This document shows positions 1 through 64,000 of a DNA stretch of 64,000 nucleotides, one piece after another. Location of the stretch: the sequence record NZ_CP031103.1. One strand, given 5' to 3'. The notes below the pieces were generated by a model that saw only the letters and a program-made list of their open reading frames with translations, was not told where the DNA came from and ran no database searches. The stretch comes from a plasmid. Each line of letters begins with the position of its first letter. Position 1 is the first letter of the stretch. The translations under genes and the position numbers were made by a program.

Positions 1-37
1 ATCGGGCTCTCTTCAGCTCCCGGCGAACATCGCCGAC

Positions 38-241
38 GTGGAAGCCGTATGTGGAGGTTCAGATATCTTGTCCGCGTGGATCATTTATCAGTTTGCGATC
101 CCAGACAGCCTCCAGGGCGAAATAGCCAGAATCCGTCGCCTGTTCGTGGCCGCCATGAAGGAGATTAAATACACCCCAGCGACTCAACTGACAGAACTGG
201 CCCGCACGACCGCCAGCGACTCCTTACCGGTGGAGTGCTAA
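38..241 (+). CDS. small protein upstream of and co-directional with c1-like gene; possible Coi-like C1 inactivator (67 aa)
   Basis: Position and size match P1 coi upstream of c1; no strong motif recognised. Confidence 0.3.
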   Translation: MEAVCGGSDILSAWIIYQFAIPDSLQGEIARIRRLFVAAMKEIKYTPATQLTELARTTASDSLPVEC

Positions 242-607
242 GCCGGGTTCCTGTAGATATAGCCATCCAGGCCGCAGTGTGATTAATCTTAATTTCCCTC
301 CCTCTCGACTTCCTAACGGATACTCCTTATCGACTTGCTGTACGCATATGTAGCATAACTCTTTGCATCCTTGCACTGCACGCATTCAATACTCAACTAC
401 ACTTCACCATAGCTGGCGCCATTCTCTGGCTATTCCTGGTGCTCTTTGCGGCTAACAGAGACGTTAAACGCCGCTAAACCGTATCGACGCCAGTTCCTCC
501 CAAGTTCTGGCGTAAAGCCTTGATTCACTTCCTAAGCTATTTTAAACGGTCCTTTTGTGAGCTAATATGACCCGGCGTATTGATCCGGTACCCCCCCGTA
601 TTAAGGT

Positions 608-640
608 CGCATTTATCTGTATCAGGCTCGCATTTATCTG
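608..640. promoter_or_regulatory. two direct copies of tcgcatttatctg, 20 bp apart, about 30 bp upstream of c1-like start; candidate repressor operator/promoter region
   Basis: Exact 13-bp direct repeat seen in sequence at 608-620 and 628-640. Confidence 0.35.
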
Positions 641-670
641 AAGTTACATTAGGCAAAGGTAAAACCAACC

Positions 671-1474
671 ATGGCCATCGACATCGCTCGGTACGAAAAG
701 TTTTTGAACGTTCGAAATACCGCTATAAAGATCATCGAGAGCTTTTCGGTCCATCATGAAATAAAAGAAGAGAATATCCCGCTGGAAGAGCGGACCGACC
801 CGGAGTCACAGGAGGCCCCGGCTGCTGTCGTTAAACACCGTCACGTTGCGGTGCTGTCTGACAGTGACATCATTCTGGACCTGCAGCGCCTGACGCAGGA
901 GTGGGAAAACCGCGCACGCGACCTCACCCTCGCCGACCCGGTACGCTTCCCCAGCAATGCTTTTGTGCTGGCGCCGGTACCGCAGGTGATCCATGGCGTG
1001 CGCTCGATGTCCATTGCCGTCGGCAGCGCCACCACCAGCAAAAAGTACACCAAAGCGAGCATTCTGGGCCGCTATGACCGCGCTATTCGTCACGCGCGCC
1101 AGGGCGTGGATGTGAGCCACGACAGCACGCTGCTGCGCCAGCTCGTGCGTGAACGTGAAATGCTGGCCGGTGACAGTGAGACTCACTACCGGATCCGCAA
1201 TACCTGCAGCACGGAAACAATCTGTACTCTGACGTTCACGGATGGAACCAGCAATAAGGTACGGGTACCACGCGTAGGGATCGCGTTCGCCGCCCCAAAC
1301 AGCAGCATCGAGATCCGCACGCCGCGCGTCATGGCGCCGCGTTCAGACCGTCTCGAGCATCTGGGTGTGGTACCGCTGGATTGCTCCCTGTCCGGGCTCG
1401 CCGGGCTGGTCTACAAGGAAAGTGAGATTCTGAAGGCCCGCGCCCAATATCAGGCCCGTCAGAAGCAAAAATAA
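671..1474 (+). CDS. c1: P1 C1-like phage repressor (267 aa)
   Basis: Convergent with pacB as in P1 immC; local resemblance (VLAPVPQVIHGVRS region) to P1 C1 as recalled; size similar to P1 C1 (283 aa). Confidence 0.45.
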   Translation: MAIDIARYEKFLNVRNTAIKIIESFSVHHEIKEENIPLEERTDPESQEAPAAVVKHRHVAVLSDSDIILDLQRLTQEWENRARDLTLADPVRFPSNAFVLAPVPQVIHGVRSMSIAVGSATTSKKYTKASILGRYDRAIRHARQGVDVSHDSTLLRQLVREREMLAGDSETHYRIRNTCSTETICTLTFTDGTSNKVRVPRVGIAFAAPNSSIEIRTPRVMAPRSDRLEHLGVVPLDCSLSGLAGLVYKESEILKARAQYQARQKQK

Positions 1475-1517
1475 GTGTTGTCTCTGCACCCCGCCGCACC
1501 CTTCCCCAGGCGGGGCA

Positions 1518-3022
1518 TCAGACATCTTCCGCAACCAGATCCTTCGCCCATCCCGCCACCGATTCACGCTCTTTGACCATATCGCGGGTAATAACCATTT
1601 CAGCCGGAACATAATCAACCATGAAGCTGAAGCAATAGGTATCCCAGCGATCGGGAGACGGCAGGCCCATTTCCTTACGCATTGTCTCTTTGGGCATCAT
1701 GCACCAGAGCCCCAGCTCGTTCAGCTTGCACGGCAAACGTGAGGCCTGGTCGAGGGTCTTCTCGTGGCGATCGAGGCGCAGGCGGCCGGTTCGCACGGCA
1801 TCGCGCGTCATGATGTTGGCGTAGGCGCGTTTATTGAGGAATCGTTTCTTGTCGTCCTGGGAGAAGCACGGCTGACCCCAGCGTATGCGCTGCACCCGCC
1901 GCCCGGCCTCCTCCAGAATCGTCGCTGTATCGGCCCCTACGCCGTCGCCGTCAAAGGCATAGGAAAGGTTAGGGTACTGGTCTGGCGTGTACTCAGCGGC
2001 CAGCAGACGGCCGAAGTTGACCGGATCGATAGTACCCGGCCATTCCCTCACGGACACCGGCACCACGCGGCGCTCGTAGCGATCGCCGCTGACGCGCACC
2101 AGGGTGGCCACGGAGCTGTCGCGGCCGTTGCCGACGTCGGCCAGCAGCAGCCAGCCCCAGCCCTTGGCCAGCTTCGGTGTGGATTTGGTGGCGCGTTCGC
2201 ACTCGTCGCGTGACAGCAGGTTAGCGGCGCTGGTGCGCGGGAACTCGCCCCGGACCTTAATCATGTATTCCGGCGCGTCACGGGACCCGCCGTATTCGCG
2301 GATCTTGGTACGGATAAACGCCGTGGTAACCAGCGGCGACTGCTCGGAGTTGAGCTTGATCGCCGTGTAGCCTTCCTTGTCGCCCGGGTGACGCTTGGCC
2401 AGCTTGTAGTGACAATCGTAGAAGTAGCCGCTTGGACGCGTTGGCTGGCTCAGCAGCAGGATGCGGTTGTCTTCCTCGGTCAGAGCGCCGGTCATTACCC
2501 CGAAGGCCTTATCCGAGACACCAGAGGCCTCATCGACGATGTAGAAGAGGTGTTTGGCGTGCTCACCGGCGAGGGATTCTTCGTTACCGATACGGCAACC
2601 CTTCGGGCTGACGAACCATACGCCCTTACTGGAGCGTTCGAAGAAGGTCGTTTCCGTCAGCACGAAATACTGCTCCACCCACGGGTGACGGCGGCAGAGC
2701 TCACGGTAGTTGATTTTGAGGTACTTCCAGACGACCTGCTGTACCTGGCCGATTTTGTTGGCTACCACCACCACACGGGCGCCGGGAAAGCACAGCATGT
2801 AGATAAGGATCATGATACTGGTCATGTCCGACTTACCGGTACCGTGGCCGGAAGAGACGGCCGTCTTGGCGCCGGTTTCCTGCGTGGAGTTGAGGATCAG
2901 CTCCTGCTGCCAGGTGGGGTGTTTACCGAACACTCCACCGCGGCCGTCGTCCAGTCATAACGGTACCGGCGCACCAGGTCACGGTAGCGCGGGTCGCGGG
3001 TAATGGAGCGTATCTTGGCCAT
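1518..3022 (-). CDS. pacB: terminase large subunit PacB-like; ATG at 3022 overlaps pacA stop (TAATG) but the reading frame is interrupted about 2900-2960, the long ORF resuming at 2933
   Basis: Terminase ATPase-like glycine-rich SSGHGTGKS motif and downstream acidic motifs; ATG at 3022 frame stops at 2903, the 471-aa ORF is in the -1 frame; total length about 500 codons, close to P1 PacB. Confidence 0.7.
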
Positions 3023-4465
3023 TACCAGGTTTCCTCTGGCTCAGCGTTCGGGTCGTCGTCTTCGTCGTCCGGAAGGGCGTCATCCGGTGTCCATGCGTCC
3101 ACGACATCCCCCACCAGCACGCCCTCGCCGTCTGCACCGTCGGTACCGGTGAAGTCGTCCTCCTGCAGGAGCTCGCCGGCCTGGTGTGCGGCCTCGTTGG
3201 CGATGATGCCGGTAATCTCTTCATTACGGGCCAGAAGCCACTCTTCGCGCACCCGCTGCTGCTCGCGGTAGGCGCGGGACTCTGCCTCGAGCTCCTCGTC
3301 AGTGACACCGCCTTCCTTATGGGCGGTAGGCTCTATCCAGCTCACCTCTTTGAGCATTTCCGCGTGCAGCGATGGCGGGTACTCGAGGTGCTCCAGGTCG
3401 AACAGGCGCGCCGTCTCCAGGGCTGACAGCTCATTGTCCACCCGGTGTTTCATGATGGCCCGGGTATGCTCGATACGTTCGGCCAGCGGCATCGGGTGCC
3501 GGTTCCACTCGGCCAGTGCCTGCTTGCGGGCATCGAGCGCTTGTTTCTGCCGGTCGAGCTCGAACTTCATCAGCCCCAGCTTGTGGCGGGCGATCGCCGA
3601 CTCCAGCTCGGTCATGCGCTGGCTGGTACCGAAGATAGCCTGCGCCTCAACCTGGTCGCGCGGCATCGGCTGGCCTTCCTCATCCACCCACGGCGAGCTG
3701 TCGTAGTCCTCGGCTATCTTCTTGAGGATCTGGTTCTGCTTGCGGTACATGGTCATGTACCGGCCCTGGGCTAAAACGAGGTCGCGGTTATCCAGCCCGG
3801 TGGCCAGCGCCAGCTCCACGATGTCGTCGTCCATTTCCAGCAGCGAACAGTAACCGCCGAAATCCATGTTATGGGTGCCGCCCACCTCGCCGTATAACGC
3901 GGGCAACGCGGCATCATTTGGGCGCGTCGGTGAATGATCCCGGAAATTCTGATCACGCGTGCTGGCCGGGTGATCAGCGTGTGTGTCGCCCCCCGCTTTT
4001 TTGCCCTTACCTCCCCCCGGACGCCTTGCCGGGTGCGGGCTCCCGCTTTCCCCGCCCCTTATTGTGATCAGCCTGATTGTGATCAGAATTTTGATCACCA
4101 CCGTTTTGATCACTGTTTTGATCACTGTTTTGATCACGTTTTCGGGCGGCCCGCTGGTCGGCGGACATCTGGCGGACTTCCGCGCGCAGCACCTTGCCGA
4201 CCTTCAGGACAGGGGCCGGTTCGTCGGGGGTTTTCGGGGGCTTCTTGCTCTTGCTGGCGGGTTTCTTACCGGCGGGCTGGTTGGCCTGCGCCACGTTGAT
4301 AGCGGGCTTCATTTCACGACGGACGGTATTCGGGTTAAGACCGTTAGCCTCGGCATATTGCGCGAGCGTCAGCGTGCTGGCGTACTGCTCCAGGTAGTTA
4401 GCTATGTGATACTGCCAGTCCGTCTTTGCCACGCCCGCGCCTCTGTTATGCCCGCTTAAAAACAT
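3022..4465 (-). CDS. pacA: terminase small subunit PacA-like containing the pac site; split into two overlapping ORFs (4465-4007 and 4137-3022), i.e. frameshift within or next to the repeat tract
   Basis: N-terminal HTH-like region, internal TGATCA repeat tract typical of P1 pac located inside pacA; 1444 nt span is not a multiple of 3. Confidence 0.6.
4061..4137. repeat. P1-type pac site: 2x ATTGTGATCAG plus 4x TTTTGATCAC (three as a perfect 12-bp tandem), six Dam GATC sites in 77 bp
   Basis: Seen in sequence; P1 pac consists of clustered TGATCA(G) hexamers whose Dam methylation controls cleavage. Confidence 0.7.
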
Positions 4466-4767
4466 CCTAACGATTTTTCCTATCTATTAATCTGTAAACC
4501 AGAAACAAAAACAGGCACCGGTTCGGTCGCATATGAAGCGTACAATCGCCCCGTATTAATACCACAAAATCCCTGTTTGCTTTTTTTGCCCATTTTTAGC
4601 CATTTTATGGAATTTCAGTACCTTAAAATGTGGTGGCGACGTGAAGAGCTCCGCGACGCGAATTATTATTCAGTTTTTTTAGAGGAAAATAGGTTCTTTT
4701 GAGAGCCACTTACGGCTATCATGTCGTCTGGCTTATCAGCCTCATCTGACATCAAGGAGCAAAGAAG

Positions 4768-5720
4768 ATGAACGTTAAAAAAATTAAAGCAGCGGCAGAA
4801 CATCCTAACCCGGAATAGCCATTTATTGCGCTGGTAGCACTAGACGACGGCAGCGGCAACATCGCCTGTTCGTTCCATGACGCTGAAGGTGCCCTGTATG
4901 AAACCCACCAGCCCTCACTGATCGAGCAAGATGCCTCCGCCGGGTTCGGTTCCTCTCACATGAGCAACAGCGTCTGGGAAACCGCTTTACCGTGCGTCGT
5001 AACCCTACCAAACCACTGACTACCCTAGATCCGGCCTACCAACTCCGTTCTGGCCGTTGATACGATGTCTAAAGCGAATCTGGCGGTGTAGCGTGCGTGG
5101 TTGGCTGCACCCTGCCGGTGGAACAGTTCTATAACCGCGGCGACGCCTCGCAGCCGGTTAACCTGACCCGTATTCAGGCCAAAAAAGACAACCTCATGGG
5201 CGGCTGCACCAACGCGTACGGCGCGTATGAGCCCCCGGTCATCATGTCCGTTACCGTCTACCCGGAAGCCCTGCCAGCCTATTACTACTGCGCCACCCGT
5301 GAGGAAGGTAACCAGTCCTACCCGGAAGAGCATAAGACGCTGGTCGTTGACCTGGGCGAGTTTACCGCCGATTACGCCATCATCAGCACCGGCGACGAGA
5401 TCGTGGACTTCAGCACCCATGAACACGGCATTCACCTGATGGTTAGCCACTTCCGCACCCTGCTGGCGCGTGAACGTCACATTGAAGACGTGCAGTCGAT
5501 GCCAGACTCGGACGTGAAGGCCGTGATCAGCCGTGGTTACATCGGTTCCTCACTGGAAACCCCGCAGGCTATTGCCGCCCGTATCGACGTTTCTGATCTG
5601 GTTACAGAGGCTGCTGAATACCTTAACAACATGCTACAGGCCGATACCGCTGGTAAGGGCCTGCTGGTTACGCAGTGCGTAGCGGGCGGGATGTTGCTTA
5701 AAGAGTGTGGCGTACTGGAT
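4768..5720 (+). pseudogene. actin-like segregation ATPase (ParM/StbA/Alp superfamily), 5' portion; in-frame TAG at 4816-4818, frame changes between about 5028 and 5097, and truncated at 5720 by transposon insertion
   Basis: Phosphate-1 motif IALVALDDGSGNI (about 4830-4870) and phosphate-2 motif LVVDLGEFTADYAII (about 5340) at ParM-like spacing; gene continues at 21136 after the 15.4-kb insertion. Confidence 0.5.
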
Positions 5721-5741
5721 GGGCTCCGCTTGGAATTCGGA

Positions 5742-7067
5742 ATCTATGGTCACTCCCGTTTTTGCAACACCGATTTTGACGACAAGTTGGCTTGCTTGAA
5801 TCTATCCGGCGTCTGAATGGGATTTTATTCCCGCGCCTTGATGAGTTCCGCGCCTGATGAACCTCCAGAAAATATACGGCTTCAATGAGCCTTTCCGTTT
5901 TACAGGTTCCTCAACAGGCCGGTGGGCCGTTAGTATCATCAATATCAGTATTCGCAAAACCAGATCAGTAATTCTTTAAACCGGTGTATTTCTGCCGTTA
6001 TGCTACATAAGTTTGCTGTCGTGCCGTTAGGGCCCAGGCTATTCTGGCCAGCTTGTTTGCCAGAGCACAAGTGACGACAAAGTTGCTTTTCCGGCACAGT
6101 AAATCCCTGACCCAATCGGCCAATTTGCCAGACTGGTGTTCCAGTTTTTGTATGAATACCCTGGCACATTGAACCAACAAAGTTCGGATCTTTTTATTAC
6201 CTCGCTTACTAATTCCCAGCAATGTCGTCCTACCTCCCGTGCTGTACTGCCGAGGTACAAGCCCTGTTGCCGCCGCAAAGTCACGGCTGCTGGCGTACTG
6301 CTTCCCGTCGCCAATCTCAGTTGAAATAGTACTCGCTGTCAGTGTTCCGACGCAGGGAATGCTCAGCAAGCGCTGTCCAACCTCATCTTCGTCCAACTTT
6401 CGTTTCAACTGGGATTCCAAATCTTTAATCTGCTCAACAAGATAGTGATAATGCTGTTGTAATTTCAGCAATAACTGGCTGAGGTAAAGAGGCAAACTAT
6501 TATCCTCAAGAATGGTACTCAGTCGGCTAATAACGGCAGCTCCTCGGGAACGCTAATGCCAAATTCCAGCAGAAAAGCATGCATTTGATTGGTTGTTTTT
6601 ACCTTATCCTGAACCAGGGATTCACGGACACGATGCAGAGCCCGCATTGCCTGCTGAGATTCCGTTCTGGGCTGCACAAAACGCATAGACGGACGCGATG
6701 CAGCTTCACAAATAGCTTCGGCGTCGACAAAGTCGTTTTTATTGCTTTTAACGAACGGGCGGACAAATTGTGGTGATATCAGCTTTGGGGAATGCCCCAA
6801 CTCTTCCAACTTGCGTGCCATAAAGTGAGAACCGCCACAGGCTTCCATTGCGATGGTTGTAGCGGGCATGTCGCCAAAAATTCGATCAACTTTGGCCGGG
6901 TAAATTTTTTACGGTAAACAGCCTTCCCGCGACGATCCTGGCAATGAATATGGAAAGAGTTTTTACCCAGATCGATACCAATGAGCGCAATGTTTTCCAT
7001 GATAGTTCTCCGAATGAAAGCCTGTCCTCAGCATAGTACCGGGAAGGAGGGAGTGACCATCTCATTA
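5742..7067 (-). mobile_element. IS5075/IS4321-like (IS110 family, IS1111 group) copy 1 inserted in the tnpA-side IR; transposase split into 3 ORFs by two 1-bp C-homopolymer deletions relative to copies 2 and 3
   Basis: Near-identical to 19782-21109 and 56776-58103; CCCC to CCC differences at about 6860 and 6545. Confidence 0.85.
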
Positions 7068-7078
7068 AATATCCTACG

Positions 7079-10063
7079 CTAAGCCTGTTTTTTGTACAGG
7101 CTGCTATCCACTGAGCGTAATGTGCGGTATTTACCCTGCCCCAGCTTGAGGTTTGTTCGCCAGACGTAATCCCCGCTCAGATTTATGTGCTCCCATCCCA
7201 GTGGGGACAAATGCGCAATAAGTTGTTCATTTAGTGGGAGTCCTTTTCGCTTCAGAGAATCTATGGCTCTTTCCATATATACCGTATTCCACAGTGAGAT
7301 CGCCGCAGTCAGCAATGTCAGACCGCTGGCCCGGTAGCTTTGATTTTCCAGTCCCCGATCTCTGATTTCCCCCAGTCGGTGCATAAAGACAGCTCGCGCC
7401 AGGGCATTGCGGGCCTCACCTTTATTCAACCCTGCCTGTACCCGGCGGCGCAGTGAAGGATCCCGGAACCAGTCCAGCATAAATAATGACCTTTCGATGC
7501 GGCCAATCTCCCTCAGTGCCTTTGCCAGACCATTCTGTTTCGGGTAGCTGGCCAGCTTTTTCATCATCAGTGATGCCGTTACCGTTCCCTGCTTTATAGA
7601 ACTTGCCAGACGCAGTACCTCATGCCAGTGGGTTTCAATTTCCTTCAGACTCAGTCTGGTTGAGGATATGATTGACTGAAGCCCCGGATACAACTCAGCT
7701 TTCCCATGAATAAACAAGCGCTTGTCATGAAGATCCCGGATCCTTGGCGCAAAAGCGAATCCAAGCAGATGCATTAGCGCGAATACATGCTCAGTGAAGC
7801 CTGCTGTGTCGGTGTAATGCTCTGTAATTTCGAGATCGGTTTCGTGGTACAGCAGGCCATCAAGCACGTGTGTTGAGTCCCGCACGCGGCTGATTACTTT
7901 GATGTAAAACGGGCTGTATTGGTCCGAAATATGCGTATAAATCTGCACCCCTGGCTCCTGGCCGTATTTCAGATTGACCTGACCCGCATAACGCCCATGA
8001 CTCCCTACCCGAAAGTTCTGTCCGTCAGATGATGACGTTGTTCCATCGCCCCAGAATGCCGACAGAGGTCGCTTTTTCTGAGCATTGACCAACTCGGCCA
8101 GCGCGGCTGAATAAGTTTCATCCCTGATGTACCAGGCCTGAATGCCCTCAAGTGACGATTTTGTTGTTCCCGGACAGGATTCGGCCATTTTTGTCAGCCC
8201 AAGGTTGATGCCATCGGTCAGGATGGTGGTCAGTAACAACTTTCTGTCTTTAGGTCTGACGTGATTATTTTTGAGGTGGGTGAAATGGCGGGTAAAACCC
8301 GTCCAGCTATCCACTTCATCCAGCATTTCAGTAATTTTAGGATGAGGCAGCATGCCATACACCAGATCACCAAAAGGGGTTGCTGCTGAAGGGACACTGT
8401 TATCCAGCGGGGTAATTTTGACGCCTTTATCCGATATATCAACATCGGGCAAATCACCGGCCAGCGCCATCGCATTCACTTCCTCCAGGTGCGAAGCCAG
8501 AAGCGTCATACGGCTCCCAATGTATTCATGGCAATCGGTTGGAATAGCGAGGGGTAACTGGTTATCCCGGAGTGATTTTTCAAAATCGCCAGGCGGGATC
8601 AAATAATCATCGAAATTCCTGTAGCGACGAGATCCTTTCACCCAGATGTCACCTGAACGTAAAGCTCCCTTCAGCTCATTCAGCACACAAAATTCGTAAT
8701 ATTTTCGGTCAATGCCGTTGGACGTGATCACCACCTTTCTCCAGCTTTCCGGGATAAACCCGGTTGGCGCAGAAGACGGTACTTTTCGGAGTTGCTTTCG
8801 ATACATCTCTCTGACGGTATCCAGCGCATAACTAAGCTGCATTGCGGCGGGGGCAGCACTGAACTGCAACGCGGACAGCATCCGGGGAGCGTATTTGCGC
8901 AGCGTGCTGTATTTGTCTGTGATCAGATGCAACGGGTCGAAGTTGTCCTTACGTGACAGGAACCGTGTCTCTTCAACGCTGTTGATGAATTCCTGCCAGG
9001 GAAGGACGTCTTCTATTGCGGCCCAGGGATCTTCGCCAGATTCTCTGGCGTTAAGTAATGCCTGTCCGACGGTAACGTATTGCTTCAGCTTACTCTGAAT
9101 CAGTTTTCCCGTTTGCTGGAGTCGTTCGGCCTGCGTGCGTTTTGCCCTGCTGAACAGACTGCCCAAAATACGCTCATGCAGATCAATAACTTCGTCAGTC
9201 AGCGTGGCCCTGGCTTCCGATACGATACAAACCAGAGAGGCATAGCGGCGAACATCCGTGAATTTTGCCAAATCCCGGCTACTCATTTTCCTGCCTTCGC
9301 GTGCGAGTTTCAGGAGGCGGTTCTGGTGAACGGAAAGCGCAATACCGTCAGGCAATGCCAGTGACTCTATAGCATTTAACCGGTCGATATGTTGCAGGAC
9401 ATTTTTGCCATTAATTTTTCCCGGAGACTGAAGTAGCCAGGCCAGCCGTGAAGGTTGTTCGCCCTCAGAGATCAGCAGGCGATCCAGCGCAGCTTTTTGC
9501 CCCGGTTCAAGCTGTGCGGTCAGCGCAGAAAAAACCGCCCTGTCGGCAAGCGTAGTTGCTTCGGCAAGGGTTCGTTCGATGACCTCAACAGAGGGAAAAA
9601 TCACCTTATTATTGTGGAGCCATGAGAGCATTTCCTCTGCAAGTAGAAAACCTCTGTCTGTCCGCATGGCGTGGGGGTAAAGGTGGCGTATGCAGCTTTT
9701 TTGCAGTGCCCGATTGAACGGGCATAATTCCAGGTAGCGATAAAGTTCTGCCAGGTGTTCCCAACGGGTGACCTCTCTTGATGCATACTCGGTCCACAAA
9801 TCAGACTGAAGTTTCAAATGCATCGCCAGTCTGGAGACAACGCCATCGTGAGGTGAAATACTTTTGTCAGGGGGAAATCCCGGTCCCCGCAAGTAGCAGA
9901 GTAAAACAGCAAAGCCGAGGCGATTCGCTGGCCTGCGGTGTTTATTAATAAGCGCGAGGTCATGTTCACTCAAAAAACACATGCGGGTCAGAAGAACATC
10001 ATCATCCGGCACAACCAACAAGCGTTCTTTTTCTTCACTGCTGAGTATTTGTCTCCGTGGCAT
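7079..10063 (-). CDS. tnpA: Tn3-family transposase TnpA (about 994 aa; start at MPRRQILSS)
   Basis: Homology to second tnpA at 53792-56764 and Tn3-family conserved C-terminal region; stop codon lies within terminal IR. Confidence 0.9.
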   Translation of the reverse strand: MPRRQILSSEEKERLLVVPDDDVLLTRMCFLSEHDLALINKHRRPANRLGFAVLLCYLRGPGFPPDKSISPHDGVVSRLAMHLKLQSDLWTEYASREVTRWEHLAELYRYLELCPFNRALQKSCIRHLYPHAMRTDRGFLLAEEMLSWLHNNKVIFPSVEVIERTLAEATTLADRAVFSALTAQLEPGQKAALDRLLISEGEQPSRLAWLLQSPGKINGKNVLQHIDRLNAIESLALPDGIALSVHQNRLLKLAREGRKMSSRDLAKFTDVRRYASLVCIVSEARATLTDEVIDLHERILGSLFSRAKRTQAERLQQTGKLIQSKLKQYVTVGQALLNARESGEDPWAAIEDVLPWQEFINSVEETRFLSRKDNFDPLHLITDKYSTLRKYAPRMLSALQFSAAPAAMQLSYALDTVREMYRKQLRKVPSSAPTGFIPESWRKVVITSNGIDRKYYEFCVLNELKGALRSGDIWVKGSRRYRNFDDYLIPPGDFEKSLRDNQLPLAIPTDCHEYIGSRMTLLASHLEEVNAMALAGDLPDVDISDKGVKITPLDNSVPSAATPFGDLVYGMLPHPKITEMLDEVDSWTGFTRHFTHLKNNHVRPKDRKLLLTTILTDGINLGLTKMAESCPGTTKSSLEGIQAWYIRDETYSAALAELVNAQKKRPLSAFWGDGTTSSSDGQNFRVGSHGRYAGQVNLKYGQEPGVQIYTHISDQYSPFYIKVISRVRDSTHVLDGLLYHETDLEITEHYTDTAGFTEHVFALMHLLGFAFAPRIRDLHDKRLFIHGKAELYPGLQSIISSTRLSLKEIETHWHEVLRLASSIKQGTVTASLMMKKLASYPKQNGLAKALREIGRIERSLFMLDWFRDPSLRRRVQAGLNKGEARNALARAVFMHRLGEIRDRGLENQSYRASGLTLLTAAISLWNTVYMERAIDSLKRKGLPLNEQLIAHLSPLGWEHINLSGDYVWRTNLKLGQGKYRTLRSVDSSLYKKQA

Positions 10064-10221
10064 AAATGCTTCCTCTGCACATAGTTCATTAAAGTTATCA
10101 TTTGCACTGACCGAAACCGGTCGGTTTCGTACGCCTCGCAAACAATATGTCCGAAAGTCAGCGAAATTTGTTTCGTACATACGTTATAATTCGGACATCC
10201 ATTTCGTACGGAAAGTTTCCT
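10064..10221. promoter_or_regulatory. res site / divergent tnpA-tnpR promoter region with repeated TTTCGTAC(G) motifs
   Basis: Intergenic between divergent tnpA and serine resolvase; repeated tttcgtac motifs and palindromes seen. Confidence 0.5.
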
Positions 10222-10800
10222 ATGTCACGAGTTTTTGCTTACTGCCGGGTTTCGACTCTTGAGCAAACCACCGAGAATCAGCGAAGGGAAATTGAAGCGG
10301 CGGGTTTTGCCATCAGACCCCAGCGGCTGATTGAGGAACATATAAGTGGTTCGGTTGCTGCCAGCGAACGACCAGGGTTCATCCGGTTGCTTGATCGTAT
10401 GGAAAGCGGTGACGTATTGATTGTCACCAAACTTGACCGACTCGGCCGTAATGCGATGGATATCCGAAAAACAGTTGAACAACTGGCTACTTTAGATATC
10501 CGTGTTCATTGTCTCGCTCTCGGAGGTGTGGATTTAACCAGCCCGGCCGGAAAAATGACTATGCAGGTGATTTCAGCTGTGGCTGAGTTTGAGAGGGATC
10601 TGCTGATTGAACGCACACATTCAGGGATTTCTCGGGCAAGATCAGCCGGGAAACGCTTCGGTCGTCCGCCCATCCTGAGCGAGGAGCAAAAAAAAATAGT
10701 GTCAGAGCGCCTTAATTCCGGGGCCAGTATCAGTGCGGTTGCCAGAGAATTTAATACCACCCGGCAAACCATACTCCGGGTAAAAGCAGGACAGCAATAA
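10222..10800 (+). CDS. tnpR: serine recombinase / resolvase TnpR
   Basis: YCRVST catalytic serine motif near N-terminus, C-terminal HTH. Confidence 0.9.
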
Positions 10801-10900
10801 TACTGAATGTGAATAAATCCCATAACTGGCCAGGCCGTTGAAACTGTTCTTGAAGTAAACATCCGGAAAGCATGAAACATCATTCTGTCCACAAGGAACA

Positions 10901-10950
10901 GTGGCTATTATAATCGAATTTCGATAACGAAATTCGATTATAATAGCCAC
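10901..10950. repeat. near-perfect 50-bp palindrome (23-bp arms gtggctattataatcgaatttcg, 4-bp spacer) 26 bp upstream of chrA
   Basis: Seen in sequence. Confidence 0.8.
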
Positions 10951-10975
10951 TAAAACCAGCAATCAGGATCTGACC

Positions 10976-12181
10976 ATGAACGATACTGCCAGGAATGATC
11001 ACAGCCCCTGGGCTGTCTTTCTGATTTTCTTCCGACTTGGCCTGACATCCTTCGGCGGCCCAATTGCCCATCTGGGTTACTTCCGCGATGAGTTTGTGAC
11101 GCGACGGCAGTGGTTGACCGAGCGCAGCTATGCAGATTTGGTCGCTCTGTGCCAGTTCCTTCCGGGACCAGCAAGCAGTCAGGTTGGTATAGCGCTCGGG
11201 CTGTCCAGGGCCGGTTATACCGGGGCGCTGGCAGCATGGGCCGGCTTCACGCTACCGTCAGCAGTTGCACTGATCCTGTTTGCACTGGGGATGACCGGTT
11301 ACGGGGATGTGATGCCCTCTGGTGTATTGCATGGGCTGAAGGTGGTAGCCGTTGCGGTGGTCGCGCAAGCTGTATGGGGCATGGCCCGAAATCTTTGCCC
11401 GGATATACCGCGTATTACTGTCATGGCAGTGGCAACCTGCTTTGTGCTTCTTGTGCCATCGGCCTGGGGACAGGTGGGAGTGATCATCACTGCGGCTGTC
11501 ACTGGCATGTTACTGTTCAAACCTCAGCAGGCGACGGTACATGATCCACTGCCCGTTTCAATACGGCGTCGCGTCGGATTGTTCTGGCTCACGCTGTTCT
11601 TTGTGCTACTGACAGGGTTACCATTGCTGACGGCGATATTCCCAAATCCGACGCTGTTAATGGTAGAAACTTTCTACCGGACCGGATCACTGGTTTTTGG
11701 TGGCGGGCATGTCGTGCTGCCATTGCTGCAAACTGAAGTCGTTCCTTCTGGTTGGGTCAGCAATGATACATTCCTGGCTGGCTACGGCGCTGCCCAGGCC
11801 GTTCCTGGACCGTTGTTCACTTTTGCAGCCTTTCTCGGGGCTTCGATGAACCAGGTGCCTTCTGGCTGGCTGGGTGGTCTGGTTTGTCTGCTGGCAATTT
11901 TCGCACCGTCCTTCCTTCTGATTGTGGGAGCATTGCCGTTCTGGGAAAGTCTGCGCCGCAATATCCGCACACAAGCAGCGTTGCAGGGTATTAATGCAGC
12001 CGTAGTTGGCCTTCTGCTGGCTGCTCTCTATCAACCAGTATGGACGAGCGCAGTTCTCGCTCCGCAAGATTTCGGCCTTGCCCTTGTGGCACTGGTCGCT
12101 CTGATGTTCTGGAAACTGCCGCCGTGGCTGGTCGTAATGAGTTGCGGTGTTGCGGGTTGGTTGTTGAGTTTAGCACTGTGA
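10976..12181 (+). CDS. chrA: chromate efflux transporter ChrA
   Basis: CHR family two-domain membrane protein, typical N-terminus FFRLGLTSFGGP. Confidence 0.9.
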   Translation: MNDTARNDHSPWAVFLIFFRLGLTSFGGPIAHLGYFRDEFVTRRQWLTERSYADLVALCQFLPGPASSQVGIALGLSRAGYTGALAAWAGFTLPSAVALILFALGMTGYGDVMPSGVLHGLKVVAVAVVAQAVWGMARNLCPDIPRITVMAVATCFVLLVPSAWGQVGVIITAAVTGMLLFKPQQATVHDPLPVSIRRRVGLFWLTLFFVLLTGLPLLTAIFPNPTLLMVETFYRTGSLVFGGGHVVLPLLQTEVVPSGWVSNDTFLAGYGAAQAVPGPLFTFAAFLGASMNQVPSGWLGGLVCLLAIFAPSFLLIVGALPFWESLRRNIRTQAALQGINAAVVGLLLAALYQPVWTSAVLAPQDFGLALVALVALMFWKLPPWLVVMSCGVAGWLLSLAL

Positions 12182-12191
12182 GGTTCCGGGC

Positions 12192-12497
12192 GTGACCGAC
12201 AAAGATCTTTACGGCGGGATGATCCGTTTGCACATCCTGCATCATGCAGCCAAAGAACCCGTCTTTGGTCTGGGCATCATTGAGGAATTGCGACACCACG
12301 GTTATCAACTCAGCCCGGGTACCCTGTATCCGATGCTGCACGGTATGGAAAAGAAGGGGTATCTCACTTCACGACATGTTCAGGCCGGTCGACGAAGCAG
12401 GCGAGTATATGAAATCACCGGACAAGGGAACATAGCGCTAACGGACGCCAGAAACAGGGTGAAAGAGCTGTTCGGTGAACTTGTTGAAGGCAAATGA
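12192..12497 (+). CDS. PadR-family transcriptional regulator
   Basis: PadR winged-helix signature (GYxLSPGTLYPxLxxME). Confidence 0.8.
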   Translation: MTDKDLYGGMIRLHILHHAAKEPVFGLGIIEELRHHGYQLSPGTLYPMLHGMEKKGYLTSRHVQAGRRSRRVYEITGQGNIALTDARNRVKELFGELVEGK

Positions 12498-12620
12498 TAT
12501 GCCTATGGTTTTAGTCTGCCGTCTTCTGAAAACGACAGACACATGTAAGATTATCCGCTGCCTGGCAGAAGGAGACTTTGTGAAAACGCTCATGGTGTGT
12601 ATTTATACGATCAGAAGGCG

Positions 12621-13319
12621 TTATATTTTTTCCTGATTGACGCGGGACGAAAGTTCCTGATGACTCTCTTTTCGTTCGCTGTAGCGATCTGCAAGGTAGC
12701 TGGTTTGTCCCCTGAGCAGCAACGTAATTTTAAACAACTCCTCTGCGACATCTACGATACGGTCGTACCATGAGGACGGCTTCATCCTTCCGTTCTCATC
12801 AAATTCCTGCCAGGCTTTCGCCACCGAGGACTGGTTGGGAATTGTGAACATCCGCATCCAGCGGCCCAGAATGCGCATCTGGTTCACGGCATTGAAAGAC
12901 TGTGAACCGCCGCAAACCTGCATCACTGCAAGAGTCTTGCCCTGCGAAGGACGAACCGCGCCTTCACTCAACGGTATCCAGTCGATCTGCGCCTTCATCA
13001 CCGCGCTCATAGCCCCGTGCCGTTCCGGCGAGCTCCACACCATCCCGTCACACCATCTGACCAGCCCGCGTAGCTCGGAGACTTTAGGGTGCGTATCCGG
13101 GGCATCATCCGGCAGGGGTAAACCGGAGGGGTTAAAGAATTTCACCTCCGCGCCCATCGCCGTCAGCAGGCGACCTGCTTCCTCCGCGGCAAAGCGACTG
13201 TAGGAGCGCTCCCTTACTGAGCCATACAGGATCAGAATCCGTGGGGGCTCCTGCAGGTGCAGACGTTCAGCGATATGTTGATCAAAACAGTCAGTATTCA
13301 GGGCTGGAAATTGTTCCAT
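12621..13319 (-). CDS. arsH: ArsH NADPH-dependent FMN reductase
   Basis: Sequence family recognition; divergent from arsR as usual. Confidence 0.85.
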
Positions 13320-13404
13320 TTTTCTCCTCCGGAGAGAACAGATGATTTCAAATTTAACACATATGATTTAACATATGTGTATTCTAAAGTGAACGGAGTG
13401 AAAA

Positions 13405-13725
13405 ATGCTACAACCTGTTCAGCTTTTCAAAATCCTGTCGGATGAAACACGACTAGCCATCGTCATGCTTCTCCGGGAGTCCGGAGAATTGTGCGTCTGC
13501 GATATCTGCGTTGCTACCTCCGAATCGCAGCCCAAAATCTCCCGACATATGGCTATCCTTCGCGAGGCTGATCTGGTTCTTGACCGTCGGGAAGGCAAAT
13601 GGATCCACTATCGTCTGTCACCCCATATTCCGGCGTGGGCAGCAGAGACAATCACGACGACCTGGCAGTGTCTGCGCGAGGATGTACGTGAATGGCTGGA
13701 CAAATCAGCCTGCACCTCCTGCTGA
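13405..13725 (+). CDS. arsR: ArsR arsenite-responsive repressor
   Basis: ELCVCDL metal-binding motif, HTH. Confidence 0.85.
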
Positions 13726-13769
13726 GGCAGGAAAACATATTTACAAAATCATATATGATGGGGTATGAG

Positions 13770-15059
13770 ATGCTTTTGGCAGGGAGTATATTTTTACTGA
13801 CGCTGGTACTGGTGATCTGGCAACCCAGAGGCCTGAGTATTGGCTGGAGCGCGAGTATCGGGGCAGTGCTGGCGCTGGGAACCGGTGTCATCCATACCGC
13901 TGATATTCCCGTTGTCTGGAATATCGTCTGGAACGCGACAGCGGCATTTATTGCGGTCATCATCATCAGCCTGCTGCTCGATGAGTCCGGCTTCTTTGAA
14001 TGGGCCGCACTGCACGTCTCCCGCTGGGGTAACGGACGTGGCCGCCTGCTGTTCACCTGGATAGTCTTGCTCGGTGCCGCTGTTGCTGCTTTGTTCGCCA
14101 ATGATGGCGCCGCGCTGATCCTGACGCCGATTGTGATTGCGATGCTGCTCGCACTGGGGTTCAGCCAGGGCACGACACTGGCCTTTGTCATGGCTGCAGG
14201 ATTTATTGCAGATACGGCCAGCCTGCCACTCATTGTTTCTAACCTGGTGAATATCGTCTCGGCGGACTTCTTCGATCTGGGCTTTACACAGTACGCCTCC
14301 GTTATGATCCCCGTGGATGCGGCAGCGATTGCGGCCACGCTGATCATGCTGCATCTCTTCTTCCGCAGGGATATTCCGGCAACATATGACGTTTCGCTAC
14401 TGAAGACGCCTGCCAGTGTGATAAAGGATCCGGCAACGTTCAGGGCGGGCTGGATTGTCCTGTTATTGCTGCTTGTCGGTTTCTTCGTTCTGGAGCCGCT
14501 GGGGATCCCTGTCAGCGCGATAGCAGCTGCTGGCGCAGCAGTACTGTTTATCGTGGCGAAAAGAGGTCATGGCATCAACACAGGGAAAGTCCTGCGCAGT
14601 GCGCCATGGCAGATCGTGATTTTTTCGCTGGGCATGTACCTGGTGGTCTATGGCCTGCGCAATGCCGGGCTCACGGAGTATCTGTCTGGTGTACTGAACC
14701 TGCTGGCAGAAAAGGGGTTATGGGCAGCAACGTTCGGCACCGGTTTCCTGACCGCATTCCTGTCGTCGGTGATGAACAATATGCCGACGGTGCTGATTGG
14801 TGCGCTGTCGATTGACGGGAGTACGGCGACTGGCGTCGTCAAAGAGGCAATGATTTATGCCAACGTGATTGGCTGCGATTTAGGCCCGAAAATCACCCCG
14901 ATTGGCAGTCTGGCAACCCTGCTTTGGCTGCATGTGCTTGCCCAGAAAAATATAACGATCACCTGGGGTTATTACTTCCGCACCGGCATTATCATGACTC
15001 TGCCCGTGCTGTTTGTCACTCTGGCCGCGCTGGCGTTGCGGCTTTCCATCACTTTGTAA
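13770..15059 (+). CDS. arsB: ArsB arsenite efflux pump (429 aa; start [10 protein letters not shown])
   Basis: Family recognition. Confidence 0.9.
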
Positions 15060-15071
15060 TGAGATAAAGAT

Positions 15072-15500
15072 ATGAGCAACATTACTATCTATCACAACCC
15101 GGCCTGCGGTACTTCACGCAACACGCTGGAGATGATCCGTAACAGCGGTAACGAACCGACCATTATTTATTATCTCGATACGCCACCGACCCGTGATGAG
15201 CTGATTAAACTTATTTCAGATATGGGAATTACGGTGCGTGCATTGCTGCGTAAGAATGTTGAGCCTTATGAACACCTGGGCCTTGATGAAGAGAAATTCA
15301 GTGATGAGCAGTTGATTGATTTTATGCTTCAACATCCGATCCTGATTAATCGGCCGGTAGTCGTTACGCCGCTGGGAACGCGCCTGTGTCGCCCGTCGGA
15401 AATTGTGCTGGAAATTCTTGCGGATAAGCAAAAAGGGGCTTTCACTAAAGAAGATGGCGAGAAAGTAGTGGATAGTCGCGGTAAACGAATCATTAAGTAA
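15072..15500 (+). CDS. arsC: ArsC arsenate reductase (glutaredoxin-dependent)
   Basis: N-terminal HNPACGTSR motif. Confidence 0.9.
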   Translation: MSNITIYHNPACGTSRNTLEMIRNSGNEPTIIYYLDTPPTRDELIKLISDMGITVRALLRKNVEPYEHLGLDEEKFSDEQLIDFMLQHPILINRPVVVTPLGTRLCRPSEIVLEILADKQKGAFTKEDGEKVVDSRGKRIIK

Positions 15501-15542
15501 AACTGTCAGACACCCCTGCCCGAAGGCAGGGGGAACTTATCG

Positions 15543-15686
15543 TTAATGGCAATGACCACCCTCATGTGAGCCATGAACATAATCGTGAATATACCCATTA
15601 TGGGTATATTCACCATGATATGCCCACGCGGCCATGGTTGTGCCTCCCAGCAGAACCACGAGCATAACTGCAATGACTTTCTTCAT
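15543..15686 (-). CDS. 47-aa secreted His-rich peptide (MKKVIAVMLVVLLGGTTMAAWAYHGEYTHNGYIHDYVHGSHEGGHCH), not in ORF track
   Basis: Strong RBS aaggagatata 7 nt upstream of ATG; signal peptide then 8 His + 1 Cys in 25 residues; immediately downstream of P1B-ATPase. Confidence 0.4.
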   Translation of the reverse strand: MKKVIAVMLVVLLGGTTMAAWAYHGEYTHNGYIHDYVHGSHEGGHCH

Positions 15687-15723
15687 TATATCTCCTTGAA
15701 AATGAATAATTTTACTGCTTACC

Positions 15724-18366
15724 TTACCGTCTGAAACGTAAAAGTCTCAGACTGTTAAGAATGACCAGCACAGCGGCTCCCGTATCGCTCAGCACCGCCA
15801 TCCAGAGCGTTAACCAGCCCGGGAAGATCAGCGTCAGCGCGACGACCTTGACCAGTAACGAGAACACAATGTTCTGGCGGATGATCCGGGCCGTCAGTTT
15901 GCTCAGGGCAAAGGCGTGAGGCAGCTGTTCCAGACGGTCTGACATCAGCACCACATCGGCGGTTTCGATGGCTGAATCCGTGCCCGCTCCGCCCATCGCA
16001 ATACCGATATCGGCGGCAGCCAGCGCCGGCGCATCGTTGATGCCATCGCCCACCATGGCGATACGGATCCCTTTCTGTTGAAACGCCTCAATGGCCGCCA
16101 CCTTATCTTCCGGCAGCAAGTCGGCCCGCCAGGACTCTACGCCCGCCTGAGCGGCAATGGTACGGGCGGTACCGGCATTATCACCCGTCAGCATCAGGGT
16201 ATGTGTCAGGCCATCCGCGTGAAGCTCCTTCAGGGCATCAACGGTCGTTTTACGCAGCGCATCCGCAATGGCGAACAGACCATAAACGCCCATATTCGTT
16301 CCGAGCAGTACCACCGTCGCACCGCTCTCCTTGAGCAAATCAATCTGGCCCTGGATCTCTGGAGCAATCGCAATCTCGCGGAACAGCTTTTCATTACCTG
16401 CTAACCATGTTTCGCCCCCGACGACGGCGCGGGCACCCTGGCCCGGCAGGGTCTGGTACTCGCTGGCCTCTGCTGCCTGCGCATTATGCTGACGCGCATA
16501 ATCACTGATCGCCGTGGCCAGCGGGTGCGTTGAGTGGGACTCAACCGCCAGGGCGATAGCTAACAGGTTCTCGCTGCTTGCCCCGGAAAACGTCTGCCAC
16601 TGCGTGACCCGGGGTTTGCCCTCCGTCAGGGTACCGGTTTTATCGAAAGCCAGGCCCTGAATGGCACCCAGCTTTTCAAGGGTTACGCCCCCCTTAACCA
16701 GGATGCCGTGACGGGCTGCGTTACCAATTGCCGAGACGATGGCCACCGGCGTAGAAATCACCAGTGCACAAGGACAGGCCACAACCAGCAGTTCCAGCGC
16801 GCGGTAAAACCACTCCGCAAAACTTCCCCAGCCCACCACTGGCGGCACGATGCTGACCACCAGTGCCAGAATGAACACTATCGGGGTGTAAATCGCAGAG
16901 AATTTTTCCACGAAACTCTGGGTAGGCGATTTACGGTTCTGCGCCTCTTCTACCATATGGATGATGCGTGACAGGGCAGTCTCTGTAGAGGCTCTCGTCA
17001 CCTCAACTTCCAGCACGCCGTTATGGTTAATACTTCCGGCATACACGTCATCCCCTGGTGCCTTATCAACCGGAATAGACTCGCCGGTGATCGGTGCCTG
17101 GTTAACGCCGGATTCCCCCTTAATCACCCTACCGTCAAGAGGTAAACGATCGGCGGGTTTGATCAGCATGGTGGTGCCTTTGCGCACGTCGCCAACGGGG
17201 ACACTCACCCACTGATTATCCTTGCGGATTGTGGCTGTTTCAGGTGCCAGCGCCATCAGGCTTCTGATGGAGTTGCGGGTTTTTTCAATACTTCTGGCCT
17301 GCAGCGTGGCCCCCAGAGAGAAGAGGAACACGACGCTGGCCCCTTCAAGCCACTCGCCGATAATGGCCGCGCCAATGGCGGCTGCGGACATGAGCACGTT
17401 CATGTCCAGCGATTTGCTGAGTATGGCGTACCAGGCGCTGCGGGCAGGCCTGATGCCCCCGGCAACGATGGAAAGCGCATAGCAGAGCGTGGACAGATAG
17501 TCAGGGAAGGAGAGCCAGGAAAGAACAAACCCGGTCACCAGCGCCACGCCCGATACCACCACGTTCAGCGTTCCGGTACCGCTGCGTTTTTTGCTACTGA
17601 TGCCCGCGCCAGTGGGTTGTGCCTTGTAGCCGGCTTTAGCCACTTCACTCTGAATGACATCCTGCGACAGGGTATGACTAATCGCCATCTTGCCGGTGGA
17701 GAAGTTGACGGATACCTGACTGACGCCCGGCAGTTTACCGAGGTGTTTCTCGATGGTTGCCGCGCATGCGCCACAGTCCATCCCTTCGATAAAGTACTCT
17801 TCTGTGCCTGAAGCGGTCATGGCATCAAGTGTAAAACCGAGTTTCATCACCGCCTTTTCGATTTCCGGCTGGCTGGCGGCTTCACTGGCATGAACCTGCA
17901 TTTTCCCGGCGCTGAAATTGACGTTGCACTCCGCTACCCCGTTAAGCTGCCGTACACGTCGCACGATAGTTTCCGCACATGAAGGGCAGTCCATACCGCC
18001 AACGAGATAGTCGAGCGTCCGGGTACCTGCGATATCCGCTCGCGCGTTCAGCGGGGCGGTTTCAACGGGATCGGCCCCGCAGCAGGGATCCTGACACGCC
18101 GACGGCGTTAGGGGCTTCATTACGGTTGCGGAGGTAAGTGTAAAGGGTTTAACGGCGGCTTCTCCTTTGAAGGTCAGTTCGGCTTTATCTGCTTTCTGAA
18201 GGGCCGGTGTACAGCAGCTCTCATGACAGGTTTCTGCCTGGACCGGTAAGGGTTCTTTTTCAGCAACTGGTTTATTGGGCGTTACCGGAGAAAAGCCCTT
18301 GAAGGTGCGCGTGTTGTCTGGCCGGGAGCAGGAACCCGTTGCGCAGCATGATGATTTTTCGCTCAT
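15724..18366 (-). CDS. P1B-type heavy-metal (Zn/Cd/Pb-type) translocating ATPase with Cys-rich N-terminus and two CxxC metal-binding domains
   Basis: GMDCPSCA and GMDCGACA HMA motifs, CPC transmembrane motif, DKTGTLT phosphorylation motif. Confidence 0.85.
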   Translation of the reverse strand: MSEKSSCCATGSCSRPDNTRTFKGFSPVTPNKPVAEKEPLPVQAETCHESCCTPALQKADKAELTFKGEAAVKPFTLTSATVMKPLTPSACQDPCCGADPVETAPLNARADIAGTRTLDYLVGGMDCPSCAETIVRRVRQLNGVAECNVNFSAGKMQVHASEAASQPEIEKAVMKLGFTLDAMTASGTEEYFIEGMDCGACAATIEKHLGKLPGVSQVSVNFSTGKMAISHTLSQDVIQSEVAKAGYKAQPTGAGISSKKRSGTGTLNVVVSGVALVTGFVLSWLSFPDYLSTLCYALSIVAGGIRPARSAWYAILSKSLDMNVLMSAAAIGAAIIGEWLEGASVVFLFSLGATLQARSIEKTRNSIRSLMALAPETATIRKDNQWVSVPVGDVRKGTTMLIKPADRLPLDGRVIKGESGVNQAPITGESIPVDKAPGDDVYAGSINHNGVLEVEVTRASTETALSRIIHMVEEAQNRKSPTQSFVEKFSAIYTPIVFILALVVSIVPPVVGWGSFAEWFYRALELLVVACPCALVISTPVAIVSAIGNAARHGILVKGGVTLEKLGAIQGLAFDKTGTLTEGKPRVTQWQTFSGASSENLLAIALAVESHSTHPLATAISDYARQHNAQAAEASEYQTLPGQGARAVVGGETWLAGNEKLFREIAIAPEIQGQIDLLKESGATVVLLGTNMGVYGLFAIADALRKTTVDALKELHADGLTHTLMLTGDNAGTARTIAAQAGVESWRADLLPEDKVAAIEAFQQKGIRIAMVGDGINDAPALAAADIGIAMGGAGTDSAIETADVVLMSDRLEQLPHAFALSKLTARIIRQNIVFSLLVKVVALTLIFPGWLTLWMAVLSDTGAAVLVILNSLRLLRFRR

Positions 18367-18716
18367 TGGGCAGGATCTCCAAGCAGGCGACTGTTCATAC
18401 CGCAGCAGTGAACCTCTTCGCCCACTTCAACCATCAGGGTATCAAGCATGACCAGAAAGGCTTCCATATGCGGGCCTGACAGGCCGTAGTAGCAAAACTT
18501 CCCTTCCTGTCGTTTGGTTATCATCCCGCATCCCTTAAGGCAGGCGAGATGCTGGGAAACACCGGACTGAGATGCACCGATCTCATTCACGATATCGGAT
18601 ACCGTTTTCTCTCCGCTACGCAGCGAAATGAGGATACTCAGACGGGTCTTTTCCGATACACCGCGCAGGAATTTGATTTTGTCGTCAAGGGTTGCAGCCA
18701 CTACACACTCCAACAT
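18363..18716 (-). CDS. ArsR/SmtB-family metalloregulator (CadC/ZntR-like)
   Basis: HTH plus Cys-containing metal sites; translationally coupled upstream of ATPase. Confidence 0.8.
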   Translation of the reverse strand: MLECVVAATLDDKIKFLRGVSEKTRLSILISLRSGEKTVSDIVNEIGASQSGVSQHLACLKGCGMITKRQEGKFCYYGLSGPHMEAFLVMLDTLMVEVGEEVHCCGMNSRLLGDPAQ

Positions 18717-18914
18717 ATTAATATTCGCTAATGCGCAATATATTAATCCACGCTAATATAATGTCAATTGGCCCGTGCGATTTTGATATAGATAAAAGGT
18801 ATATCAATGGGTTGCATAAAAAACGCTCCCGTTAATGTCGCGGGTCATTGTCTGCACAGAGCGCATCAGGGTCATCTGAAGGCTCATTGTTAAACGGTCA
18901 ATAAGGATTATTTT

Positions 18915-19550
18915 ATGAAGAAAGGAGTTATCGTGGGTATCTTTCTGCTTGTGCTGGGTGTGGCGGCGTTCAGTCTCTGGTTCACCACGAAACCAGCAGA
19001 AGGTAACCGGGACAGTTTTGTGGCCAGCCATTCCCCGGTGCTGGGGGTCATTAATGCACCGGTAACCATTGTCGAATTTTTTGATCCGGCCTGTGAGGCA
19101 TGTGCGGCTATGTCACCCTATGTTAAAGAGACCCTGGCCACTCATCCGGAGGGCGTCAGACTGGTTCTGCGTTATGCCCCTTTCCACGGTGACGTTTCCG
19201 TCGAGGCTATCGAAATTCTTGAAGCGGCCCGTGAACAACGGCTTTTTGAACGTGTACTGACCGCGTTTTTCCGCAATCATCCATCCTGGGCGGGTCACGG
19301 TTTTTCACCCGAGAAAGGTAAGGCTACCCTCTGGAAAATTGCTCTGGCGTCAGGACTTAATGAGCAGCGGGCCAGAGCTTACATCGCCGGAAATAAAACG
19401 AAGAAAGTGATTGCGGAGGATCTGAAACAGATCAAGGAGCTTAATATCCAGGGCACGCCAACATTCTATGTGAATGGTAAAAAACTGATCGACCTGGGCC
19501 CCGAGCAGCTGGATCAGATGGTGTCAGCGGCGCTGAAAGAGAGCAAATAA
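18915..19550 (+). CDS. DsbA-like thiol:disulfide oxidoreductase (signal-anchored, CEAC active site)
   Basis: Thioredoxin fold CxxC motif FDPACEAC. Confidence 0.75.
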   Translation: MKKGVIVGIFLLVLGVAAFSLWFTTKPAEGNRDSFVASHSPVLGVINAPVTIVEFFDPACEACAAMSPYVKETLATHPEGVRLVLRYAPFHGDVSVEAIEILEAAREQRLFERVLTAFFRNHPSWAGHGFSPEKGKATLWKIALASGLNEQRARAYIAGNKTKKVIAEDLKQIKELNIQGTPTFYVNGKKLIDLGPEQLDQMVSAALKESK

Positions 19551-19574
19551 TCTCGTTTATTGCCCGAGGTATCC

Positions 19575-19612
19575 GAACAACAAGTCGCCTGAAAGGCGAC
19601 TTGTTGTGTTTA
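19575..19612 (+). terminator. rho-independent terminator (aacaacaagtcgcc tgaaa ggcgacttgttgtg + T-rich)
   Basis: Hairpin seen in sequence. Confidence 0.7.
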
Positions 19613-19781
19613 ACATTGAAAAGTATGTTGGCCACATGAAATGATGGTTAGTCGCGTTGACAGGAATTAACGTAGCCTGCCCATACCTTAAACCTGTGTT
19701 TTCGCCTTAGGCTTAATGTCCGCAGTTCACTCATAGTTGCCCATCATGCCAGCTCAAAAAACAGGCTTAACGTAGGATATT

Positions 19782-21109
19782 TAATGAGATGGTCACTCCC
19801 TCCTTCCCGGTACTATGCTGAGGACAGGCTTTCATTCGGAGAACTATCATGGAAAACATTGCGCTCATTGGTATCGATCTGGGTAAAAACTCTTTCCATA
19901 TTCATTGCCAGGATCGTCGCGGGAAGGCTGTTTACCGTAAAAAATTTACCCGGCCAAAGTTGATCGAATTTTTGGCGACATGCCCCGCTACAACCATCGC
20001 AATGGAAGCCTGTGGCGGTTCTCACTTTATGGCACGCAAGTTGGAAGAGTTGGGGCATTCCCCAAAGCTGATATCACCACAATTTGTCCGCCCGTTCGTT
20101 AAAAGCAATAAAAACGACTTTGTCGACGCCGAAGCTATTTGTGAAGCTGCATCGCGTCCGTCTATGCGTTTTGTGCAGCCCAGAACGGAATCTCAGCAGG
20201 CAATGCGGGCTCTGCATCGTGTCCGTGAATCCCTGGTTCAGGATAAGGTAAAAACAACCAATCAAATGCATGCTTTTCTGCTGGAATTTGGCATTAGCGT
20301 TCCCCGAGGAGCTGCCGTTATTAGCCGACTGAGTACCATTCTTGAGGATAATAGTTTGCCTCTTTACCTCAGCCAGTTATTGCTGAAATTACAACAGCAT
20401 TATCACTATCTTGTTGAGCAGATTAAAGATTTGGAATCCCAGTTGAAACGAAAGTTGGACGAAGATGAGGTTGGACAGCGCTTGCTGAGCATTCCCTGCG
20501 TCGGAACACTGACAGCGAGTACTATTTCAACTGAGATTGGCGACGGGAAGCAGTACGCCAGCAGCCGTGACTTTGCGGCGGCAACAGGGCTTGTACCTCG
20601 GCAGTACAGCACGGGAGGTAGGACGACATTGCTGGGAATTAGTAAGCGAGGTAATAAAAAGATCCGAACTTTGTTGGTTCAATGTGCCAGGGTATTCATA
20701 CAAAAACTGGAACACCAGTCTGGCAAATTGGCCGATTGGGTCAGGGATTTACTGTGCCGGAAAAGCAACTTTGTCGTCACTTGTGCTCTGGCAAACAAGC
20801 TGGCCAGAATAGCCTGGGCCCTAACGGCACGACAGCAAACTTATGTAGCATAACGGCAGAAATACACCGGTTTAAAGAATTACTGATCTGGTTTTGCGAA
20901 TACTGATATTGATGATACTAACGGCCCACCGGCCTGTTGAGGAACCTGTAAAACGGAAAGGCTCATTGAAGCCGTATATTTTCTGGAGGTTCATCAGGCG
21001 CGGAACTCATCAAGGCGCGGGAATAAAATCCCATTCAGACGCCGGATAGATTCAAGCAAGCCAACTTGTCGTCAAAATCGGTGTTGCAAAAACGGGAGTG
21101 ACCATAGAT
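19782..21109 (+). mobile_element. IS5075/IS4321-like copy 2 (intact 334-aa transposase 19849-20853) inserted in right IR of metal transposon
   Basis: Identical insertion point relative to IR as copies 1 and 3. Confidence 0.9.
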
Positions 21110-21135
21110 TCCGTTTTCCAAGCGGACCCCTGGAT

Positions 21136-21266
21136 ACGCTCATCATGCTGGATCAGCACCCTGCGTATCTGGCCGGTACGCCATCGGTGCGTCGAAACAT
21201 CCTGATCAATGAGTTGCTGGCCCTGCTGGGTCAGCCGTCCACCAGCCAGAAAGTGACGTGGTAACA
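21136..21266 (+). pseudogene. 3' remainder of the actin-like ATPase gene interrupted by the transposon (reads ...DTLIMLDQHPAYLAGTPSVRRNILINELLALLGQPSTSQKVTW*)
   Basis: Frame continuous with 5097-5720 ORF once the transposon and one TSD copy are removed. Confidence 0.55.
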
Positions 21267-21704
21267 GCGAAACCTGTTACGCCGGTTGTAGAGGAAGTAC
21301 CGGTGCAACACGCACCTCAGACCGTGCAGACGCCACCAACGGAAACGAAGCAAACTCCTGCGCACAGACCAGCCCTGCCGAAAATGGGCCAGTAACCGAT
21401 CCGCCAGCATAAATAAGGCTCCTTTTGGGGCCTTATTTTTGAAATTTAGAGGGGAAAACTTCACTTTTGACACCGATGGAGCATAGGTTTGACGCGCTTT
21501 TTGACACAAAAGCTGAAGAAATCAGCAGTCGATCAAATTTTCATTTTTTTTTCTGAAATATTGACATGACATCCAAGCCTTACGGTACGGGCACTTGCGA
21601 TTTTTTATTGCTTGACAACCTCAATTTAACCTCAAAATCAACTCTTGTTCAGGAAATAAACTCCTTTAGAATAATCACTGTCAGTCATAGAGTTAGAAAG
21701 ACCA

Positions 21705-21734
21705 GACGCAAAAAACCCGACTGGTAAGGTCGGG
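21705..21734 (-). terminator. minus-strand rho-independent terminator (cccgacc ttacca gtcggg + TTTTTTG)
   Basis: Seen in sequence; no protein gene ends here, so candidate antisense sRNA terminator. Confidence 0.45.
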
Positions 21735-22009
21735 TCTTTGCGGTTCCGGATGAGCTGGTAACTCAACCGGGGGGTACTCTCTTTAGCTGACAGGAAAAAT
21801 GATACGCGAATATTTTGGTCGCGGCAAACGACGTTTAGATACAAAACACACCAAAAGCCCTGGCTTTGTAGAACGGGTGGTACCGCGATACAAAGTGCTC
21901 TCATAGGTTGGAGTGCTCTCTTTAGCTGACACGTAAGAGAAAAAAACCGATGTAACAGGCCATTTGGAGTAGACGTCGGTGCTCTCCCTCCGCATCGTTG
22001 GAGGTACGT

Positions 22010-22105
22010 ATGATTAGTAAATTAATCATCGTTCTGAAAGGCCTGATCGTCGTTGCAAAACTGGCGCTCGAGCTTTTAGAACAAATCAGTAAGTTTTTTG
22101 ACTGA
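22010..22105 (+). CDS. 31-aa hydrophobic peptide MISKLIIVLKGLIVVAKLALELLEQISKFFD, DinQ/TisB-like type I toxin candidate
   Basis: GGAGG RBS 5 nt upstream; similarity of pattern to DinQ (MIDKAIIVLGALIALLELIRFLLQLLN); strong terminator follows. Confidence 0.5.
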   Translation: MISKLIIVLKGLIVVAKLALELLEQISKFFD

Positions 22106-22111
22106 TACGAA

Positions 22112-22142
22112 AACAAAAGGCGCCTTCGGGCGCCTTTCTTAT
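22112..22142. terminator. bidirectional rho-independent terminator (aaaaggcgcc ttcg ggcgcctttctt)
   Basis: GC hairpin with T-runs on both strands; ends the small ORF (+) and the 22146-22379 gene (-). Confidence 0.75.
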
Positions 22143-22145
22143 TGG

Positions 22146-22379
22146 TTAATGTGCCGGTTCCGGCGGGCTCTCCGCCTTTTTCAGCACGTCCTCCACCCGT
22201 CCACGATATTGCAGCAACAAGCCCAGCGTCGCGTCATCCAGCGCGATAGAGTCACCCGCATCGGTGCGTATCCAGACCTGGTAGCCGTCGAACCGGGCAT
22301 ACACTCCATCATGAATGTAGGTTTCCTGCGACGGATCAAACGGCGTACTCCACGGGAAGAGCGGTATTTCCTGTTCCAT
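22146..22379 (-). CDS. hypothetical protein (77 aa)
   Basis: ORF only. Confidence 0.4.
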   Translation of the reverse strand: MEQEIPLFPWSTPFDPSQETYIHDGVYARFDGYQVWIRTDAGDSIALDDATLGLLLQYRGRVEDVLKKAESPPEPAH

Positions 22380-22388
22380 CTTCTCTCC

Positions 22389-22889
22389 TCAATGACTCTT
22401 CGACAGGTGCGTAATGCGCATCTGCATGACCATCACACCCTGCTGGCTAATCTCCTGGTGTAGGCGTGTCCAAGCGTAGAACTCCTTCACCAGCGCCGCA
22501 GAGACGGCAAGATCGGCCTTCCCGCCCCGTGCATGAAACTCACTGGCGATACGCTGGCACATAGCTTCACCTTCCTCGTGCGGGAACGGTGTGGCGGCGA
22601 GCAGCTGATCGCGTTCCTCATCAAGCACGTCGTAGATATGGCGCTTCTCAAAGGTGACGCTATCCCCGTCGCGCAGGCCATGTCTGACCGTATGCAACAG
22701 ATCGTTGTTGATACGTCCCGTTACGGTGTCACCTTCGACAGCCGTCACCGCCACCCAGAAACGCTCCCGATCTACGCAGACTTTCACGCTGACCCGACCA
22801 CAACCGAATCCAGTTCGGTCTGGCCAGGTGCGGCGAAGGTATCCGGGTAAAGGCGCTCCATACGTTGTGCATCTTCAAACGTAGCCATT
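22389..22889 (-). CDS. hypothetical protein; 132-aa ORF possibly continuous with an upstream 34-codon ORF (ATG 22889) via -1 frameshift
   Basis: ORF track plus manual translation of 22788-22889. Confidence 0.35.
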
Positions 22890-22894
22890 GGCGC

Positions 22895-23284
22895 TTAATC
22901 CAGTACCAGTTGGGTGACGCGGCAGTTATACAGCGCCGCCAGCTTCTCTAGCGTGGTCTTCTGGGGTTTCTTGCGCTTCTCCATATTCGAGACACCGGCT
23001 TGTGTGATGCCCAGCTCTTTGGCCACGTCTTCCTGCGACAGCCCCCGGAACAGGCGCCAGGCAACGTGCATGGGTACGCCCTCCTTCCGGTGCAGCTTGA
23101 CGACCTCGTGAGGGTACGTCTCAACGTCGCTTTCGCCCGCCTCAACGGGCACGGATTCATACAGCTCGTCCAGATCGCTTTGTGCCACCAGCCGGTTAAA
23201 CAGGCTGATAGGGATAATGGCGCTGATCCGGTTGCCGTTCTCGTCAGTCACATATTGTACTTTGCTCATGATTACTCTCGTCAT
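22895..23284 (-). CDS. HigA-like antitoxin with C-terminal XRE-type HTH
   Basis: HTH LSQEDVAKELGITQAGVSNME; downstream of RelE-like toxin. Confidence 0.65.
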   Translation of the reverse strand: MTRVIMSKVQYVTDENGNRISAIIPISLFNRLVAQSDLDELYESVPVEAGESDVETYPHEVVKLHRKEGVPMHVAWRLFRGLSQEDVAKELGITQAGVSNMEKRKKPQKTTLEKLAALYNCRVTQLVLD

Positions 23285-23349
23285 TGTGAGGTTCAGTGCT
23301 TAGCCATTCATGAAGAGGCAGGTTCCGGCGGGTTTCCCCGCCGCTCCTG

Positions 23350-23682
23350 TTAGCGTTTTTTGTAGGTTGTTGTGGTTCGTTTCAGCACTTCCAGCACCTC
23401 GATAATCACGGGTTCCCCTTTGATTACCGTCCAGAGAACCCGGTAGTTGCCTACTGCTAACCGCCACCGCCCTTTCTTGTCATCCGTCAGCTTCTTCACG
23501 TTCAGGTGTGGAATGTTCGGCCACTTTTGCAGTTCTTCCACCCCCTCCTCTATCGCGTCACCGTCAGCGGTGGGGAGCTTTAGAAGTTGTTTGGTGGCTT
23601 TACCCGTCCAGACAATTTCAGGCATTTGCCTCTTCATGTTTTTAAAGAACATATCCCTCGTGGGATGAGTCCAATATAACAT
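23350..23682 (-). CDS. RelE/ParE-superfamily (HigB-like) toxin
   Basis: C-terminal YRVLWTVIKGEPVIIEVLEVLKR typical of RelE/ParE fold. Confidence 0.65.
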   Translation of the reverse strand: MLYWTHPTRDMFFKNMKRQMPEIVWTGKATKQLLKLPTADGDAIEEGVEELQKWPNIPHLNVKKLTDDKKGRWRLAVGNYRVLWTVIKGEPVIIEVLEVLKRTTTTYKKR

Positions 23683-23913
23683 AATTTAGTTATTTCTAAA
23701 CATATTTAGTTATATATTTAGTTATTTAGTGATATCCATCACCCGCAGCGGGCAGAAAAAAAGCCTCCGCAGAGGCTTTCACTCAGGCCGCCGTGGCGTC
23801 AGTCGGGGGATCAGTGGCATGAAAATCTCATGCACGCGGGGCTGGGACAGGAAGGCGTCTTTCACCAGCACGCGCAAGCTTTTACCGAGCGTGCCGAACA
23901 GGCCGTAGCTCGT

Positions 23914-24306
23914 TCAGTTACAGTCCGCCCCATCCTTCCTCTTCTCGCCGCTGTTGCAGGTGTAGGGGCCGCTGGACACGCCCATACAGCACGGGCAACG
24001 GAATTGCTTGCTGGGGATCGCCGCCTGCAATGCGCCAAGGCTGGCAAACACCGTCACATCCTTGATGTTAGGGAAATTGGACTGCTGGTAATAGTTCGGG
24101 GCTGTGTAGCCCCGCGCCTTCTCGACCGCCGCCAGCACTTCGAGCGGCGTCACCTCCAGCAGGGCGGCATACTCCGCGGTGAACTTACGGATGAACTGCA
24201 CCGTGCGCACGATGCTATCCGCTGAAAAGCCTGAGCATTTCGACTGAATGCCTGCCAGCAGGCCCTCGTATTCATCCACCAGCGGCTTGATGTTCTCGCT
24301 TGTCAT
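23914..24306 (-). CDS. hypothetical protein with C-terminal Cys cluster (CPCCxx...C)
   Basis: ORF, coupled to upstream gene; strong minus-strand terminator at about 23762-23800. Confidence 0.4.
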   Translation of the reverse strand: MTSENIKPLVDEYEGLLAGIQSKCSGFSADSIVRTVQFIRKFTAEYAALLEVTPLEVLAAVEKARGYTAPNYYQQSNFPNIKDVTVFASLGALQAAIPSKQFRCPCCMGVSSGPYTCNSGEKRKDGADCN

Positions 24307-24755
24307 TGTGCGTCTCCCTGCGCCGATTGCTGGGCGGCGATGATCTTCTTCTGTCGTGCCTGGAAATAGTCGAAACAGACATCCATTTCCGCATCTATGG
24401 ATACCAGTTCGCGCTCAAAGTATGCCCGCGCGTCTGTCTCGCTGGCTGGTGGCAGTTCGCCGGGGCCTTCGAGGGCATCGATCAGCCACTCGATCCCGGC
24501 GTCTGCACCCTTGCCATGCTCGCTTTCAATGATGACCGCACGCATGGCCAGTATCATTTTGCCAAACAGCAGATCCGCCTCCTTATAACGCATACGAATA
24601 TACTGGTTTTCCTCGCGCAGCAGCGCCACCTCAGCCAACGTCGCCGGTTCGTCTACCCGGTGGGCCATCAGACGAACATCAGGATCGGCGCTGGCCATCA
24701 GCTTCGTTACCTGTTCATTACTCAGTTTCATCGCTTCCACCTTCTCCCCGCCCAT
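24303..24755 (-). CDS. hypothetical protein
   Basis: ORF in operon context. Confidence 0.4.
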   Translation of the reverse strand: MGGEKVEAMKLSNEQVTKLMASADPDVRLMAHRVDEPATLAEVALLREENQYIRMRYKEADLLFGKMILAMRAVIIESEHGKGADAGIEWLIDALEGPGELPPASETDARAYFERELVSIDAEMDVCFDYFQARQKKIIAAQQSAQGDAQ

Positions 24756-24889
24756 CAGTGAAGCACCACGCCCGGCGCTGCGCCGCGCAGGGAGCTATCT
24801 GGCTCGTCTTCGCGCTCACTCTCAGCACGGCAGGACTCGCAGTCACACGGGGTTGTGCTGTTGTTACGCACTTACAGCACTTACAGCAC

Positions 24890-25180
24890 TTACAACATTT
24901 TCACCAACTCCGGGGAAATATGTTCCGATTTGAGCATTTCAACGGCGCCCAGCATGTTCATAGGGGCTGGCGTTTTGCAGCTGTCGATGTAGGAGCTCAG
25001 CACAATACCGTGAATCCCGTCCTGCACCTCGATACAGAAGCCCGCCACCATCGGGATATTGTGCGCCATGCTGAGATCCTGCATTTCCATGGTCAGCTTA
25101 TGCAGCCGGGACACGGCGTCCTCGTCGGCAGTAAAGTCGAGGATGGGTTTGTGTTTTTCGTTGTTGTTAGGCTTATCCAT
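24890..25180 (-). CDS. hypothetical protein
   Basis: ORF. Confidence 0.35.
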   Translation of the reverse strand: MDKPNNNEKHKPILDFTADEDAVSRLHKLTMEMQDLSMAHNIPMVAGFCIEVQDGIHGIVLSSYIDSCKTPAPMNMLGAVEMLKSEHISPELVKML

Positions 25181-25606
25181 TTAATCTTCCCGGTAGATTT
25201 GCATTGCGAATAGTTAGTTGCCCAGATTCACACTGACAGCGTGGGGATCAGCTCGTGTCCCTTCAGTACAATTTCAGGGCTCAGCATTCCGCGCTTTATC
25301 GCCCACACTGCTCTCTCGGGCCCCAGCGCCTTCATGAGCGCCCGGCAGTCAAACACCCGGCCCGGCACAGCACCGGCGCGCGGCCGTGGATGGAACAGCC
25401 CGCGTCGGTGAGGTATACGCACGTAAGATCCTCTTTGTGCGCCAGCATCCGGATGCCCTGGGCGGCCAGTTCGGGCTTGTCTGATACTGGCTCACGTCTT
25501 CTCCGAGCTCGGGGCGCAAGCTGATCGCGTCCCCCTGCAGCACAGTGTGCAATCGTCACAGGGCACGGCGCTGGTGCGCACAGACACGGCCCTGCTACGC
25601 ACCTTG

Positions 25607-25927
25607 TCAGCGGCCATGCTTGTTAGCCTCACGAAGGGTCACCGGCGCGGGAGTGTAGCCCTGTTCGATAGCTGACAGCGCCGCTGGGGTCATCTTCAGC
25701 GCCTCGGCGCCGGCCATCAGCGTAAAGCCCGCCCGGGTGCGGCGACTTTTCAGAATCTGGCCGTACTCAGCCCAGCGCAGGGCCTGCGCCGGTACCTTTC
25801 CCTTGCCTTCACAGCGGAAACAGGTCACCGCACCATAGCGGTGCTTAGATAAGTCCCGGCCGCCGTTGATGAACGCACTTTTGCAGCCCGCGCCCGCGCA
25901 ATCTGTGCAGGTGATCAACTCACTCAT
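25607..25927 (-). CDS. zinc-ribbon + HTH DNA-binding protein (MqsA-like architecture)
   Basis: CTDCAG...CFRCEG zinc ribbon then XRE-like HTH. Confidence 0.45.
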   Translation of the reverse strand: MSELITCTDCAGAGCKSAFINGGRDLSKHRYGAVTCFRCEGKGKVPAQALRWAEYGQILKSRRTRAGFTLMAGAEALKMTPAALSAIEQGYTPAPVTLREANKHGR

Positions 25928-26207
25928 AACTGGCCCCGATCTTGTCGTTGAACATCACATCGGTAACCAGCTCAACGATGTTTTGCGGCAGGCCATCCAC
26001 CAGCGCCTCCACGTTCGCCGTGAACTCACCCGGCCGGTTCGTAATAGGTTCGATAAGCACGGCCTTTTTCAGAGCCGTCATCAGGCGTAAAACGCGGCTG
26101 TTACCCCAGCCGAACAGGCGCGCCACGTTCACGGCGGCCAGTTGGTCCTGGTGGCTATTCAGCAGCTCCAGCAGGGCCTGACATTTTGTGTTTTCCATTT
26201 GCATCAC
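25920..26207 (-). CDS. hypothetical protein, translationally coupled upstream of the Zn-ribbon-HTH protein
   Basis: ATGATG/stop overlap. Confidence 0.35.
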   Translation of the reverse strand: MMQMENTKCQALLELLNSHQDQLAAVNVARLFGWGNSRVLRLMTALKKAVLIEPITNRPGEFTANVEALVDGLPQNIVELVTDVMFNDKIGASYE

Positions 26208-26574
26208 AGCACTTCCCCGCTAACCCGATAATCCATCCCAAGCCGGTCAGCCTCACGGCGCGCCAGGGTCATCAACAATTCACCACGGCTGCTGAACCTC
26301 GTTACATCCACCAAATCGTCCAGCATCTTTCTTTCGGTCAGTGAGATACGCAGTCCGCGCAGCTCGAGGATCCCCAACTGACGTTCACGCTCACGACGAT
26401 CCCGCTGATAGTCCGCTTCCTTTTTATGGTTCCGGCGGCGAACCGGACCCGGTTTGCGGCGTTTTACGATCTGAATCGCTATTATTTCCCTCGCGTTAAA
26501 CCCATTGATTTGCGCAACAGAAAATCGTTAGGATGTTTGAGGGGGTAGGGCGCCGCAATGGCCCCCCCTTAACG

Positions 26575-27165
26575 TCAGTCGGTTTTCTTTTCCAGCCCGT
26601 TCTGCACGGCCACACGGTCAATCACTTCACGCCAGGCGCTCAGCGGCAGGTCACCAAGTTTGGCGATCGGCTGGTTCTTCGTGTTAGTCAGCATCACCCG
26701 GCGCTTGCGCACGCCCTCACCCGGGATCGCCAGCTCCCACCAGTGGCGGGTATTGTTAAACAGCACGTTGGCGCCGTACCCGGCCGCGATCGCTTCCAGG
26801 TCCCGGCGGAAAATGCGCGGCCCCTGGTTACAGTCCCAGCCCAGACGGTCAGTCGGGGCATTCTGCAGATCGAGAGCCTTACCGCTATCGCTCAGCATAT
26901 ACAGGTGACCCCAGCGCAGTACGCCCGGTTTCACTTCCACAAGGTAGCCCGCGTCAATCAGTCCGTGCGCGGCCATGGCGCTGGCTGCAGGTACGCCCTT
27001 GGGCTCCTGGGCTTCGCCGTCCATCAGCACCACCAGCTTCGCTCCGGACAGCAGGGTCTGGCGGCGGTGTGCGGGCACGCTGGCCATCGGGCGGATCATC
27101 AGGTACTCCGCTGGTCCGCTCTTCAGGGCGCGGACGATATCGGCGCGCTTGCTTGTCATCTTCAC
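26575..27165 (-). CDS. hypothetical phage-like protein
   Basis: ORF coupled (ATGA) to VRR-NUC gene. Confidence 0.4.
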   Translation of the reverse strand: MKMTSKRADIVRALKSGPAEYLMIRPMASVPAHRRQTLLSGAKLVVLMDGEAQEPKGVPAASAMAAHGLIDAGYLVEVKPGVLRWGHLYMLSDSGKALDLQNAPTDRLGWDCNQGPRIFRRDLEAIAAGYGANVLFNNTRHWWELAIPGEGVRKRRVMLTNTKNQPIAKLGDLPLSAWREVIDRVAVQNGLEKKTD

Positions 27166-27815
27166 TGTTCGTTGTTCTCCTTTTCTGCCCAGGCAACATT
27201 ACGCGGCCACGTCGGTATGGATTCACCCGGGGCAAGGTGACGATACTGCATAAGCAACTGATATGCCTCCTCCACCCCTTCAGCCAGCGTGCAATAGTAG
27301 CCCTGTTCGGCCAGCAGGCGCAGCTTGAATATCTGCGCTTCGCTGATACGCCCGCCCTTCGCTTTCAGTTCCAGACGGCAACCGTGATATACACCACGCG
27401 GCATATCGACCATAACATCAGGGTAGCCATTTTTCAGGCCGCTGGCCGTCATCATGCCTGCCGTCTTTCCTGGGCGGTAACCCCCGTTCGGGATCGCACT
27501 GGTCAGAGCATACAGCTCCGGGTCTGCGACCTCGATACGGGCGAACAATTCGACCTGCTCGTAATACTCCTGGTTCCCTTTCCGTAGGTCCGGCTTCTTC
27601 GCCAGCATGGCCATTGCCACGGCATGAGGCGAAACGTAGCCCGGGTCACCGAGGCGCGCGCCTACAGGGCGCTGTACCTTCTTTTTGCTGGAGGGCTTGC
27701 TGGTCGGGTTCGACAGATTGAAGCTCTTTCCGGAGCCGCTGCGCAGGCCCTTTTCGGCCCACTTCTGACGGCGTTCCAGTTGTGTCTGCAGAAAGTCTTC
27801 CCCGAACCGTGCCAT
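27162..27815 (-). CDS. VRR-NUC domain nuclease
   Basis: GYPDVMVD...RLELKAKGGRISEAQ matches PD-(D/E)xK VRR-NUC signature. Confidence 0.55.
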   Translation of the reverse strand: MARFGEDFLQTQLERRQKWAEKGLRSGSGKSFNLSNPTSKPSSKKKVQRPVGARLGDPGYVSPHAVAMAMLAKKPDLRKGNQEYYEQVELFARIEVADPELYALTSAIPNGGYRPGKTAGMMTASGLKNGYPDVMVDMPRGVYHGCRLELKAKGGRISEAQIFKLRLLAEQGYYCTLAEGVEEAYQLLMQYRHLAPGESIPTWPRNVAWAEKENNEQ

Positions 27816-28695
27816 TCACTCTCCATCGTTCATGATTATGTAATTTAATTACTGTCTTAGGACATTAAAACAACCGACGCGCCCAAAAGAATGACTTAGA
27901 TTCAGGTTAATTAAAAAGAGTTCAGGCGTCTTGATGTGAGGGAGGGAAAAAGTGGTGAAAAAGTGACAATAGGAGCGAAAAATTTGATCCGGGATCCCTA
28001 AAATGATCTTCCAGGCGAAGCGATACCAGGATACTGTATGTCCCTGAAACGAAGAAACCCCACGTTCTCAGGCGCGGGGTTTAATCGGGTAAATGAGTTT
28101 TCTCAGGACTCATTTGCCGGGTAACTGAACCGTGGGAGCGGACCAGTCACCATAATGTAAAGTCAGTGTATCTGCCTTAAGGCATATGTTCAAGCCGATT
28201 AAAGCAGCAATATGGGAAAATTTCCCATCACCTCGCACTATTTTTCCGCTCCCTGGTTCCAGTTACCGCATTGGCTAACGCCTTTGGCGGCGATTTACCG
28301 TGCCTGCGCGACGTGGAGTGGAGAGATAAGTCCGCGCGTGGACGCGTTAGCCTGGGCCAGACGGGGAGTCTGATTACAAGGCCCAGCGTTGGAGCGAGCA
28401 CCCAGTAGGTCAAGCAGTGCCGGAACAGGTGAGGAGTGCGATACCGCCACCGAGGAGAAAGAGCGGATATCCGGCTGCAAAATGAGACGGGGTGTGATGT
28501 CAGGACGCAATCAGGGGAGCGCAGGCGGGTAACTACCTGTATCTCAAAGCTGGCACGGTTTCGCCTACTTCTGGCTTGTAGCGTCGCTTTTTTGTGATGC
28601 TCGTCAGGAGTAGCGGAGCTATGGAAAAACAGCCACCAACATTACCGTTTAACGCCCGCCCTGCTTATGCTGAAGTAACGAACCGGAGATGAGCC

Positions 28696-28875
28696 ATGAA
28701 CATTGATCGAGTGATCGCGCTGTTTGAAGGCAACGAGATTGAAGCACAAAATTGGATGAGTCAGCCTAACAGGGCCCTGAAATGGAAGACGCCATCAGAG
28801 TTGATGGCGTCCGAAGCGGGGACCGATGAGGTTATGAAACTGATCACTCGTCTGGAGCACGGTGTGTACTCCTGA
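28696..28875 (+). pseudogene. C-terminal DUF2384 (Xre/MbcA/ParS-type) antitoxin domain; an upstream 24-codon ORF (28621) is in the same frame separated by TGA; no RES toxin follows
   Basis: WMSQPNRALKWKTPSELMASEAGTDEVMKLITRLEHGVYS matches DUF2384 C-terminus. Confidence 0.45.
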
Positions 28876-29519
28876 GCCTCTGCGGGCCTACACGGGGCAC
28901 TCATCACTGGCCGCACGGTTGATGAAGTAAGTCCATTCACTTCCTCTGCAGCGCTCCCTTCCATCGTCTCGCCGTCATTGAATATAAGCGACTTCCCCAT
29001 TACCCAGGCGAACTGGGTACGGCCTCCAGACAGCACCAACAACACCTGCCCATTAACGAGCTGGCTGATGGGCTCAATCACCGCAAAGCCCGTTGAGGTA
29101 TCCAGTATTTGGGTGTCGATGCCAACGCCGCAGATCTTCTCTGGAGTGAGCCTGCTCTCTACGTAGTCGTTAGCGGGTGATGCGAAGGCCATCAGAGCAC
29201 CCTCCCCATAGTACGCAGCATCCAGAGTTTATTCTGGCTGTCATCGGGTGTCTTATCGACGAAAAACGTCTGGTTTTGCTCTATCCAGTTGTTGGCGTCT
29301 TGCCAGTTGAAGTGCCAGTGAACTTTCGCCAGCTGGCTGATGAAATCGTCAGTGCGCACACACTGAAAACCCTTCGGATTGTTATGTATTGCTGCGACAA
29401 ATGCGCTATGAATTTCGTATCGGCGGACCATGATCTACGCTCCTTTTCACTGTTTTTATATACAGTATTTTTTATGAAAGTGTAGATCAAGGTGGTTTAC
29501 AAGATAGGCTGCTCTGTTC

Positions 29520-29936
29520 TTAATCGATGAAAAGCGCAGGTGAAATTCCAAAGCGCGCTGCCAGCGCTTTGATATGGTCTAATGATAATTTACGCTCGCC
29601 TTTAAGCACGCGAGATACCATCGATTTTCCGCCAATCTCCGGTAAGTCGGAGAATGTTAAATCATGTTGGCTTATAAGAGTGCGTAATACCGCAACGCCT
29701 GTAGGGATCGCGGCTAATCGCGCGTTAAATTCTGCATATTCCGGCGCGGTACTTTCGTATTCTTTAATTTTCGCAGCGACGATCTCAAAGAGTGGGTTGT
29801 CTGTATCGTTCGCGTCGAAAAGATTTTCTACAAATTCCAGCGCGGCGGCGTGCTGTTCTTCGGTATGAATCCCAGCGATGAAAGGCGCAACGGCAAAAAG
29901 CGCCGCGCCTGCTTTAGTGATTTCTGGCATGTTCAT
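29520..29936 (-). CDS. HigA-family antitoxin (C-terminal HTH)
   Basis: Family resemblance; coupled to upstream small toxin gene. Confidence 0.55.
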   Translation of the reverse strand: MNMPEITKAGAALFAVAPFIAGIHTEEQHAAALEFVENLFDANDTDNPLFEIVAAKIKEYESTAPEYAEFNARLAAIPTGVAVLRTLISQHDLTFSDLPEIGGKSMVSRVLKGERKLSLDHIKALAARFGISPALFID

Positions 29937-30172
29937 TTTATCTTTCCTTTCTTCGCTTTGGCGTTGAATACGTCATACTCTTTATGAGTAAAAATACCTT
30001 TTACGAAAACGATTTGATTAACAAAGTCGATTTTCAAAACAGCTCGCCATTCGTTATGACCGATATCGATAATGTAGTGTCTATTCAGATCCTTATGGTT
30101 GTCCAACGAGCGGAAAAATTTTCTTAGGTCTTCCGGCGTTGCGAAAGAGCCCTTTTCTATCGTCTTAGCCAT
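29933..30172 (-). CDS. small RelE/HigB-type toxin candidate
   Basis: 79-aa basic protein coupled upstream of HigA-like gene. Confidence 0.45.
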   Translation of the reverse strand: MAKTIEKGSFATPEDLRKFFRSLDNHKDLNRHYIIDIGHNEWRAVLKIDFVNQIVFVKGIFTHKEYDVFNAKAKKGKIK

Positions 30173-30240
30173 TTCGATAAGCTCAGCAGCCGCGCGCGGA
30201 AATTTTTCTGCTGCCTCCCTGATCGTCTTCCTTGAAATTA

Positions 30241-31008
30241 GGTAATGACTCCAACTTACTGATAGTGTTTTATGTTCAGATAATGCCCGATGACCTTGTC
30301 ATGCAGCTCCACCGATTTTGAGAACGACAGTGACTTCCGTCCCAGCCTTGCCAGATGTTGTCTCAGATTCAGGTTATGTCGCTCAATGCGCTGAGTGTAA
30401 CGCTTGCTGATAACGTGCAGCTTTCCCTTCAGGCGTGATTCGTACAGCGGCCAGCCATCCGTCATCCATACCACGACCTCAAAGGCCGACAGCAGGCTCA
30501 GAAGACGCTCCAGTGTGGCCAGAGTGCGTTCACCGAAGACGTGCGCCACAACCGTCCTCCGTATCCTGTCATACGCGTAAAACAGCCAGCGCTGACGTGA
30601 TTTAGCACCGACGTAGCCCCACTGTTCGTCCATTTCAGCGCAGACAATCACATCACTGCCCGGTTGTATGCGCGAGGTTACCGACTGCGGCCTGAGTTTT
30701 TTAAGTGACGTAAAACCGTGTTGAGGCCAACGCCCATAATGCGTGCACTGGCGCGACATCCGACGCCATTCATGGCCATATCAATGATTGTCTGGTGCGT
30801 ACCGGGCTGAGAGGCGGTGTAAGTGAACTGTAGTTGCCATGTTTTACGGCAATGAGAGCAGAGATAGCGCTGATGTCCGGCAGTGCTTTTGCCGTTACGC
30901 ACCACGCCTTCAGTAGCGGAGCAGGAAGGACATCTGATGGAAATGGAAGCCACGCAAGCACCTTAAAATCACCATCATACACTAAATCAGTAAGTTGGCA
31001 GCATTACC
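30241..31008 (-). mobile_element. insAB: IS1 copy 1 (insA 30678-30953, insB 30256-30759), flanked by 8-bp direct repeat tgaaatta
   Basis: 768 bp, IS1 IRs ggtaatgactccaactta / ggtaatgctgccaactta; TSD seen. Confidence 0.9.
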
Positions 31009-31079
31009 TGAAATTAAGTGCATTTCGAGCGCTCTGTGTTGTCTGTATGTCAACAGAATATCTTTTTGTTGCCTAATGG

Positions 31080-31330
31080 TCAACTTTATGCGCACAAAAA
31101 ACCGCCCTTTGTGGGGGCGGTAGAGCTCCGGGGAAAGTTCGGCTGCGACCCTCTCGCACCAGGACGCAGGTACCAGCGGATTTTCTGTCGCCTTGCTGCG
31201 AACGGTATAGTAATACTCATCCATAGGGGCGTGCTGCGTGTCGTAGAAATAGCCCTCGTTCAGGTACGCTTCGGACACCATCAGCAGGCGGTTGTCCTCT
31301 TCAGTGAGGCCCCCCAGCAGCGCCTTCAAC
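31080..31330 (-). pseudogene. fragment of a second pacB-like terminase gene (GGLTEEDNRLLMVSEAYLNEGYFYD...)
   Basis: Similar to residues about 140-230 of the pacB at 1518-3022; bounded by IS1 and IS3-family remnant. Confidence 0.5.
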
Positions 31331-31990
31331 GCCGAATCGGGTATCCGACCTGAGCCTTTATCCCGACACGTTTCATCAGTCGCCAGACTCTGTTGACTCC
31401 GCACTGTTGCCCGCTGTCCCGCAGATCCAGATGGATCTTGCGATAACCATAGACGCATCCCGATTCCAGCCAGAACTGTTTAATCTGTCCTGTCAGTCTC
31501 AGGTCTGCCCGATGGCGTTGTGAATGCGGCTGCTGAAGCCATGCGTAAAAGCCACTGGGATGAACATCCAGCACCCGACAGAGCAGGCGAACAGGCCAGC
31601 AACGGGCGTTGTCACGGATAAAGGCGTACCTCAGTCGGACAGTTTTGCGAAGTACGCCGCGGCTTTTTTTAATATGTCCCGTTCGTCAGTAACCCGCTTC
31701 AGCTCTTTCTGGAGACGGCGGATCTCGGCCTGAGCATCTGACTGTTCTTTATGAGTGGAGGAATCCGGACCGTACTTCTTTATCCAGGCGTAAAGGCTGT
31801 GGGTGGTGATATCGAGACGTGTTGCAACGCTGGAAACAGAATAACCACGATCAACAACCTGTTTGACTGCTTCAGTTTTAAACTCTTCGGGATAACGCTT
31901 ACCGCTCATGGGCACCTCTCTTTAAGCCATCTTAAATGACTCTGAGGTGTCTGTTAAACCCGTGGCGATTCATTTTTCCCAGTGATGCCA
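31326..31990 (-). mobile_element. IS3-family remnant: intact orfA (31631-31915) and only the first about 80 codons of orfB
   Basis: OrfA HTH/leucine zipper and OrfB N-terminus typical of IS3 family; element truncated at about 31330. Confidence 0.7.
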
Positions 31991-32037
31991 AACACTGGTC
32001 CCCTGAGAACTATGTATGTCTATCAGCTGGAGGTCAT

Positions 32038-32358
32038 ATGTCTTTACGTGGTACTGGAGAGTTTGTCCGTGACAGCATAATGGCTAATCGTCTGGCATTT
32101 AATGCACATAAAGAGCTTTATCATTTTCTTATGGCCGCTAATCAGTACGGCTTAAAAGCTATTGTAGATGAAACGACAACTTTGCTAATGGAAAGGGGTT
32201 ATGACTATTTGTCTGCGATCAACATGTCGGTCTCGCGGGCAAATTATTTATTTGAACTAGCAAAAGGCGAACAGAGGATTTATCAGGAGGTTAGAGGCCG
32301 CCTGGATAATTCTGGTGGTTTTCCCAGCGACGCCCCTTCACCAGATTGGCCAATATAG
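32038..32358 (+). CDS. hypothetical protein
   Basis: ORF starting MSLRGTGEF. Confidence 0.35.
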   Translation: MSLRGTGEFVRDSIMANRLAFNAHKELYHFLMAANQYGLKAIVDETTTLLMERGYDYLSAINMSVSRANYLFELAKGEQRIYQEVRGRLDNSGGFPSDAPSPDWPI

Positions 32359-32396
32359 CATCCAGATGTAGCCCCGCTTGGACGGGGCTTTCGTTA

Positions 32397-32702
32397 TTAC
32401 TTCCGAGTATTCCAATCATTAACTACTGATTGCATTGCCTTTTCATACTCTGAAAGCGCTTCCGCCTCTGTTCGCATCAAAGATGCCGTTTCGTGATATT
32501 CTCCTTTCATTGATGCCCCACAGCAACACTCGATCCAAAACACTGCAGTGCTGGTGATATTGCTGAGTTCCAAGTTATCTTTTTCCCCGCAAAAAGGGCA
32601 TGGCTTGAGGGTGTGACCATAATGTGAACCGTCATCCGAATAGCTCCCGCTATAGTCACCGGGAAGGCCATAAATTTGAATTTTTTCAGCACTGCCACAC
32701 AT
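32397..32702 (-). CDS. Lar-family restriction alleviation protein
   Basis: LKPCPFCG motif characteristic of Lar family. Confidence 0.55.
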   Translation of the reverse strand: MCGSAEKIQIYGLPGDYSGSYSDDGSHYGHTLKPCPFCGEKDNLELSNITSTAVFWIECCCGASMKGEYHETASLMRTEAEALSEYEKAMQSVVNDWNTRK

Positions 32703-32879
32703 TATTATGTTCTCCTATCGCTGTGTTACTTCAACCAACCTGTCTGCCAAAATTTTACAGAGCGCGGACTCAATTTTTTCTCTAGCCCGTCCTGCCAACA
32801 ATACAATCTTAATGTATTCAGTGCAGTATTAATTGCGATCCATGCCAGTCGCTGGGAAGAATCTTAGTCACAACACTAA

Positions 32880-33045
32880 AAAACGAGCAGGAACGTTTAA
32901 ATAGGGTTTACTCAAAAACTCAAATGAGTAAAAACACATTTATTCATTTACACATTCATTGTGATGCGATAAGGTTGGCACTCAAAAACTCATAACAGTA
33001 AATACTCATTTACTCATGAGAGTAAATGTAATGAAAAATGAGGCG
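32880..33045. repeat. partition-site-like repeats (ACTCAAATGAGTAAA / TTTACTCATTTACTCA motifs); further copies at 33680-33715 and 33960-34005
   Basis: Repeated motif flanking parA/parG. Confidence 0.55.
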
Positions 33046-33049
33046 CTAA

Positions 33050-33667
33050 ATGAAAGTTATCTCTTTTCTGAATCCTAAGGGCGGAAGCGGTAAAACTACC
33101 GTGACAATCAACGTTAGTACCAGCATTGCAAAAAAACATCGCGTAGCAGTTGTCGACACAGATCCACAGCAAAGCCTGGCTAACTGGAACAAAGCAGAAA
33201 AAGCAAACTTCGATGTTTTTACTGCAGCATCTGAGAAAGATGTCTATACCATCAGAAAAGAACTGGCGGACTATGACTATGTCATCATCGATGGTGCTGG
33301 CGCTCTTTCTGTTATAACTGCAGCTGCTGTGATGGTTAGTGACTTGGTCATCATTCCGGTTACGCCGTCACCTCTTGATTTTTCTGCCTCGGGTGCAGTT
33401 ATCAGTGTTCTTGAAGCACAGTCGTATAACAGACCGGTAGAATGCCGTTTCCTTATTACTCGCAAAATCGAGCAAGCAACAATGCTCACTGTGTTACGGG
33501 AAAGTATCGCTGCAACAGGTATCGCTTCCTTAAAGACTGCAATCACGCAGCGGCAGAGCTACGTTAAATCTGTGCTTGATGGCGAAACTGTATTTGATAC
33601 CAACGATGGTGCAGCGAAAGGCGAGATAGAAGTTCTGGCAGGTGAAATCCTCAAGTTAGTTGATTAA
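33050..33667 (+). CDS. parA: ParA-type small Walker ATPase (type Ib partition)
   Basis: KGGSGKTT deviant Walker A. Confidence 0.85.
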   Translation: MKVISFLNPKGGSGKTTVTINVSTSIAKKHRVAVVDTDPQQSLANWNKAEKANFDVFTAASEKDVYTIRKELADYDYVIIDGAGALSVITAAAVMVSDLVIIPVTPSPLDFSASGAVISVLEAQSYNRPVECRFLITRKIEQATMLTVLRESIAATGIASLKTAITQRQSYVKSVLDGETVFDTNDGAAKGEIEVLAGEILKLVD

Positions 33668-33701
33668 ATACACATTTACACATAAACTCAAATGAGTAAA
33701 T

Positions 33702-33959
33702 GTGTATTGGAGTAATTCGATGAGTTTAATAAAGCAGAATCGCAATCAGCCACCACCTGCAAAGGTGATGACTTTCGGTGAAAACAGAGACTTAAATAAA
33801 GTCATTTCGACAGCTCCCGCGGCTGTACAAAAGCGTGTGAACTTCAACATGCCAGAAGATAAACATCAAAGACTGAAAGCCGCATGTGCTCGAAAAGGAG
33901 CATCGATTTCTGACGTGATGAATGACCTTGTCGATGCATGGCTAAAAGATAATGAGTAA
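33702..33959 (+). CDS. ParG/RHH-type centromere-binding protein
   Basis: Small, follows parA, C-terminal RHH-like region. Confidence 0.55.
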   Translation: MYWSNSMSLIKQNRNQPPPAKVMTFGENRDLNKVISTAPAAVQKRVNFNMPEDKHQRLKAACARKGASISDVMNDLVDAWLKDNE

Positions 33960-34329
33960 ATGAGATTTTACTCCTAAACTCATTTACTCAAATGTTCATC
34001 GGGCTATTTGTCTACGCTTATCTAAATTGGGTTATGGTCAATGTTAGTTAACAAACCAAGAACTACGAGTCCGGTTCGAAGGATACAATCGTAGTGCTCG
34101 CCACAGCCTGTGACCGGGTTTGCCCGCGAACAGGCGAGGAAGCGCAATTGCTTAAGGATCTAAGGTAGCACTTACGCTCGAAACACGACCTTGCATATGC
34201 TTCTGTAGCATCATGATTACTATCAATTTTATCCACATATCCAACGGATAGATCAATTATTCAGATCAATATATAGATCATGTAAGTACAAAAGAGATCA
34301 CCCTTTCTATAAGCATATGATCCATAATT

Positions 34330-34450
34330 AAAAAAATAGGATCCTGACGGTTACTTTCATAAGAAAAGCGGTTACTTTCATGACCGTAGCGTTTACTTTC
34401 ATAACTGAGGCGGTTATTTTCATAACCTAGATGCGGTTACTATCATAATC
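34330..34450. repeat. replicon iterons (5x GCGGTTACTTTCATAA-like), DnaA box TTATCCACA at 34232-34240
   Basis: Seen in sequence. Confidence 0.75.
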
Positions 34451-34481
34451 ATGGCTGCTTTTACTCACTGGATGTGGATAA

Positions 34482-35354
34482 ATGGAAAATTCTGAAGCGC
34501 AGCAAAGTCCTTTTGCTATCAACAAGAAAGATTCTGGAGAAAGTTATGAACTGACTCCGAACAGTAATAAGACAGTTCAGCCTGTAGCTCTGTTACGTCT
34601 TAGCGTGTTTACTCCTGTGTCGCCAAAGGAAAAGGGAAAACGCGATTTTCTGATTGATGCTTCTGAAGAACTATCCAGCCTGGAGGTGGCTCGACAGGAA
34701 GGCTATACCAACATCAAAATTCAGGGCGCAAAGCTCGGCATGTCAACTGACTTTAAAACCTGGATTGGCATCATTTCTGCTTTCTCCAAGTACGGATATA
34801 CTGCGGATAAAATTTGTCTGCCGTTCTCTGAGTTTGCGAGGATGTGCGGCCTCCGGCCAACAGACATCAATGGGCGTGCCCGTAACCGGTTAAGTGAGGC
34901 GCTGTTTAATCTGTCCAGCGTTACTCTCTCGTTTCGTAGCCAGGATGGAAAGCGCAGCCTCGTTACCCACCTTGTGCAGCGTGCCCAGCTGGACATGGAT
35001 ACTAATATGGTCGAATTAGTCGGTGACCCAAGCCTCTGGGAATTATATCGCTACGATCATAAGGTTCTGCTTGGTCTGAAAGCACTCTCGGCACTCTCAC
35101 GTAAGGAGTCTGCTCAATCTCTCTATGTCTATTTCGAAAGCATGCCAGCAGGTACGCTGTACGTCTCTATGAAGCGTCTACGTGAAAGGCTTGCTATGGA
35201 ATCTCAGGTTAAAGACCAGAATTCAACCATACGACGTGCGATGAAGGATCTGAAGGGCATTGGTTATCTTGATTACAACGAAACCAAAAAAGGTCGGGAA
35301 ATCATGTTCATTGTTCATAACCGCTCGCCGCGACTCGCGTTGACCGTCGCGTGA
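34482..35354 (+). CDS. repA: RepFIB-type (Rep_3) replication initiator RepA
   Basis: Strong similarity to RepFIB RepA as recalled (TPNxNKTVQPVALxRLxVF...); iterons on both sides (second set 35356-35580). Confidence 0.85.
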   Translation: MENSEAQQSPFAINKKDSGESYELTPNSNKTVQPVALLRLSVFTPVSPKEKGKRDFLIDASEELSSLEVARQEGYTNIKIQGAKLGMSTDFKTWIGIISAFSKYGYTADKICLPFSEFARMCGLRPTDINGRARNRLSEALFNLSSVTLSFRSQDGKRSLVTHLVQRAQLDMDTNMVELVGDPSLWELYRYDHKVLLGLKALSALSRKESAQSLYVYFESMPAGTLYVSMKRLRERLAMESQVKDQNSTIRRAMKDLKGIGYLDYNETKKGREIMFIVHNRSPRLALTVA

Positions 35355-35611
35355 AGGCGGTCACATTCATAACAATGACGCTACAAGGCGGTCATATTCA
35401 TAATATTCCAATTAAAAGCGGTCGTTTTCATAAGTGCAGTCTATTCTGAGGGCTTTACGCCGGTCAGATGAGCCGAGTTTTATGAACGCAGCGATACCTT
35501 ATCTATGATCATGTTATGAAAGTAACCGCCAGTTATGAATGCTCCCGCCCATTTATGATAGTGACCGCTTTCCGTTGGATGTTAGTTAAGCCATTTTTAA
35601 CGTGAACAAGG

Positions 35612-36379
35612 CTAACGATTGCCGCGCAGGAGCTGCAGCGCATCCTGAGTATCGAGTGAGAACCGGACCTGCTGACTGGCGGCCACATCGAGCGCAAAAA
35701 TTTTCGTATACACCTCAGTCGACTCAAACTTCTCGTGCCCCATCAGGCCCTGGAGAACCTTGGGATGAACATGGCCATATAACAGGTGCATCGCGAAGCT
35801 GTGTCTGAACGTGTGCGGGCTGACCGGAATACTGAATCTCACCCCGTCCCGTTCTGCTGCCTCGACGGCACGCTCAAGCCAGTTGCGCACCGTGCGGTCG
35901 GTAACGCCCCAGACCGGCATGGCCCGGCGTTCACCTGTTAGCTTGTCGTCCTCGAATCTTTCCCGCGTGCTCGCAAACAGCCGACGCATTTCATCCACGT
36001 ATCCGGGATCTGACAGCGGGATCACCCGGTTCGCACTTTTTCCCTTTTTCGGGCGACCGCCAGCTGTGCGGCGTTGTTTAGCCGTACGGACCACCACGTG
36101 CGGGATCTCATCATTGAGGTGAAAGTCCCTTCTTCTGAGTGCCAGTGCTTCGTTGAGGCGTGCGCCGGTGTTCCACAGCGTGTTAATGAACGCGTGCTGG
36201 TTCCAGTCAGGAAGGTAATGCAGCAGGCCAGCCACTTCCGGCGCCAGAAGGTACTTCGGCATCTCGGTATAGTGCTTGGCCATTTCCCGTAGCGACAGTG
36301 CCCGTCCGTAGTCAAACGGTGCAGAAGTGGCAGTCACCTGCAGGGCAGGGGAGTGATGAACAAAAGCGGGCAGATTCAT
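35612..36379 (-). CDS. tyrosine site-specific recombinase (phage integrase family)
   Basis: R..HxxR..Y catalytic signature (HTFRHSFAMHLL...VYTKI). Confidence 0.8.
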   Translation of the reverse strand: MNLPAFVHHSPALQVTATSAPFDYGRALSLREMAKHYTEMPKYLLAPEVAGLLHYLPDWNQHAFINTLWNTGARLNEALALRRRDFHLNDEIPHVVVRTAKQRRTAGGRPKKGKSANRVIPLSDPGYVDEMRRLFASTRERFEDDKLTGERRAMPVWGVTDRTVRNWLERAVEAAERDGVRFSIPVSPHTFRHSFAMHLLYGHVHPKVLQGLMGHEKFESTEVYTKIFALDVAASQQVRFSLDTQDALQLLRGNR

Positions 36380-36939
36380 AACGCTCCTGGCGATAAGGAT
36401 GCGCTACGCAAAATCTGGCCCGATAACCCCCGTTAACCGTGTCATTTTTCACGTAGCGCAATCTGGTGAAGTTCTGGTGCCATTTTCGCCGCCGCCGGCG
36501 TCGGAAACCACGGAAAAAACCCGCAGAGCCGGGATCTCACATTTTCCTGTTTCTGGAAATATACCATAAAAAGGAAAGAGAAAGTCTGGCAGGACGATCT
36601 GAAAAGGATCCAAAAAGGATCCTTTTGCCCTGGATGATGTGGTGATTGGGTGGTGGAAAGGGCCATATGATGTGTTCTGTGACAAAATACCCCCGGTGAG
36701 GCAGTGCTTCCTGAAAATACAGAAAGCGGAAAGGGGGCAGGAAGGAGACGCTATTGCAAAGCCGTCGCGAACCAGTCTGAGCTTACACCGACGTTCGGGG
36801 ACGCTCTGTTATACGGGCGGAAGCAGGTAAAGTGGAAGGGAATGGAAGCGATTAATATTTATGTATGAACGCCGGATGTGAATTCTGTACTAAGATCATG
36901 ATAAAACCAGCCCGTGGTGTTTTATCCGCCTGAGGATAA

Positions 36940-37202
36940 TTGATGAGAGCAATTATTGCTGTTGTCTGCCTGACATCCGTTTCATGTACATCGCCTTATC
37001 CGAGTGCCATTCCGGAGCCGGTTTTCCACGGCTCAATAAGTTGCGATCCGAAGAAAAATAAATCTGAATGTATAAATGAGGGTAAAAGCGAATATGAGAA
37101 GGCTGCAAATTACGTCAAAATTTACGAAATGCAGTTAGGGGAGAAAGAACAGCAACTGGCAACTCAAAAGTATGCATTAAGCGATACCAGTGCTACAGGT
37201 GC
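36940..37202 (+). pseudogene. small secreted/lipoprotein gene truncated at its 3' end by IS1
   Basis: Signal peptide; ORF runs into IS1 IR. Confidence 0.4.
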
Positions 37203-37970
37203 GGTAATGACTCCAACTTATTGATAGTGTTTTATGTTCAGATAATGCCCGATGACTTTGTCATGCAGCTCCACCGATTTTGAGAACGACAGCGACTTCC
37301 GTCCCAGCCGTGCCAGGTGCTGCCTCAGATTCAGGTTATGCCGCTCAATTCGCTGCGTATATCGCTTGCTGATTACGTGCAGCTTTCCCTTCAGGCGGGA
37401 TTCATACAGCGGCCAGCCATCCGTCATCCATATCACCACGTCAAAGGGTGACAGCAGGCTCATAAGACGCCCCAGCGTCGCCATAGTGCGTTCACCGAAT
37501 ACGTGCGCAACAACCGTCTTCCGGAGCCTGTCATACGCGTAAAACAGCCAGCGCTGGCGCGATTTAGCCCCGACGTAGCCCCACTGTTCGTCCATTTCCG
37601 CGCAGACGATGACGTCACTGCCCGGCTGTATGCGCGAGGTTACCGACTGCGGCCTGAGTTTTTTAAGTGACGTAAAATCGTGTTGAGGCCAACGCCCATA
37701 ATGCGGGCGGTTGCCCGGCATCCAACGCCATTCATGGCAATATCAATGATTTTCTGGTGCGTACCGGGTTGAGAGGCGGTGTAAGTGAACTGTAGCTGCC
37801 ATGTTTTACGGCAGTGAGAGCAGAGATAGCGCTGATGTCCGGCGGTGCTTTTGCCGTTACGCACCACCCCGTCAGTAGCTGAACAGGAGGGACAGCTGAT
37901 AGAAACAGAAGCCACTGGAGCACCTCAAAAACACCATCATACACTAAATCAGTAAGTTGGCAGCATCACC
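37203..37970 (-). mobile_element. insAB: IS1 copy 2 (insA 37640-37915, insB 37218-37721); no target duplication
   Basis: 768 bp with IS1 IRs. Confidence 0.9.
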
Positions 37971-38478
37971 CGAGTTTTTGGTGCATTCAAAGCTGTTCAC
38001 CATGAACAGATCGACAATGTAACAGTTGAACAGCATGTAACACCTAATAGAACAGGTGAAACCAGTAAAACAAAGCAACTAGCACATGAAATTGAACACC
38101 TGAGACAACTTGTTACAGCTCAACAGTCACACATAGACAGCCTGAAACAGGCGATGCTGCTTATTGAATCAAAGCTGCCGACAACACGGGAGCCAGTGAC
38201 GCCTCCCGTGGGGAAAAAATCATGGCAATTCTGGAAGAAATAGCGCTTTCAGCCGGCAAACCGGCTGAAGCCGGATCTGCGATTCTGATAACAAACTAGC
38301 AACACCAGAACAGCCCGTTTGCGGGCAGCAAAACCCGTACTTTTGGACGTTCCGGCGGGTTTTTGTGGCGAGTGGTGTTCGGGCGGTGCGCGCAAGATCG
38401 ATTATGTTAAAAACGACAGGATTCATGAAAATTATCAGAATTGTGCAGGATGGGAAAACCATCCTGCACACCCATTGA

Positions 38479-41400
38479 TTAGATATCTAATTTAGGGAGG
38501 TTATTGACAATTTTCTGAGTTTCCAGACTGACAGTGATAACTCGTAGGAACAGCTCTAATGGGTATCTAGGGTTATCCATTGTTTCTATTGCCCAGTCAT
38601 TAGCATCGTTCACAATACCGCTATCTTTATGGGTAGAGACACCTTGCCGCTCCATCACCCATTCAAGCGCAGGTTTTCCATTCACAATGTAGTCATAGGC
38701 TTCAATTGGAATGTTTTTTATGCGAATTTTACTGTTATAAATGACCGTGTCTTTTTCACCTTTTTTGGCAAATTTCATCTTCTCAACATAGAAATCGTCT
38801 TTACTCAACTGTGAGTAACTCAAAGAACCTGTGTCGATATCAGCTTTGTAGGGTTCAACTGTTTCATATTTTAAATGCAATTCAGCCAACTCACGACCAA
38901 AATTGGAAAAAATCAAAAAGTCATCAAATTTTTTAACACATGGAATGCGAGGTAATTCCTTAGTTAAATTATCAGCATATCTAAACCGATACTCCTCTGA
39001 GTGCAAAAGACCATAAATATAATAAAAAATATCTTCTTTTTTTATTATATTAGCTCCAGAGTAAAAATCATTGAATAACTTCAGGCAGTCATCAGTTATC
39101 GCATCAAACCTTTCCACATCATCAGACAATTGTTTTTTACTATACAAGTACAATGGAAAGCATTGAGCACCAGCATCCATTGAATTTAAATCAAATATAC
39201 AATTTGATATTATTGCTGAAAACCCTTTCTTACCACCAAGCCCCGTGATACAGATAATTACATTATCAGATTCATTACTCGGGAAGATCTGTGGCATTTG
39301 ATAAACACAGTTATTGAAGTGTCTATTGAAGTACATATGTTGTTTTGTGAAAGGCCTGTATAGTGATACTCTGAAATCATCATTTGAAATATCATGATAA
39401 TATCCCTTGGATACATCATTGAAAACTTCCCTTGTCCAACTCATTCTTTTTGAGTCTAATATAACAAAATCCTTTGGCTCATCAGTACCATTATATTTGC
39501 TATATCTTTCGACCTCTTCATTGTAGAAATGAATCATCCTTGATATATTTTTTTTAAGAGATGAAAGAGAATATTGATAGCACCAAGCATCTCTATTGGT
39601 TTTAACTCCATTGGAGTAGTTTTCAAAAACAAAAAAAGCACTTTTATTTTTTTTACTACCTAATTCAATAAAATCATTGAAGCTATCATCTCGCTGATTC
39701 AGCCAATCGTTGTAGGCATCTGGTGTGATTTTCTGCCAGCCATGCGTTTTCTCAATACCGTCAATACTGCCAAAATCGGAAATCGTCTCCAGCTTTTCTT
39801 CTTTTGTCAGGTAATCACCAATATCATGAAAATAAATCTGACCCGTCTGTGTTGCTACCGGATTTTTTACCAGAATAGCAATCACAATCGGCGTTCTTGT
39901 TCCCTGACCAAAAACGTTATCTTTTTCTTTGCGGCGAACCTCTCCTGACGTTCTAGCATTCCCTCTCAGATGGAAAAAATACAGGCTACTGAACTCTTCC
40001 GCCAGACACTTACGAAGTCCATCAGCCGAGTTAGAGTCGATATACCCGCCATTCGTGACAAATCCTATAACACCTTGTTCACCGATACGATCACTCGCCC
40101 AGCGTATTGCACGTATATATGAATCATAAAGCGAACTTTTCAATGTTGCAGTTGTGTATTTTGCATAGGTTAATTCAATTCTTTTATCTAGAAGAGGATA
40201 TTTTACATTAGCATTATTATCATTCCCTACACTTTGGCCTGACGAGTAAGGAGGGTTACCGATAATCACCCGAATATCCAGAGCCTTCTGCCGTTTACGA
40301 CGCTCACTGTTATCGACCAATACCGCACTGACCAGATCATCCTTCTCATACATTTCAAAGGTGTCAGTCAGACAAATCCCTTCAAACGGCGTGTACTCTG
40401 ATTCTTCCGTGATGCCGTGATACACCGCCTCAATATTAATAGCGGCAATGTAATAGGCTAACAGGACGATTTCGTTGGCATGGATTTCATTTTTAAACTT
40501 GTAAGCCAGTTTATCTGACGGGATCAGACCACTTTGCAGCAGACGGGTGATAAACGTACCGGTGCCGGTGAACGGGTCAAGAATATGCACACCTTTGTCG
40601 GCGAGTGTTTGTCCGAACTCCTGTTTCAGCACGTCATTCACGCTGTGAATAATAAAATCAACCACCTCAACAGGCGTATACACAATGCCCAGACGCTCCG
40701 TCATTCTCGGGAACGCATTTCTGAAAAACTTATCGTACAACTGTACGATAATCTGCTGCTTACCTTCTGCGGTGGTAATGCCGTCCGCACGCATTTTTAC
40801 CGACTCATAGAAGCTGTTCAGCGTGCTGGCTTCTTTTTCGAGATGATGCTCCTGCAACGTGTTAAGCACGTTCTGCATCGCCATACTCATCGGGTTATGG
40901 TCGGTAAAATTGTAATCCGCAAACAGGGCATCAAAAACCGGCTTGGTTATCAGGTGCTGAGCCAGCATTTCAATGATTTCATCATCGGAAACACTGTTAT
41001 TCAGGTCATCACGCAGTTCATCTGCAAATGCCCTGAAGGCACTGATTTCTATTTTATTCCCCGGATTTTCGAGAATGCCGTGAATGCGGTCGATATGTGT
41101 GCGGGCAATTTTAGCAATATCGTTCGCCCAGTCTTCCCAGTGATGCCGGTTACCGCATTTTTTAACGATTTTTGCGTACAGGGCGCGCTCAATCTCACCA
41201 ACGGAAAATTCAATATCAAACTGCTCAGGAGCGGGACTCACGGCTGAACCAATGCCACTGCTTTTACGCGCTTTTCCTGCTATCTCAGATTTTTTCGTCT
41301 GCCGTTTGGTTTTCTTCACCACTTTATCGGCTACCGCGATCACTTCCATTCTGCCGGTATCTTTACCGTTAAACTCCAGCTTGTTGATCATGGCATCAAA

Positions 41401-43368
41401 GCGGTCATCATGCGCCCTGAGTGCATTCAGCACCTGCCAGACAACACGGTAAGCCTGATTATTGTTCAACGCATTCTCCGGCTCTTCTCCGGCGGGAATG
41501 ACAACCGGCAGAATGACGTAGCCCAGCTCCTTACCTTCAGCACGCCGCATCACACGTCCGACAGACTGCACCACATCCACCTGAGAGCTTCTCGGCGTTA
41601 AAAACAACACCGCATCCAGAGAAGGCACATCCACGCCTTCAGATAAACAACGGACGTTAGACAATATCCGGCAGACATTTTCATCCGTGTCCGCTTTCAG
41701 CCATTCAATTTTGGATTTTTTCTCAGTGGCATTCATGCTGCCGTCAACGTGCTTCACCTGACACTGAAGTTTTAATGATGGGTCAATCGCCTTATCCGGT
41801 GCGGTTTCCCTGAGAAGTTCGATCTCGGATGCCTGATAAGCCTCAACCACTGCTCCGAACATTTCCGTGATCAGTTTAGAACTGACCTTATGCGTCTTTC
41901 CGCGAAAGTCTTTTTCTATCACCTGACAGAACGCAACAGCCCGTTTCATCGCATCAGGGTGAACGCCATCTGCCCCCGCCAGTCCCTGCTTTGCCAGTGC
42001 TTTCCAGCAACCCACAATCTTTGCCGCATCATCGACTTTGAGCTGATTATTTTCATCCTTCAGCAGAGACTGAATGCGGCGGCTGACATGCTTTTCTTCC
42101 ACGGCAAGCACAATAACTTTGTAATCACACAAAATGCCCAACTGGACGGCTTTAGAGAAGGTAATGACATACAAATCATCCCCATAAAGACTTTTGTCAT
42201 CCATTGAGCATAGGGTAACTCCCTCAGTCTCTTTCGCATCATCTCCAAAAATTCGTGGGGTCGCGGTCATGTACAGGCGTTTTTGACCGGCAATATAGGC
42301 ATTGTCGTGAATACGAACAAAGGCAGACTCATCATCCCCTTCAAAGGTGGCACCCGTTGTACGGTGGGCTTCATCACAAATGATGAAATCAAACGCAGGA
42401 AAACCCAGCTTTTGCGCCTGATGGATAACCTCAACAGAGTGGTAGGTAGAAAACACCACGTTCATATAAGGCGGCTTATCACTGCCGAAAATATCCGGCT
42501 GATTAAACGCTTTGACGAGGCTGTTCGCATTCGTGGTCGCCGGATATTTCAGGTCGCTGATACCAACAACGACATTGTCATCATGGTTTTTCTTACCCAC
42601 ATCACTGTCAGAGCAGACAGCAAAACAGCGCAGGTCTATCAGCGTATCCTGTGTCCATTCATCCAGCGTCTGACTCAACAATGCCAGACTGGGCACAAGG
42701 AACAGTACGGTTTTACCTCTTCCGGCAACGGCTTCAGCAATACGCAGAGAGGTGAAGGTTTTTCCTGTGCCGCACGCCATAATGAGCTTGCCCCGATCGG
42801 CAGTCGCCAGCCCTCTTTTAACGGCTTCAAGCGCGGGAGTCTGATGAGGCCGGAGTTGCTTTTTGGCTTTCATCACCGGCTTGTATGCCGGATCAAAATC
42901 GAATTGTGACCAGTCCAGTGCACTTTGTTCAAGGTCTGTCAGGCTTAACGCAGTGACAGGAACGGCCTTGTCACGCAGCATGTTTTTGGCTTCTTCCGTC
43001 CAGTTGTCCGTAGAGGCAACGATATAGCGAAGCGTAAAATACGTTTTATCGGAGGCAGCCAGAAAACTATCAATATCCTTTTTGGCGATTTTAGTCTGAT
43101 TGTAGTTTTTGCACTGGATAGCATGAAACTCCCCCGTTTTGGTTACGGCGACCAAATCAATGCCATCATCTTTTTTCTTCGTGATCCCAACGGTTTCACC
43201 GTACTGAGAAACCCATCCGCCATAGCTCAGCACGTCACTGTACAGCTCGGCATATTTAGGTTCATGGAGGAAATACTGCACACAAAGGTTTTCAAAGGTT
43301 GTACCTTTGTCCCGCTGTGTTGGTGAAGCCTGTTCAATTTTTGTCAGCAATGCAGAAAGTGCATTCAT
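38479..43368 (-). CDS. single-polypeptide Type ISP-like restriction-modification enzyme (1629 aa): N-terminal Mrr-like PD-(D/E)xK nuclease, SF2 DEAH ATPase, gamma-class N6-adenine MTase (NPPY), C-terminal target-recognition region
   Basis: DDGIDLVAVTKTGEFHAIQCK; MACGTGKTFTS / ICDEAHR / QSVGRVMRR; DPFTGTGTF and IIGNPPYSSG; AT-rich island. Confidence 0.7.
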   Translation of the reverse strand: MNALSALLTKIEQASPTQRDKGTTFENLCVQYFLHEPKYAELYSDVLSYGGWVSQYGETVGITKKKDDGIDLVAVTKTGEFHAIQCKNYNQTKIAKKDIDSFLAASDKTYFTLRYIVASTDNWTEEAKNMLRDKAVPVTALSLTDLEQSALDWSQFDFDPAYKPVMKAKKQLRPHQTPALEAVKRGLATADRGKLIMACGTGKTFTSLRIAEAVAGRGKTVLFLVPSLALLSQTLDEWTQDTLIDLRCFAVCSDSDVGKKNHDDNVVVGISDLKYPATTNANSLVKAFNQPDIFGSDKPPYMNVVFSTYHSVEVIHQAQKLGFPAFDFIICDEAHRTTGATFEGDDESAFVRIHDNAYIAGQKRLYMTATPRIFGDDAKETEGVTLCSMDDKSLYGDDLYVITFSKAVQLGILCDYKVIVLAVEEKHVSRRIQSLLKDENNQLKVDDAAKIVGCWKALAKQGLAGADGVHPDAMKRAVAFCQVIEKDFRGKTHKVSSKLITEMFGAVVEAYQASEIELLRETAPDKAIDPSLKLQCQVKHVDGSMNATEKKSKIEWLKADTDENVCRILSNVRCLSEGVDVPSLDAVLFLTPRSSQVDVVQSVGRVMRRAEGKELGYVILPVVIPAGEEPENALNNNQAYRVVWQVLNALRAHDDRFDAMINKLEFNGKDTGRMEVIAVADKVVKKTKRQTKKSEIAGKARKSSGIGSAVSPAPEQFDIEFSVGEIERALYAKIVKKCGNRHHWEDWANDIAKIARTHIDRIHGILENPGNKIEISAFRAFADELRDDLNNSVSDDEIIEMLAQHLITKPVFDALFADYNFTDHNPMSMAMQNVLNTLQEHHLEKEASTLNSFYESVKMRADGITTAEGKQQIIVQLYDKFFRNAFPRMTERLGIVYTPVEVVDFIIHSVNDVLKQEFGQTLADKGVHILDPFTGTGTFITRLLQSGLIPSDKLAYKFKNEIHANEIVLLAYYIAAINIEAVYHGITEESEYTPFEGICLTDTFEMYEKDDLVSAVLVDNSERRKRQKALDIRVIIGNPPYSSGQSVGNDNNANVKYPLLDKRIELTYAKYTTATLKSSLYDSYIRAIRWASDRIGEQGVIGFVTNGGYIDSNSADGLRKCLAEEFSSLYFFHLRGNARTSGEVRRKEKDNVFGQGTRTPIVIAILVKNPVATQTGQIYFHDIGDYLTKEEKLETISDFGSIDGIEKTHGWQKITPDAYNDWLNQRDDSFNDFIELGSKKNKSAFFVFENYSNGVKTNRDAWCYQYSLSSLKKNISRMIHFYNEEVERYSKYNGTDEPKDFVILDSKRMSWTREVFNDVSKGYYHDISNDDFRVSLYRPFTKQHMYFNRHFNNCVYQMPQIFPSNESDNVIICITGLGGKKGFSAIISNCIFDLNSMDAGAQCFPLYLYSKKQLSDDVERFDAITDDCLKLFNDFYSGANIIKKEDIFYYIYGLLHSEEYRFRYADNLTKELPRIPCVKKFDDFLIFSNFGRELAELHLKYETVEPYKADIDTGSLSYSQLSKDDFYVEKMKFAKKGEKDTVIYNSKIRIKNIPIEAYDYIVNGKPALEWVMERQGVSTHKDSGIVNDANDWAIETMDNPRYPLELFLRVITVSLETQKIVNNLPKLDI

Positions 43369-43709
43369 CGTTGATATCCTTAATGTCCTTTATTTGCTGG
43401 GGTTATCAGATCCCCCCGACACGTTTAATTAATGCTTTCTCCGCCGGAGATCGACGCACAGCGTTCTGTGCTCTATGATGTTATTTCTTAATAATCATCC
43501 AGGTATTCTCTTTATCCCCTTTATCACCATACGTAGTGCGAGTGTCCACCTTAACGCAGGGCTTTCCGTCACAGCGCGATATGTCAGCCAGCGGGGCTTT
43601 CTTTTGCCAGACCGCTTCCATCCTCTGCATTTGGGGTTTGAGGAGTAACGGAACAGTAAACGCCGTTAAGAAGTCAATTTAAATAGCCATTAATATACTA
43701 ATCAATAAA

Positions 43710-45040
43710 TTACCCCTCTTCATTGAAAACTCTCAGCTCCCCCTTACTGACGGATTCCGGCACTGTAAATGAATAGCGGGACTCCTTGTATTTGATGCCC
43801 AGCATCTTGATAGCCACCATCACCAGCGACAGGTGCTCCGGATCTTTCATGGCAAGCCGGGCCATTTCGGCATCGGTCGCCAGCGCCTGGAAGCCCATCG
43901 AGAAGACCTCTGTTCTAGTTGTGCCCTCAATGCCCAGTTCGCCGTAGACCTTGCCCACATAACCGGTTCGGCGCGTTTATCGGTGTGCCGTAAGGCAGGT
44001 TGACAGTCGTGGCCAGTTTGTTGGTGACTTTCACTTTGCCGACGAGGGGTCCGGCCCGGTTCACGACGGGAGGACGGCAGATCGGGAAGGTCACTGGCGC
44101 GGGTGGTTCGACCCACGCCCAGGCGGCTGCTACGCGCGCGCTCAGGACCCGACTGGCGGCTCTTTCTGCGCGGGCCGGTTTCCCTGTCTGCAGTACGGCC
44201 AAACGGTCTCTTACCCCTGCCTTTGGTACCCTTCCGGCCCTTACGGCCACGCTTATCCCCCCTTTCACCGATCCAGTCCTTCACCTTGTCACCGACCACA
44301 TCGGTCAGGCTGCGCGGCTTCGTTTTGGACGAATCAATCAGCGCGTCCAGACGGTCGATCACCTCGCTGTGCTGCTCTTTGCTCTGCGCATCCTCCTTAC
44401 GGCGGATCGCGTCCAGGCGGGCGCTTTCGGTTTGCTCCTGGTTTTTCTTCTCCCCGATCCCGATGGTGCTGGCGGGCTTCGGTTCGGCGTTGGCCGCATT
44501 CGCTGGTGTGGCTGGTGGCGTGTCCGGCGTGGCATCACCCGCGCCCGGTTCGCTCCCGGCCTGTCCGCCAAACGGCCGCTTGAGCGCGCCCCATAGCTTC
44601 AGCGCCTTATCTTTGGCGTAGGCTTTAGCGCGCTTCGTACTGCTGATATCACGCTCGGAAAGCGCTTCCTTGACCTCATCCGCCATACCTTTGGCTTCTT
44701 TGGCGGCCATCCAGAAAGAACTTCCCACGGCCACGCCTGCAGTATCTGCCGCCTCGGTTCCGGCCAGTTGGTTTCCATCCTTGCCACCCAGCAGACCTAC
44801 CGCCCGTTTCAGCAGTGACGATGAGCCACCAGCTGATGACTCCTCATCGTCGTCGCCGCGACTGGAGCTGCGGTTAAAGCGGCGGATCTCCACCTTGTTG
44901 GCAAAGCGGCCGTCATCACCCAAATAAAATCCGTTGGCGCGGTTGCCATTCCGTGGTGGTGAATCGGCGACAGTGCGTGCGGGTTTTGGTGTCGCGGGTG
45001 CAGCCTCATCGGTCAGGTGGAGTGCATCGGTCCTTGGCAC
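43710..45040 (-). CDS. Ala/Gly/Lys-rich hypothetical protein; 397-aa ORF with out-of-frame C-terminus, probably continuing in 43710-43958 ORF (frameshift about 43850-43960)
   Basis: Overlapping same-strand ORFs; low-complexity composition. Confidence 0.35.
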
Positions 45041-45090
45041 ATCGCCCCGTAAATCAGCAGCAATACACGGGACTCGTCACGCAGCTGAGC

Positions 45091-45480
45091 CTAGTCGATT
45101 TCATATACCGCCTTACCGTTGTCGCCCGGGTAATACAGACCGCCCATTGCCGTCAGCGCGCGGTAACGCTCCATGGCCAGCGCGAGAACCGGCCGATCGT
45201 CAGCTGTCTTGTCATCGAGGCGCACGCGGTAACCCAGACCGGTCATCAGCCCCGTCGGGTCCTCAATCATGATCGTGGCATCGAACGCGCCTGACGCGTT
45301 ACGCACCGCCATAGCTTACAGACGCTCGCGGATCTTCACAATCGAGCCTGGTAGTGGTGTCAGGGCGATAACGTGAAGGGCGTTGGTGGTGAGCGTACCG
45401 GTCAGCATGACAGGTGCCTGCCGGGTGGCCAGTGAGACGGCCACTACGTTAATGGGCGCAGATGTTGATTGACTCAAAGT
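45091..45480 (-). CDS. hypothetical protein(s); two ORFs in the same frame separated by a single TAA (45313-45315)
   Basis: Manual translation. Confidence 0.3.
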
Positions 45481-45867
45481 TTGCCCCTTAAAAAAAGAGC
45501 GCCCGAAGGCGCCTAAACCGTTACCGTTAATGAGTCGAAAATAGAACGGAATTACTACAACAGAGGTGACGGCTCCTATCGTCTTTCGGGCCGTCAAAAT
45601 CAATGTTACACAACAAGGTTAGGATGTGTAAATTGCCAATAACCCCAGTTTGTGACACCGCGCACGCATGAAGGGCGGGGCGCCTCGCAGCCATGTCGGG
45701 CTGGTGGCCAGCGCCGCGAACCGAACACAACACGGAAAAAGCATTGTATTTGCTCGCGTCATCCTCTACGAATTCCTTGCTTCTTGATGCGGACCTGCTG
45801 CAAAGCAGGACACCGGCTCAATTACGACCCCCTGGCCTCGGCCGGGGGTTTTCGTTTCTACGGCCGG

Positions 45868-46544
45868 TTACGCCGTCTTATCAGCCTCACCACCCTGACG
45901 TTTCTTCGCCGCGCGGCTGCGTGATTTCCGCGGGACTTCTGTCGGTTTCTCCTCCGCATTATCTGCCTCCACGGGCGGCGCCGGTTGTGCCACTTCAGGC
46001 TCCACTACCGCCGGGTTCGGGTTACCTGCTGCGAGTGTAGCCATCCGCTGGGCGATAAATTGATGGCGGTCATAGTCCGCAATGTCCTTCATGCGACCCA
46101 GCGTAGCGTTGAGATTGCCGTTGCGGGACATATGGACACAGCCCAGCATCCCATCAGCATTTCATTCACTGGCGTCTGGTCAACACGGACTTCGCCGATC
46201 GAACGGGCGACGGCATCGAGCACAACTTCGAAGTGATCCGGGCTGAGACGGAAGATAGCCACCATCAGGCTGGAAATGGCGTTTGCTACACCAACAGAGA
46301 GGGGATCACGGCCGTGGGACTTGTCAGCCACCGCGTTATTGACGCAGTGCTGCAGGAAGTTGCCTGCCATCGCGCTGCGCAGGACCTCTGACGGGTCTGC
46401 CTCTTCCATGGCCTGGGCCGATTCTGGCAGTGGATTCGGGTCCTGTGGTGGCAATGGCTGCAGGTCGGTTTCAGCAATGACTTCTGGCTGAGTTAATTCT
46501 TGCATGATTATTCCTTTCGGGGCTGGGTTATTTACACTACACAA
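45868..46544 (-). CDS. hypothetical acidic protein, split into two overlapping ORFs (frameshift about 46090-46150)
   Basis: ORF track. Confidence 0.35.
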
Positions 46545-46657
46545 TTATGATCTGCGTCTTAGGATGTTTTGTGCAGCATATCTGTCTGTAAGTCCTGAGC
46601 AAGGGGCCTTTTGTCTTTAAGCGTTAATGGCCACCAGCTCATACACTCGGAGAGCGC

Positions 46658-47536
46658 ATGATCCTGACCCAACCGAAAAAGACCGCTGTGCTGTACCACA
46701 ACGACGCCGACGGCTTCGCGTCAGCCCTTGCCGCCTGGCTTAGATACGGCGAGGAGGCCCATTACATCCCGGTTCGCTACGGTGAGCCGGTACCGCCGCT
46801 GCCGAACGGTACCCTCGAGGTATTCATCCTTGATTTCAGCTACAACCGCAAGACGTGTGACCATCTGGCCAGCAAGTACCTCCTGCAGGTGATCGATCAC
46901 CACCAGACCGCGCGTGACGAACTGGCCGGGGCCGTGTATGCCATCTTCGACATGAGTCGCGCCGGTTGTGAGCTCGCCTGGGCGTTTTTCCACCCGGATA
47001 AGCCGCTGCCGGACCTGCTGGCCTACGTCGCCGATCGGGATTTGTGGAAATGGGCGCTGCCGAACTCGCAGGAGGTCAACGCCTGGGTGGCCATCCTGCC
47101 GCCGACCTTCGAACGCTGGGCGGAGGTGCTGCGCGACGGCATCGGTGAGCGGGAAATGACGATGGGCTCGGCGTTGCTGGCCAACCAGGAGCGCCAGCTG
47201 CACGCCCTGGCCCGACAGGCCCGGTTTACCATCTTGTTCGGCAAACCGGCCGCCGTGGTGAACAGTGCGCTGCTGCATTCCGAGCTGGGCCACCTGCTGG
47301 CCACTATGCACCCGCAGCTGGCGCTGGTGGCGGTGTATAACGATCTGCCGGACGGCTCGCGTAAGTATTCCCTGCGTACCCACCGTGACAACCTCGATGT
47401 GAGCGCGCTGGCGCGCCAGTTCGGAGGCGGTGGCCATCGCCGGGCAGCGGGCTTCGTCCTGCCAGCTAACCTGGAGCAGCGGCTCGGCGGCGAACTGGCC
47501 ACGAACCTGCAGGCGGCAAAAGGAGTCGAATCATGA
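46658..47536 (+). CDS. DHH/DHHA1-family phosphoesterase (NrnA-like)
   Basis: DHH motif (VIDHHQT) and DHHA1 GGGH motif (FGGGGHRRAAG). Confidence 0.7.
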   Translation: MILTQPKKTAVLYHNDADGFASALAAWLRYGEEAHYIPVRYGEPVPPLPNGTLEVFILDFSYNRKTCDHLASKYLLQVIDHHQTARDELAGAVYAIFDMSRAGCELAWAFFHPDKPLPDLLAYVADRDLWKWALPNSQEVNAWVAILPPTFERWAEVLRDGIGEREMTMGSALLANQERQLHALARQARFTILFGKPAAVVNSALLHSELGHLLATMHPQLALVAVYNDLPDGSRKYSLRTHRDNLDVSALARQFGGGGHRRAAGFVLPANLEQRLGGELATNLQAAKGVES

Positions 47537-47769
47537 TCGGCTGGCTGAAGGAAAGGATCAAATGGTGGGTAGACGGTAAAGAAATGGCGGAGCTCAACCG
47601 CTGGCGCTTCCAGCATAACTATTACCGCTTGTGCCTGTATGACATTCAGCCGATACGCGAAACGCTGGAAAGCCTGCAGGCCCGGGTAAACATGAAGTCC
47701 GTAGACTTCGGCCCTGGGCCTTATGGTGTAGACGGTATCCGGGCTCGCTGGCAGGCAACCCGTAAATAA
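47533..47769 (+). CDS. hypothetical protein coupled (ATGA) to DHH gene
   Basis: ORF. Confidence 0.4.
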   Translation: MIGWLKERIKWWVDGKEMAELNRWRFQHNYYRLCLYDIQPIRETLESLQARVNMKSVDFGPGPYGVDGIRARWQATRK

Positions 47770-47948
47770 ATACGAAATAATATAATTGCATTACAAATAA
47801 GTCTTACTTGTAACTATTATTGCGAGTAAGACTTTAATTATGCCGCCGTCTGCTGGCGATGGTAATAGCTATGCGTAATAACATCCGTATCTGCTTAATA
47901 ACTTCTCTTTTAACGCTCTCTACGTTGAATAGTCATGCCTTCGATATT

Positions 47949-48716
47949 GGGTAATGACTCCAACTTATTGATAGTGTTTTATGTTCAGATAATGCCCGAT
48001 GACTTTGTCATGCAGCTCCACCGATTTTGAGAACGACAGCGACTTCCGTCCCAGCCGTGCCAGGTGCTGCCTCAGATTCAGGTTATGCCGCTCAATTCGC
48101 TGCGTATATCGCTTGCTGATTACGTGCAGCTTTCCCTTCAGGCGGGATTCATACAGCGGCCAGCCATCCGTCATCCATATCACCACGTCAAAGGGTGACA
48201 GCAGGCTCATAAGACGCCCAGCGTCGCCATAGTGCGTTCACCGAATACGTGCGCAACAACCGTCTTCCGGAGCCTGTCATACGCGTAAAACAGCCAGCGC
48301 TGGCGCGATTTAGCCCCGACATAGCCCCACTGTTCGTCCATTTCCGCGCAGACGATGACGTCACTGCCCGGCTGTATGCGCGAGGTTACCGACTGCGGCC
48401 TGAGTTTTTTAAGTGACGTAAAATCGTGTTGAGGCCAACGCCCATAATGCGGGCGGTTGCCCGGCATCCAACGCCATTCATGGCCATATCAATGATTTTC
48501 TGGTGCGTACCGGGTTGAGAAGCGGTGTAAGTGAACTGCAGTTGCCATGTTTTACGGCAGTGAGAGCAGAGATAGCGCTGATGTCCGGCGGTGCTTTTGC
48601 CGTTACGCACCACCCCGTCAGTAGCTGAACAGGAGGGACAGCTGATAGAAACAGAAGCCACAGGAGCACCTCAAAAATACCATCATACACTAAATCAGTA
48701 AGTTGGCAGCATCACC
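47949..48716 (-). mobile_element. insAB: IS1 copy 3; insB split by a 1-bp deletion in a C-run (about 48217)
   Basis: Compared with copy 2: gcccc vs gccc. Confidence 0.85.
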
Positions 48717-48817
48717 GAAGGCAGGATAGATTTGTTAATCGCGATCGGAGATCATCAGTCACAACAGAGCTCCCTGCGTTATGAGGGGTCGTCTCAGAAT
48801 TCGGAAAATAAAGCACG

Positions 48818-49273
48818 CTAAGGCGTAGTCACCCCGTGACTCCCCCGCGCCGATGCAGCGAGCTTCGTTCCGTCTTGCAGTGACGCAATCAGCGGGCAGG
48901 AAACGTTCCCTTTCCGCGCATGGCAGGCGCACACCAGTTCAGACAGCACGGCCTCCATGCGTGCCAAGTCGGCCATCTTCTCGCGCACATCCTTGAGCTT
49001 GTGCTCGGCCAGGCCGCTGGCTTCCTCGCAATGGGTGCCATCCTCCAGCCGCAGTAGCTCGGCGATTTCGTCCAGGCTAAAGCCCAGCCGCTGGGCCGAT
49101 TTCACGAACCGCACTCGTGTTACATCCGCCTCGCCATAGCGGCGAATGCTGCCATAGGGCTTGTCTGGCTCCGGCAGCAGGCCCTTGCGCTGGTAGAACC
49201 GGATGGTCTCCACATTGACCCCGGCCGCCTTGGCAAAAACGCCAATGGTCAGATTCTCAAAATTAATTTGCAT
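48818..49273 (-). CDS. merR: MerR mercuric-responsive regulator
   Basis: Family recognition; stop codon inside IR as in Tn21/Tn501. Confidence 0.9.
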
Positions 49274-49344
49274 ATCGCTTGACTCCGTACATAACTACGG
49301 AAGTAAGCTTAAGCTATCCAAACCAAATTTGAAAGGACAAGCGT

Positions 49345-49740
49345 ATGTCTGAACCACAAAAGTCTGAACCACAAAAGTCTGAACCACAAAAGTCTGAACC
49401 ACAAAACGGGCGCGGCGCGCTCTTCGCCGGTGGGCTGGCCGCCATTCTTGCGTCGGCCTGCTGCCTGGGGCCGCTGGTTTTGATCGCCTTGGGGTTCAGC
49501 GGGGCATGGATCGGCAACCTGACGGTGCTGGAACCCTATCGCCCGATCTTCATCGGCGCAGCGCTGGTCGCGCTGTTTTTCGCCTGGCGGCGCATCTACC
49601 GCCCGGCGCAAGCCTGCAAACCGGGTGAGGTCTGCGCGATTCCCCAAGTGCGAGCTACTTACAAGCTCATTTTCTGGATCGTGGCCGCGCTGGTCCTGGT
49701 CTCGCTCGGATTTCCCTACGTCATGCCATTTTTCTATTAA
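49345..49740 (+). CDS. merT: MerT mercuric transport protein with N-terminal 3x extra SEPQK repeat
   Basis: Otherwise canonical MerT (MSEPQNGRGALFAGGLAAILASACCLGPLV...). Confidence 0.9.
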   Translation: MSEPQKSEPQKSEPQKSEPQNGRGALFAGGLAAILASACCLGPLVLIALGFSGAWIGNLTVLEPYRPIFIGAALVALFFAWRRIYRPAQACKPGEVCAIPQVRATYKLIFWIVAALVLVSLGFPYVMPFFY

Positions 49741-49755
49741 TCACAGGAGTTCATC

Positions 49756-50031
49756 ATGAAAAAACTGTTTGCCGCCCTCGCCCTCGCTGCCGTTGTTGCC
49801 CCCGTGTGGGCCGCCACCCAGACCGTCACGCTGTCCGTGCCTGGCATGACCTGCGCCTCTTGCCCGATCACTGTCAAGCACGCGCTTTCCAAGGTTGAGG
49901 GCGTGAGCAAGACCGACGTAAGTTTCGACAAGCGCCAGGCCGTCGTCACCTTCGACGATGCCAAGACCAACGTCCAGAAGTTGACCAAGGCGACCGAGGA
50001 CGCGGGCTATCCGTCCAGCCTCAAACGCTGA
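49756..50031 (+). CDS. merP: MerP periplasmic mercury-binding protein
   Basis: GMTCASCP motif. Confidence 0.9.
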   Translation: MKKLFAALALAAVVAPVWAATQTVTLSVPGMTCASCPITVKHALSKVEGVSKTDVSFDKRQAVVTFDDAKTNVQKLTKATEDAGYPSSLKR

Positions 50032-50058
50032 TCCGTTAACCGAACTCGGGAGCGACAC

Positions 50059-52208
<2,150 letters not shown>

Positions 52209-52225
52209 GGAAAAGGAGGTGTTCA

Positions 52226-52591
52226 ATGAGCGCCTACACAGTGTCCCGGCTGGCCCTTGATGCCGGGGTGAGCGTGCATATCGTGCGCGACTACCTGCTG
52301 CGCGGATTGCTACGGCCGGTCGCGTACACCACGGGCGGCTACGGCTTGTTCGATGACACCGCGTTGCAACGGCTGCGCTTTGTACGGGCTGCCTTCGAAG
52401 CGGGTATCGGCCTGGACGCACTGGCGCGGCTGTGCCGGGCGCTGGATGCTGCGGACGGTGACGGTGCGTCTGCGCAGCTTGCCGTGTTGCGGCAACTCGT
52501 CGAGCGTCGGCGCGAGGCCCTGGCCAGCCTCGAAATGCAACTGGCCGCCATGCCAACCGAACCGGCACAGCACGCGGAGAGTCTGCCATGA
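52226..52591 (+). CDS. merD: MerD secondary regulator
   Basis: Family recognition. Confidence 0.85.
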
Positions 52592-52824
52592 ACAGCCCAG
52601 AGCACTTGCCGTCTGAGACGCACAAACCGATCACCGGCTACTTGTGGGGCGCGCTGGCCGTGCTCACCTGTCCCTGCCATTTGCCGATTCTCGCCATTGT
52701 GCTAGCCGGCACGACGGCCGGCGCGTTCATCGGGGAGCACTGGGGTATTGCAGCCCTCACGCTGACCGGCTTGTTTGTCCTGTCTGTGACGCGGCTGCTG
52801 CGGGCCTTCAAGGGAAGATCATGA
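52588..52824 (+). CDS. merE: MerE
   Basis: 78-aa membrane protein after merD. Confidence 0.85.
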
Positions 52825-52889
52825 CCGCTTCCCAGCCAGCCGAGAGTGGGCAGCTTTGAGCTTCGCTACCAATCTGGAGGAGTACCACC

Positions 52890-53102
52890 ATGAACGCAAA
52901 CGCCCCGAACACTGCCAGTTGCACCACCTGCTGCGTATGCTGCAAAGAAATTCCGCTCGATGCCGCCTTCACCCCGGAAGGCGCGGAATACGTCGAACAT
53001 TTCTGCGGGCTGGATTGCTATGAACGCTTCCAGGCACGCGCCAAGGCCGCGACAGAATCTGACATTGCGCCTGTCCCTGGCGGTTCGCAGCCGTCAGATT
53101 GA
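52890..53102 (+). CDS. small Cys-rich ORF at the urf2 position
   Basis: ORF between merE and res. Confidence 0.4.
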
Positions 53103-53234
53103 GGCATACCCTAACTTGATGTCAGATGCCATGTGCAAACGATGTCAGAATAGAGTTAAATTTCCTATTGATTGACATATTCCGTCAAAGGTAATAGATT
53201 TCATCCTGACACTTTTGCCTTTGGAGGCATCTTG
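53103..53234. promoter_or_regulatory. res site region upstream of tnpR
   Basis: Position in Tn21-family organisation. Confidence 0.5.
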
Positions 53235-53789
53235 CAAGGTCAACGCATCGGCTATGTCCGCGTCAGCAGCTTCGACCAGAACCCGGAACGGCAATTGGAG
53301 GGTGTTCAGGTGGCGCGGGTGTTCACCGACAAGGCTTCTGGCAAGGACACCCAGCGTCCCGAGCTGGAAAGGCTGCTGGCCTTCGTCCGCGAGGGCGACA
53401 CCGTGGTGGTGCATAGCATGGACAGGCTGGCACGCAACCTTGATGACCTGCGCCGCATCGTCCAAGGGCTGACACAACGGGGCGTGCGCATGGAGTTCGT
53501 CAAAGAAGGGCTGAAGTTCACCGGCGAGGACTCACCGATGGCCAATCTGATGCTGTCGGTCATGGGAGCCTTCGCTGAGTTCGAGCGCGCCCTGATCCGC
53601 GAACGTCAGCGCGAGGGAATCGTGCTGGCCAAGCAGCGCGGTGCCTACCGGGGACGAAAGAAATCGCTGAACAGCGAACAAATTGCCGAGTTGAAACGGC
53701 GAGTTGCGGCAGGCGACCAAAAAACCTTGGTGGCCCGTGACTTCGGCATCAGCCGCGAAACCTTGTACCAGTACCTGCGGGAAGACTGA
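53235..53789 (+). CDS. tnpR: TnpR resolvase (Tn21 family)
   Basis: YVRVSS catalytic serine. Confidence 0.9.
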
Positions 53790-53791
53790 CC

Positions 53792-56764
53792 ATGCCACGC
53801 CGCTCAATCCTGTCCGCCACCGAGCGCGAAAGCCTGCTGGCACTGCCAGATGCCAAAGACGAACTGATACGGCACTACATGTTCAACGAAACCGACCTGT
53901 CGGTGATCCGTCAGCGTCGCGGCGCCGCGAATCGATTGGGCTTCGCTGTGCAGCTTTGCTACTTGCGATTCCCTGGCACCTTTTTGGGCGTCGATGAGCC
54001 TCCGTTTCCGCCCCTGTTGCGCATGGTGACCGCGCAACTCAAGATGCCAGTGGAAAGTTGGAGCGAGTACGGCCAGCGCGAACAGACACGGCGGGAGCAC
54101 TTGGTCGAGCTGCAAACGGTTTTTGGGTTCAAGCCCCTCACCATGAGCCACTATCGGCAAGCCGTGCATACATTGACCGAGCTGGCCTTGCAGACCGACA
54201 AAGGCATCGTGCTGGCGAGCGCACTTGTCGAGAATCTGCGGCGGCAGAGCATTATCCTGCCCGCCATGAATGCCATCGAGCGCGCAAGCGCCGAGGCCAT
54301 CACCCGTGCCAACCGACGCATTTACGCGGCGCTGACCGATTCTTTGTTATCACCCCACCGTCAGCGCCTGGACGAACTTCTCAAGCGCAAGGACGGCAGT
54401 AAAGTGACGTGGCTGGCATGGCTGCGCCAGTCGCCTGCCAAACCGAACTCTCGCCACATGCTCGAACATATTGAGCGCCTGAAATCCTGGCAAGCACTTG
54501 ATCTGCCCGCAGGCATCGAGCGGCAGGTTCACCAGAACCGCCTGCTCAAAATCGCTCGTGAAGGTGGCCAGATGACGCCTGCTGATCTGGCAAAGTTCGA
54601 GGTGCAACGACGCTATGCCACGCTGGTAGCGCTGGCCATCGAAGGCATGGCCACCGTCACCGATGAAATCATCGACCTTCACGATCGCATCATCGGCAAG
54701 CTGTTCAACGCGGCCAAGAACAAGCATCAGCAGCAGTTCCAGGCTTCCGGCAAGGCGATCAACGACAAGGTGCGGATGTATGGGCGCATCGGTCAAGCGT
54801 TGATTGAGGCCAAGCAAAGCGGCAGCGATCCGTTCGCCGCCATCGAGGCCGTTATGCCCTGGGACACCTTCGCCGCCAGCGTCACCGAAGCGCAAACATT
54901 GGCGCGGCCTGCCGACTTTGATTTCCTGCACCACATCGGTGAAAGCTATGCCACGCTACGCCGCTACGCGCCGCAGTTCCTGGGCGTGCTCAAATTGCGG
55001 GCTGCGCCCGCCGCCAAGGGTGTGCTCGATGCCATCGACATGCTGCGCGGCATGAACAGCGACAGCGCGCGCAAGGTGCCCGCCGATGCGCCAACCGCAT
55101 TCATCAAGCCGCGCTGGGCAAAGCTGGTTCTGACCGACGACGGCATCGACCGGCGTTACTACGAGTTATGCGCCCTGTCGGAGCTGAAGAACGCGCTGCG
55201 CTCCGGTGATGTCTGGGTGCAGGGTTCTCGCCAGTTCAAGGACTTCGACGAATACCTGGTGCCGGTCGAGAAGTTCGCCACTTTGAAGCTGGCCAGCGAA
55301 TTGCCGCTGGCAGTGGCCACCGACTGCGACCAATACCTGCATGACCGGTTGGAATTGTTGGAGGCGCAACTCGCCACAGTCAACCGCATGGCTGCGGCCA
55401 ACGACTTACCGGATGCCATCATCACCACCGCGTCAGGCCTGAAGATCACGCCGCTGGACGCGGCAGTACCAGACGCCGCGCAAGCCATGATCGACCAGAC
55501 AGCTATGCTGCTGCCGCACCTCAAAATCACCGAGTTGCTGATGGAGGTCGATGAATGGACGGGCTTCACCCGCCACTTCACACACCTGAAGACCAGCGAC
55601 ACGGCCAAGGACAAAACCTTGCTGTTGACGACGATCCTGGCCGACGCGATCAACCTGGGTCTGACCAAAATGGCCGAGTCCTGCCCTGGCACCACCTACG
55701 CCAAGCTGTCTTGGCTGCAAGCCTGGCACATCCGCGATGAAACCTATTCGACGGCGCTGGCCGAGCTGGTGAATGCGCAGTTTCGGCAACCCTTCGCCGG
55801 CAACTGGGGTGACGGCACCACGTCATCGTCGGACGGCCAGAACTTCAGAACCGGCAGCAAAGCAGAAAGCACTGGTCATATCAACCCGAAGTATGGAAGC
55901 AGTCCAGGACGGACTTTCTACACCCATATCTCCGACCAGTACGCGCCCTTCAGTGCCAAGGTGGTCAACGTGGGCATTCGTGATTCAACTTACGTGCTTG
56001 ATGGCCTGCTGTACCACGAGTCGGACTTGCGCATCGAGGAACACTACACCGACACGGCAGGCTTCACCGATCACGTGTTTGGCTTGATGCATTTGCTGGG
56101 ATTTCGCTTCGCGCCGCGTATCCGTGACTTGGGCGAAACCAAGCTATTCATCCCCAAGGGCGATGCCGCCTATGACGCGCTCAAGCCGATGATTAGCAGC
56201 GACAGGCTGAACATCAAGCAAATACGCGCCCATTGGGATGAAATTCTGCGGCTGGCCACCTCCATCAAGCAAGGCACGGTAACGGCTTCGCTGATGCTGC
56301 GCAAACTCGGCAGCTACCCGCGCCAGAACGGCTTGGCCGTGGCGTTGCGCGAGCTGGGGCGCATCGAGCGCACGCTGTTCATTTTGGATTGGCTGCAAAG
56401 CGTGGAGCTGCGCCGCCGCGTCCATGCGGGGCTGAATAAGGGCGAGGCGCGCAACGCGCTGGCCAGGGCGGTCTTCTTCTACCGATTGGGTGAAATCCGC
56501 GACCGCAGTTTTGAGCAGCAGCGCTACCGGGCCAGCGGCCTCAATCTGGTGACGGCGGCCATCGTGTTGTGGAACACGGTATATCTGGAGCGTGCCACCA
56601 GTGCTTTGCGTGGCAACGGCACGGCGCTGGACGACACATTGTTGCAATATCTGTCGCCGCTGGGGTGGGAGCACATCAACCTGACCGGCGATTACCTATG
56701 GCGCAGCAGCGCCAAGGTCGGTGCGGGGAAGTTTAGGCCATTGCGACCGCTGCCACCGGCTTAG
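53792..56764 (+). CDS. tnpA: TnpA transposase (Tn21 family, 990 aa)
   Basis: Family recognition. Confidence 0.95.
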
Positions 56765-56775
56765 CGTGCTTTATT

Positions 56776-58103
56776 TAATGAGATGGTCACTCCCTCCTTC
56801 CCGGTACTATGCTGAGGACAGGCTTTCATTCGGAGAACTATCATGGAAAACATTGCGCTCATTGGTATCGATCTGGGTAAAAACTCTTTCCATATTCATT
56901 GCCAGGATCGTCGCGGGAAGGCTGTTTACCGTAAAAAATTTACCCGGCCAAAGTTGATCGAATTTTTGGCGACATGCCCCGCTACAACCATCGCAATGGA
57001 AGCCTGTGGCGGTTCTCACTTTATGGCACGCAAGTTGGAAGAGTTGGGGCATTCCCCAAAGCTGATATCACCACAATTTGTCCGCCCGTTCGTTAAAAGC
57101 AATAAAAACGACTTTGTCGACGCCGAAGCTATTTGTGAAGCTGCATCGCGTCCGTCTATGCGTTTTGTGCAGCCCAGAACGGAATCTCAGCAGGCAATGC
57201 GGGCTCTGCATCGTGTCCGTGAATCCCTGGTTCAGGATAAGGTAAAAACAACCAATCAAATGCATGCTTTTCTGCTGGAATTTGGCATTAGCGTTCCCCG
57301 AGGAGCTGCCGTTATTAGCCGACTGAGTACCATTCTTGAGGATAATAGTTTGCCTCTTTACCTCAGCCAGTTATTGCTGAAATTACAACAGCATTATCAC
57401 TATCTTGTTGAGCAGATTAAAGATTTGGAATCCCAGTTGAAACGAAAGTTGGACGAAGATGAGGTTGGACAGCGCTTGCTGAGCATTCCCTGCGTCGGAA
57501 CACTGACAGCGAGTACTATTTCAACTGAGATTGGCGACGGGAAGCAGTACGCCAGCAGCCGTGACTTTGCGGCGGCAACAGGGCTTGTACCTCGGCAGTA
57601 CAGCACGGGAGGTAGGACGACATTGCTGGGAATTAGTAAGCGAGGTAATAAAAAGATCCGAACTTTGTTGGTTCAATGTGCCAGGGTATTCATACAAAAA
57701 CTGGAACACCAGTCTGGCAAATTGGCCGATTGGGTCAGGGATTTACTGTGCCGGAAAAGCAACTTTGTCGTCACTTGTGCTCTGGCAAACAAGCTGGCCA
57801 GAATAGCCTGGGCCCTAACGGCACGACAGCAAACTTATGTAGCATAACGGCAGAAATACACCGGTTTAAAGAATTACTGATCTGGTTTTGCGAATACTGA
57901 TATTGATGATACTAACGGCCCACCGGCCTGTTGAGGAACCTGTAAAACGGAAAGGCTCATTGAAGCCGTATATTTTCTGGAGGTTCATCAGGCGCGGAAC
58001 TCATCAAGGCGCGGGAATAAAATCCCATTCAGACGCCGGATAGATTCAAGCAAGCCAACTTGTCGTCAAAATCGGTGTTGCAAAAACGGGAGTGACCATA
58101 GAT
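56776..58103 (+). mobile_element. IS5075/IS4321-like copy 3 (transposase 56843-57847) in IRtnp of the mer transposon
   Basis: Identical to copy 2. Confidence 0.9.
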
Positions 58104-58576
58104 TCCGTTTTCTGAGACGACCCCTACACGCTCGTAAGCGGCCCTGACGGCCCGCATAACGCGGAGATACGCCCCGACTGCGGCTCTGCCTTGTCGGGAC
58201 CACTCCGACCGCGCACAGAAGCACCTGAGTCGCTACAGGCGGGTATGGCTTATCAGGGCGAAGGGATGGATTGGTGGAAACTATCAACTCTGTAGCCGGC
58301 TTCGCCGGGTGACGGCGCCATTCAGTAGCAGAGACATCCTCAGCAACTGCTGGCGCCTCCATGCGCCTGCAGCGCATCACAAACCCACCATATTTATACT
58401 TTTAAATCATGAGATTATTGATCCTCAGGATGATTTAATGCGATATGCTCACCGGCGTGACCTGGTGAAAGCGTCACCACCTTCAGTAAACCGTTTCGTC
58501 CGGGCGGCCTTAAGCATCACCTGATTCTGGCTCGCCTGGTAAACCCGTATCGATGAACTGCAGAAAGGAGTTGCCT

Positions 58577-59566
58577 GTGGCAGATAATTCAGGAAGGAGA
58601 GGTTCTGTTGAAATACCCGAGATCGTCAGAGCACCGGCATGGCGCAGGGTTCTTGACTGGTCGCGTGAGGAGCTGCTGCACCGCCTTGGGCAGCCGGCAG
58701 GGCTTGAACGAGTAATAAAAACCGGCGTGCTGGTTCCCTGTTCCATAACACCACCTGCGGATACGTTCTGGACACGGTCAGTAACCGCCTGGGATACGTG
58801 GCTGGATCCTTCATCTTCTTATTTTGCCCGCCCCTATACGCTTGATTACCGTAAACCCGACGGCACAGGCCATCTTGAAGGGCATCTGATTACGATCCCG
58901 GAGGCTGAAAATCTTATTCAGGAAGAGACAATTCACGATTTTCAGTGTGACATCAGTTTACTGAGAGGGATGTCCAGTTCGAAATCAGAGAGCCATAACA
59001 TCACCGATATTAACGATCTTGCGGTGCTGCGCAGTCCCGAACTGGCCGAACCCGTCACCCCGGAACATCTTCAGGAGAATATGTCTCATGGCGGGTTGCG
59101 CCTCGATCAGATGCGGTTTGCGGAGTATCCGTGGTCTGAACGCCGGTACTACTGGCACAATAACGACGGCTCCCATCATTTCAGCGCTGCCCGCTATCAG
59201 GCTGGTCGCCTGCAGCAGCCTGTTCCGCTGACAGGGGCGCTGCGCCGCTACAGTGTGAATGTGCAGATGGTGCCTGTATTGCGTAACAAATGGCAGATGT
59301 TTGTGATCCCGAAGGAAGAACTGTTCGGCAGTTTTTATGAATCAATGAAAGCCTTTGAAAGCCCGTTTGCCTGGTCAGCGTTACCTGAGAACATGCACGA
59401 TCCGAGGACGAGTGGCACAGAGTTGTGCATCGTATGGCTGGAAAGGGATAATGCCAGAGCATGTTCCGCGGCAAACGTTCTGGCCAGATATGGATTCCCG
59501 GACTTCGGCGAGATGCTGACAGAACTTGCCAGATACGGGCAAAGGGATTCAGTGCTGGCCGGTTAG
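58577..59566 (+). CDS. hypothetical protein (about 329 aa), first gene of a two-gene unit
   Basis: RBS aaaggag then GTG at 58577 (ORF track ATG 58553). Confidence 0.4.
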   Translation: MADNSGRRGSVEIPEIVRAPAWRRVLDWSREELLHRLGQPAGLERVIKTGVLVPCSITPPADTFWTRSVTAWDTWLDPSSSYFARPYTLDYRKPDGTGHLEGHLITIPEAENLIQEETIHDFQCDISLLRGMSSSKSESHNITDINDLAVLRSPELAEPVTPEHLQENMSHGGLRLDQMRFAEYPWSERRYYWHNNDGSHHFSAARYQAGRLQQPVPLTGALRRYSVNVQMVPVLRNKWQMFVIPKEELFGSFYESMKAFESPFAWSALPENMHDPRTSGTELCIVWLERDNARACSAANVLARYGFPDFGEMLTELARYGQRDSVLAG

Positions 59567-59754
59567 TTGTCGCTTTTTTGCTTCTTCCGCCAGGCTGAAA
59601 GTTCTGTACATCCCTTACGGCCATGGGTTTTCGCTAAATGGAACTAAATTATCCTAAGTTATTCTCAATGTAGGATAATTTCCGAATTCCGGGCGGACCC
59701 CAGTTAGCATATCGTCACGGAGTGCATGGCTCCTCTTAACAGAAGGTATATTCA

Positions 59755-60285
59755 GTGCAGCTTTTCCACGGAACCCGGCAGCGCTTTGACAGATTTGATG
59801 TCTCATTCTGGGGGACCGGTGAGGCCGGCAGTATCAACGCCTGCTGGTTTACCGATAACTTTAAAGGGGCTTGCAATCATGCCTTGTTAAAAAACAGGAA
59901 CCCCGGAAATCCGTTGGTTTACCGGTGCACATTGAAGAAAGGCTGCGTTATCGCAAATCATCGCCAGCTGCTTTCTGAGCAACCTGATATTGCATCACGT
60001 CTCAGGACTGGTCTGCCCGTAAGTATCAGCAGCCAGCTAGGCAGGGGACTGGACTGGCACGCCCTGAATGAACCCCGGTATACATATTGCAAAGGAAGTC
60101 TGATTTACGAGGGAAACCGCCACGTAGAGCCCGCTGAACTAATCAGCCTGTATTTGTCATGTGGTATTCAGGGGGTGTATGACTGGGAGGGTATCTTTAC
60201 AGACAGCTATCTGCACGGGACGACGACTGTAATATTCGATACGGATGTGCTCGATATTCAGGAAGTTGTTGAGGTGCAGTTCTGA
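59755..60285 (+). CDS. 176-aa protein with diphtheria-toxin-like H-Y-E ADP-ribosyltransferase signature (candidate)
   Basis: LFHGT (res 4-7), WFTDN (res 31-35, cf. DT FYSTDN), YEG (res 118-120) at ART-like spacing. Confidence 0.35.
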   Translation: MQLFHGTRQRFDRFDVSFWGTGEAGSINACWFTDNFKGACNHALLKNRNPGNPLVYRCTLKKGCVIANHRQLLSEQPDIASRLRTGLPVSISSQLGRGLDWHALNEPRYTYCKGSLIYEGNRHVEPAELISLYLSCGIQGVYDWEGIFTDSYLHGTTTVIFDTDVLDIQEVVEVQF

Positions 60286-60657
60286 ACCTCAACCTTCGCG
60301 CAACGAGGCTTGCCGACGCTCATAGCGGTCAATGCCTGCCGCGAACGCTGGCCAAATGGCTGTGCTTTTTCCGGAGCATCGATGCTGTTCAGCCTACTTG
60401 TGCAGAACAGCACATGATTTAATTTTTGTCATCGCAATCTGTGGTCACGATCATTCGTGTTCTTAGCCAGTCCCGGGATGCAGCCTGGCATGAACCCTGG
60501 AAATAAATGACCAAACTTATGATTATAATTTGCTTTAATTATCAATGGCTTAGTTCGCGTAATCTGTCTTATGTTAAATTTAGTCCGTCGCTCATTTATT
60601 TTATACCCGACCGCAGACTACGATTAGTCATACACAGATATACTCTTTCATTTAGTT

Positions 60658-60692
60658 TAAAAAAACGCTCCCTATCAGGAGCGTAAGCCAGT
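60658..60692 (-). terminator. rho-independent terminator after silE (acgctcc tgatagg gagcgt + T7)
   Basis: Seen in sequence. Confidence 0.7.
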
Positions 60693-60734
60693 AACTTCGG
60701 CGTCAAATGAGGGTCTAACAAGTGGAGCTGCGGG

Positions 60735-61169
60735 TTAATTCTGGGTGATCTGACTGCGATGTTTATCAGCCTGCTGCTGGTGAACAACGGAAGACTGACC
60801 ATTATTCGCCTTCTCATGCACAACTGCGGCCTTCTCATGCTCGCTCATTTCAGAAAATGACTTTGCTGTTTCGTTGGTAGCTCCTGGTTTAGCTTTCATC
60901 ATTTTTTTATGCATTTCAGCCATATCCTGGTGGGCAGCAGAATTGCTGTTTTGCATCATGTCATGGGACATTGCGGCCTGATCGTGACTGCTCATATCCA
61001 TCATTGTCATGCTGTCTCCCTGAATTGCACTTTTTTCAGCAGATGACTGCATCTGGTGGGCAGGTGCCTGTGCATTATTTACCTGGTCATGCATGTTCAT
61101 TGTCTCTGCAGCCATGGCAGATGAAGCGGCAGCCATAATGGCAACAAATGATACAAGGATCTTTTTCAT
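60735..61169 (-). CDS. silE: SilE periplasmic silver-binding protein
   Basis: Signal peptide, repeated HxxM/MxxH motifs. Confidence 0.85.
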   Translation of the reverse strand: MKKILVSFVAIMAAASSAMAAETMNMHDQVNNAQAPAHQMQSSAEKSAIQGDSMTMMDMSSHDQAAMSHDMMQNSNSAAHQDMAEMHKKMMKAKPGATNETAKSFSEMSEHEKAAVVHEKANNGQSSVVHQQQADKHRSQITQN

Positions 61170-61386
61170 GGTTGGGTCTCCGGTGTTTTCATACCCAAAC
61201 AATCAACGGCTTATGACAGAGAAAGCATTTGATCTCAGGGCGGGTTATTCATCACTCCAGGAACCAGGTGATTGCGTTATCACCCTGCTCCTGATTTATG
61301 AATGATTATAAAAAACCGCATCTGTTTATCGCGTGACTGGATGATGACAATTTTGTCACCTTCCAGGTTTCTCCTGAATAACGGAG

Positions 61387-62787
61387 TTAATCCATTAACA
61401 GGCTCACTTTGAACACAATTTCCCGCCCCTGCTGTTCTGCTGACAGCTCGCCGCCGTGAGCATGAATGATTGACCTTGTAATTGATAATCCCAGCCCCGC
61501 GCCTTCCGTGTTGTGGACCCTTGATGAGTCTGCGCGATAGAACCGGTCAAACAAACGTTCAAGATTAGCGGGAACCGGGCCAGACATCGTATTCGTAATC
61601 ATCACGTTCACACAGTCACCGTCATGCTCAAGGCGTATCGCTGTACAGGTGTTATCGGGAGAATACTTGATTGCATTCGAAAGCAGGTTACTGAAAGCAC
61701 GTCGCAGCATATCGCTGTCTCCGGCAACAACGCCCTCTCCTTCAACCGTGATTGTCTTTCCTGTTTCGTCTGCCAGGGGCTCGAATAACTCACGTAATTC
61801 ATTCAGTTCGGCGGCCAGATCCACATCATGTTTATCCAGCTGCAGCAGACCATGCTCTGAACGTGCCAGAAAAAGCATGTCACTGGTCATTCGTGACAAC
61901 CTTTTCAGTTCTTCCAGGTTAGCGAATAAAATTTCGCGGTAATGCGAAACATCCCTTTCCTTAGCCAGTGCAAACTGCGTCTGCATCATCAGATTACTGA
62001 CCGGTGTGCGCAGCTCATGCGCGATGTCAGACGAGAAATCTGACAGTTTCCGGAATGAACCCTCCAGGCGATCGAACATGTTATTGAATTCCTGCATGGT
62101 CTCAGAGATTTCCGGCGGAGCCAGATCGGGATTAAGACGCTGATCCAGGCTGTGTACGGTCATGGAGGAAGCCAGACTGGTCATTTCCCGTAACGGTTTC
62201 AGACCAATGCGTGTGGTCAGCCAGCCCAGAAAAACAGAAATAAAAACCAGACCGATATTGAACCAAAACAGCCAGGTACTGAGCTTATCCATAAATAGGG
62301 TGTGATACCCGGTATCCGTGGCAACCGTAACGATGAAATGTTTGCTTTTACCCTGTTCCGGCGTCACGGCAACCCGCCGCGAGATACTGCGGTATACGGT
62401 GTTATTTTCTTCCGTCTGGATCATATAGTCGAGAATATCCCCCGACTTATTTAGCAGGACCGCTGGAACAACAGAATTTTTGGCATACAGTTCCACCAGT
62501 TTTTCATTTTCCATATTTTTTATAGAAATGAATAAGCCATTGTGCCCCACCATCGCATCGTTTATTTTTTCTGATAATGACTTTATATCCGTTTTGTTCC
62601 TGAACGTCTCTGTTTTAAGAAACTCTTCGGTGAGCTGAAGTTTACCAGTCAGAAAATCGCGATCCTGATTATCGAAATAGCCATTAAGGGTGCTAATCAG
62701 GATAAAACTTGATAACCACCATACCGTAAGCATCACTGCAGAAAAAATCAGGCTCAGGCGTGTGGTCAGGGAAATTTTGAGCCTCAC
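61387..62787 (-). CDS. silS: SilS/CusS-type sensor histidine kinase
   Basis: Two TM, HAMP, HisKA (HELRTP), HATPase. Confidence 0.85.
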
Positions 62788-63470
62788 TCTTCTCTGATCT
62801 CCAGGACATATCCGGCACCGCGAACGGTATGGATCAGTTTTGGTTCAAAGTCATCATCAATTTTACTTCTCAGACGTCTCACGGCGACATCAATCACATT
62901 CGTATCACTGTCAAAGTTCATATTCCAGACCAGGGACGAGATAAGACTCCTGGGTAACACTTCTCCGGTGCGTTGCAACAGCAACTCAAGCAGAACGTAT
63001 TCTTTACCGGTGAGATGGATCTTCTTCCCCGAACGGATCACGGTTCGGCGCACCATATCAACGGTCATATCGGCGATGGTGCAAACCGTTGCGGACTGCG
63101 AGCGTGCCCGCCGCAGTAAGGTTCTTACACGTGCAACCAGCTCCGTAAAATCGAAGGGCTTAATCAGGTAGTCATCTGCACCAAGCTCCAGTCCTTTCAC
63201 TTTGTCCCGCACGTTGTCTTTTGCGGTTAAAAACAGGACCGGTTCTTCGTGCCCGGACTTCCTCAGTGCGCTGATGATTTGCCACCCGTCGAGGAAAGGC
63301 AGCATCACGTCCAGTATTATCAAATCATACTGTCCCTTCGACGCGGCCCCAAGACCATCGCGGCCATTATTAAAGAGATCGGCCTGATAGCCTTCCTCAA
63401 CCAGTCCCTGCTGCAGGTAACGACCTGTTTTTTGTTCGTCTTCAACGATTAAAATACGCTGCATGGTCAA
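62784..63470 (-). CDS. silR: SilR/CusR OmpR-family response regulator
   Basis: REC domain D51-like, winged-helix. Confidence 0.9.
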
Positions 63471-63518
63471 CTCGCTGATATGAAAGTAAAAATCGCACGC
63501 GTGAGCGTTGGTTGTCCC

Positions 63519-64000
63519 TTAGCTGACCTGAGACGGAGCAAGCATTCCGAGCCACGCTACGGCACCCAGAATGATAATCGCAACAACGAATTCTGTCAGG
63601 ATGCTGTTTCGCATCAGGGCAACGCTGCGATCATAATTCCCTTCCCTGACCATAACTTCAAGCCGGGGACCCAGGTGAAACCGGTTTGCTGCAGCCAGAA
63701 GAAGCATCAGAACAAACAGAGCCGTCTTAGCAAGCAATATTCCCCCCCAGGAGCTGTTGAATAAGGGGGTTAAGTTACCTTCAGCAATATACAGATAGTT
63801 GACCATCGCACTCAGGATCAGGGCTACAACAATCACCGTACCTGCCGTGGCAAATTTTGCCAGGGAGTCAGATATCACAATGACGCTCTGTGCATTGTGC
63901 GCGTTTCTGCGCATCAGCAGGATAGCAAATGCAACCAGAGCACCTGTCCAGGCACCTGCAGCGCCGAGATGAGTTAGATCGCTCAGTAAATGGAGATAGT
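63519..64000 (-). CDS. pcoD: CopD/PcoD-family copper resistance membrane protein, 3' portion (runs off window)
   Basis: Multi-TM CopD-like C-terminus with NRF/RL motif. Confidence 0.5.

Follow-up and report, generated by a model that had tools for sequence, protein, structure and literature searches.

The interval 3933–4137 of the window, as we call the whole 64,000-nt stretch of plasmid record NZ_CP031103.1 that was analysed, is probably a P1-type pac site (probability roughly 0.8), preserved here as a relic and inherited from a lineage of P1-related phage-plasmids of Leclercia-type enterobacteria and Aeromonas. The assignment draws on the observed architecture of the site, on the homology and order of the genes around it, on a constraint at the level of the DNA and on the decay of the genes that once served it. 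It is a further site of a known kind, and the phage-plasmid in which it is found has decayed and carries metal-resistance genes today.

Repeat elements form two arms separated by a spacer

A sequence-only reading of this region had described two repeat elements of one type and four of another at 4061–4137, and they are present exactly as described. Read directly from the window sequence, ATTGTGATCAG occurs at 4061–4071 and 4076–4086, and TTTTGATCAC at 4089–4098, 4104–4113, 4116–4125 and 4128–4137; the last three copies of the latter (starting at 4104, 4116 and 4128) follow one another as an almost perfect 12-bp tandem. In the output of Tandem Repeats Finder, 3.8 copies of a 12-bp unit cover 4099–4142 and two copies of a 15-bp unit cover 4057–4086. 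In the orientation of the gene, which lies on the minus strand, this tract is the upstream arm of the site. It contains six TGATCA hexamers (4065–4136) whose starts are 12, 12, 15, 12 and 15 bp apart and which translate as (R/S/G/A)-D-Q/H codons. The downstream arm, on the same strand at 3933–3976, contains TGATCA at 3971–3976 and 3950–3955 and GGATCA at 3935–3940, spaced by 21 and 15 bp; among the enterobacterial copies compared, the GATC of this GGATCA is unique to the window lineage. Between the two arms lies a spacer of 88 bp (3977–4064), whose coding strand is rich in G (44%) and poor in T (3%). Altogether the 205 bp of the site comprise six hexamers, the spacer and three hexamers, that is eight perfect TGATCA and one GGATCA, each with a Dam GATC core.

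This clustering stands out from the rest of the window. Eight of its 22 TGATCA fall inside 187 bp, where 0.064 would be expected (Poisson P ~7e-15). The densest GATC cluster of the window extends over 210 bp (3931–4140) with nine GATC, and in simulations a random maximum of at least nine was reached in 0.05% of runs. The upstream tract occupies codons ~100–125 of a gene of ~470 codons, which agrees with the earlier placement in the N-terminal coding part of a terminase small-subunit gene; the whole site takes up codons ~100–168 of the reconstructed gene.

The pac site of P1 takes up 161 bp of pacA; its seven TGATCA/G hexamers are grouped as HEX4 and HEX3, it includes an IHF site, and cleavage at its centre is controlled by Dam methylation (PMC10028697). 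The sequence-only reading had likened the tract to this arrangement. The likeness stands insofar as the tract is the counterpart of the P1 hexamer array and occupies the equivalent place in a gene of the PacA family (phrog_1711); the description had taken in one arm only, whereas the actual layout is six hexamers, an 88-bp spacer and three hexamers. That the layout differs from the 4+3 of P1 had been anticipated, and the difference is now defined: taking the layout of P1 from its annotated record, four hexamers (spacing 7, 12 and 15 bp) plus three compare with six (spacing 12, 12, 15, 12 and 15 bp) plus three in the window. Common to both are TGATCA with its Dam GATC core, the 12- and 15-bp spacings within arms and, for most hexamers, the reading frame xxT-GAT-CAx. 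Measured from start to start the gap between the arms is 94 bp in the window and 96 bp in P1, and the window site, like that of P1 (also P7 and SJ46; 161–162 bp), falls within the first third of the pacA frame. The window site is longer (205 bp vs ~162 bp in P1), and the spacers differ: that of P1 is AT-rich and contains an IHF site and the central cuts, whereas that of the window is G-rich and without an IHF consensus. In a scan with the consensus WATCAANNNNTTR, no site with two or fewer mismatches was found in the spacer 3977–4064; as a control, the same scan recovered the site of P1 with one mismatch.

The gene containing the repeats is related to pacA

In the window the pacA-like gene is split by a frameshift. 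The 5’ ORF (4007–4465, minus strand, 152 aa) contains the upstream hexamer arm and encodes a helix-turn-helix domain at the N-terminus; past the frameshift it runs into a premature TAA. In homologues of the gene the start codon corresponds to a GTG at 4435. The 3’ part continues in the shifted frame (3022–4012, minus strand), and the second pacA-like ORF as a whole spans 4137–3022 (371 aa). Just the final 281 aa of the gene are covered by the NCBI annotation (P0004). Pfam returns for the PacA-like protein a single match, a borderline and spurious one to DegT aminotransferases, and because of this match the NCBI name of P0004 is misleading.

The relationship to PacA becomes visible in profile comparisons. 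P1 PacA belongs to phrog_1711 (E 4e-202), and the same family matches the intact protein of the Leclercia adecarboxylata plasmid pM17-63 in two stretches (E 1.1e-13) as well as both halves encoded in the window (E 2.2e-8 for the N-terminal and 2.5e-7 for the C-terminal half). The 5’ ORF additionally matches the small terminase family phrog_370 (E 1.5e-5). With hhalign the family profile matched P1 PacA in its C-terminal domain at a probability of 92.5%. BLASTP of the intact pM17-63 copy against P1 PacA aligned only the N-terminal 74 aa (E 5e-5, 31% identity), and within this alignment the helix-turn-helix region pairs TLAQYAQANGLNPNTVRR with TIAQYAAEFNLNPNTARR. The proteins also differ in length, with ~470 aa in the window lineage and 397 aa in P1, and their similarity is only remote. 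Neither a DNA search of the pacA region against phages nor a search of the phage collection with the PacA-like protein gave a match, and among the phage searches PacB is the sole link of the element to Punavirus. A scan of GTDB genomes with the PacA profile yielded a single locus, on the chromosome of A. media, and the family therefore appears to be rare among species representatives. Judged by these family and domain matches, the host gene of the tract is a remote PacA homologue.

Gene order around the site corresponds to P1

Directly adjacent to the pacA-like gene is a homologue of pacB, the large terminase gene (1518–3022, minus strand). It is split by a 1-nt deletion at ~2933, near codon 30, which results in a −1 frameshift, and gene callers accordingly report it as a 41-aa ORF (3022–2897) and a 471-aa ORF (2933–1518). 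Both terminase genes are frameshifted in the window and intact in pM17-63 and in three other loci of our set (L010, L022 and L027). The intact PacB of pM17-63 is 55% identical to P1 PacB; the phages nearest in PacB are all Punavirus (54–57%), and the next best reach ~25%. The pacB product of the window shares 85% amino acid identity with the copy on an A. salmonicida plasmid.

Convergent with pacB, as in P1, lies a homologue of the C1-type repressor (671–1474, plus strand). Its protein falls into phrog_1678, the family of P1 C1, and matches P1 C1 in BLASTP with E 3e-8; on an identical protein PF27008 (Phage_P7_repressor_C1) is found. In the relatives a Cre homologue follows just past the left edge of the window (31% identity, E 9e-37). 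The order pacA-pacB-c1-cre of the window and its relatives is thus that of P1, where it reads pacA-pacB-c1-(coi)-cre/lox. Farther away, at 34151–35433, the window contains a P1-oriR-like replicon with a DnaA box, a GATC cluster, iterons, rep and further iterons.

The other GATC cluster of the window is located at this replication origin, so the element uses such clusters elsewhere. Together with the nine GATC in 205 bp this would fit a Dam/SeqA sensor which regulates pacAB expression or plasmid maintenance and is not a cleavage site. The cluster in question, however, lies inside a gene, ~300 bp from its start, and it agrees with the experimentally defined pac site of P1 in position, in two-arm geometry and in its association with PacA and PacB. 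We consider a purely regulatory role extremely improbable and a pac site the better description of the cluster.

Closer relatives of the module are found in phage-plasmids of Aeromonas, namely AS3 (NZ_CP110646) and pASP-135 (NZ_CP016381), the latter listed as a putative phage-plasmid (PMC9600943). Their PacA family is 50–55% identical to that of the window lineage, and they share with the window the order parM / pacA-pacB / c1 / cre-like as well as a two-arm hexamer array at the same position in the gene.

Hexamers are conserved at the DNA level

The codons used within the site differ from those in the rest of the gene. Asp is encoded by GAT and GAC at a ratio of 10:1 inside the site and of 6:25 elsewhere in the gene, which has a GC content of 62% (p = 5e-5). 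Nine Asp codons in the site precede Gln or His. Eight of these are themselves preceded by a T-ending codon and so form the eight TGATCA; the ninth stands behind a G, with GGATCA as the result. We also compared the four enterobacterial copies of the gene column by column. None of the 48 hexamer columns, which represent all eight TGATCA of both arms, is variable, as against 31 of the 173 inter-hexamer columns (p = 2.6e-4); in the rest of the gene 204 of 1196 columns vary in the same four copies. From the pattern of codons and substitutions, the constraint clearly appears to act on the DNA rather than on the protein.

Across a wider range of homologues the same design recurs. Nine of the 11 PacA homologues compared, besides P1, have bipartite GATC arrays with a central gap of 73–98 bp, down to a PacA identity of ~31%. 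That related pacA genes might lack the tract had been named as a possible refutation of the reading as a pac site; the tract is present in homologues, and the reading is not refuted on this count. The layouts vary. Leclercia-type copies contain 6+2 hexamers, and an IMG/VR contig whose PacA is 41% identical has 5+3. In copies from Aeromonas, five TGATCA stand 18 bp apart and the second arm contains GATCAG elements. On an A. hydrophila plasmid with a PacA of 31% identity the units read YGATCC and the peptide motif becomes SDP, and in the chromosomal copy of A. media the GATC contexts are mixed. Among the 11 homologues a distant one from Vibrio is without an array and one from a PacA-only island has a single arm. 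From this comparison the GATC core seems to be invariant, while flanking bases, copy number and spacing apparently drift with the PacA lineage.

These observations bear on a reading in which the tract is nothing but a coding tandem repeat, a low-complexity linker of DQN and DH motifs made by slippage and without a role as DNA. The tract does encode a low-complexity and probably disordered segment, and three of its 12-bp units are near-perfect. A repeat kept for its peptide would nevertheless leave unexplained the synonymous bias to GAT, the T-ending codons before the eight TGATCA and the invariance of hexamers between which the bases vary. In addition, the GATC core stays in place even in homologues whose peptide reads SDP or another motif, and a second arm follows at a P1-like distance. 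An origin of this kind is hardly credible as the whole explanation, and the data fit far better with a pac site embedded in the coding sequence.

The packaging genes and the phage backbone have decayed

The frameshift in pacA was located by alignment with pM17-63, which has an intact CDS of 470 aa. It results from a run of C6 at 4013–4018 (G6 in the orientation of the gene on the minus strand), where intact relatives have G5; the 1-nt insertion amounts to a +1 frameshift that splits the gene. It sits near the centre of the spacer, 43 bp downstream of the upstream tract. The frameshifted region is base-for-base identical in L003–L005, which stem from a JGI metagenome, an ENA assembly and an NCBI genome, and one mismatch elsewhere distinguishes L006. 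Because the sequence recurs across independent assemblies we regard the frameshift as real, and a sequencing error was rejected as its source. A programmed +1 frameshift on the G6 run is conceivable by re-pairing of the tRNA. We think it unlikely, since pacB and parM are broken as well and the positions of their disruption are not slippery.

The remainder of the element has been reduced as well. The parM gene is frameshifted and truncated at ~5645 by a 15.4-kb transposon of the Tn3 family carrying ars and chr genes. A comparison of the window with the ORFs of the complete A. salmonicida phage-plasmid yielded only early and maintenance genes plus fused pieces of three structural genes inside one ORF at 43847–45040, the fragment matches extending over 43776–45019. 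Homologues of portal, capsid, sheath or baseplate genes were not found in the window, nor was a long structural operon. The left flank beyond the window continues with the cre-like gene and then with ars, IS and defence genes, and the right flank with pco/sil genes; in the part of the flanks that was fetched, which covers part of the ~28 kb remaining of a possible 92.6-kb contig, no structural genes were present.

Intact members of the lineage do exist. The closest complete relative, and the only close DNA match in the plasmid collection, is pM17-63 (NZ_CP102376, 63 kb, 91% identity). Across the shared backbone it is 91–95% identical to the window, and both plasmids carry resistance transposons. 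Its pacA (470 aa) and pacB (501 aa) are intact and its spacer has G5, whereas the window has G6 and both genes frameshifted. Its hexamers follow a 6+2 pattern, as do the TGATCA of the window; the third downstream GATC is absent from pM17-63. The record of this plasmid (complete, 63 kb) contains no annotated virion genes, and the plasmid is typed non-mobilizable. Intact pacAB are also found in L027, at 95% nucleotide identity, and on IMG/VR contigs of 86–93 kb; intact relatives of this size with portal, baseplate and tail genes exist. The 88-kb plasmid of A. salmonicida AS3 encodes portal, baseplate, tail-fibre assembly, SLT transglycosylase and Ref genes; the window has not retained such portal, baseplate and tail genes. 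Other derivatives are defective as well and likewise keep their arrays, such as pASP-135, in which pacB is cut by an IS, and L004, in which it is cut by a Tn3 element.

The sequence-only reading had seen in the tract direct evidence of a headful-packaging phage-plasmid. This cannot be maintained for a copy in which pacA and pacB are frameshifted, parM is disrupted and the morphogenesis genes are fused fragments. The related statement that the backbone is P1-like is correct with regard to phage-plasmid ancestry, although the copy at hand has decayed and is loaded with resistance transposons. Descent from a P1-related phage-plasmid is secure, but the window copy is a decayed plasmid derivative.

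Whether the site could still be the active pac of a functional P1-like phage-plasmid that packages itself from ~4100 has to be weighed against this decay. Every hexamer is intact, and a C1-type repressor, a P1-oriR-like replicon and homologues of pacAB are all present. On the other hand, the +1 frameshift in pacA and the −1 frameshift in pacB recur in independent assemblies, the window lacks homologues of portal, capsid, sheath and baseplate genes and holds fused remnants only, and the flanks carry ars, IS, defence and pco genes and no structural genes. We rate self-packaging from this site as very unlikely. With pacA and pacB broken and the genes for building a virion deleted, the plasmid of the window cannot package itself, and because both packaging genes are broken and the virion genes deleted we interpret the site as a leftover of the phage-plasmid ancestor.

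Proposed ancestral function and possible packaging in trans

In the ancestor, a terminase composed of PacA and PacB would have started headful packaging at 3933–4137. The arrays are housed in a low-complexity linker of pacA, and by analogy with P1, PacA would bind both of them through its N-terminal helix-turn-helix domain. Cutting may likewise have been gated by Dam methylation at the GATC cores, with the cut predicted near the centre of the spacer at ~4015–4025 (gene positions ~411–421). As the IHF consensus is lacking, bending of the DNA in the spacer may come about differently. Packaging of P1 runs from pac to lox. If the same polarity applied here, packaging would proceed toward lower window coordinates, in the direction of pacB, c1 and the cre homologue. 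The earlier statement that the tract gives the start and direction of packaging goes too far in this respect; both derive from the P1 analogy, and either would need a pacase supplied in trans. Unlike the pac site of P1, that of the window is unusable in cis, its terminase genes being pseudogenes, and it would become usable only with pacase and capsids from a related helper.

Such a helper is at the core of another interpretation, according to which the site is kept for hitch-hiking: the pacase of a co-resident or infecting relative would mobilize the plasmid by high-frequency transduction, as is the case for P1 phagemids. In its favour, all eight TGATCA are unchanged beside three pseudogenes, and arrays are retained in other defective derivatives (pASP-135 and L004). 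Among sequenced relatives the nearest, pM17-63, is classed as non-mobilizable, intact relatives with a matching hexamer layout are available (L022 and L027), and the PacA-only islands suggest that other elements exploit the pacase family. Retention of the arrays may, however, just mirror recent decay, and we regard maintenance for this purpose as unlikely. An equally doubtful extension would make the plasmid a natural phagemid, a non-conjugative metal-resistance plasmid packaged in trans via its intact pac, with the PacA-only chromosomal islands as satellites depending on the same pacase family. Should pac still be recognized in trans, it would offer a transduction route to a plasmid without evident conjugation machinery.

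As a relic, the site is informative in several respects. It indicates that the pac design of P1, with arrays of Dam-site hexamers in the pacA frame, reaches well past Punavirus and into a highly divergent PacA lineage. For P1-related phage-plasmids of enterobacteria and Aeromonas, the simple sequence signature can serve to predict where packaging starts, and it helps to spot defective derivatives that might otherwise be scored as phage-plasmids. A fossil packaging module within a heavy-metal-resistance plasmid also illustrates the decay of a phage-plasmid into a plasmid.

Finally, only a few bp separate the predicted cut position from the insertion that breaks pacA. This insertion could conceivably be the scar of a mis-repaired cleavage at pac; slippage in the homopolymer is the ordinary explanation of such an insertion.

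Damage to the terminase genes and virion-gene remnants

The pacB gene for the large terminase carries a 1-nt deletion in the window (GTGGAG-TGTTCGG), at about position 2933, in comparison with the 63-kb Leclercia adecarboxylata plasmid pM17-63, in which pacA and pacB are intact. The deletion breaks pacB into two ORFs, one of 41 aa (2897-3022) and one of 471 aa, the latter lacking the first 30 residues, which are conserved. The +1 insertion that inactivates pacA (4013-4018) lies 2-8 bp off the geometric centre of the spacer between the two arms of the pac site. In P1 the cut at pac is made at the spacer centre. This proximity may be a coincidence arising from homopolymer slippage; alternatively, the insertion may be a repair scar.

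Virion genes are represented by a 397-aa ORF on the minus strand (43847-45040), a fusion of pieces whose counterparts are three separate morphogenesis genes in the related A. salmonicida phage-plasmid. A stretch of 333 aa corresponds to the SLT-transglycosylase (44% identity), 30 aa derive from the gene next to it, and 62 aa match a 1212-aa protein with 77% identity. The fusion ORF looks like the scar left when a large deletion removed the block of virion genes.

pac arrays and PacA homologues in related elements

The pac arrays are intact in pASP-135 (NZ_CP016381), an Aeromonas plasmid that PMC9600943 lists as a putative phage-plasmid and for which it gives 13 resistance genes. An IS26-type insertion in the pacB region (4437-6382 of the compared locus) shortens pacB to 409 aa, and this plasmid is therefore probably packaging-defective. 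The A. hydrophila YURI 17 plasmid NZ_CP121796 encodes a PacA homologue with 31% identity (2501-3721 of its locus), whose gene does not contain a single copy of TGATCA. Its arrays are instead built of (T/C)GATCC units, which encode SDP repeats, and are separated by a central gap of 98 bp. Since the GATC core is kept while the flanks are switched, the arrays suggest that pacase specificity has changed and Dam control was kept.

Three further PacA homologues (38-39% identity) are located within chromosomal islands with no PacB alongside: two on Logan contigs (L012, 6455-7735; L013, 905-2185) and one on the chromosome of Aeromonas media DSM 4881 (L021, 3992-5257). The gene is accompanied by an integrase, AlpA, a primase (DUF927/Toprim) and a type I RM system with an AAA ATPase in L012, and by an AAA_25 helicase-like gene and DUF6387 in L021. 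All three retain a GATC array at the same position in the gene. These islands look like satellites that use a small-terminase gene to redirect the packaging of a P1-type helper.

Replication origin, parM and cargo

The replicon at 34151-35433 is P1-oriR-like. It comprises a DnaA box (TTATCCACA, 34230-34238), 6-7 GATC sites within an AT-rich stretch (34255-34345), the second densest GATC cluster of the window, and five iterons of about 21 bp (GCGGTTACTTTCATAA, 34344-34455), followed by the Rep3/RepB gene (34482-35354). Three further iterons directly after this gene (35354-35433) resemble P1 incA.

The parM gene (4768-5645) is frameshifted and truncated: residues 1-115 and 75-302 of ParM from L010, a relative with intact pacAB, match the window in different frames. 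The truncation is caused by a Tn3-family transposon of about 15.4 kb with arsenic and chromate resistance genes (5718-21136), past which the plasmid backbone resumes at 21130. Additional cargo includes a 1629-aa Type ISP restriction-modification enzyme (38479-43368, minus strand), merA (50523-52208, plus strand), a Tn3-family transposase (53792-56764, plus strand) and a CusS/PcoS-type sensor kinase (61387-63470, minus strand), the last adjoining a pco/sil copper cluster that continues past the right edge of the window.

On related contigs (L026/L028, 874-3443), to the left of the window, a gene for an OLD-like TOPRIM/AAA_15 ATPase adjoins one for a UvrD-like helicase, an arrangement resembling the Gabija defence system. 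A PIN/MazE pair lies beside these genes, and in some copies of the window's plasmid lineage the whole set is found downstream of the cre-like gene.

Follow-up and report, generated by a model that had tools for sequence, protein, structure and literature searches.

An IS4321-split Tn3-family transposon with chr, ars and cad genes and an inverted interior in a decaying par locus

Among the closest described counterparts of the element reported here are the ARI-A island of IncC plasmids, which derives from Tn1696, and Tn6256/Tn6317. Like our element, they belong to the Tn21 subgroup or the Tn3 family and have both outermost terminal repeats interrupted by IS4321 or IS5075; ARI-A also keeps its 5-bp duplication and is termed locked in place (PMC7652850, PMC5034289). 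A transposon with IS4321/IS5075 in both ends is, in the standard view, locked in place (PMC5034289, PMC7652850). These insertion sequences (IS) of the IS1111 group, IS110 family, measure 1327 bp, encode a DEDD transposase, have 12-bp subterminal inverted repeats with 7-nt and 3-nt extensions, and enter Tn21-type repeats at one position and in one orientation without duplication (PMC5001619, PMC8269217). Compared with ARI-A and Tn6256/Tn6317, our element has a predicted cargo of chromate, arsenic and Cd/Zn/Pb resistance without an integron, is hosted by a phage-like plasmid, has divergent tnpA and tnpR, and has an interior that is inverted between its IS copies, an inversion that we did not find reported for those elements in the papers searched.

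The window, a 64,000-nucleotide stretch of plasmid DNA (NZ_CP031103.1), contains a transposon proper of 15,410 bp (5721-21130) between two copies of the 5-bp target-site duplication TGGAT (5716-5720 and 21131-21135). A 1.3-kb IS interrupts each 38-bp end, dividing it 22/16. On the left, the outer 22 bp (GGGCTCCGCTTGGAATTCGGAA; 5721-5742, plus strand) are separated from the inner 16 bp of the tnpA end (7068-7083, plus strand); on the right, the inner 16 bp of the cargo end (19766-19781, plus strand) are separated from an outer 22 bp at 21109-21130 (minus strand; reverse complement GGGGTCCGCTTGGAAAACGGAA). Rebuilt to 38 bp, the two repeats agree at 34 of 38 positions. Repeats of this type, of about 38 bp with a GGGG start and an ACGYTAAG end, are uninterrupted in the related public contigs L016-L022. 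With its TnpA, repeats of about 38 bp, and a 5-bp duplication that has a corresponding empty site, the element is a Tn3-family unit transposon with Tn21-like ends. The duplication, the repeat halves, the IS, a frame-continuous ORF and the genes all lie where an earlier, sequence-only reading of this DNA had placed them. That reading held that the transposon had inserted in a ParM gene, that IS5075-like elements had entered both ends with no rearrangement, and it suggested that the right end came from a second related element. The reality of the duplication, repeat halves and continuous ORF speaks for it, as does the mosaic nature of the cargo; taken as a whole, we nonetheless consider it very improbable in light of the comparisons below.

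The left IS copy (5743-7067, minus strand, 1325 bp) has a transposase gene broken by two 1-bp deletions in CCCC runs, which may be sequencing errors. The right copy (19782-21108, plus strand, 1327 bp) encodes an intact 334-aa DEDD transposase (19849-20853, plus strand), followed by a 255-nt non-coding region. A third copy lies within a mercury transposon (56776-58102), and the three are identical apart from the two deletions in the left copy. All three have identical flanks, the left one being the inner repeat half and the right one the outer half. Both end copies cut the repeat between CGGAA and AATAT (one T is ambiguous) in the same orientation relative to it, which bears out the earlier observation that both repeats are split at a single internal position. 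The intact repeats of L017 show that insertion of the IS gained or lost no bases, and thus proceeded without duplication. The transposase has the PF01548 and PF02371 domains (DEDD, IS110-type), and the 1327-bp element ends in ATGGTCACTCCC and GGGAGTGACCAT and has 12-bp subterminal inverted repeats. It shares all the traits of IS4321/IS5075 given above and differs in nothing essential, the deletions of the left copy aside. The label IS5075-like can be kept in part: the IS belongs to the IS1111 group, targets the repeats and occupies the standard position in both ends, but it is not IS5075, since in a comparison with annotated copies rather than ISfinder reference sequences it has no mismatches to the IS4321-annotated copies in L002 and L003 and 87 mismatches (93.4% identity) to the IS5075-annotated copies in L025. 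With both ends split, the transposon is not expected to be mobilised by TnpA any longer.

Five IS-free contigs from NCBI, JGI, Logan and ENA (L017, L018, L019, L021 and L022) carry the transposon at the same site, with TGGAT as in the window and uninterrupted 38-bp repeats. They consist of window 1-5742 joined to the reverse complement of 7067-19782; L017 and L018 continue through window 21109-22452, and the other three stop inside the transposon. Over the whole 12,716-bp interior, L017 and L018 differ from the window at just 3 and 1 positions, respectively. Relative to these assemblies the interior of the window (7068-19781, 12.7 kb) is inverted and the outer 22-bp halves stay with their flanks, a comparison that sets one assembly, the window, against short-read contigs that cannot span an IS-occupied end. 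Because the interior is inverted while the outer halves are unmoved, the left and right ends rebuilt from the window are chimeras: the left outer half originally belonged to the cargo (dsbA) end, as its direct junction with AATATCCTACGTTAAG in the IS-free contigs L017-L022 shows, and now adjoins the non-cognate inner half of the tnpA end, and the inner half of the cargo end now adjoins the outer half that was originally part of the tnpA end. An account without rearrangement does not fit an interior inverted with respect to five IS-free copies at the same site. The most plausible cause of the inversion is recombination, probably homologous, between the two IS copies, which lie in inverted orientation.

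Three other explanations for these contigs deserve consideration. In the lineage of the window, the same transposon could have entered the same TGGAT a second time, independently and the other way round. This would account for the opposite orientation and nothing beyond, and each whole 38-bp repeat would have come along, yet both forms have the distinctive outer half GGGCTCCGCTTGGAATTCGGAA on the side of parM, and the inner halves alone have switched, on backbones that are >99.9% identical and have the duplication in common. The unmoved outer halves rule out such an insertion, to which we assign practically no chance. It is also conceivable, although unlikely, that the inverted orientation is an assembly artefact, with the real interior as in L017 and IS4321 in both ends, or one of two coexisting orientations. 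Segments flanked by perfect inverted repeats, here 1.3 kb long, are classically prone to being assembled the wrong way round, and homopolymer indels of the kind common in uncorrected long reads occur in the window: it lacks several bases in C runs that are found in other assemblies, which suggests an error-prone long-read consensus. However, a 64-kb contig that passes through three identical 1.3-kb repeats implies reads long enough to span them, and such repeats can be expected to recombine in living cells. Finally, the IS-free contigs might descend from an IS-occupied ancestor through precise excision of both IS copies, since circular forms of IS4321 and IS5075 arise readily. The work on these circles detected no deletion junctions, a sign that the donor stays in place (PMC5001619), and for this reason we take the IS-free state to be ancestral. 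Excision would furthermore require two exact events plus an inversion, and the IS-free form occurs in five separate datasets, making this order of events highly improbable. L020, L023 and L024 terminate within the IS, and IS-occupied copies are therefore present in other samples.

The state that preceded transposition is found in the Leclercia plasmid pM17-63, where the uninterrupted site ...GTACTGGATACGCTC... contains one TGGAT and is 95% identical to the rebuilt junction. This empty site, together with the same duplication in five independent public contigs, shows that TGGAT did not arise twice by chance, and the single clean transposition proposed earlier is documented in public data by both the empty site and the IS-free occupied site. 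One past transposition event can be inferred for the composite element, which is known from one site only in the contigs examined.

The disrupted gene is not the ParM-like gene first named. In pM17-63, the insertion point corresponds to codon 54 of a gene distinct from parM, 142 aa long, which overlaps the stop codon of parM. Aligned with pM17-63 and L022, the upstream sequence of the window (4768-5646, plus strand) proves to be a pseudogene remnant of parM, an actin-like segregation ATPase, with a TAG stop and 13-, 14- and 1-bp deletions. The 3' end of parM has been lost through a 314-bp deletion that joined the remnant in frame to codons 31-54 of the target gene (5647-5720, plus strand, by comparison with pM17-63), which is why the ORF runs unbroken across the rebuilt junction. 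The 3' part of the target gene (21136-21395, plus strand) has a 4-bp deletion compared with pM17-63, resulting in an early stop at 21264-21266. In pM17-63, parM is frameshifted too, without a transposon there; after repair it matches StbA_N (5.8e-14) and MreB-like_C, which identifies it as a ParM ATPase. The 142-aa gene has no Pfam match and six relatives, all hypothetical, and a Foldseek search of the PDB with its low-confidence AlphaFold model (mean pLDDT 57.5) returned nothing below E = 7. It occupies the ParR position, and only its position, overlapping the parM stop, supports a ParR identity. No repeated units of the parC type were found upstream of parM in 4300-4800. The target is best described as a decaying par locus.

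The host replicon had been labelled a phage-plasmid. In favor of this label are matches to terminase-like families, along with helicase, integrase and ParA-like families, a P7 C1-repressor domain, and the presence of RepB, an amidase and an HNH endonuclease in pM17-63. On the other side, no capsid or tail genes are annotated, neither backbone flank matched any of 50,697 phage records by megablast, and the exact 20-mer of the target site is absent from IMG/VR. Support for the label therefore stays weak. Elsewhere on this replicon are a mercury transposon and a two-component sensor of the Cu/Ag type.

Profile matches bear out the earlier description of a Tn3-family transposon with chr, ars and cad genes. 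The intact tnpA (7079-10063, minus strand; start codon checked) encodes a 994-aa Tn3-family DDE transposase (NF033527, 1184 bits, cut-off 500), and the intact tnpR (10222-10800, plus strand) a 192-aa serine resolvase with serine-recombinase profile matches; the near-identical tnpR of L017 matches Pfam Resolvase and HTH_7. The 158-bp intergenic region between these divergent genes (10064-10221) contains three TTTCGTAC motifs and presumably functions as res. Next come chrA, for chromate efflux (10976-12181, plus strand; TIGR00937, 343 bits), a PadR-family regulator gene (padR; 12192-12497, plus strand; PF03551), arsH (12621-13319, minus strand), arsR (13405-13725), arsB (13770-15059; start checked) and arsC (15072-15500).

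The cad module begins with an ORF encoding a His-rich peptide of 47 aa whose N-terminus is signal-like (15543-15686, minus strand); the ORF was read from the sequence, is also called in L016-L024 and gave no match in a Pfam search. A cadCA-like operon (15724-18716, minus strand) unites the gene for an 880-aa cadA-like P1B ATPase of the Cd/Zn/Pb type (15724-18366, minus strand; TIGR01512, 530 bits, cut-off 313.5; TIGR01525, 617 bits) with that for a cadC-like regulator of the ArsR/SmtB family (18363-18716, minus strand; NF033788). The ATPase has two HMA domains and the motifs GMDCPSC, GMDCGAC and CPC. Its nearest named relatives are CadA proteins of Bacillota (50-56% identity); among species-representative genomes, one Enterobacterales genome has a relative at 67% and the rest are distant (<=44% identity). 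The cadCA-type module resembles Gram-positive ones. The last gene encodes a DsbA-like protein that has a thioredoxin fold and carries a membrane anchor or signal sequence (18915-19550, plus strand). The metal specificities and resistances given here are predictions from sequence.

Judged by its relatives, the cargo is a mosaic in which a common chr/ars part has been joined to a rare cadCA part. The common part is represented by a chr/ars transposon that is frequent in Klebsiella, Enterobacter, Raoultella and Leclercia plasmids (for example NZ_CP062917.1, NZ_CP042507.1, CP042500.1) and has the same order of tnpA, tnpR, chrA, padR, arsH and arsRBC, about 96% identity to window 5719-15465, and the same terminal repeats, both likewise occupied by IS4321 or IS5075. 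Its copies differ in having 104 bp where the window has the 4.3-kb cad module, and those in L002 and L003 lack a target duplication. The rare part is represented by a cad-only Tn3-family transposon from a conjugative plasmid (contig Logan SRR19882623_61, L016), which comprises tnpA, tnpR, the 47-aa ORF, cadA, cadC and dsbA, with a cad module 92% identical to that of the window, intact 38-bp repeats of the same type and its own 5-bp duplication, AACGT; in contrast, its tnpA and tnpR are just 89.6% identical, 77 bp take the place of the 4.7-kb chr/ars block, and it contains no IS. No PLSDB record covers >=80% of the window element, and the cadCA-type module is absent from 72,556 PLSDB plasmids and 5,426 complete E. 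coli genomes. Our literature search found no published name for the chr/ars or chr/ars/cad transposon. Exchange at res is insufficient by itself as the origin of the composite cargo, because res lies between tnpA and tnpR and both cargo blocks are on the same side of it.

The conclusion that the cargo is mosaic rests on these chr/ars-only and cad-only relatives and not on the tnpA-like tail at the right end (QLKKQA and a stop), which had been read as a sign of a second related element. What resembles tnpA is an 11-12 bp stretch by which the terminal repeat is extended; the cargo ends of all three transposon variants compared (chr/ars-only, cad-only and composite) have it, and it is common to both ends in every relative. 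Since all variants have the tail, it is no pointer to a second element, and we reject that reading of it.

The non-coding region of the IS contains a candidate seekRNA target-recognition loop (20950-20983, plus strand), made up of two segments around a small hairpin: AAAACGGAAA (20950-20959, a 10-nt match) and ATATTTTC (20976-20983, an 8-nt match). The two match opposite strands of the terminal repeat, in each case across the insertion point, and both matches occurred jointly in 2 of 20,000 shuffles. In the IS1111 group, RNA from the non-coding stretch that follows the gene guides the DEDD transposase. In the predicted fold, the segments sit in an internal loop around the hairpin, an arrangement that fits the seekRNA design (PMC11187229). 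The fold of the non-coding region as a whole is no more stable than that of shuffled sequence (z = -0.63), and an Rfam scan of the IS gave no real match, only a chance snoRNA at E = 0.8. One occupied repeat has GAATTCGGAA in place of GAAAACGGAA, which cuts the 10-nt guide match to 6 nt. RNA-guided targeting by this particular IS, with these segments as its guide, is put forward as a candidate mechanism.

Programmable inversion has been demonstrated in the laboratory for IS110 bridge-RNA recombinases. It is a slim possibility that the inversion seen here was the work of the DEDD recombinase of IS4321, directed by its guide RNA to the two occupied repeats, instead of RecA-dependent homologous recombination. 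If true, this would be a natural example of IS110-type programmable inversion, and IS-occupied Tn21-type transposons would be invertible cassettes.

Taken together, we propose a history that we regard as very probable: one transposition, IS4321 in both ends, then inversion between the IS copies. A 12.76-kb Tn3-family unit transposon with Tn21-like 38-bp ends entered the phage-like plasmid once, generating the TGGAT duplication. Its genes were originally ordered tnpA, res, tnpR, chrA, padR, arsH, arsRBC, 47-aa ORF, cadA-like, cadC-like and dsbA-like, and its landing site was codon 54 of the small gene just downstream of parM in the decaying par locus. IS4321 later entered both terminal repeats at the standard position and orientation, its IS1111-group DEDD transposase possibly guided by RNA from the non-coding region downstream of the gene, and the split ends would have blocked TnpA-mediated movement. 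The two IS copies form 1.3-kb inverted repeats, between which recombination would then have flipped the interior, so that the outer 22-bp halves kept to their flanks and the inner 16-bp halves exchanged sides.

The element unites chromate, arsenic and Cd/Zn/Pb determinants, as predicted from its genes. As nested mobile elements go it is ordinary in type, its history is unusually well documented, and it leaves the current understanding of how such elements work unchanged. For annotation it carries a caution: where IS4321 or IS5075 occupies both ends, the outer and inner repeat halves may not belong together. Three successive states of one locus are public, namely the empty site, the intact-ended transposon as an IS-free intermediate, and the form with IS-split ends and a flipped interior, and they provide direct evidence for an order of events that is usually just inferred.

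The chr/ars/cad transposon proper occupies window positions 5721-21130 (15,410 bp) between copies of TGGAT at 5716-5720 and 21131-21135. In the window sequence, the left junction runs ...GGCGTAC TGGAT, then GGGCTCCGCTTGGAATTCGGAA, then an insertion sequence (IS), and the right junction runs IS, then TTCCGTTTTCCAAGCGGACCCC, then TGGAT ACGCTC.... Without the IS copies, the 38-bp terminal repeats are rebuilt as GGGCTCCGCTTGGAATTCGGAA joined to AATATCCTACGCTAAG and GGGGTCCGCTTGGAAAACGGAA joined to AATATCCTACGTTAAG. They match each other at 34 of 38 positions and are split at the same point, with one T ambiguous, an ambiguity likewise treated in PMC5001619. When the flanks were joined as an empty-site query (4521-5720 to 21136-22335) and searched in PLSDB, the Leclercia adecarboxylata plasmid pM17-63 (NZ_CP102376.1) matched across the whole 2.4-kb query at 95% identity, and its junction reads GAGTGTGGCGTACTGGATACGCTCATCATG, with a single TGGAT. 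The duplication in the window is therefore not a chance repeat. Both this duplication and the IS-split repeats lie where a sequence-only reading had placed them, and an empty site is now known. Identity between the two element ends runs 11-12 bp past the 38 bp (CAAAAAACAGGC). The same reading took this stretch at the right end, which resembles a tnpA 3' end, as a hint of a second element. The chr/ars-only, cad-only and composite forms all have the extension at their cargo end, however; on this distribution, it is a terminus feature of this transposon group and no evidence for a second element.

The insertion had been assigned to parM, but in pM17-63 TGGAT lies within a separate 142-aa gene, at its codon 54; this gene (7378-7806 of the pM17-63 sequence L001) overlaps the stop codon of parM (L001 6557-7381). 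A 314-bp segment corresponding to L001 7155-7468 is missing from the window. This deletion takes out the parM 3' end together with codons 1-30 of the gene that follows and joins the remnants in frame at window 5646/5647, which explains why they were read as one continuous "ParM-like" ORF. In the window and in L017, an assembly contig with the same element, parM has a TAG stop and three deletions (13, 14 and 1 bp); in pM17-63 and a second such contig, L022, it has a different 1-bp frameshift. Since pM17-63 has no transposon, parM is frameshifted on a transposon-free relative too. Repaired ParM matches StbA_N and MreB-like_C. The 142-aa protein had no match in a Pfam search, its six relatives are all hypothetical, and its model, with a helical core and a disordered tail (mean pLDDT 57.5), had no match in a fold search. 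By position alone, it is a candidate ParR; the window has a ParA-like partition gene as well. Positions 1-1685 of L022 (ENA ERZ28645903), compared with window 4087-5742, have the same transposon, site and 314-bp deletion, and the 5' half of parM in this contig is pM17-63-like, with neither the TAG stop nor the deletions of 13 and 14 bp. It follows that the additional parM lesions are later than the insertion, whether they arose in place or came in by recombination. Non-coding sequence 3' of the disrupted locus (21771-21986), conserved in pM17-63, contains two copies of GTGCTCTCTTTAGCTGACA 139 bp apart and three of AGTGCTCTC, which may form a protein-binding or centromere-like array.

The left IS (5743-7067, minus strand, 1325 bp) and the right IS (19782-21108, plus strand, 1327 bp) are inverted relative to each other and differ solely in that the left copy has lost one base in each of two CCCC runs, which breaks its transposase ORF. 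Together with a third copy at 56776-58102, they show 0 mismatches to IS4321-annotated copies in L002 and L003, two records with a chr/ars-only transposon, and 87 mismatches (93.4% identity) to IS5075-annotated copies in a third such record, L025, so that the earlier IS5075-like label gives way to IS4321. The transposase has IS110-type DEDD domains, and all three copies share one orientation, with the inner repeat half on the left and the outer half on the right. Two segments of the 255-nt non-coding region 3' of the transposase gene match the target, AAAACGGAAA (20950-20959) on one strand and ATATTTTC (20976-20983) on the opposite strand; both matches cross the insertion point, and both match lengths occurred together in 2 of 20,000 shuffles. 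The two segments flank a small hairpin, within an internal loop. This layout agrees with the seekRNA design experimentally shown for other IS1111-family members (PMC11187229), by analogy with which IS4321 would use seekRNA-type targeting. With the repeat variant GAATTCGGAA, 6 nt of the 10-nt match remain; this variant is IS-occupied in this transposon and free in the mercury transposon of the same window. Transposons of this kind with both ends interrupted are described as locked in place (PMC7652850, PMC5034289), and the same would be expected of this element.

A lookup of the exact sequence of the element's P1B ATPase in public assemblies returned five IS-free contigs: L017 (NCBI GCA_032074645.1), L018 (JGI 3300011723), L019 and L021 (Logan runs) and L022 (ENA). 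In all five, window 1-5742 abuts window 7067-19782 in reverse complement. Two of them, L017 and L018, go on into window 21109-22452, and the other three stop within the transposon. Their junctions have TGGAT as in the window and uninterrupted 38-bp repeats, reading GGGCTCCGCTTGGAATTCGGAAAATATCCTACGTTAAG on the parM side, where the cargo (dsbA) end lies, and GGGGTCCGCTTGGAAAACGGAAAATATCCTACGCTAAG at the tnpA end. Across the 12,716-bp interior, L017 has 3 differences from the window and L018 has 1; only these two span it all. Set against the IS-free contigs, the 38-bp repeats rebuilt in the sequence-only reading each pair non-cognate halves and are chimeras. The outer 22-bp halves stand on the same flanks in both forms and only the segment between the IS copies is flipped, which excludes an independent insertion in the opposite orientation. 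We infer from this signature that recombination between the inverted IS copies flipped the interior. The window orientation may instead be an assembly error, or come from a mixed population of both orientations; some C runs are indeed shorter in the window than in other assemblies. Beside a G run at position 6, it is one C short relative to other assemblies; a long C run near 591 is one C longer than in L017; and two CCCC runs of the left IS are each one base shorter than in the sister copies. The pattern suggests residual long-read homopolymer errors, and the broken left transposase gene may therefore be an artefact. Under inversion by recombination, the order of events would be empty site, transposition, IS insertion into both ends and, last, inversion. 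We treat the IS-free state as ancestral, since the circles that IS4321 and IS5075 form leave no deletion junctions behind (PMC5001619). Three further contigs (L020, L023, L024) end within the IS, indicating IS-occupied copies in other samples. The backbone of L018 is 99.9% identical to the window apart from 12 substitutions in 45 bp (3436-3480), a cluster that resembles a small tract of recombination or gene conversion.

The element encodes tnpA (7079-10063, minus, 994 aa; NF033527, 1184 bits) and, across a 158-bp intergenic region (10064-10221) with three TTTCGTAC motifs, the serine resolvase tnpR (10222-10800, plus). These are followed by chrA for chromate efflux (10976-12181, plus), a padR-family regulator (12192-12497, plus), arsH (12621-13319, minus), arsR (13405-13725, plus), arsB (13770-15059, plus) and arsC (15072-15500, plus). 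Directly 5' of chrA, at 10900-10951, lies a perfect inverted repeat whose 24-bp arms are 4 bp apart (AGTGGCTATTATAATCGAATTTCG / CGAAATTCGATTATAATAGCCACT), probably an operator or terminator; one base differs in the chr/ars-only transposon L002. The cad module begins with a conserved 47-aa ORF (15543-15686, minus), also present in the cad-only transposon of contig L016 (Logan SRR19882623_61). Its His-rich product has a signal-like N-terminus (MKKVIAVMLVVLLGGTTMAAWAYHGEYTHNGYIHDYVHGSHEGGHCH) and no match in a Pfam search, and may be a periplasmic metal-binding peptide. Next come the P1B ATPase (15724-18366, minus, 880 aa, with two HMA domains and a CPC motif), an ArsR/SmtB regulator (18363-18716, minus) that overlaps it, and a DsbA-like gene (18915-19550, plus).

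No plasmid in PLSDB has at least 80% of this element. Enterobacteriaceae plasmids commonly carry a chr/ars-only version that is ~96% identical to window 5719-15465; the copies in L002, L003 and L025 also have IS in both ends, and those in L002 and L003 have no target duplication. For the cad module (15466-19745), there is no close match in PLSDB or complete E. coli genomes. The nearest distinct relative of the ATPase, P0001 (95% identity), is followed by Pantoea and Enterobacter proteins at 65-67% and then Bacillota CadA at 50-56%. P0001 is encoded in the compact cad-only transposon of L016, a conjugative-plasmid contig, where the repeats are intact and flanked by an AACGT duplication; the cad module there is 92% identical to that of the window and tnpA and tnpR are 89.6% identical. 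Because chr/ars-only relatives match the left part and L016 matches the cad module, the window element is, on these alignments, mosaic: its left part is of chr/ars type and its right part of cad type.

The window and pM17-63 share ~15 kb of backbone. The host had been called a phage-plasmid. There are phage-like genes (terminase-like, helicase, integrase, VRR-NUC and a P7 C1-repressor domain), and pM17-63 has plasmid genes, RepB and a MipZ/ParA-type ATPase; no capsid or tail genes are annotated, searches of phage and viral collections gave no match, and the replicon is at most a putative phage-plasmid. A second, Tn21-subgroup transposon (48785-58124) carries merR, merT through merA, tnpR and tnpA. 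The third, identical IS4321 interrupts its repeat at the tnpA end, its mer-end repeat (48785-48822, with GAATTCGGAA) is free of IS, and its flanks, TATGA and TACAC, form no target duplication. At the 5' end of its first mer transport gene (49347-49406), four perfect tandem copies of the 15-bp GTCTGAACCACAAAA are predicted to encode SEPQK repeats at the N-terminus of the protein. The metal-resistance load of the replicon is raised further by a CusS/SilS- and CusR/SilR-type two-component system for heavy metals (61387-63470, minus; TIGR01386, TIGR01387).

The overall observation of the sequence-only reading was correct, and the element itself is a well-known kind of transposon. Our analysis identifies the gene that was truly hit, assigns the IS copies to IS4321, and adds a mosaic origin for the cargo and a rare cadCA-type module, together with a documented series that leads from an empty site through insertion to a presumably IS-locked, inverted element.

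Follow-up and report, generated by a model that had tools for sequence, protein, structure and literature searches.

Positions 21706-22137 of the DNA stretch analysed here (64,000 nucleotides of the plasmid record NZ_CP031103.1, called the window below) very probably constitute a type I toxin–antitoxin locus of the DinQ/Dql–AgrB family, located in the plasmid maintenance region beside parM. Homology to this family is evident in the antitoxin small RNA (sRNA), the leader of the toxin mRNA and the toxin peptide. The analysis also brought out a pairing box with a specific match to the sRNA, an sRNA promoter conserved in the family and a hairpin around the SD sequence. The module is absent from the annotation because both the peptide and the sRNA fall just below the standard cut-offs (15.3 against 35 for NCBIfam, 38.6 against 40 for Rfam).

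The dinQ-agrAB locus was reported in 2013 (PMC3567139). In 2016, the dinQ-like (dql) genes found on chromosomes and plasmids of enterobacteria were described along with a four-element model of the leader, in the work that also named the plasmid DinQ-like/AgrB modules (PMC5066626). In 2025, experiments by two groups proved DqlB to be a toxin whose effect agrB cancels by acting on a leader box, and showed that dqlB/agrB stabilises pOXA-48 and the IncX3 plasmid pOXA-484 (PMC12365149, PMC12317039). RefSeq now annotates dqlB on the plasmids that carry dqlB/agrB. As plasmid DqlB/AgrB was defined in 2016 and its addiction role demonstrated in 2025, this kind of module is already known, and the copy in the window is a divergent outlier within a known, experimentally validated family. 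By analogy with the validated members, the locus would most likely serve as a plasmid addiction module. The features that go beyond the ordinary are limited to regulation, namely the missing 5' lock, the overlapping divergent promoters, the tighter SD hairpin and the short seed. The features assigned to the locus are collected in Table 1.

Table 1. Predicted features of the DinQ/Dql–AgrB-type locus, in window coordinates.
Feature	Position	Strand	Basis
AgrB-like antitoxin sRNA gene (predicted), ~87 nt	21706..21792	-	Rfam, leave-one-out covariance model and fold
sRNA seed (first 19-21 nt), the upstream repeat copy	21771..21792	-	repeat, box and duplex analyses
Candidate toxin promoter: -35 CTGACA 21787-21792, 16-nt spacer, -10 AATATT 21809-21814	21787..21814	+	promoter scan, 9/12 matches
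sRNA promoter (predicted): -35 TTGCCG 21827-21822, 17-nt spacer, -10 TATCAT 21804-21799	21799..21827	-	promoter scan
5' untranslated leader of toxin mRNA, ~190 nt, 5' end predicted	21821..22009	+	alignment with dinQ/dqlB leaders
sRNA target box in leader, the downstream repeat copy, including the GGAG of 'element 2'	21910..21931	+	box comparison, duplexes
SD-sequestering hairpin (elements 3:4), CCUCCG / loop CAUCGU / UGGAGG	21987..22004	+	predicted folds
Toxin ORF, 31 aa, MISKLIIVLKGLIVVAKLALELLEQISKFFD	22010..22105 including stop (ATG 22010, TGA)	+	ORF listing, HMMs, helix prediction
Intrinsic terminator of toxin mRNA, bidirectional	22116..22137	+	terminator scan, scores on both strands

The antitoxin RNA

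The original prediction had proposed a divergent AgrB/IstR-like antisense RNA and an Rfam or covariance scan as a check. When the whole 64-kb window was scanned permissively against Rfam, AgrB (RF02891) was the sole match at E <= 0.05 (E 0.0066 window-wide, 2e-4 locally); thus, the AgrB half of the proposal is upheld, and the IstR half found no Rfam match. The alignment covers 21708-21790 on the minus strand and the full model (1-84), and at 38.6 bits it falls 1.4 bits short of the gathering score of 40. The sRNAs beside annotated dqlB and dinQ genes score between 37.4 and 108 bits with the same model (47.8 bits for the IncX3 sRNA, 37.4 bits for one IncI1 copy), so that the score of the window copy lies inside the range of the family. 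The same interval was recovered at 66.9 bits (E 1e-13) by a leave-one-out covariance model, R1, built from 18 other family sRNAs with the window sequence omitted; the next match in the window reached 13.6 bits. The structure in R1 is itself backed by covariation in the family, with 90% of the cells paired versus 32-58% when the partners are slid. The Rfam scan of the whole window placed one sRNA gene only at the locus.

The predicted RNA folds with -33.3 kcal/mol (z = -5.1; none of 200 shuffles was equally stable) into an unpaired 5' seed, next to it a central hairpin (CCGG-U-UGAGUU/AGCUCA-U-CCGG), and finally a terminator hairpin with a U6 tail. A minus-strand terminator had been noticed earlier near 21705-21734, and its arms can now be placed at 21711-21721 and 21729-21739, followed by the U6 that corresponds to the A run at 21710-21715 of the plus strand. 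The terminator forms in the RNA fold and agrees with the terminator helix of the AgrB models. A simple terminator scan does not list it, probably because A-U pairs lengthen the stem into the U tract.

Transcription of the sRNA is predicted to start at about 21790-21792. The promoter assigned to it is in register with the TTGCA(A/T)...TA(n)(n)AT found upstream of 14 other family sRNAs, and the IncX3 and IncX1 sRNAs have TTGCAT-17-TATCAT at this place. A minus-strand transcript spanning 21705-21930 had been anticipated at first. This extent does not hold, since the second of the two direct repeats belongs to the leader of the toxin mRNA and not to the sRNA; the transcript expected instead runs from about 21792 to 21706.

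Direct repeats as seed and target

The 18-bp direct repeats that had been pointed out at 21775 and 21914 are real: the copies at 21775-21792 and 21914-21931 match at 17 of 18 positions, share an exact core of 16 nt, and continue to match at 23 of 27 positions across 21771-21797 and 21910-21936. By our own estimate, about 4e-5 exact repeats of 16 nt would be expected by chance within 600 bp. A degenerate inverted copy of the box is found at 21678-92 and may be due to chance.

The meaning of the repeats follows from the rest of the family. In each of 14 other family loci, the leader contains a box that recurs at the 5' end of the adjacent sRNA, and therefore the direct repeats of the window can be read as an antisense seed and its target. 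The sequence of the box varies among these 14 loci, yet each box matches the 5' end of its own sRNA. The position is equivalent as well, as the exact core of the box begins 94 nt upstream of the ATG in the window and at -83 to -98 in the 14 loci. The two boxes lie closer together in the window (139 nt) than in other plasmid and chromosomal loci (188-241 nt).

Nucleotides 1-19 of the sRNA are predicted to form a continuous duplex with 21913-21931 of the mRNA, consisting of 18 Watson–Crick pairs and one G.U pair; a 1-nt bulge and two further G-C pairs follow. Pairing is also predicted to be specific. In a 10 x 10 matrix of seeds versus leaders, the cognate duplex was the strongest in every row, and for the window the cognate duplex reached -47.2 kcal/mol versus -39.5 kcal/mol or weaker for the window sRNA on the nine foreign leaders. 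An RNAduplex result for the whole sRNA (-73.5 kcal/mol) was set aside, as it is over-extended and ignores intramolecular structure.

The toxin peptide

On the plus strand, the 31-aa ORF, its GGAGG ribosome-binding site and the downstream terminator that made up the core of the original prediction are all present, with the SD at 22000-22004, 5 nt ahead of the ATG. The peptide opens with the family motif MI-x-x-(L/A)-IIVL, is 31 aa long and ends in D like DqlB, and has a K4 in common with DinQ. It is identical to DqlB at 12-15 of 31 residues (39-48%), whereas the sampled DqlB variants are mostly more than 80% identical to one another. The NCBIfam model NF041473 (DqlB) aligns over the full length, 1-31, with 15.3 bits and thus misses its cut-off of 35. 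The NCBIfam scan gave no match to NF041472 (DinQ), and Pfam is without a model for the peptide. An HMM of DinQ and DqlB built without the window peptide was searched against 1837 six-frame segments of the window; the toxin ORF ranked first with E 6e-4, followed by a segment with E 0.81. The DinQ part of the earlier designation as a DinQ/TisB-like toxin is thus supported by motif, HMM and leader, and the TisB part is reduced to an analogy.

In the AlphaFold2 prediction, residues 2-30 form a single helix (pLDDT 95.8). The charged residues at 10, 17, 21, 24, 28 and 31 follow the helical repeat, which suggests an amphipathic helix; the hydrophobic moment is 0.37. The peptide may fall in what PMC5066626 called DqlA.

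Promoter, leader and SD hairpin of the toxin mRNA

The promoter scan found a sole promoter-like site for the toxin, with a predicted start at about 21821. This candidate overlaps the sRNA promoter on the opposite strand: the first six bases of the sRNA gene contain its -35, and its -10 falls between the two elements of the sRNA promoter. If transcription began at 21821, the SD would be at +180 and the box at +90; the corresponding positions in K-12 dinQ are +184 and +88, which the K-12 control reproduced. It is mainly from this agreement in distances that we infer the promoter and start site. The 215 nt preceding the ATG were aligned with eleven plasmid and chromosomal dinQ/dqlB loci, and in this alignment the window locus lacks the canonical toxin promoter and 5' end of the family, TATAAT-N6-GTTAGCTCTG. 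Starting at about 21852, the leader aligns with the family, sharing AAAG(C/T)CCTGG, GGTGGT, GTGCTCT, GT(A/G)ACAGGC, GAGTA and the anti-SD/SD hairpin; the start of the ORF, ATGATT-N8-AATCATCGTTCT, is also common to the alignment.

The leader further differs at its 5' end. When the first 60 nt of the mRNA were paired with the box region and compared with 500 shuffles each, the window gave -12.7 kcal/mol, a value that 471 of 500 shuffles equalled. The controls gave -34.4 kcal/mol for K-12 (0/500 shuffles as good) and -30.3 kcal/mol for IncX3 (4/500). As pairing of the 5' end with the box is no better than in shuffled sequences, the 'element 1' lock is missing in the window. The 5' region, comprising element 1 and the promoter, is described in PMC5066626 as the most variable part of the family. 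A long-range pairing predicted between 21829-37 and 21970-78 is no more than suggestive, with 16 of 1000 shuffles doing as well.

The SD hairpin is positionally homologous to the 3:4 hairpin of dinQ. It is predicted in the full-length transcript and in nearly all 5'-truncated ones, where the probability that the SD is unpaired stays at or below 0.06, and locally it is stronger (-8.3 kcal/mol) than in K-12 (-6.2) and IncX3 (-5.8). The alternative pairing of elements 2 and 3 is possible, between GGUUGGAG (21906-13) and CUCCCUCC (21984-91), at -13.5 kcal/mol versus -16.9 kcal/mol in K-12. In equilibrium folding, none of the 5' truncations tested opened the SD, whereas the K-12 control opens partly; the activation step is therefore not visible in the folds, and an opening of the SD by a 2:3 switch would follow the dinQ model.

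The toxin terminator has a stem of 9-10 bp with six G-C pairs and a TTCG loop. Because it scores on both strands, it appears to be shared with a convergent 77-aa ORF at 22146-22379 on the minus strand. A LexA box had not been seen by eye, and pattern searches agree: there is no CTG-N10-CAG in the locus, and no CTGT-N8-ACAG with up to two mismatches within 21529-22588.

Genomic context and variation

Relative to the Leclercia adecarboxylata plasmid pM17-63, about 15.4 kb are inserted in the window at 5726-21130, in the form of a Tn3-family transposon carrying genes for chromate, arsenic and heavy metals together with an IS110-family element. The module is part of the backbone, follows parM and the gene downstream of parM, and precedes two small ORFs and a ParE/RelE–HTH pair. 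The locus had been placed between the transposon end and a higBA module. To this order should be added that the 3' remainder of the backbone gene interrupted by the transposon sits between the transposon end (~21130) and the locus, and that the two small ORFs come before the ParE/RelE–HTH pair.

A look-up of the exact peptide sequence found it called on at least 24 public contigs, a count that is biased towards intact copies as the look-up was by exact sequence. The identical peptide was found only on one plasmid backbone, beside parM, and the neighbours are the same in the 10 places shown. None of the sources of these identical copies gives the peptide a name. Thirteen copies of the locus form two haplotypes with four variable positions, none of which lies in the sRNA, the sRNA promoter or the boxes. 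In five of the 13 contigs, the SD reads GGCGG (A22002C) instead of GGAGG, which may mean that attenuation of the toxin is under way. The window and pM17-63 differ at four positions in 21700-22142 versus 16 in 21383-21576.

Searching plasmids (PLSDB) with tblastn returned one intact copy, four truncated remnants of a related gene, located in Leclercia and Lelliottia plasmids, and two weak matches to DqlB; tblastn of a phage collection found nothing. Among 1.84 billion representatives, phmmer recovered only a one-residue variant (E21A) and no bridge to DqlB. A degenerate pattern of the C-terminal codons gave nothing in viral contigs, and in metagenomes one identical contig and one chance match. 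A scan of 185,579 species genomes with the N-terminal pattern returned only DinQ, DqlB and chance matches, with no second copy of the subtype.

Comparison with known systems

The plasmid dqlB/agrB modules, represented by IncX3 pNDM-5/pOXA-484, IncL pOXA-48, IncI1, IncX1 and IncFIB together with NF041473 and RF02891, are the closest relatives of the window locus. Both encode a 31-aa peptide with N-terminal MI..LIIVL and C-terminal D; both have one divergent AgrB-like sRNA upstream, with a promoter of the type TTGC..-17-TATCAT, whose 5' end is repeated in the leader about 90 nt ahead of the start codon; and both have an SD hairpin, an intrinsic terminator, a location on a plasmid and no LexA box. 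The sRNA hairpin corresponds to the variant found in the IncX3 and IncX1 modules, GAGUUACCAGCUC. In contrast, the window peptide is more charged (3 K, 2 E, 1 K and 1 D versus R10, E24, R27 and D31), the TATAAT-GTTAGC promoter and 5' end is missing along with the element 1 lock, the boxes are closer together and the SD hairpin is stronger. For pOXA-48, a pairing of 35 nt is reported versus the 19-21 bp predicted here.

In K-12, dinQ-agrA/agrB lies between gor and arsR and shares with the window a homologous architecture of leader and sRNA, near-equal distances of SD and box from the start (predicted for the window), the N-terminal motif MI-K-IIVL including K4, and the possibility of an alternative 2:3 pairing. 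However, K-12 DinQ has 27 aa and a GTG start, the complementarity there is 31/34 nt, and the K-12 locus contains a LexA box (TACTGTATGATTATCCAGT) and two sRNA genes (agrA and agrB), neither of which is present in the window. Further, K-12 dinQ has the element 1:2 lock, and according to PMC5066626 its mRNA must be processed at +44 to be translated; neither is seen in the window.

Two unrelated systems offer parallels in organisation. The hok/sok system of plasmid R1 resembles the proposed module in post-segregational killing that relies on a short-lived antisense RNA and on a toxin mRNA that is stable and locked by its structure. It differs in that Sok is encoded in cis and overlaps the hok/mok leader, Hok has about 50 aa, activation occurs by 3' trimming, and the sequences are unrelated. 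In tisB/istR-1 of E. coli, a divergently transcribed sRNA acts in trans by pairing with the 5' leader of the mRNA that encodes a membrane-helix toxin; TisB has about 30 aa with a charged stripe, and the primary tisB transcript is translationally inert. The window locus shares the divergent trans-acting sRNA, the target in the leader and the membrane helix of about 30 aa, and the hydrophobic moments are close (0.37 for the window peptide, 0.35 for TisB). There is, however, no homology of peptide or RNA in the NCBIfam, Pfam and Rfam scans, and no LexA box in the window, so that the relation is one of analogy only.

Proposed mechanism and alternative explanations

According to the model suggested by the family, the plus strand would give rise to an mRNA that has a ~190-nt leader and encodes a 31-residue amphipathic membrane peptide with a single helix, toxic if it behaves as DqlB does. 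The ribosome-binding site of this mRNA would be hidden in the SD hairpin. The minus strand would produce the 87-nt sRNA from its own promoter, and the first 19-21 nt of the sRNA would pair with the leader box that contains the GGAG segment. In dinQ, according to PMC5066626, the GGAG segment of element 2 and the SD are rivals for pairing with the anti-SD strand. By analogy with dinQ/agrB and dqlB/agrB, pairing of the sRNA would hold the SD hairpin shut and create a double-stranded substrate for RNase III, which would mark the mRNA for cleavage. As long as the plasmid is present, the short-lived sRNA would be present too and the toxin would remain unmade. Upon loss of the plasmid, the mRNA would outlast the sRNA, and the toxin would kill or arrest the cell (post-segregational killing).

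A more far-reaching interpretation, which we put forward only tentatively, is that the locus represents a third, previously undescribed branch of DinQ/Dql, in which another arrangement has taken the place of the 5' 'lock and processing' control and the promoters share 40 bp. With the toxin and sRNA promoters on opposite strands of the same 40 bp, polymerase could never start both RNAs at once. The sRNA would have direct access to the primary toxin transcript, and the stronger hairpin would keep the SD shut. Further, the more charged amphipathic peptide might act on the membrane unlike DinQ or DqlB.

The same regulatory peculiarities can be read as signs of decay. If a deletion took the toxin promoter and about the first 45 nt of the leader, the locus would be a decaying or silenced Dql/AgrB relic, in which the sRNA is still made, the toxin is untranscribed or untranslated, and nothing is contributed to plasmid maintenance. 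The short spacing of the boxes, the missing canonical promoter and element 1, the SD that is closed in all predicted folds, the SD-weakening GGCGG allele in five of 13 contigs and the truncated remnants in Leclercia and Lelliottia plasmids are all in line with such a loss. However, nothing is broken in the ORF, SD hairpin, box, terminator or sRNA, the window and pM17-63 differ less within the locus than in its flank, and a plausible promoter gives SD and box distances from +1 as in dinQ. The identical peptide on at least 24 contigs in two haplotypes points the same way, although a look-up by exact sequence favours intact copies. Moreover, the 19-bp match between box and sRNA has been kept, whereas a silent toxin would let both drift. 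Taken together, a relic is unlikely.

Far less probable still is a chromosomal-type DinQ/TisB-like toxin, induced by the SOS response and serving stress and persistence instead of plasmid addiction. E. coli dinQ is indeed LexA-regulated (PMC3567139), and the window peptide is amphipathic with a hydrophobic moment near that of TisB. Yet no LexA box is present in or near the locus, the Pfam, NCBIfam and Rfam scans reveal no sequence relation to TisB/IstR, the locus sits on a plasmid backbone beside parM, and its closest relatives are the plasmid DqlB modules with a demonstrated addiction role. Least credible of all is a chance short ORF beside unrelated repeats and terminators. In its favour, the ORF has only 31 codons and short hydrophobic ORFs are common; it is refuted by three independent homology signals, from sRNA, leader and peptide, that occur in the order and spacing of the family, and the repeat has an exact core of 16 nt.

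Implications

Plasmid DinQ-like/AgrB modules have only lately been recognised as major determinants of the stability of resistance plasmids, and their small size means that they are often overlooked. The present copy shows that the family reaches past the current NCBIfam and Rfam thresholds; surveys of plasmids 'without a toxin–antitoxin system' will therefore miss such members. The sRNA seed is unlike that of any of the nine dinQ/dqlB loci in the comparison, from which the module is predicted not to cross-talk with others in the same cell. Lacking the 5' lock and with divergent promoters that overlap, the locus would make a useful natural variant for finding which parts of the dinQ model are essential. 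Finally, the module resides on a Leclercia-type backbone that carries a 15-kb metal-resistance transposon, and it may help to retain this plasmid in its hosts.

Genetic neighbourhood of the module

Comparison with the Leclercia plasmid pM17-63 revealed about 15.4 kb of extra DNA in the window, an insertion at 5726-21130 that splits the region immediately downstream of parM. Two ORFs, one encoding 77 aa and the other 132 aa, separate the toxin-antitoxin module from the ParE/RelE-HTH pair, and neither matched a family in Pfam or NCBIfam. Both were found at this position in the 10 peptide-carrying contigs shown, the called length of the 132-aa ORF being variable.

Coordinates of features in the window and of dql remnants in other plasmids
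Feature	Position	Strand	Location
Tn3-family TnpA	7079-10180	-	insertion
Serine recombinase	10147-10800		insertion
ChrA	10976-12181		insertion
ArsH	12621-13319	-	insertion
ArsB	13692-15059		insertion
Heavy-metal P-type ATPase	15724-18366	-	insertion
IS110-family transposase	19849-20853		insertion
77-aa ORF	22146-22379	-	window
132-aa ORF	22389-22787	-	window
ParE/RelE-HTH pair	23350-23682 and 22895-23284	-	window
Type ISP enzyme	38479-43368	-	window
dql remnant	1501-1604		locus L004, Leclercia pP10164-3
dql remnant			locus L006, Lelliottia amnigena plasmid

The DNA beside the AgrB-like sRNA (window 21465-21680) is non-coding and rich in TTGACA: it holds TTTTGACAC twice (21465 and 21499), and additional TTGACA motifs follow as far as ~21620. 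Unannotated plasmid DNA from Citrobacter, Enterobacter and Kosakonia shows ~79% similarity to 21511-21678. The stretch may serve as an array of binding sites associated with the partition genes. Immediately past the sRNA terminator, 21678-21692 form a degenerate inverted copy (12/15) of the box shared by the sRNA and its target, which may be due to chance.

Elsewhere in the window, a perfect LexA-type palindrome, CTGTTTTTATATACAG, occupies 29450-29465; among the window matches listed, the only other exact CTGT-N8-ACAG is CTGTCAGAGCAGACAG (42605-42620). The window also encodes a Type ISP restriction-modification enzyme, a single polypeptide of 1629 aa that combines an Mrr nuclease, a helicase, an N6 methylase and a Type_ISP_C domain.

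Related loci and haplotypes of the module

Citrobacter werkmanii NBRC 105721 (locus L047, 1504-4447) has eight matches to AgrB-like sRNAs inside 8 kb, far above the copy number of the other loci. Tandem dqlB/agrB loci of two units each occur on IncI1 pHUSEC41-1 (L084) and on an IncX1 plasmid (L086). Remnants of a related dinQ-like (dql) gene, found on the two plasmids in the table and on two more Leclercia plasmids, comprise the 3' two-thirds of the ORF (KGMIAVAELALELLEHIRQFIG, then a stop) and the terminator, both sRNA and leader being gone. Identity to window 22037-22140 is 86%, and the remnants are joined to arsB debris, adjoining arsC.

The module itself exists as two haplotypes across 13 contigs, the variable window sites being 22002, 21850-21858, 22143 and 22168. 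The substitution A22002C, present in five of these contigs, pM17-63 among them, converts the Shine-Dalgarno sequence from GGAGG to GGCGG and costs the hairpin that holds it one pair, with no compensating change at 21989. The GGCGG form may represent an attenuated toxin allele.

Follow-up and report, generated by a model that had tools for sequence, protein, structure and literature searches.

The window analysed here, a stretch of 64,000 nucleotides from a plasmid (sequence record NZ_CP031103.1), contains an open reading frame of 1629 codons adjacent to an insertion sequence. Two questions are raised by this locus, namely, which activity the encoded protein may have and from where its gene was acquired. 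The first-pass annotation, made from the sequence alone, proposed a single-chain restriction-modification enzyme of the LlaGI/LlaBIII architecture, horizontally acquired and carried as a defence gene on a phage-plasmid.

Domain organization and catalytic residues

The gene is a single uninterrupted ORF. The features of the ORF and of the encoded protein are as follows:

38479..43368 (-): intact Type ISP restriction-modification gene, 1629 aa, ATG start, AGGA ribosome-binding site 8 nt upstream; exact protein WP_114388509.1
42895..43263 (-): Mrr-family PD-(D/E)xK nuclease domain, aa 36–158 (Pfam Mrr_cat_2, E 9e-33)
42253..42861 (-): SF2 helicase-like ATPase, first RecA-like lobe, aa 170–372 (Pfam ResIII/DEAD; ResIII, E 1e-23)
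41542..41772 (-): core of the second RecA-like lobe, aa 533–609 (Pfam Helicase_C), with motif VI QSVGRVMR inside
40762..41142 (-): Type ISP coupler domain, aa 743–869 (Pfam ISP_coupler PF22240, E 8e-49)
39991..40755 (-): gamma-class N6-adenine methyltransferase (MTase), aa 872–1126 (N6_Mtase, aa 872–1046, plus an Eco57I-type match to aa 1126)
38551..39630 (-): target recognition domain (TRD), aa 1247–1606 (Pfam Type_ISP_C, E 1.5e-108)

According to the Pfam analysis, all six domains are present in one chain in the order typical of Type ISP enzymes (nuclease, SF2 ATPase, coupler, MTase, TRD), and ISP_coupler and Type_ISP_C are specific to this family. The motifs GTGKT (aa 200–204), DEAH (aa 332), TATP (aa 368), QSVGRVMR (aa 601), FTGTGTF (aa 933) and NPPY (aa 1038) were identified in the 1629-aa protein, and this set is far above chance expectation. 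The Mrr head, DEAH motor motifs, MTase motifs and C-terminal TRD described in the first-pass annotation for a single 1629-aa chain were thus all found, and the domain scan suggested there as a check detected both Mrr_cat and N6_Mtase.

A phmmer search against PDB sequences aligned the protein with LlaBIII (4xqk) from aa 14 to the last residue, aa 1629 (1259 bits), and with LlaGI-deltaN (5ffj) over aa 165–1629 (1216 bits). These prototypes, LlaBIII of the Lactococcus lactis plasmid pJW566 and LlaGI of pEW104, share with the analyzed protein the six-domain order in a single chain and a plasmid location. As in the comparison of LlaGI with LlaBIII, the N-terminal three quarters are conserved and the recognition domain is swapped. 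The present gene differs from both in its enterobacterial host (Leclercia) and its ColE10-type plasmid origin, and its other recognition domain, with mixed reader residues, leads one to expect a different target.

Residue numbering was anchored by the presence of every literature-named LlaGI/LlaBIII residue at its expected aligned position. In the alignment to 4xqk, the D...D...(Q)xK triad of the nuclease, D67/D71/K87, corresponds to D74/D78/K94 of LlaGI/LlaBIII, where single alanine substitution of D74, D78 or K94 leads to the loss of nuclease activity (PMC3553963). The Walker A residue K203 corresponds to LlaGI K210, for which a K210A mutant has been studied (PMC3553963). The base-flip, methyl-transfer and intercalating residues of LlaGI were taken from PMC4872093; the methyl-transfer pocket N1038/Y1041/F1153 matches LlaGI N1018/Y1021/F1133, and the intercalating residues R1139/R1158 match R1119/R1138. 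The catalytic residues of the nuclease, ATPase and MTase are accordingly the same as in the two prototypes, as are both intercalating residues; all tested catalytic positions appear intact and nothing suggests decay. The conserved base-flip and intercalating residues F1153, R1139 and R1158 lie just outside the edge of the Pfam MTase match.

The domains, the alignment to both solved structures and the catalytic residues all agree with the LlaGI/LlaBIII architecture proposed earlier. With very high confidence, the ORF can be assigned to a functional-looking Type ISP restriction-modification enzyme, that is, one polypeptide predicted to recognise, methylate, translocate and cut DNA. This is an established family of known structure and mechanism, and RefSeq already names the exact protein correctly (WP_114388509.1, "type ISP restriction/modification enzyme", unclassified Leclercia), so the identification carries little weight as a discovery. 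Two aspects are mildly new: the route of capture, in which a ColE10-type fragment flanked by IS1 and a Tn3-family end was fixed in a phage-derived plasmid, and the specificity, which is probably new and would arise from a chimeric recognition domain.

By analogy with the work on LlaGI and LlaBIII (PMC3553950, PMC3553963, PMC4872093), the MTase-TRD clamp would bind a short asymmetric site and flip out one adenine, which in the presence of AdoMet would be methylated on a single strand only; targets of Type ISP enzymes are asymmetric, 6–7 bp long and methylated on one strand. If the site is unmodified, the SF2 motor would hydrolyse ATP, whereby the enzyme would leave the site and translocate downstream in one direction. 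Enzymes coming from head-to-head sites would collide, their Mrr nucleases would nick the strands repeatedly, and the repeated nicking would break both strands at positions that lie between the sites but are otherwise non-specific. After replication, one site of each head-to-head pair is still methylated, and host DNA would therefore be spared. An enzyme acting in this way is predicted to be a restriction barrier for transforming or phage-typing the Leclercia/Enterobacter strains that carry this plasmid.

Origin of the gene and the host plasmid

Comparison with small plasmids delimited the DNA to which the ISP gene belongs. The borders of this fragment and two further elements of the window are given below:

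37203..37970 (.): IS1 copy b, left border, 509 bp past the ISP stop codon; abuts the fragment and truncates the HTH_17 gene
37971..43632 (.): fragment of a ColE10-type MOBQ small plasmid, 5.66 kb; homology to small plasmids ends exactly at these positions
43633..43670 (+): terminal inverted repeat of Tn3-family type, 38 bp, GGGGTTTGAGG...CGTTAAG; right border, inside mobX
47950..48716 (.): IS1 copy c, 99% identical to copy b and in equal orientation
32397..32702 (-): Lar-family restriction-alleviation gene (Pfam Lar_restr_allev PF14354, E 1.1e-10; PHROG 599)

The 5.66-kb fragment comprises the 3' remnant of an HTH_17 DNA-binding gene, the ISP gene together with the native spacer of 112 bp upstream of it, and ~150 bp from the 3' end of mobX. 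It is 89% identical to the related sequence L001 throughout and 94% identical to L002 outside the recognition domain, and positions 38142–43632 show 98.7% DNA identity to L014 with the recognition domain included. L014 is one of the intact 9.2–9.55-kb ColE10-type plasmids (metagenome and read-archive contigs L014–L016) that carry a variant of the protein with four substitutions; judging from sequence comparison, these plasmids are the donor type.

A megablast search of PLSDB yielded 27 plasmids, mostly 9.5-kb MOBQ plasmids with a ColE10 replicon, from E. coli, Klebsiella, Citrobacter, Morganella and other hosts; their gene already carries the Type ISP annotation (e.g., NZ_CP047474.1, NZ_CP075726.1, LC663735.1). 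The genes of the 9.5-kb ColE10/MOBQ plasmids resemble the present one in nucleotide sequence (~92–94% identity outside the recognition region) and have the same flanking plasmid DNA, whereas here just the 5.66-kb piece is found, embedded in a large plasmid. On the native small plasmids, the ISP gene is accompanied only by genes of a Rep3 initiator, a small DNA-binding protein, MobA, MobX and TraD; since rep and mob genes are its sole companions there, the enzyme acts alone.

These data support the view that the gene came via a small mobilizable plasmid of the ColE10 type, a 5.66-kb piece of which, with IS1 on one side and a Tn3-family inverted repeat on the other, became fixed in a large mosaic plasmid. 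The earlier claim of horizontal acquisition thereby gains a narrower source, a ColE10-type plasmid fragment truncated by these two elements, and the IS1 reported next to the gene is copy b. The locus represents a clean example of the passage of a defence gene from a small mobilizable plasmid to a large phage-derived resistance plasmid via IS1 and a Tn3-family end.

The pattern of the Tn3-type repeat has a single other match in the window, a 38-bp repeat at 48785–48822, with 0.01 matches expected by chance. [quoted passage not shown] The DNA bounded by IS1 copies b and c forms an 11.5-kb module, which is found again elsewhere as a unit. In the test of copies b and c as the ends of a composite transposon, no target-site duplication common to their outer or inner flanks was found; the divergent copy a is alone among the three IS1 copies in having one, the 8-bp sequence TGAAATTA.

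At least seven contigs encode the identical protein and have the same genes around it, and one such contig, of 40 kb, is 99.8% identical to positions 37805–53211 of the window. Another of them is a 4.62-Mb Leclercia contig, presumably a chromosome, which carries the IS1-bounded module at 99.6% identity and to which the module would have moved from the plasmid. The chromosomal copy of the module in the contig L008 is complex and partly masked. A JGI metagenome contig, 99.97% identical to the window region, has the ISP gene split near aa 475 by a 1243-bp element of the IS3 family, which means that the gene is dispensable for the plasmid; it may be costly to the carrier.

As for the host element, four segments of the window (1–5650, 21130–25447, 26264–29971 and 45015–46084) are 92–96% identical to the Leclercia plasmid pM17-63. 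Among their products are the large subunit of a terminase, a second protein resembling terminases, a DHH phosphoesterase, a kinase and members of other PHROG families, as well as a HigB-type toxin with its HTH partner. Much of the remaining window consists of heavy-metal and mercury transposons, IS110-family elements and the three IS1 copies. Immediately upstream of the ISP fragment lies a 397-aa ORF (43847..45040) without any family match; it aligns to residues ~200–550 of proteins of 1000–1200 aa with a C-terminal SLT transglycosylase domain, its C-terminal ~60 residues being unmatched, and it is a truncated remnant of such an SLT-domain protein. Single-sequence AlphaFold modeling of this ORF gave a pLDDT of 54 and a pTM of 0.23.

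No capsid or tail genes were found within the window. The large mosaic plasmid that hosts the gene has a backbone derived from a phage, and the term "phage-plasmid" used in the first-pass annotation is fair for its ancestry, as indicated by the terminase large subunit and the PHROG families; as a description of the present element it is weakened by the lack of capsid and tail genes in the window and by the truncated SLT remnant. The element may be a defective phage-plasmid, and its ability to form virions is doubtful. A search of the phage collection with the ISP gene gave no match, from which it follows that the gene does not originate from a sequenced phage; the same search with its 22-kb surroundings matched only IS1, and with positions 1–25000 only elements of the IS110 family.

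A Lar-like anti-restriction gene had been reported a few kb away, and it was found 5.8 kb from the ISP gene. The Lar-family gene is part of another low-GC module, which also includes ParA and a Rep3 initiator and lies outside the ISP fragment; a tyrosine recombinase gene and IS1 are situated between the two. A regular expression for CxxC...CxxC misses the Lar-family ORF, which is detected by the Pfam profile.

Expression signals and alternative interpretations

A consensus scan revealed no convincing sigma-70 promoter in the retained 264 bp upstream of the ISP gene; over positions 37900–43900 it listed 12 promoter-like sites against 10.4 expected, none of them upstream of the gene on its strand. 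Downstream, one feature was identified:

38442..38470 (-): hairpin with an 11-bp stem, GTGCAGGATGG/CCATCCTGCAC, starting 9 nt past the stop codon and conserved in ColE10-type plasmids

This hairpin is likely a transcription terminator, judging by its position and conservation. A simple terminator scan missed it because of its weak T-tract. An 83-aa ORF just downstream of the gene (38220..38471, minus strand) was treated as spurious; it has no family match and overlaps the conserved HTH_17 remnant on the opposite strand.

The lack of a detected promoter bears on the possibility that the gene is intact but silent or restriction-dead here, either as a passenger relic or as a methylase-only enzyme left by the capture of the fragment. 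Capture removed mobA and most of mobX, which are located upstream and co-oriented on ColE10-type plasmids, and the sister copy of the gene is disrupted by an IS element. Nevertheless, this reading is improbable, since the ORF is full-length with every tested catalytic residue intact, just four residues differ from the allele on intact ColE10-type plasmids, and the fragment still has the native 112-bp spacer, the ribosome-binding site and the hairpin past the stop codon; the recurrence of the identical protein on at least seven contigs also argues against it.

Assignment to a Type IIL/IIG enzyme of the MmeI or DrdV kind, which would cut at a fixed distance without a motor, is suggested by the PADLOC analysis, where the best model is labelled "REase_MTase_IIG" (full length, 2276 bits). 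In addition, the MTase-TRD half of the protein matches a 1029-residue chain of PDB entry 7lo5 with 498 bits in the phmmer search; the length of this chain and published similarity fit DrdV (Type IIL). The MTase and recognition domains of the two proteins are homologous, and an asymmetric site with one-strand methylation would, by analogy, be common to both. However, enzymes of Type IIL lack both the SF2 motor and the coupler and cleave close to their site as multimers, whereas the analyzed protein contains a complete SF2 ATPase (motifs I, II, III and VI) as well as the ISP coupler, both located between the nuclease and the MTase, which places it outside Type IIL. Moreover, its nuclease is of the Mrr and not the MmeI type, the alignment with LlaBIII covers the full length, and the second PADLOC match, with 1472 bits, is to a fused Type I model, which makes the IIG label look like a matter of database naming. 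It is therefore highly improbable that the protein belongs to this group.

That the protein is an MTase or helicase part of a multi-gene system (BREX, DISARM) needing partners can practically be dismissed: the N6_Mtase fold is common to PglX-like methyltransferases and weak partial PADLOC matches to the mad2 and PbeA models were noted, but the flanks consist of IS1, a truncated plasmid gene, truncated mobX and the truncated SLT-protein remnant, PADLOC found no match and no partner gene (PglZ, BrxC, BrxL or DrmA-C) among the seven neighbouring ORFs, and the native plasmids, with just rep and mob genes beside the ISP gene, carry none either. The single-chain Type ISP enzyme of the first-pass annotation, against which such partners would have spoken, is thus retained.

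The recognition domain and its predicted target

The GC content is 43.7% for the ISP gene and 32% for the core and jaw of its recognition domain, with a window mean of 53%. The first-pass annotation contrasted an island of about 40% GC with a backbone above 55%; the former value is roughly right for the gene, whereas the backbone is less uniform than claimed, with 1-kb bins ranging from 35% to 65%. In every allele examined, the first 1000 codons have 48% GC versus 32–34% in the core/jaw, and the GC dip seen in the first reading is explained by this AT-rich core/jaw, which is common to all of them.

Among 45 cluster representatives, median pairwise identity is ~94% over aa 1–1000 and 40% over aa 1251–1450, where 38 types can be distinguished at 90% identity; these representatives were chosen at ≥90% identity over aa 1–1000 from a database clustered at 90% identity, and the sample is therefore enriched for differing sequences. 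In nucleotide sequence, most of the ISP gene shows identities to four related plasmids that alternate between ~90% and 100%, but identity collapses at 40033–40332, corresponding to Loop I and Loop II of the MTase, and at 38933–39732, corresponding to the core and jaw. The MTase loops and the core/jaw are the base-reading elements in LlaGI and LlaBIII (PMC4872093). Within the TRD, the guide subdomain is conserved, and the core and jaw (about 38933–39732) are hypervariable. The specificity of the enzyme is apparently set by a recombining AT-rich TRD cassette.

The closest full-length relative, the E. coli allele P0001, shows 96% identity over aa 1251–1350, so that the jaw and the initial part of the core are common to both, and 36–48% over aa 1351–1450; this drop after ~aa 1350, just before the Loop V readers, places a breakpoint inside the core. 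No sequence with more than ~74% nucleotide identity to the recognition domain was found among PLSDB plasmids or complete E. coli genomes. A protein-database search with the TRD alone listed only short fragments and omitted known full-length relatives, which makes it unusable for a claim of absence; the exact look-up is more informative. Tentatively, and with rather less than even confidence, we suggest that the target specificity of this allele is unrecorded for any Type ISP enzyme and was created by recombination within the recognition domain. If this is true, the ColE10-type plasmid family would be a natural library of sub-domain chimeras, with 38 recognition types among 45 near-identical enzymes, and with its help the partial amino-acid-to-base recognition code could be completed. 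The enzyme is one of a large natural series of proteins differing almost solely in their DNA-reading elements, i.e., raw material for decoding and engineering Type ISP specificity.

The possible target was assessed using the amino-acid-to-base code of Kulkarni et al., which its authors call partial, applied through pairwise alignments in the most variable part of the protein. N1395, corresponding to LlaBIII N1360, suggests A at +3, and R1313, corresponding to LlaGI R1286, suggests G at +6. At +4 the indications conflict: K1256, equivalent to LlaBIII K1231, points to G, and N1258, at LlaGI position 1228, points to A instead. At +5, N1353 (LlaGI position 1326) hints at T and Y1356 (LlaBIII Y1321) hints at C. 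Upstream, A1138 and N1151 agree with enzymes in which C is not read at -1, and R1145 at position 1125 hints at G. The reader set thus appears to be mixed, LlaBIII-like for +3 and +4 and LlaGI-like for +6. With low confidence, the target may be predicted as approximately 5'-(G)TNAG(Y)G-3', with G possible at -1.

Base composition of the recognition region

The part of the Type ISP target recognition domain that reads DNA (the core/jaw, approximately 38933-39732) was compared with its counterparts in five other DNA records carrying related ISP alleles (L001, L002, L003, L007, and L014). Its GC content was 32-34% in every allele, whereas the ISP gene outside the core/jaw has 48% GC. Since this low value is uniform despite a mutual identity of the alleles of only about 40% in the core/jaw, the comparison suggests either a common pool of AT-rich recognition cassettes or a regional compositional constraint.

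The ISP gene and its module in related records

A sister copy of the plasmid region, 99.97% identical to the window, was found in L006 (JGI 3300011620 contig). In this copy, the ISP gene is interrupted near aa 475 by an insertion with a 9-bp repeat at its junctions:

L006 6118-7360 (equivalent to window ~41937-41945), IS3-family element of 1243 bp with HTH_Tnp_1 and rve domains

The entire IS1-bounded 11-kb module (window 37203-48313 in this comparison) is present with 99.6% identity at 4571-20400 of L008 (Leclercia GCA_019584355.1, 4.62-Mb contig), accompanied by another IS1 and a gene for a 733-aa AAA_13/SMC_N ATPase, which the window does not contain. The module is flanked there by chromosomal-looking genes, namely, an EcpD-type fimbrial gene, ecotin, and Mqo; no clean target duplication was seen in this partly masked region.

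Sequences next to the ISP fragment

The 146-bp stretch 43633-43778 opens with a 38-bp inverted repeat of the Tn3-family type and has no transposase attached in the window. Sequences with approximately 92% identity to it occur in 111 PLSDB plasmids (83 of them mobilizable, many from Shigella), and the stretch may represent one half of a miniature element derived from a Tn3-family transposon.

The ISP fragment is also adjoined, on the contigs examined, by the following ORF:

43847..45040, minus strand, 397-aa ORF, 62.6% GC

Pfam, NCBIfam, PADLOC, and PHROG gave no match for it, and a protein-database search found only identical or near-identical copies. According to the alignment, its residues ~11-337 share 64% identity with residues ~226-550 of a 1197-aa protein that has an SLT transglycosylase domain at its C-terminus. 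The ORF is what remains of a large protein after truncation.

Other modules and mobile elements of the window

A second low-GC module (32000-35400, 42-44% GC) is unrelated to the ISP fragment. The module and the gene next after its initiator comprise:

32397..32702, minus strand, Lar-family gene
33050-33667, ParA
34482-35354, Rep3-type initiator
35612..36379, tyrosine recombinase

The related Leclercia plasmid pM17-63 carries a RepB/MipZ module, from which this replicon (ParA, Rep3-type) is distinct.

Two overlapping genes likely represent a backbone toxin-antitoxin pair, the toxin gene overlapping the start of its neighbor (29520..30172, minus strand):

29933..30172, minus strand, HigB-type toxin
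29520..29936, minus strand, HTH_3 protein

Directly beside the pair lies IS1 copy a; the target duplication of this copy, TGAAATTA, is 8 bp long.

Three copies of a 1.35-kb IS110-family element (IS4321/IS5075 type), more than 99% identical among themselves, flank the arsenic/chromate and mercury transposon regions:

5721-7094, IS110-family copy
19755-21131, IS110-family copy
56755-58125, IS110-family copy
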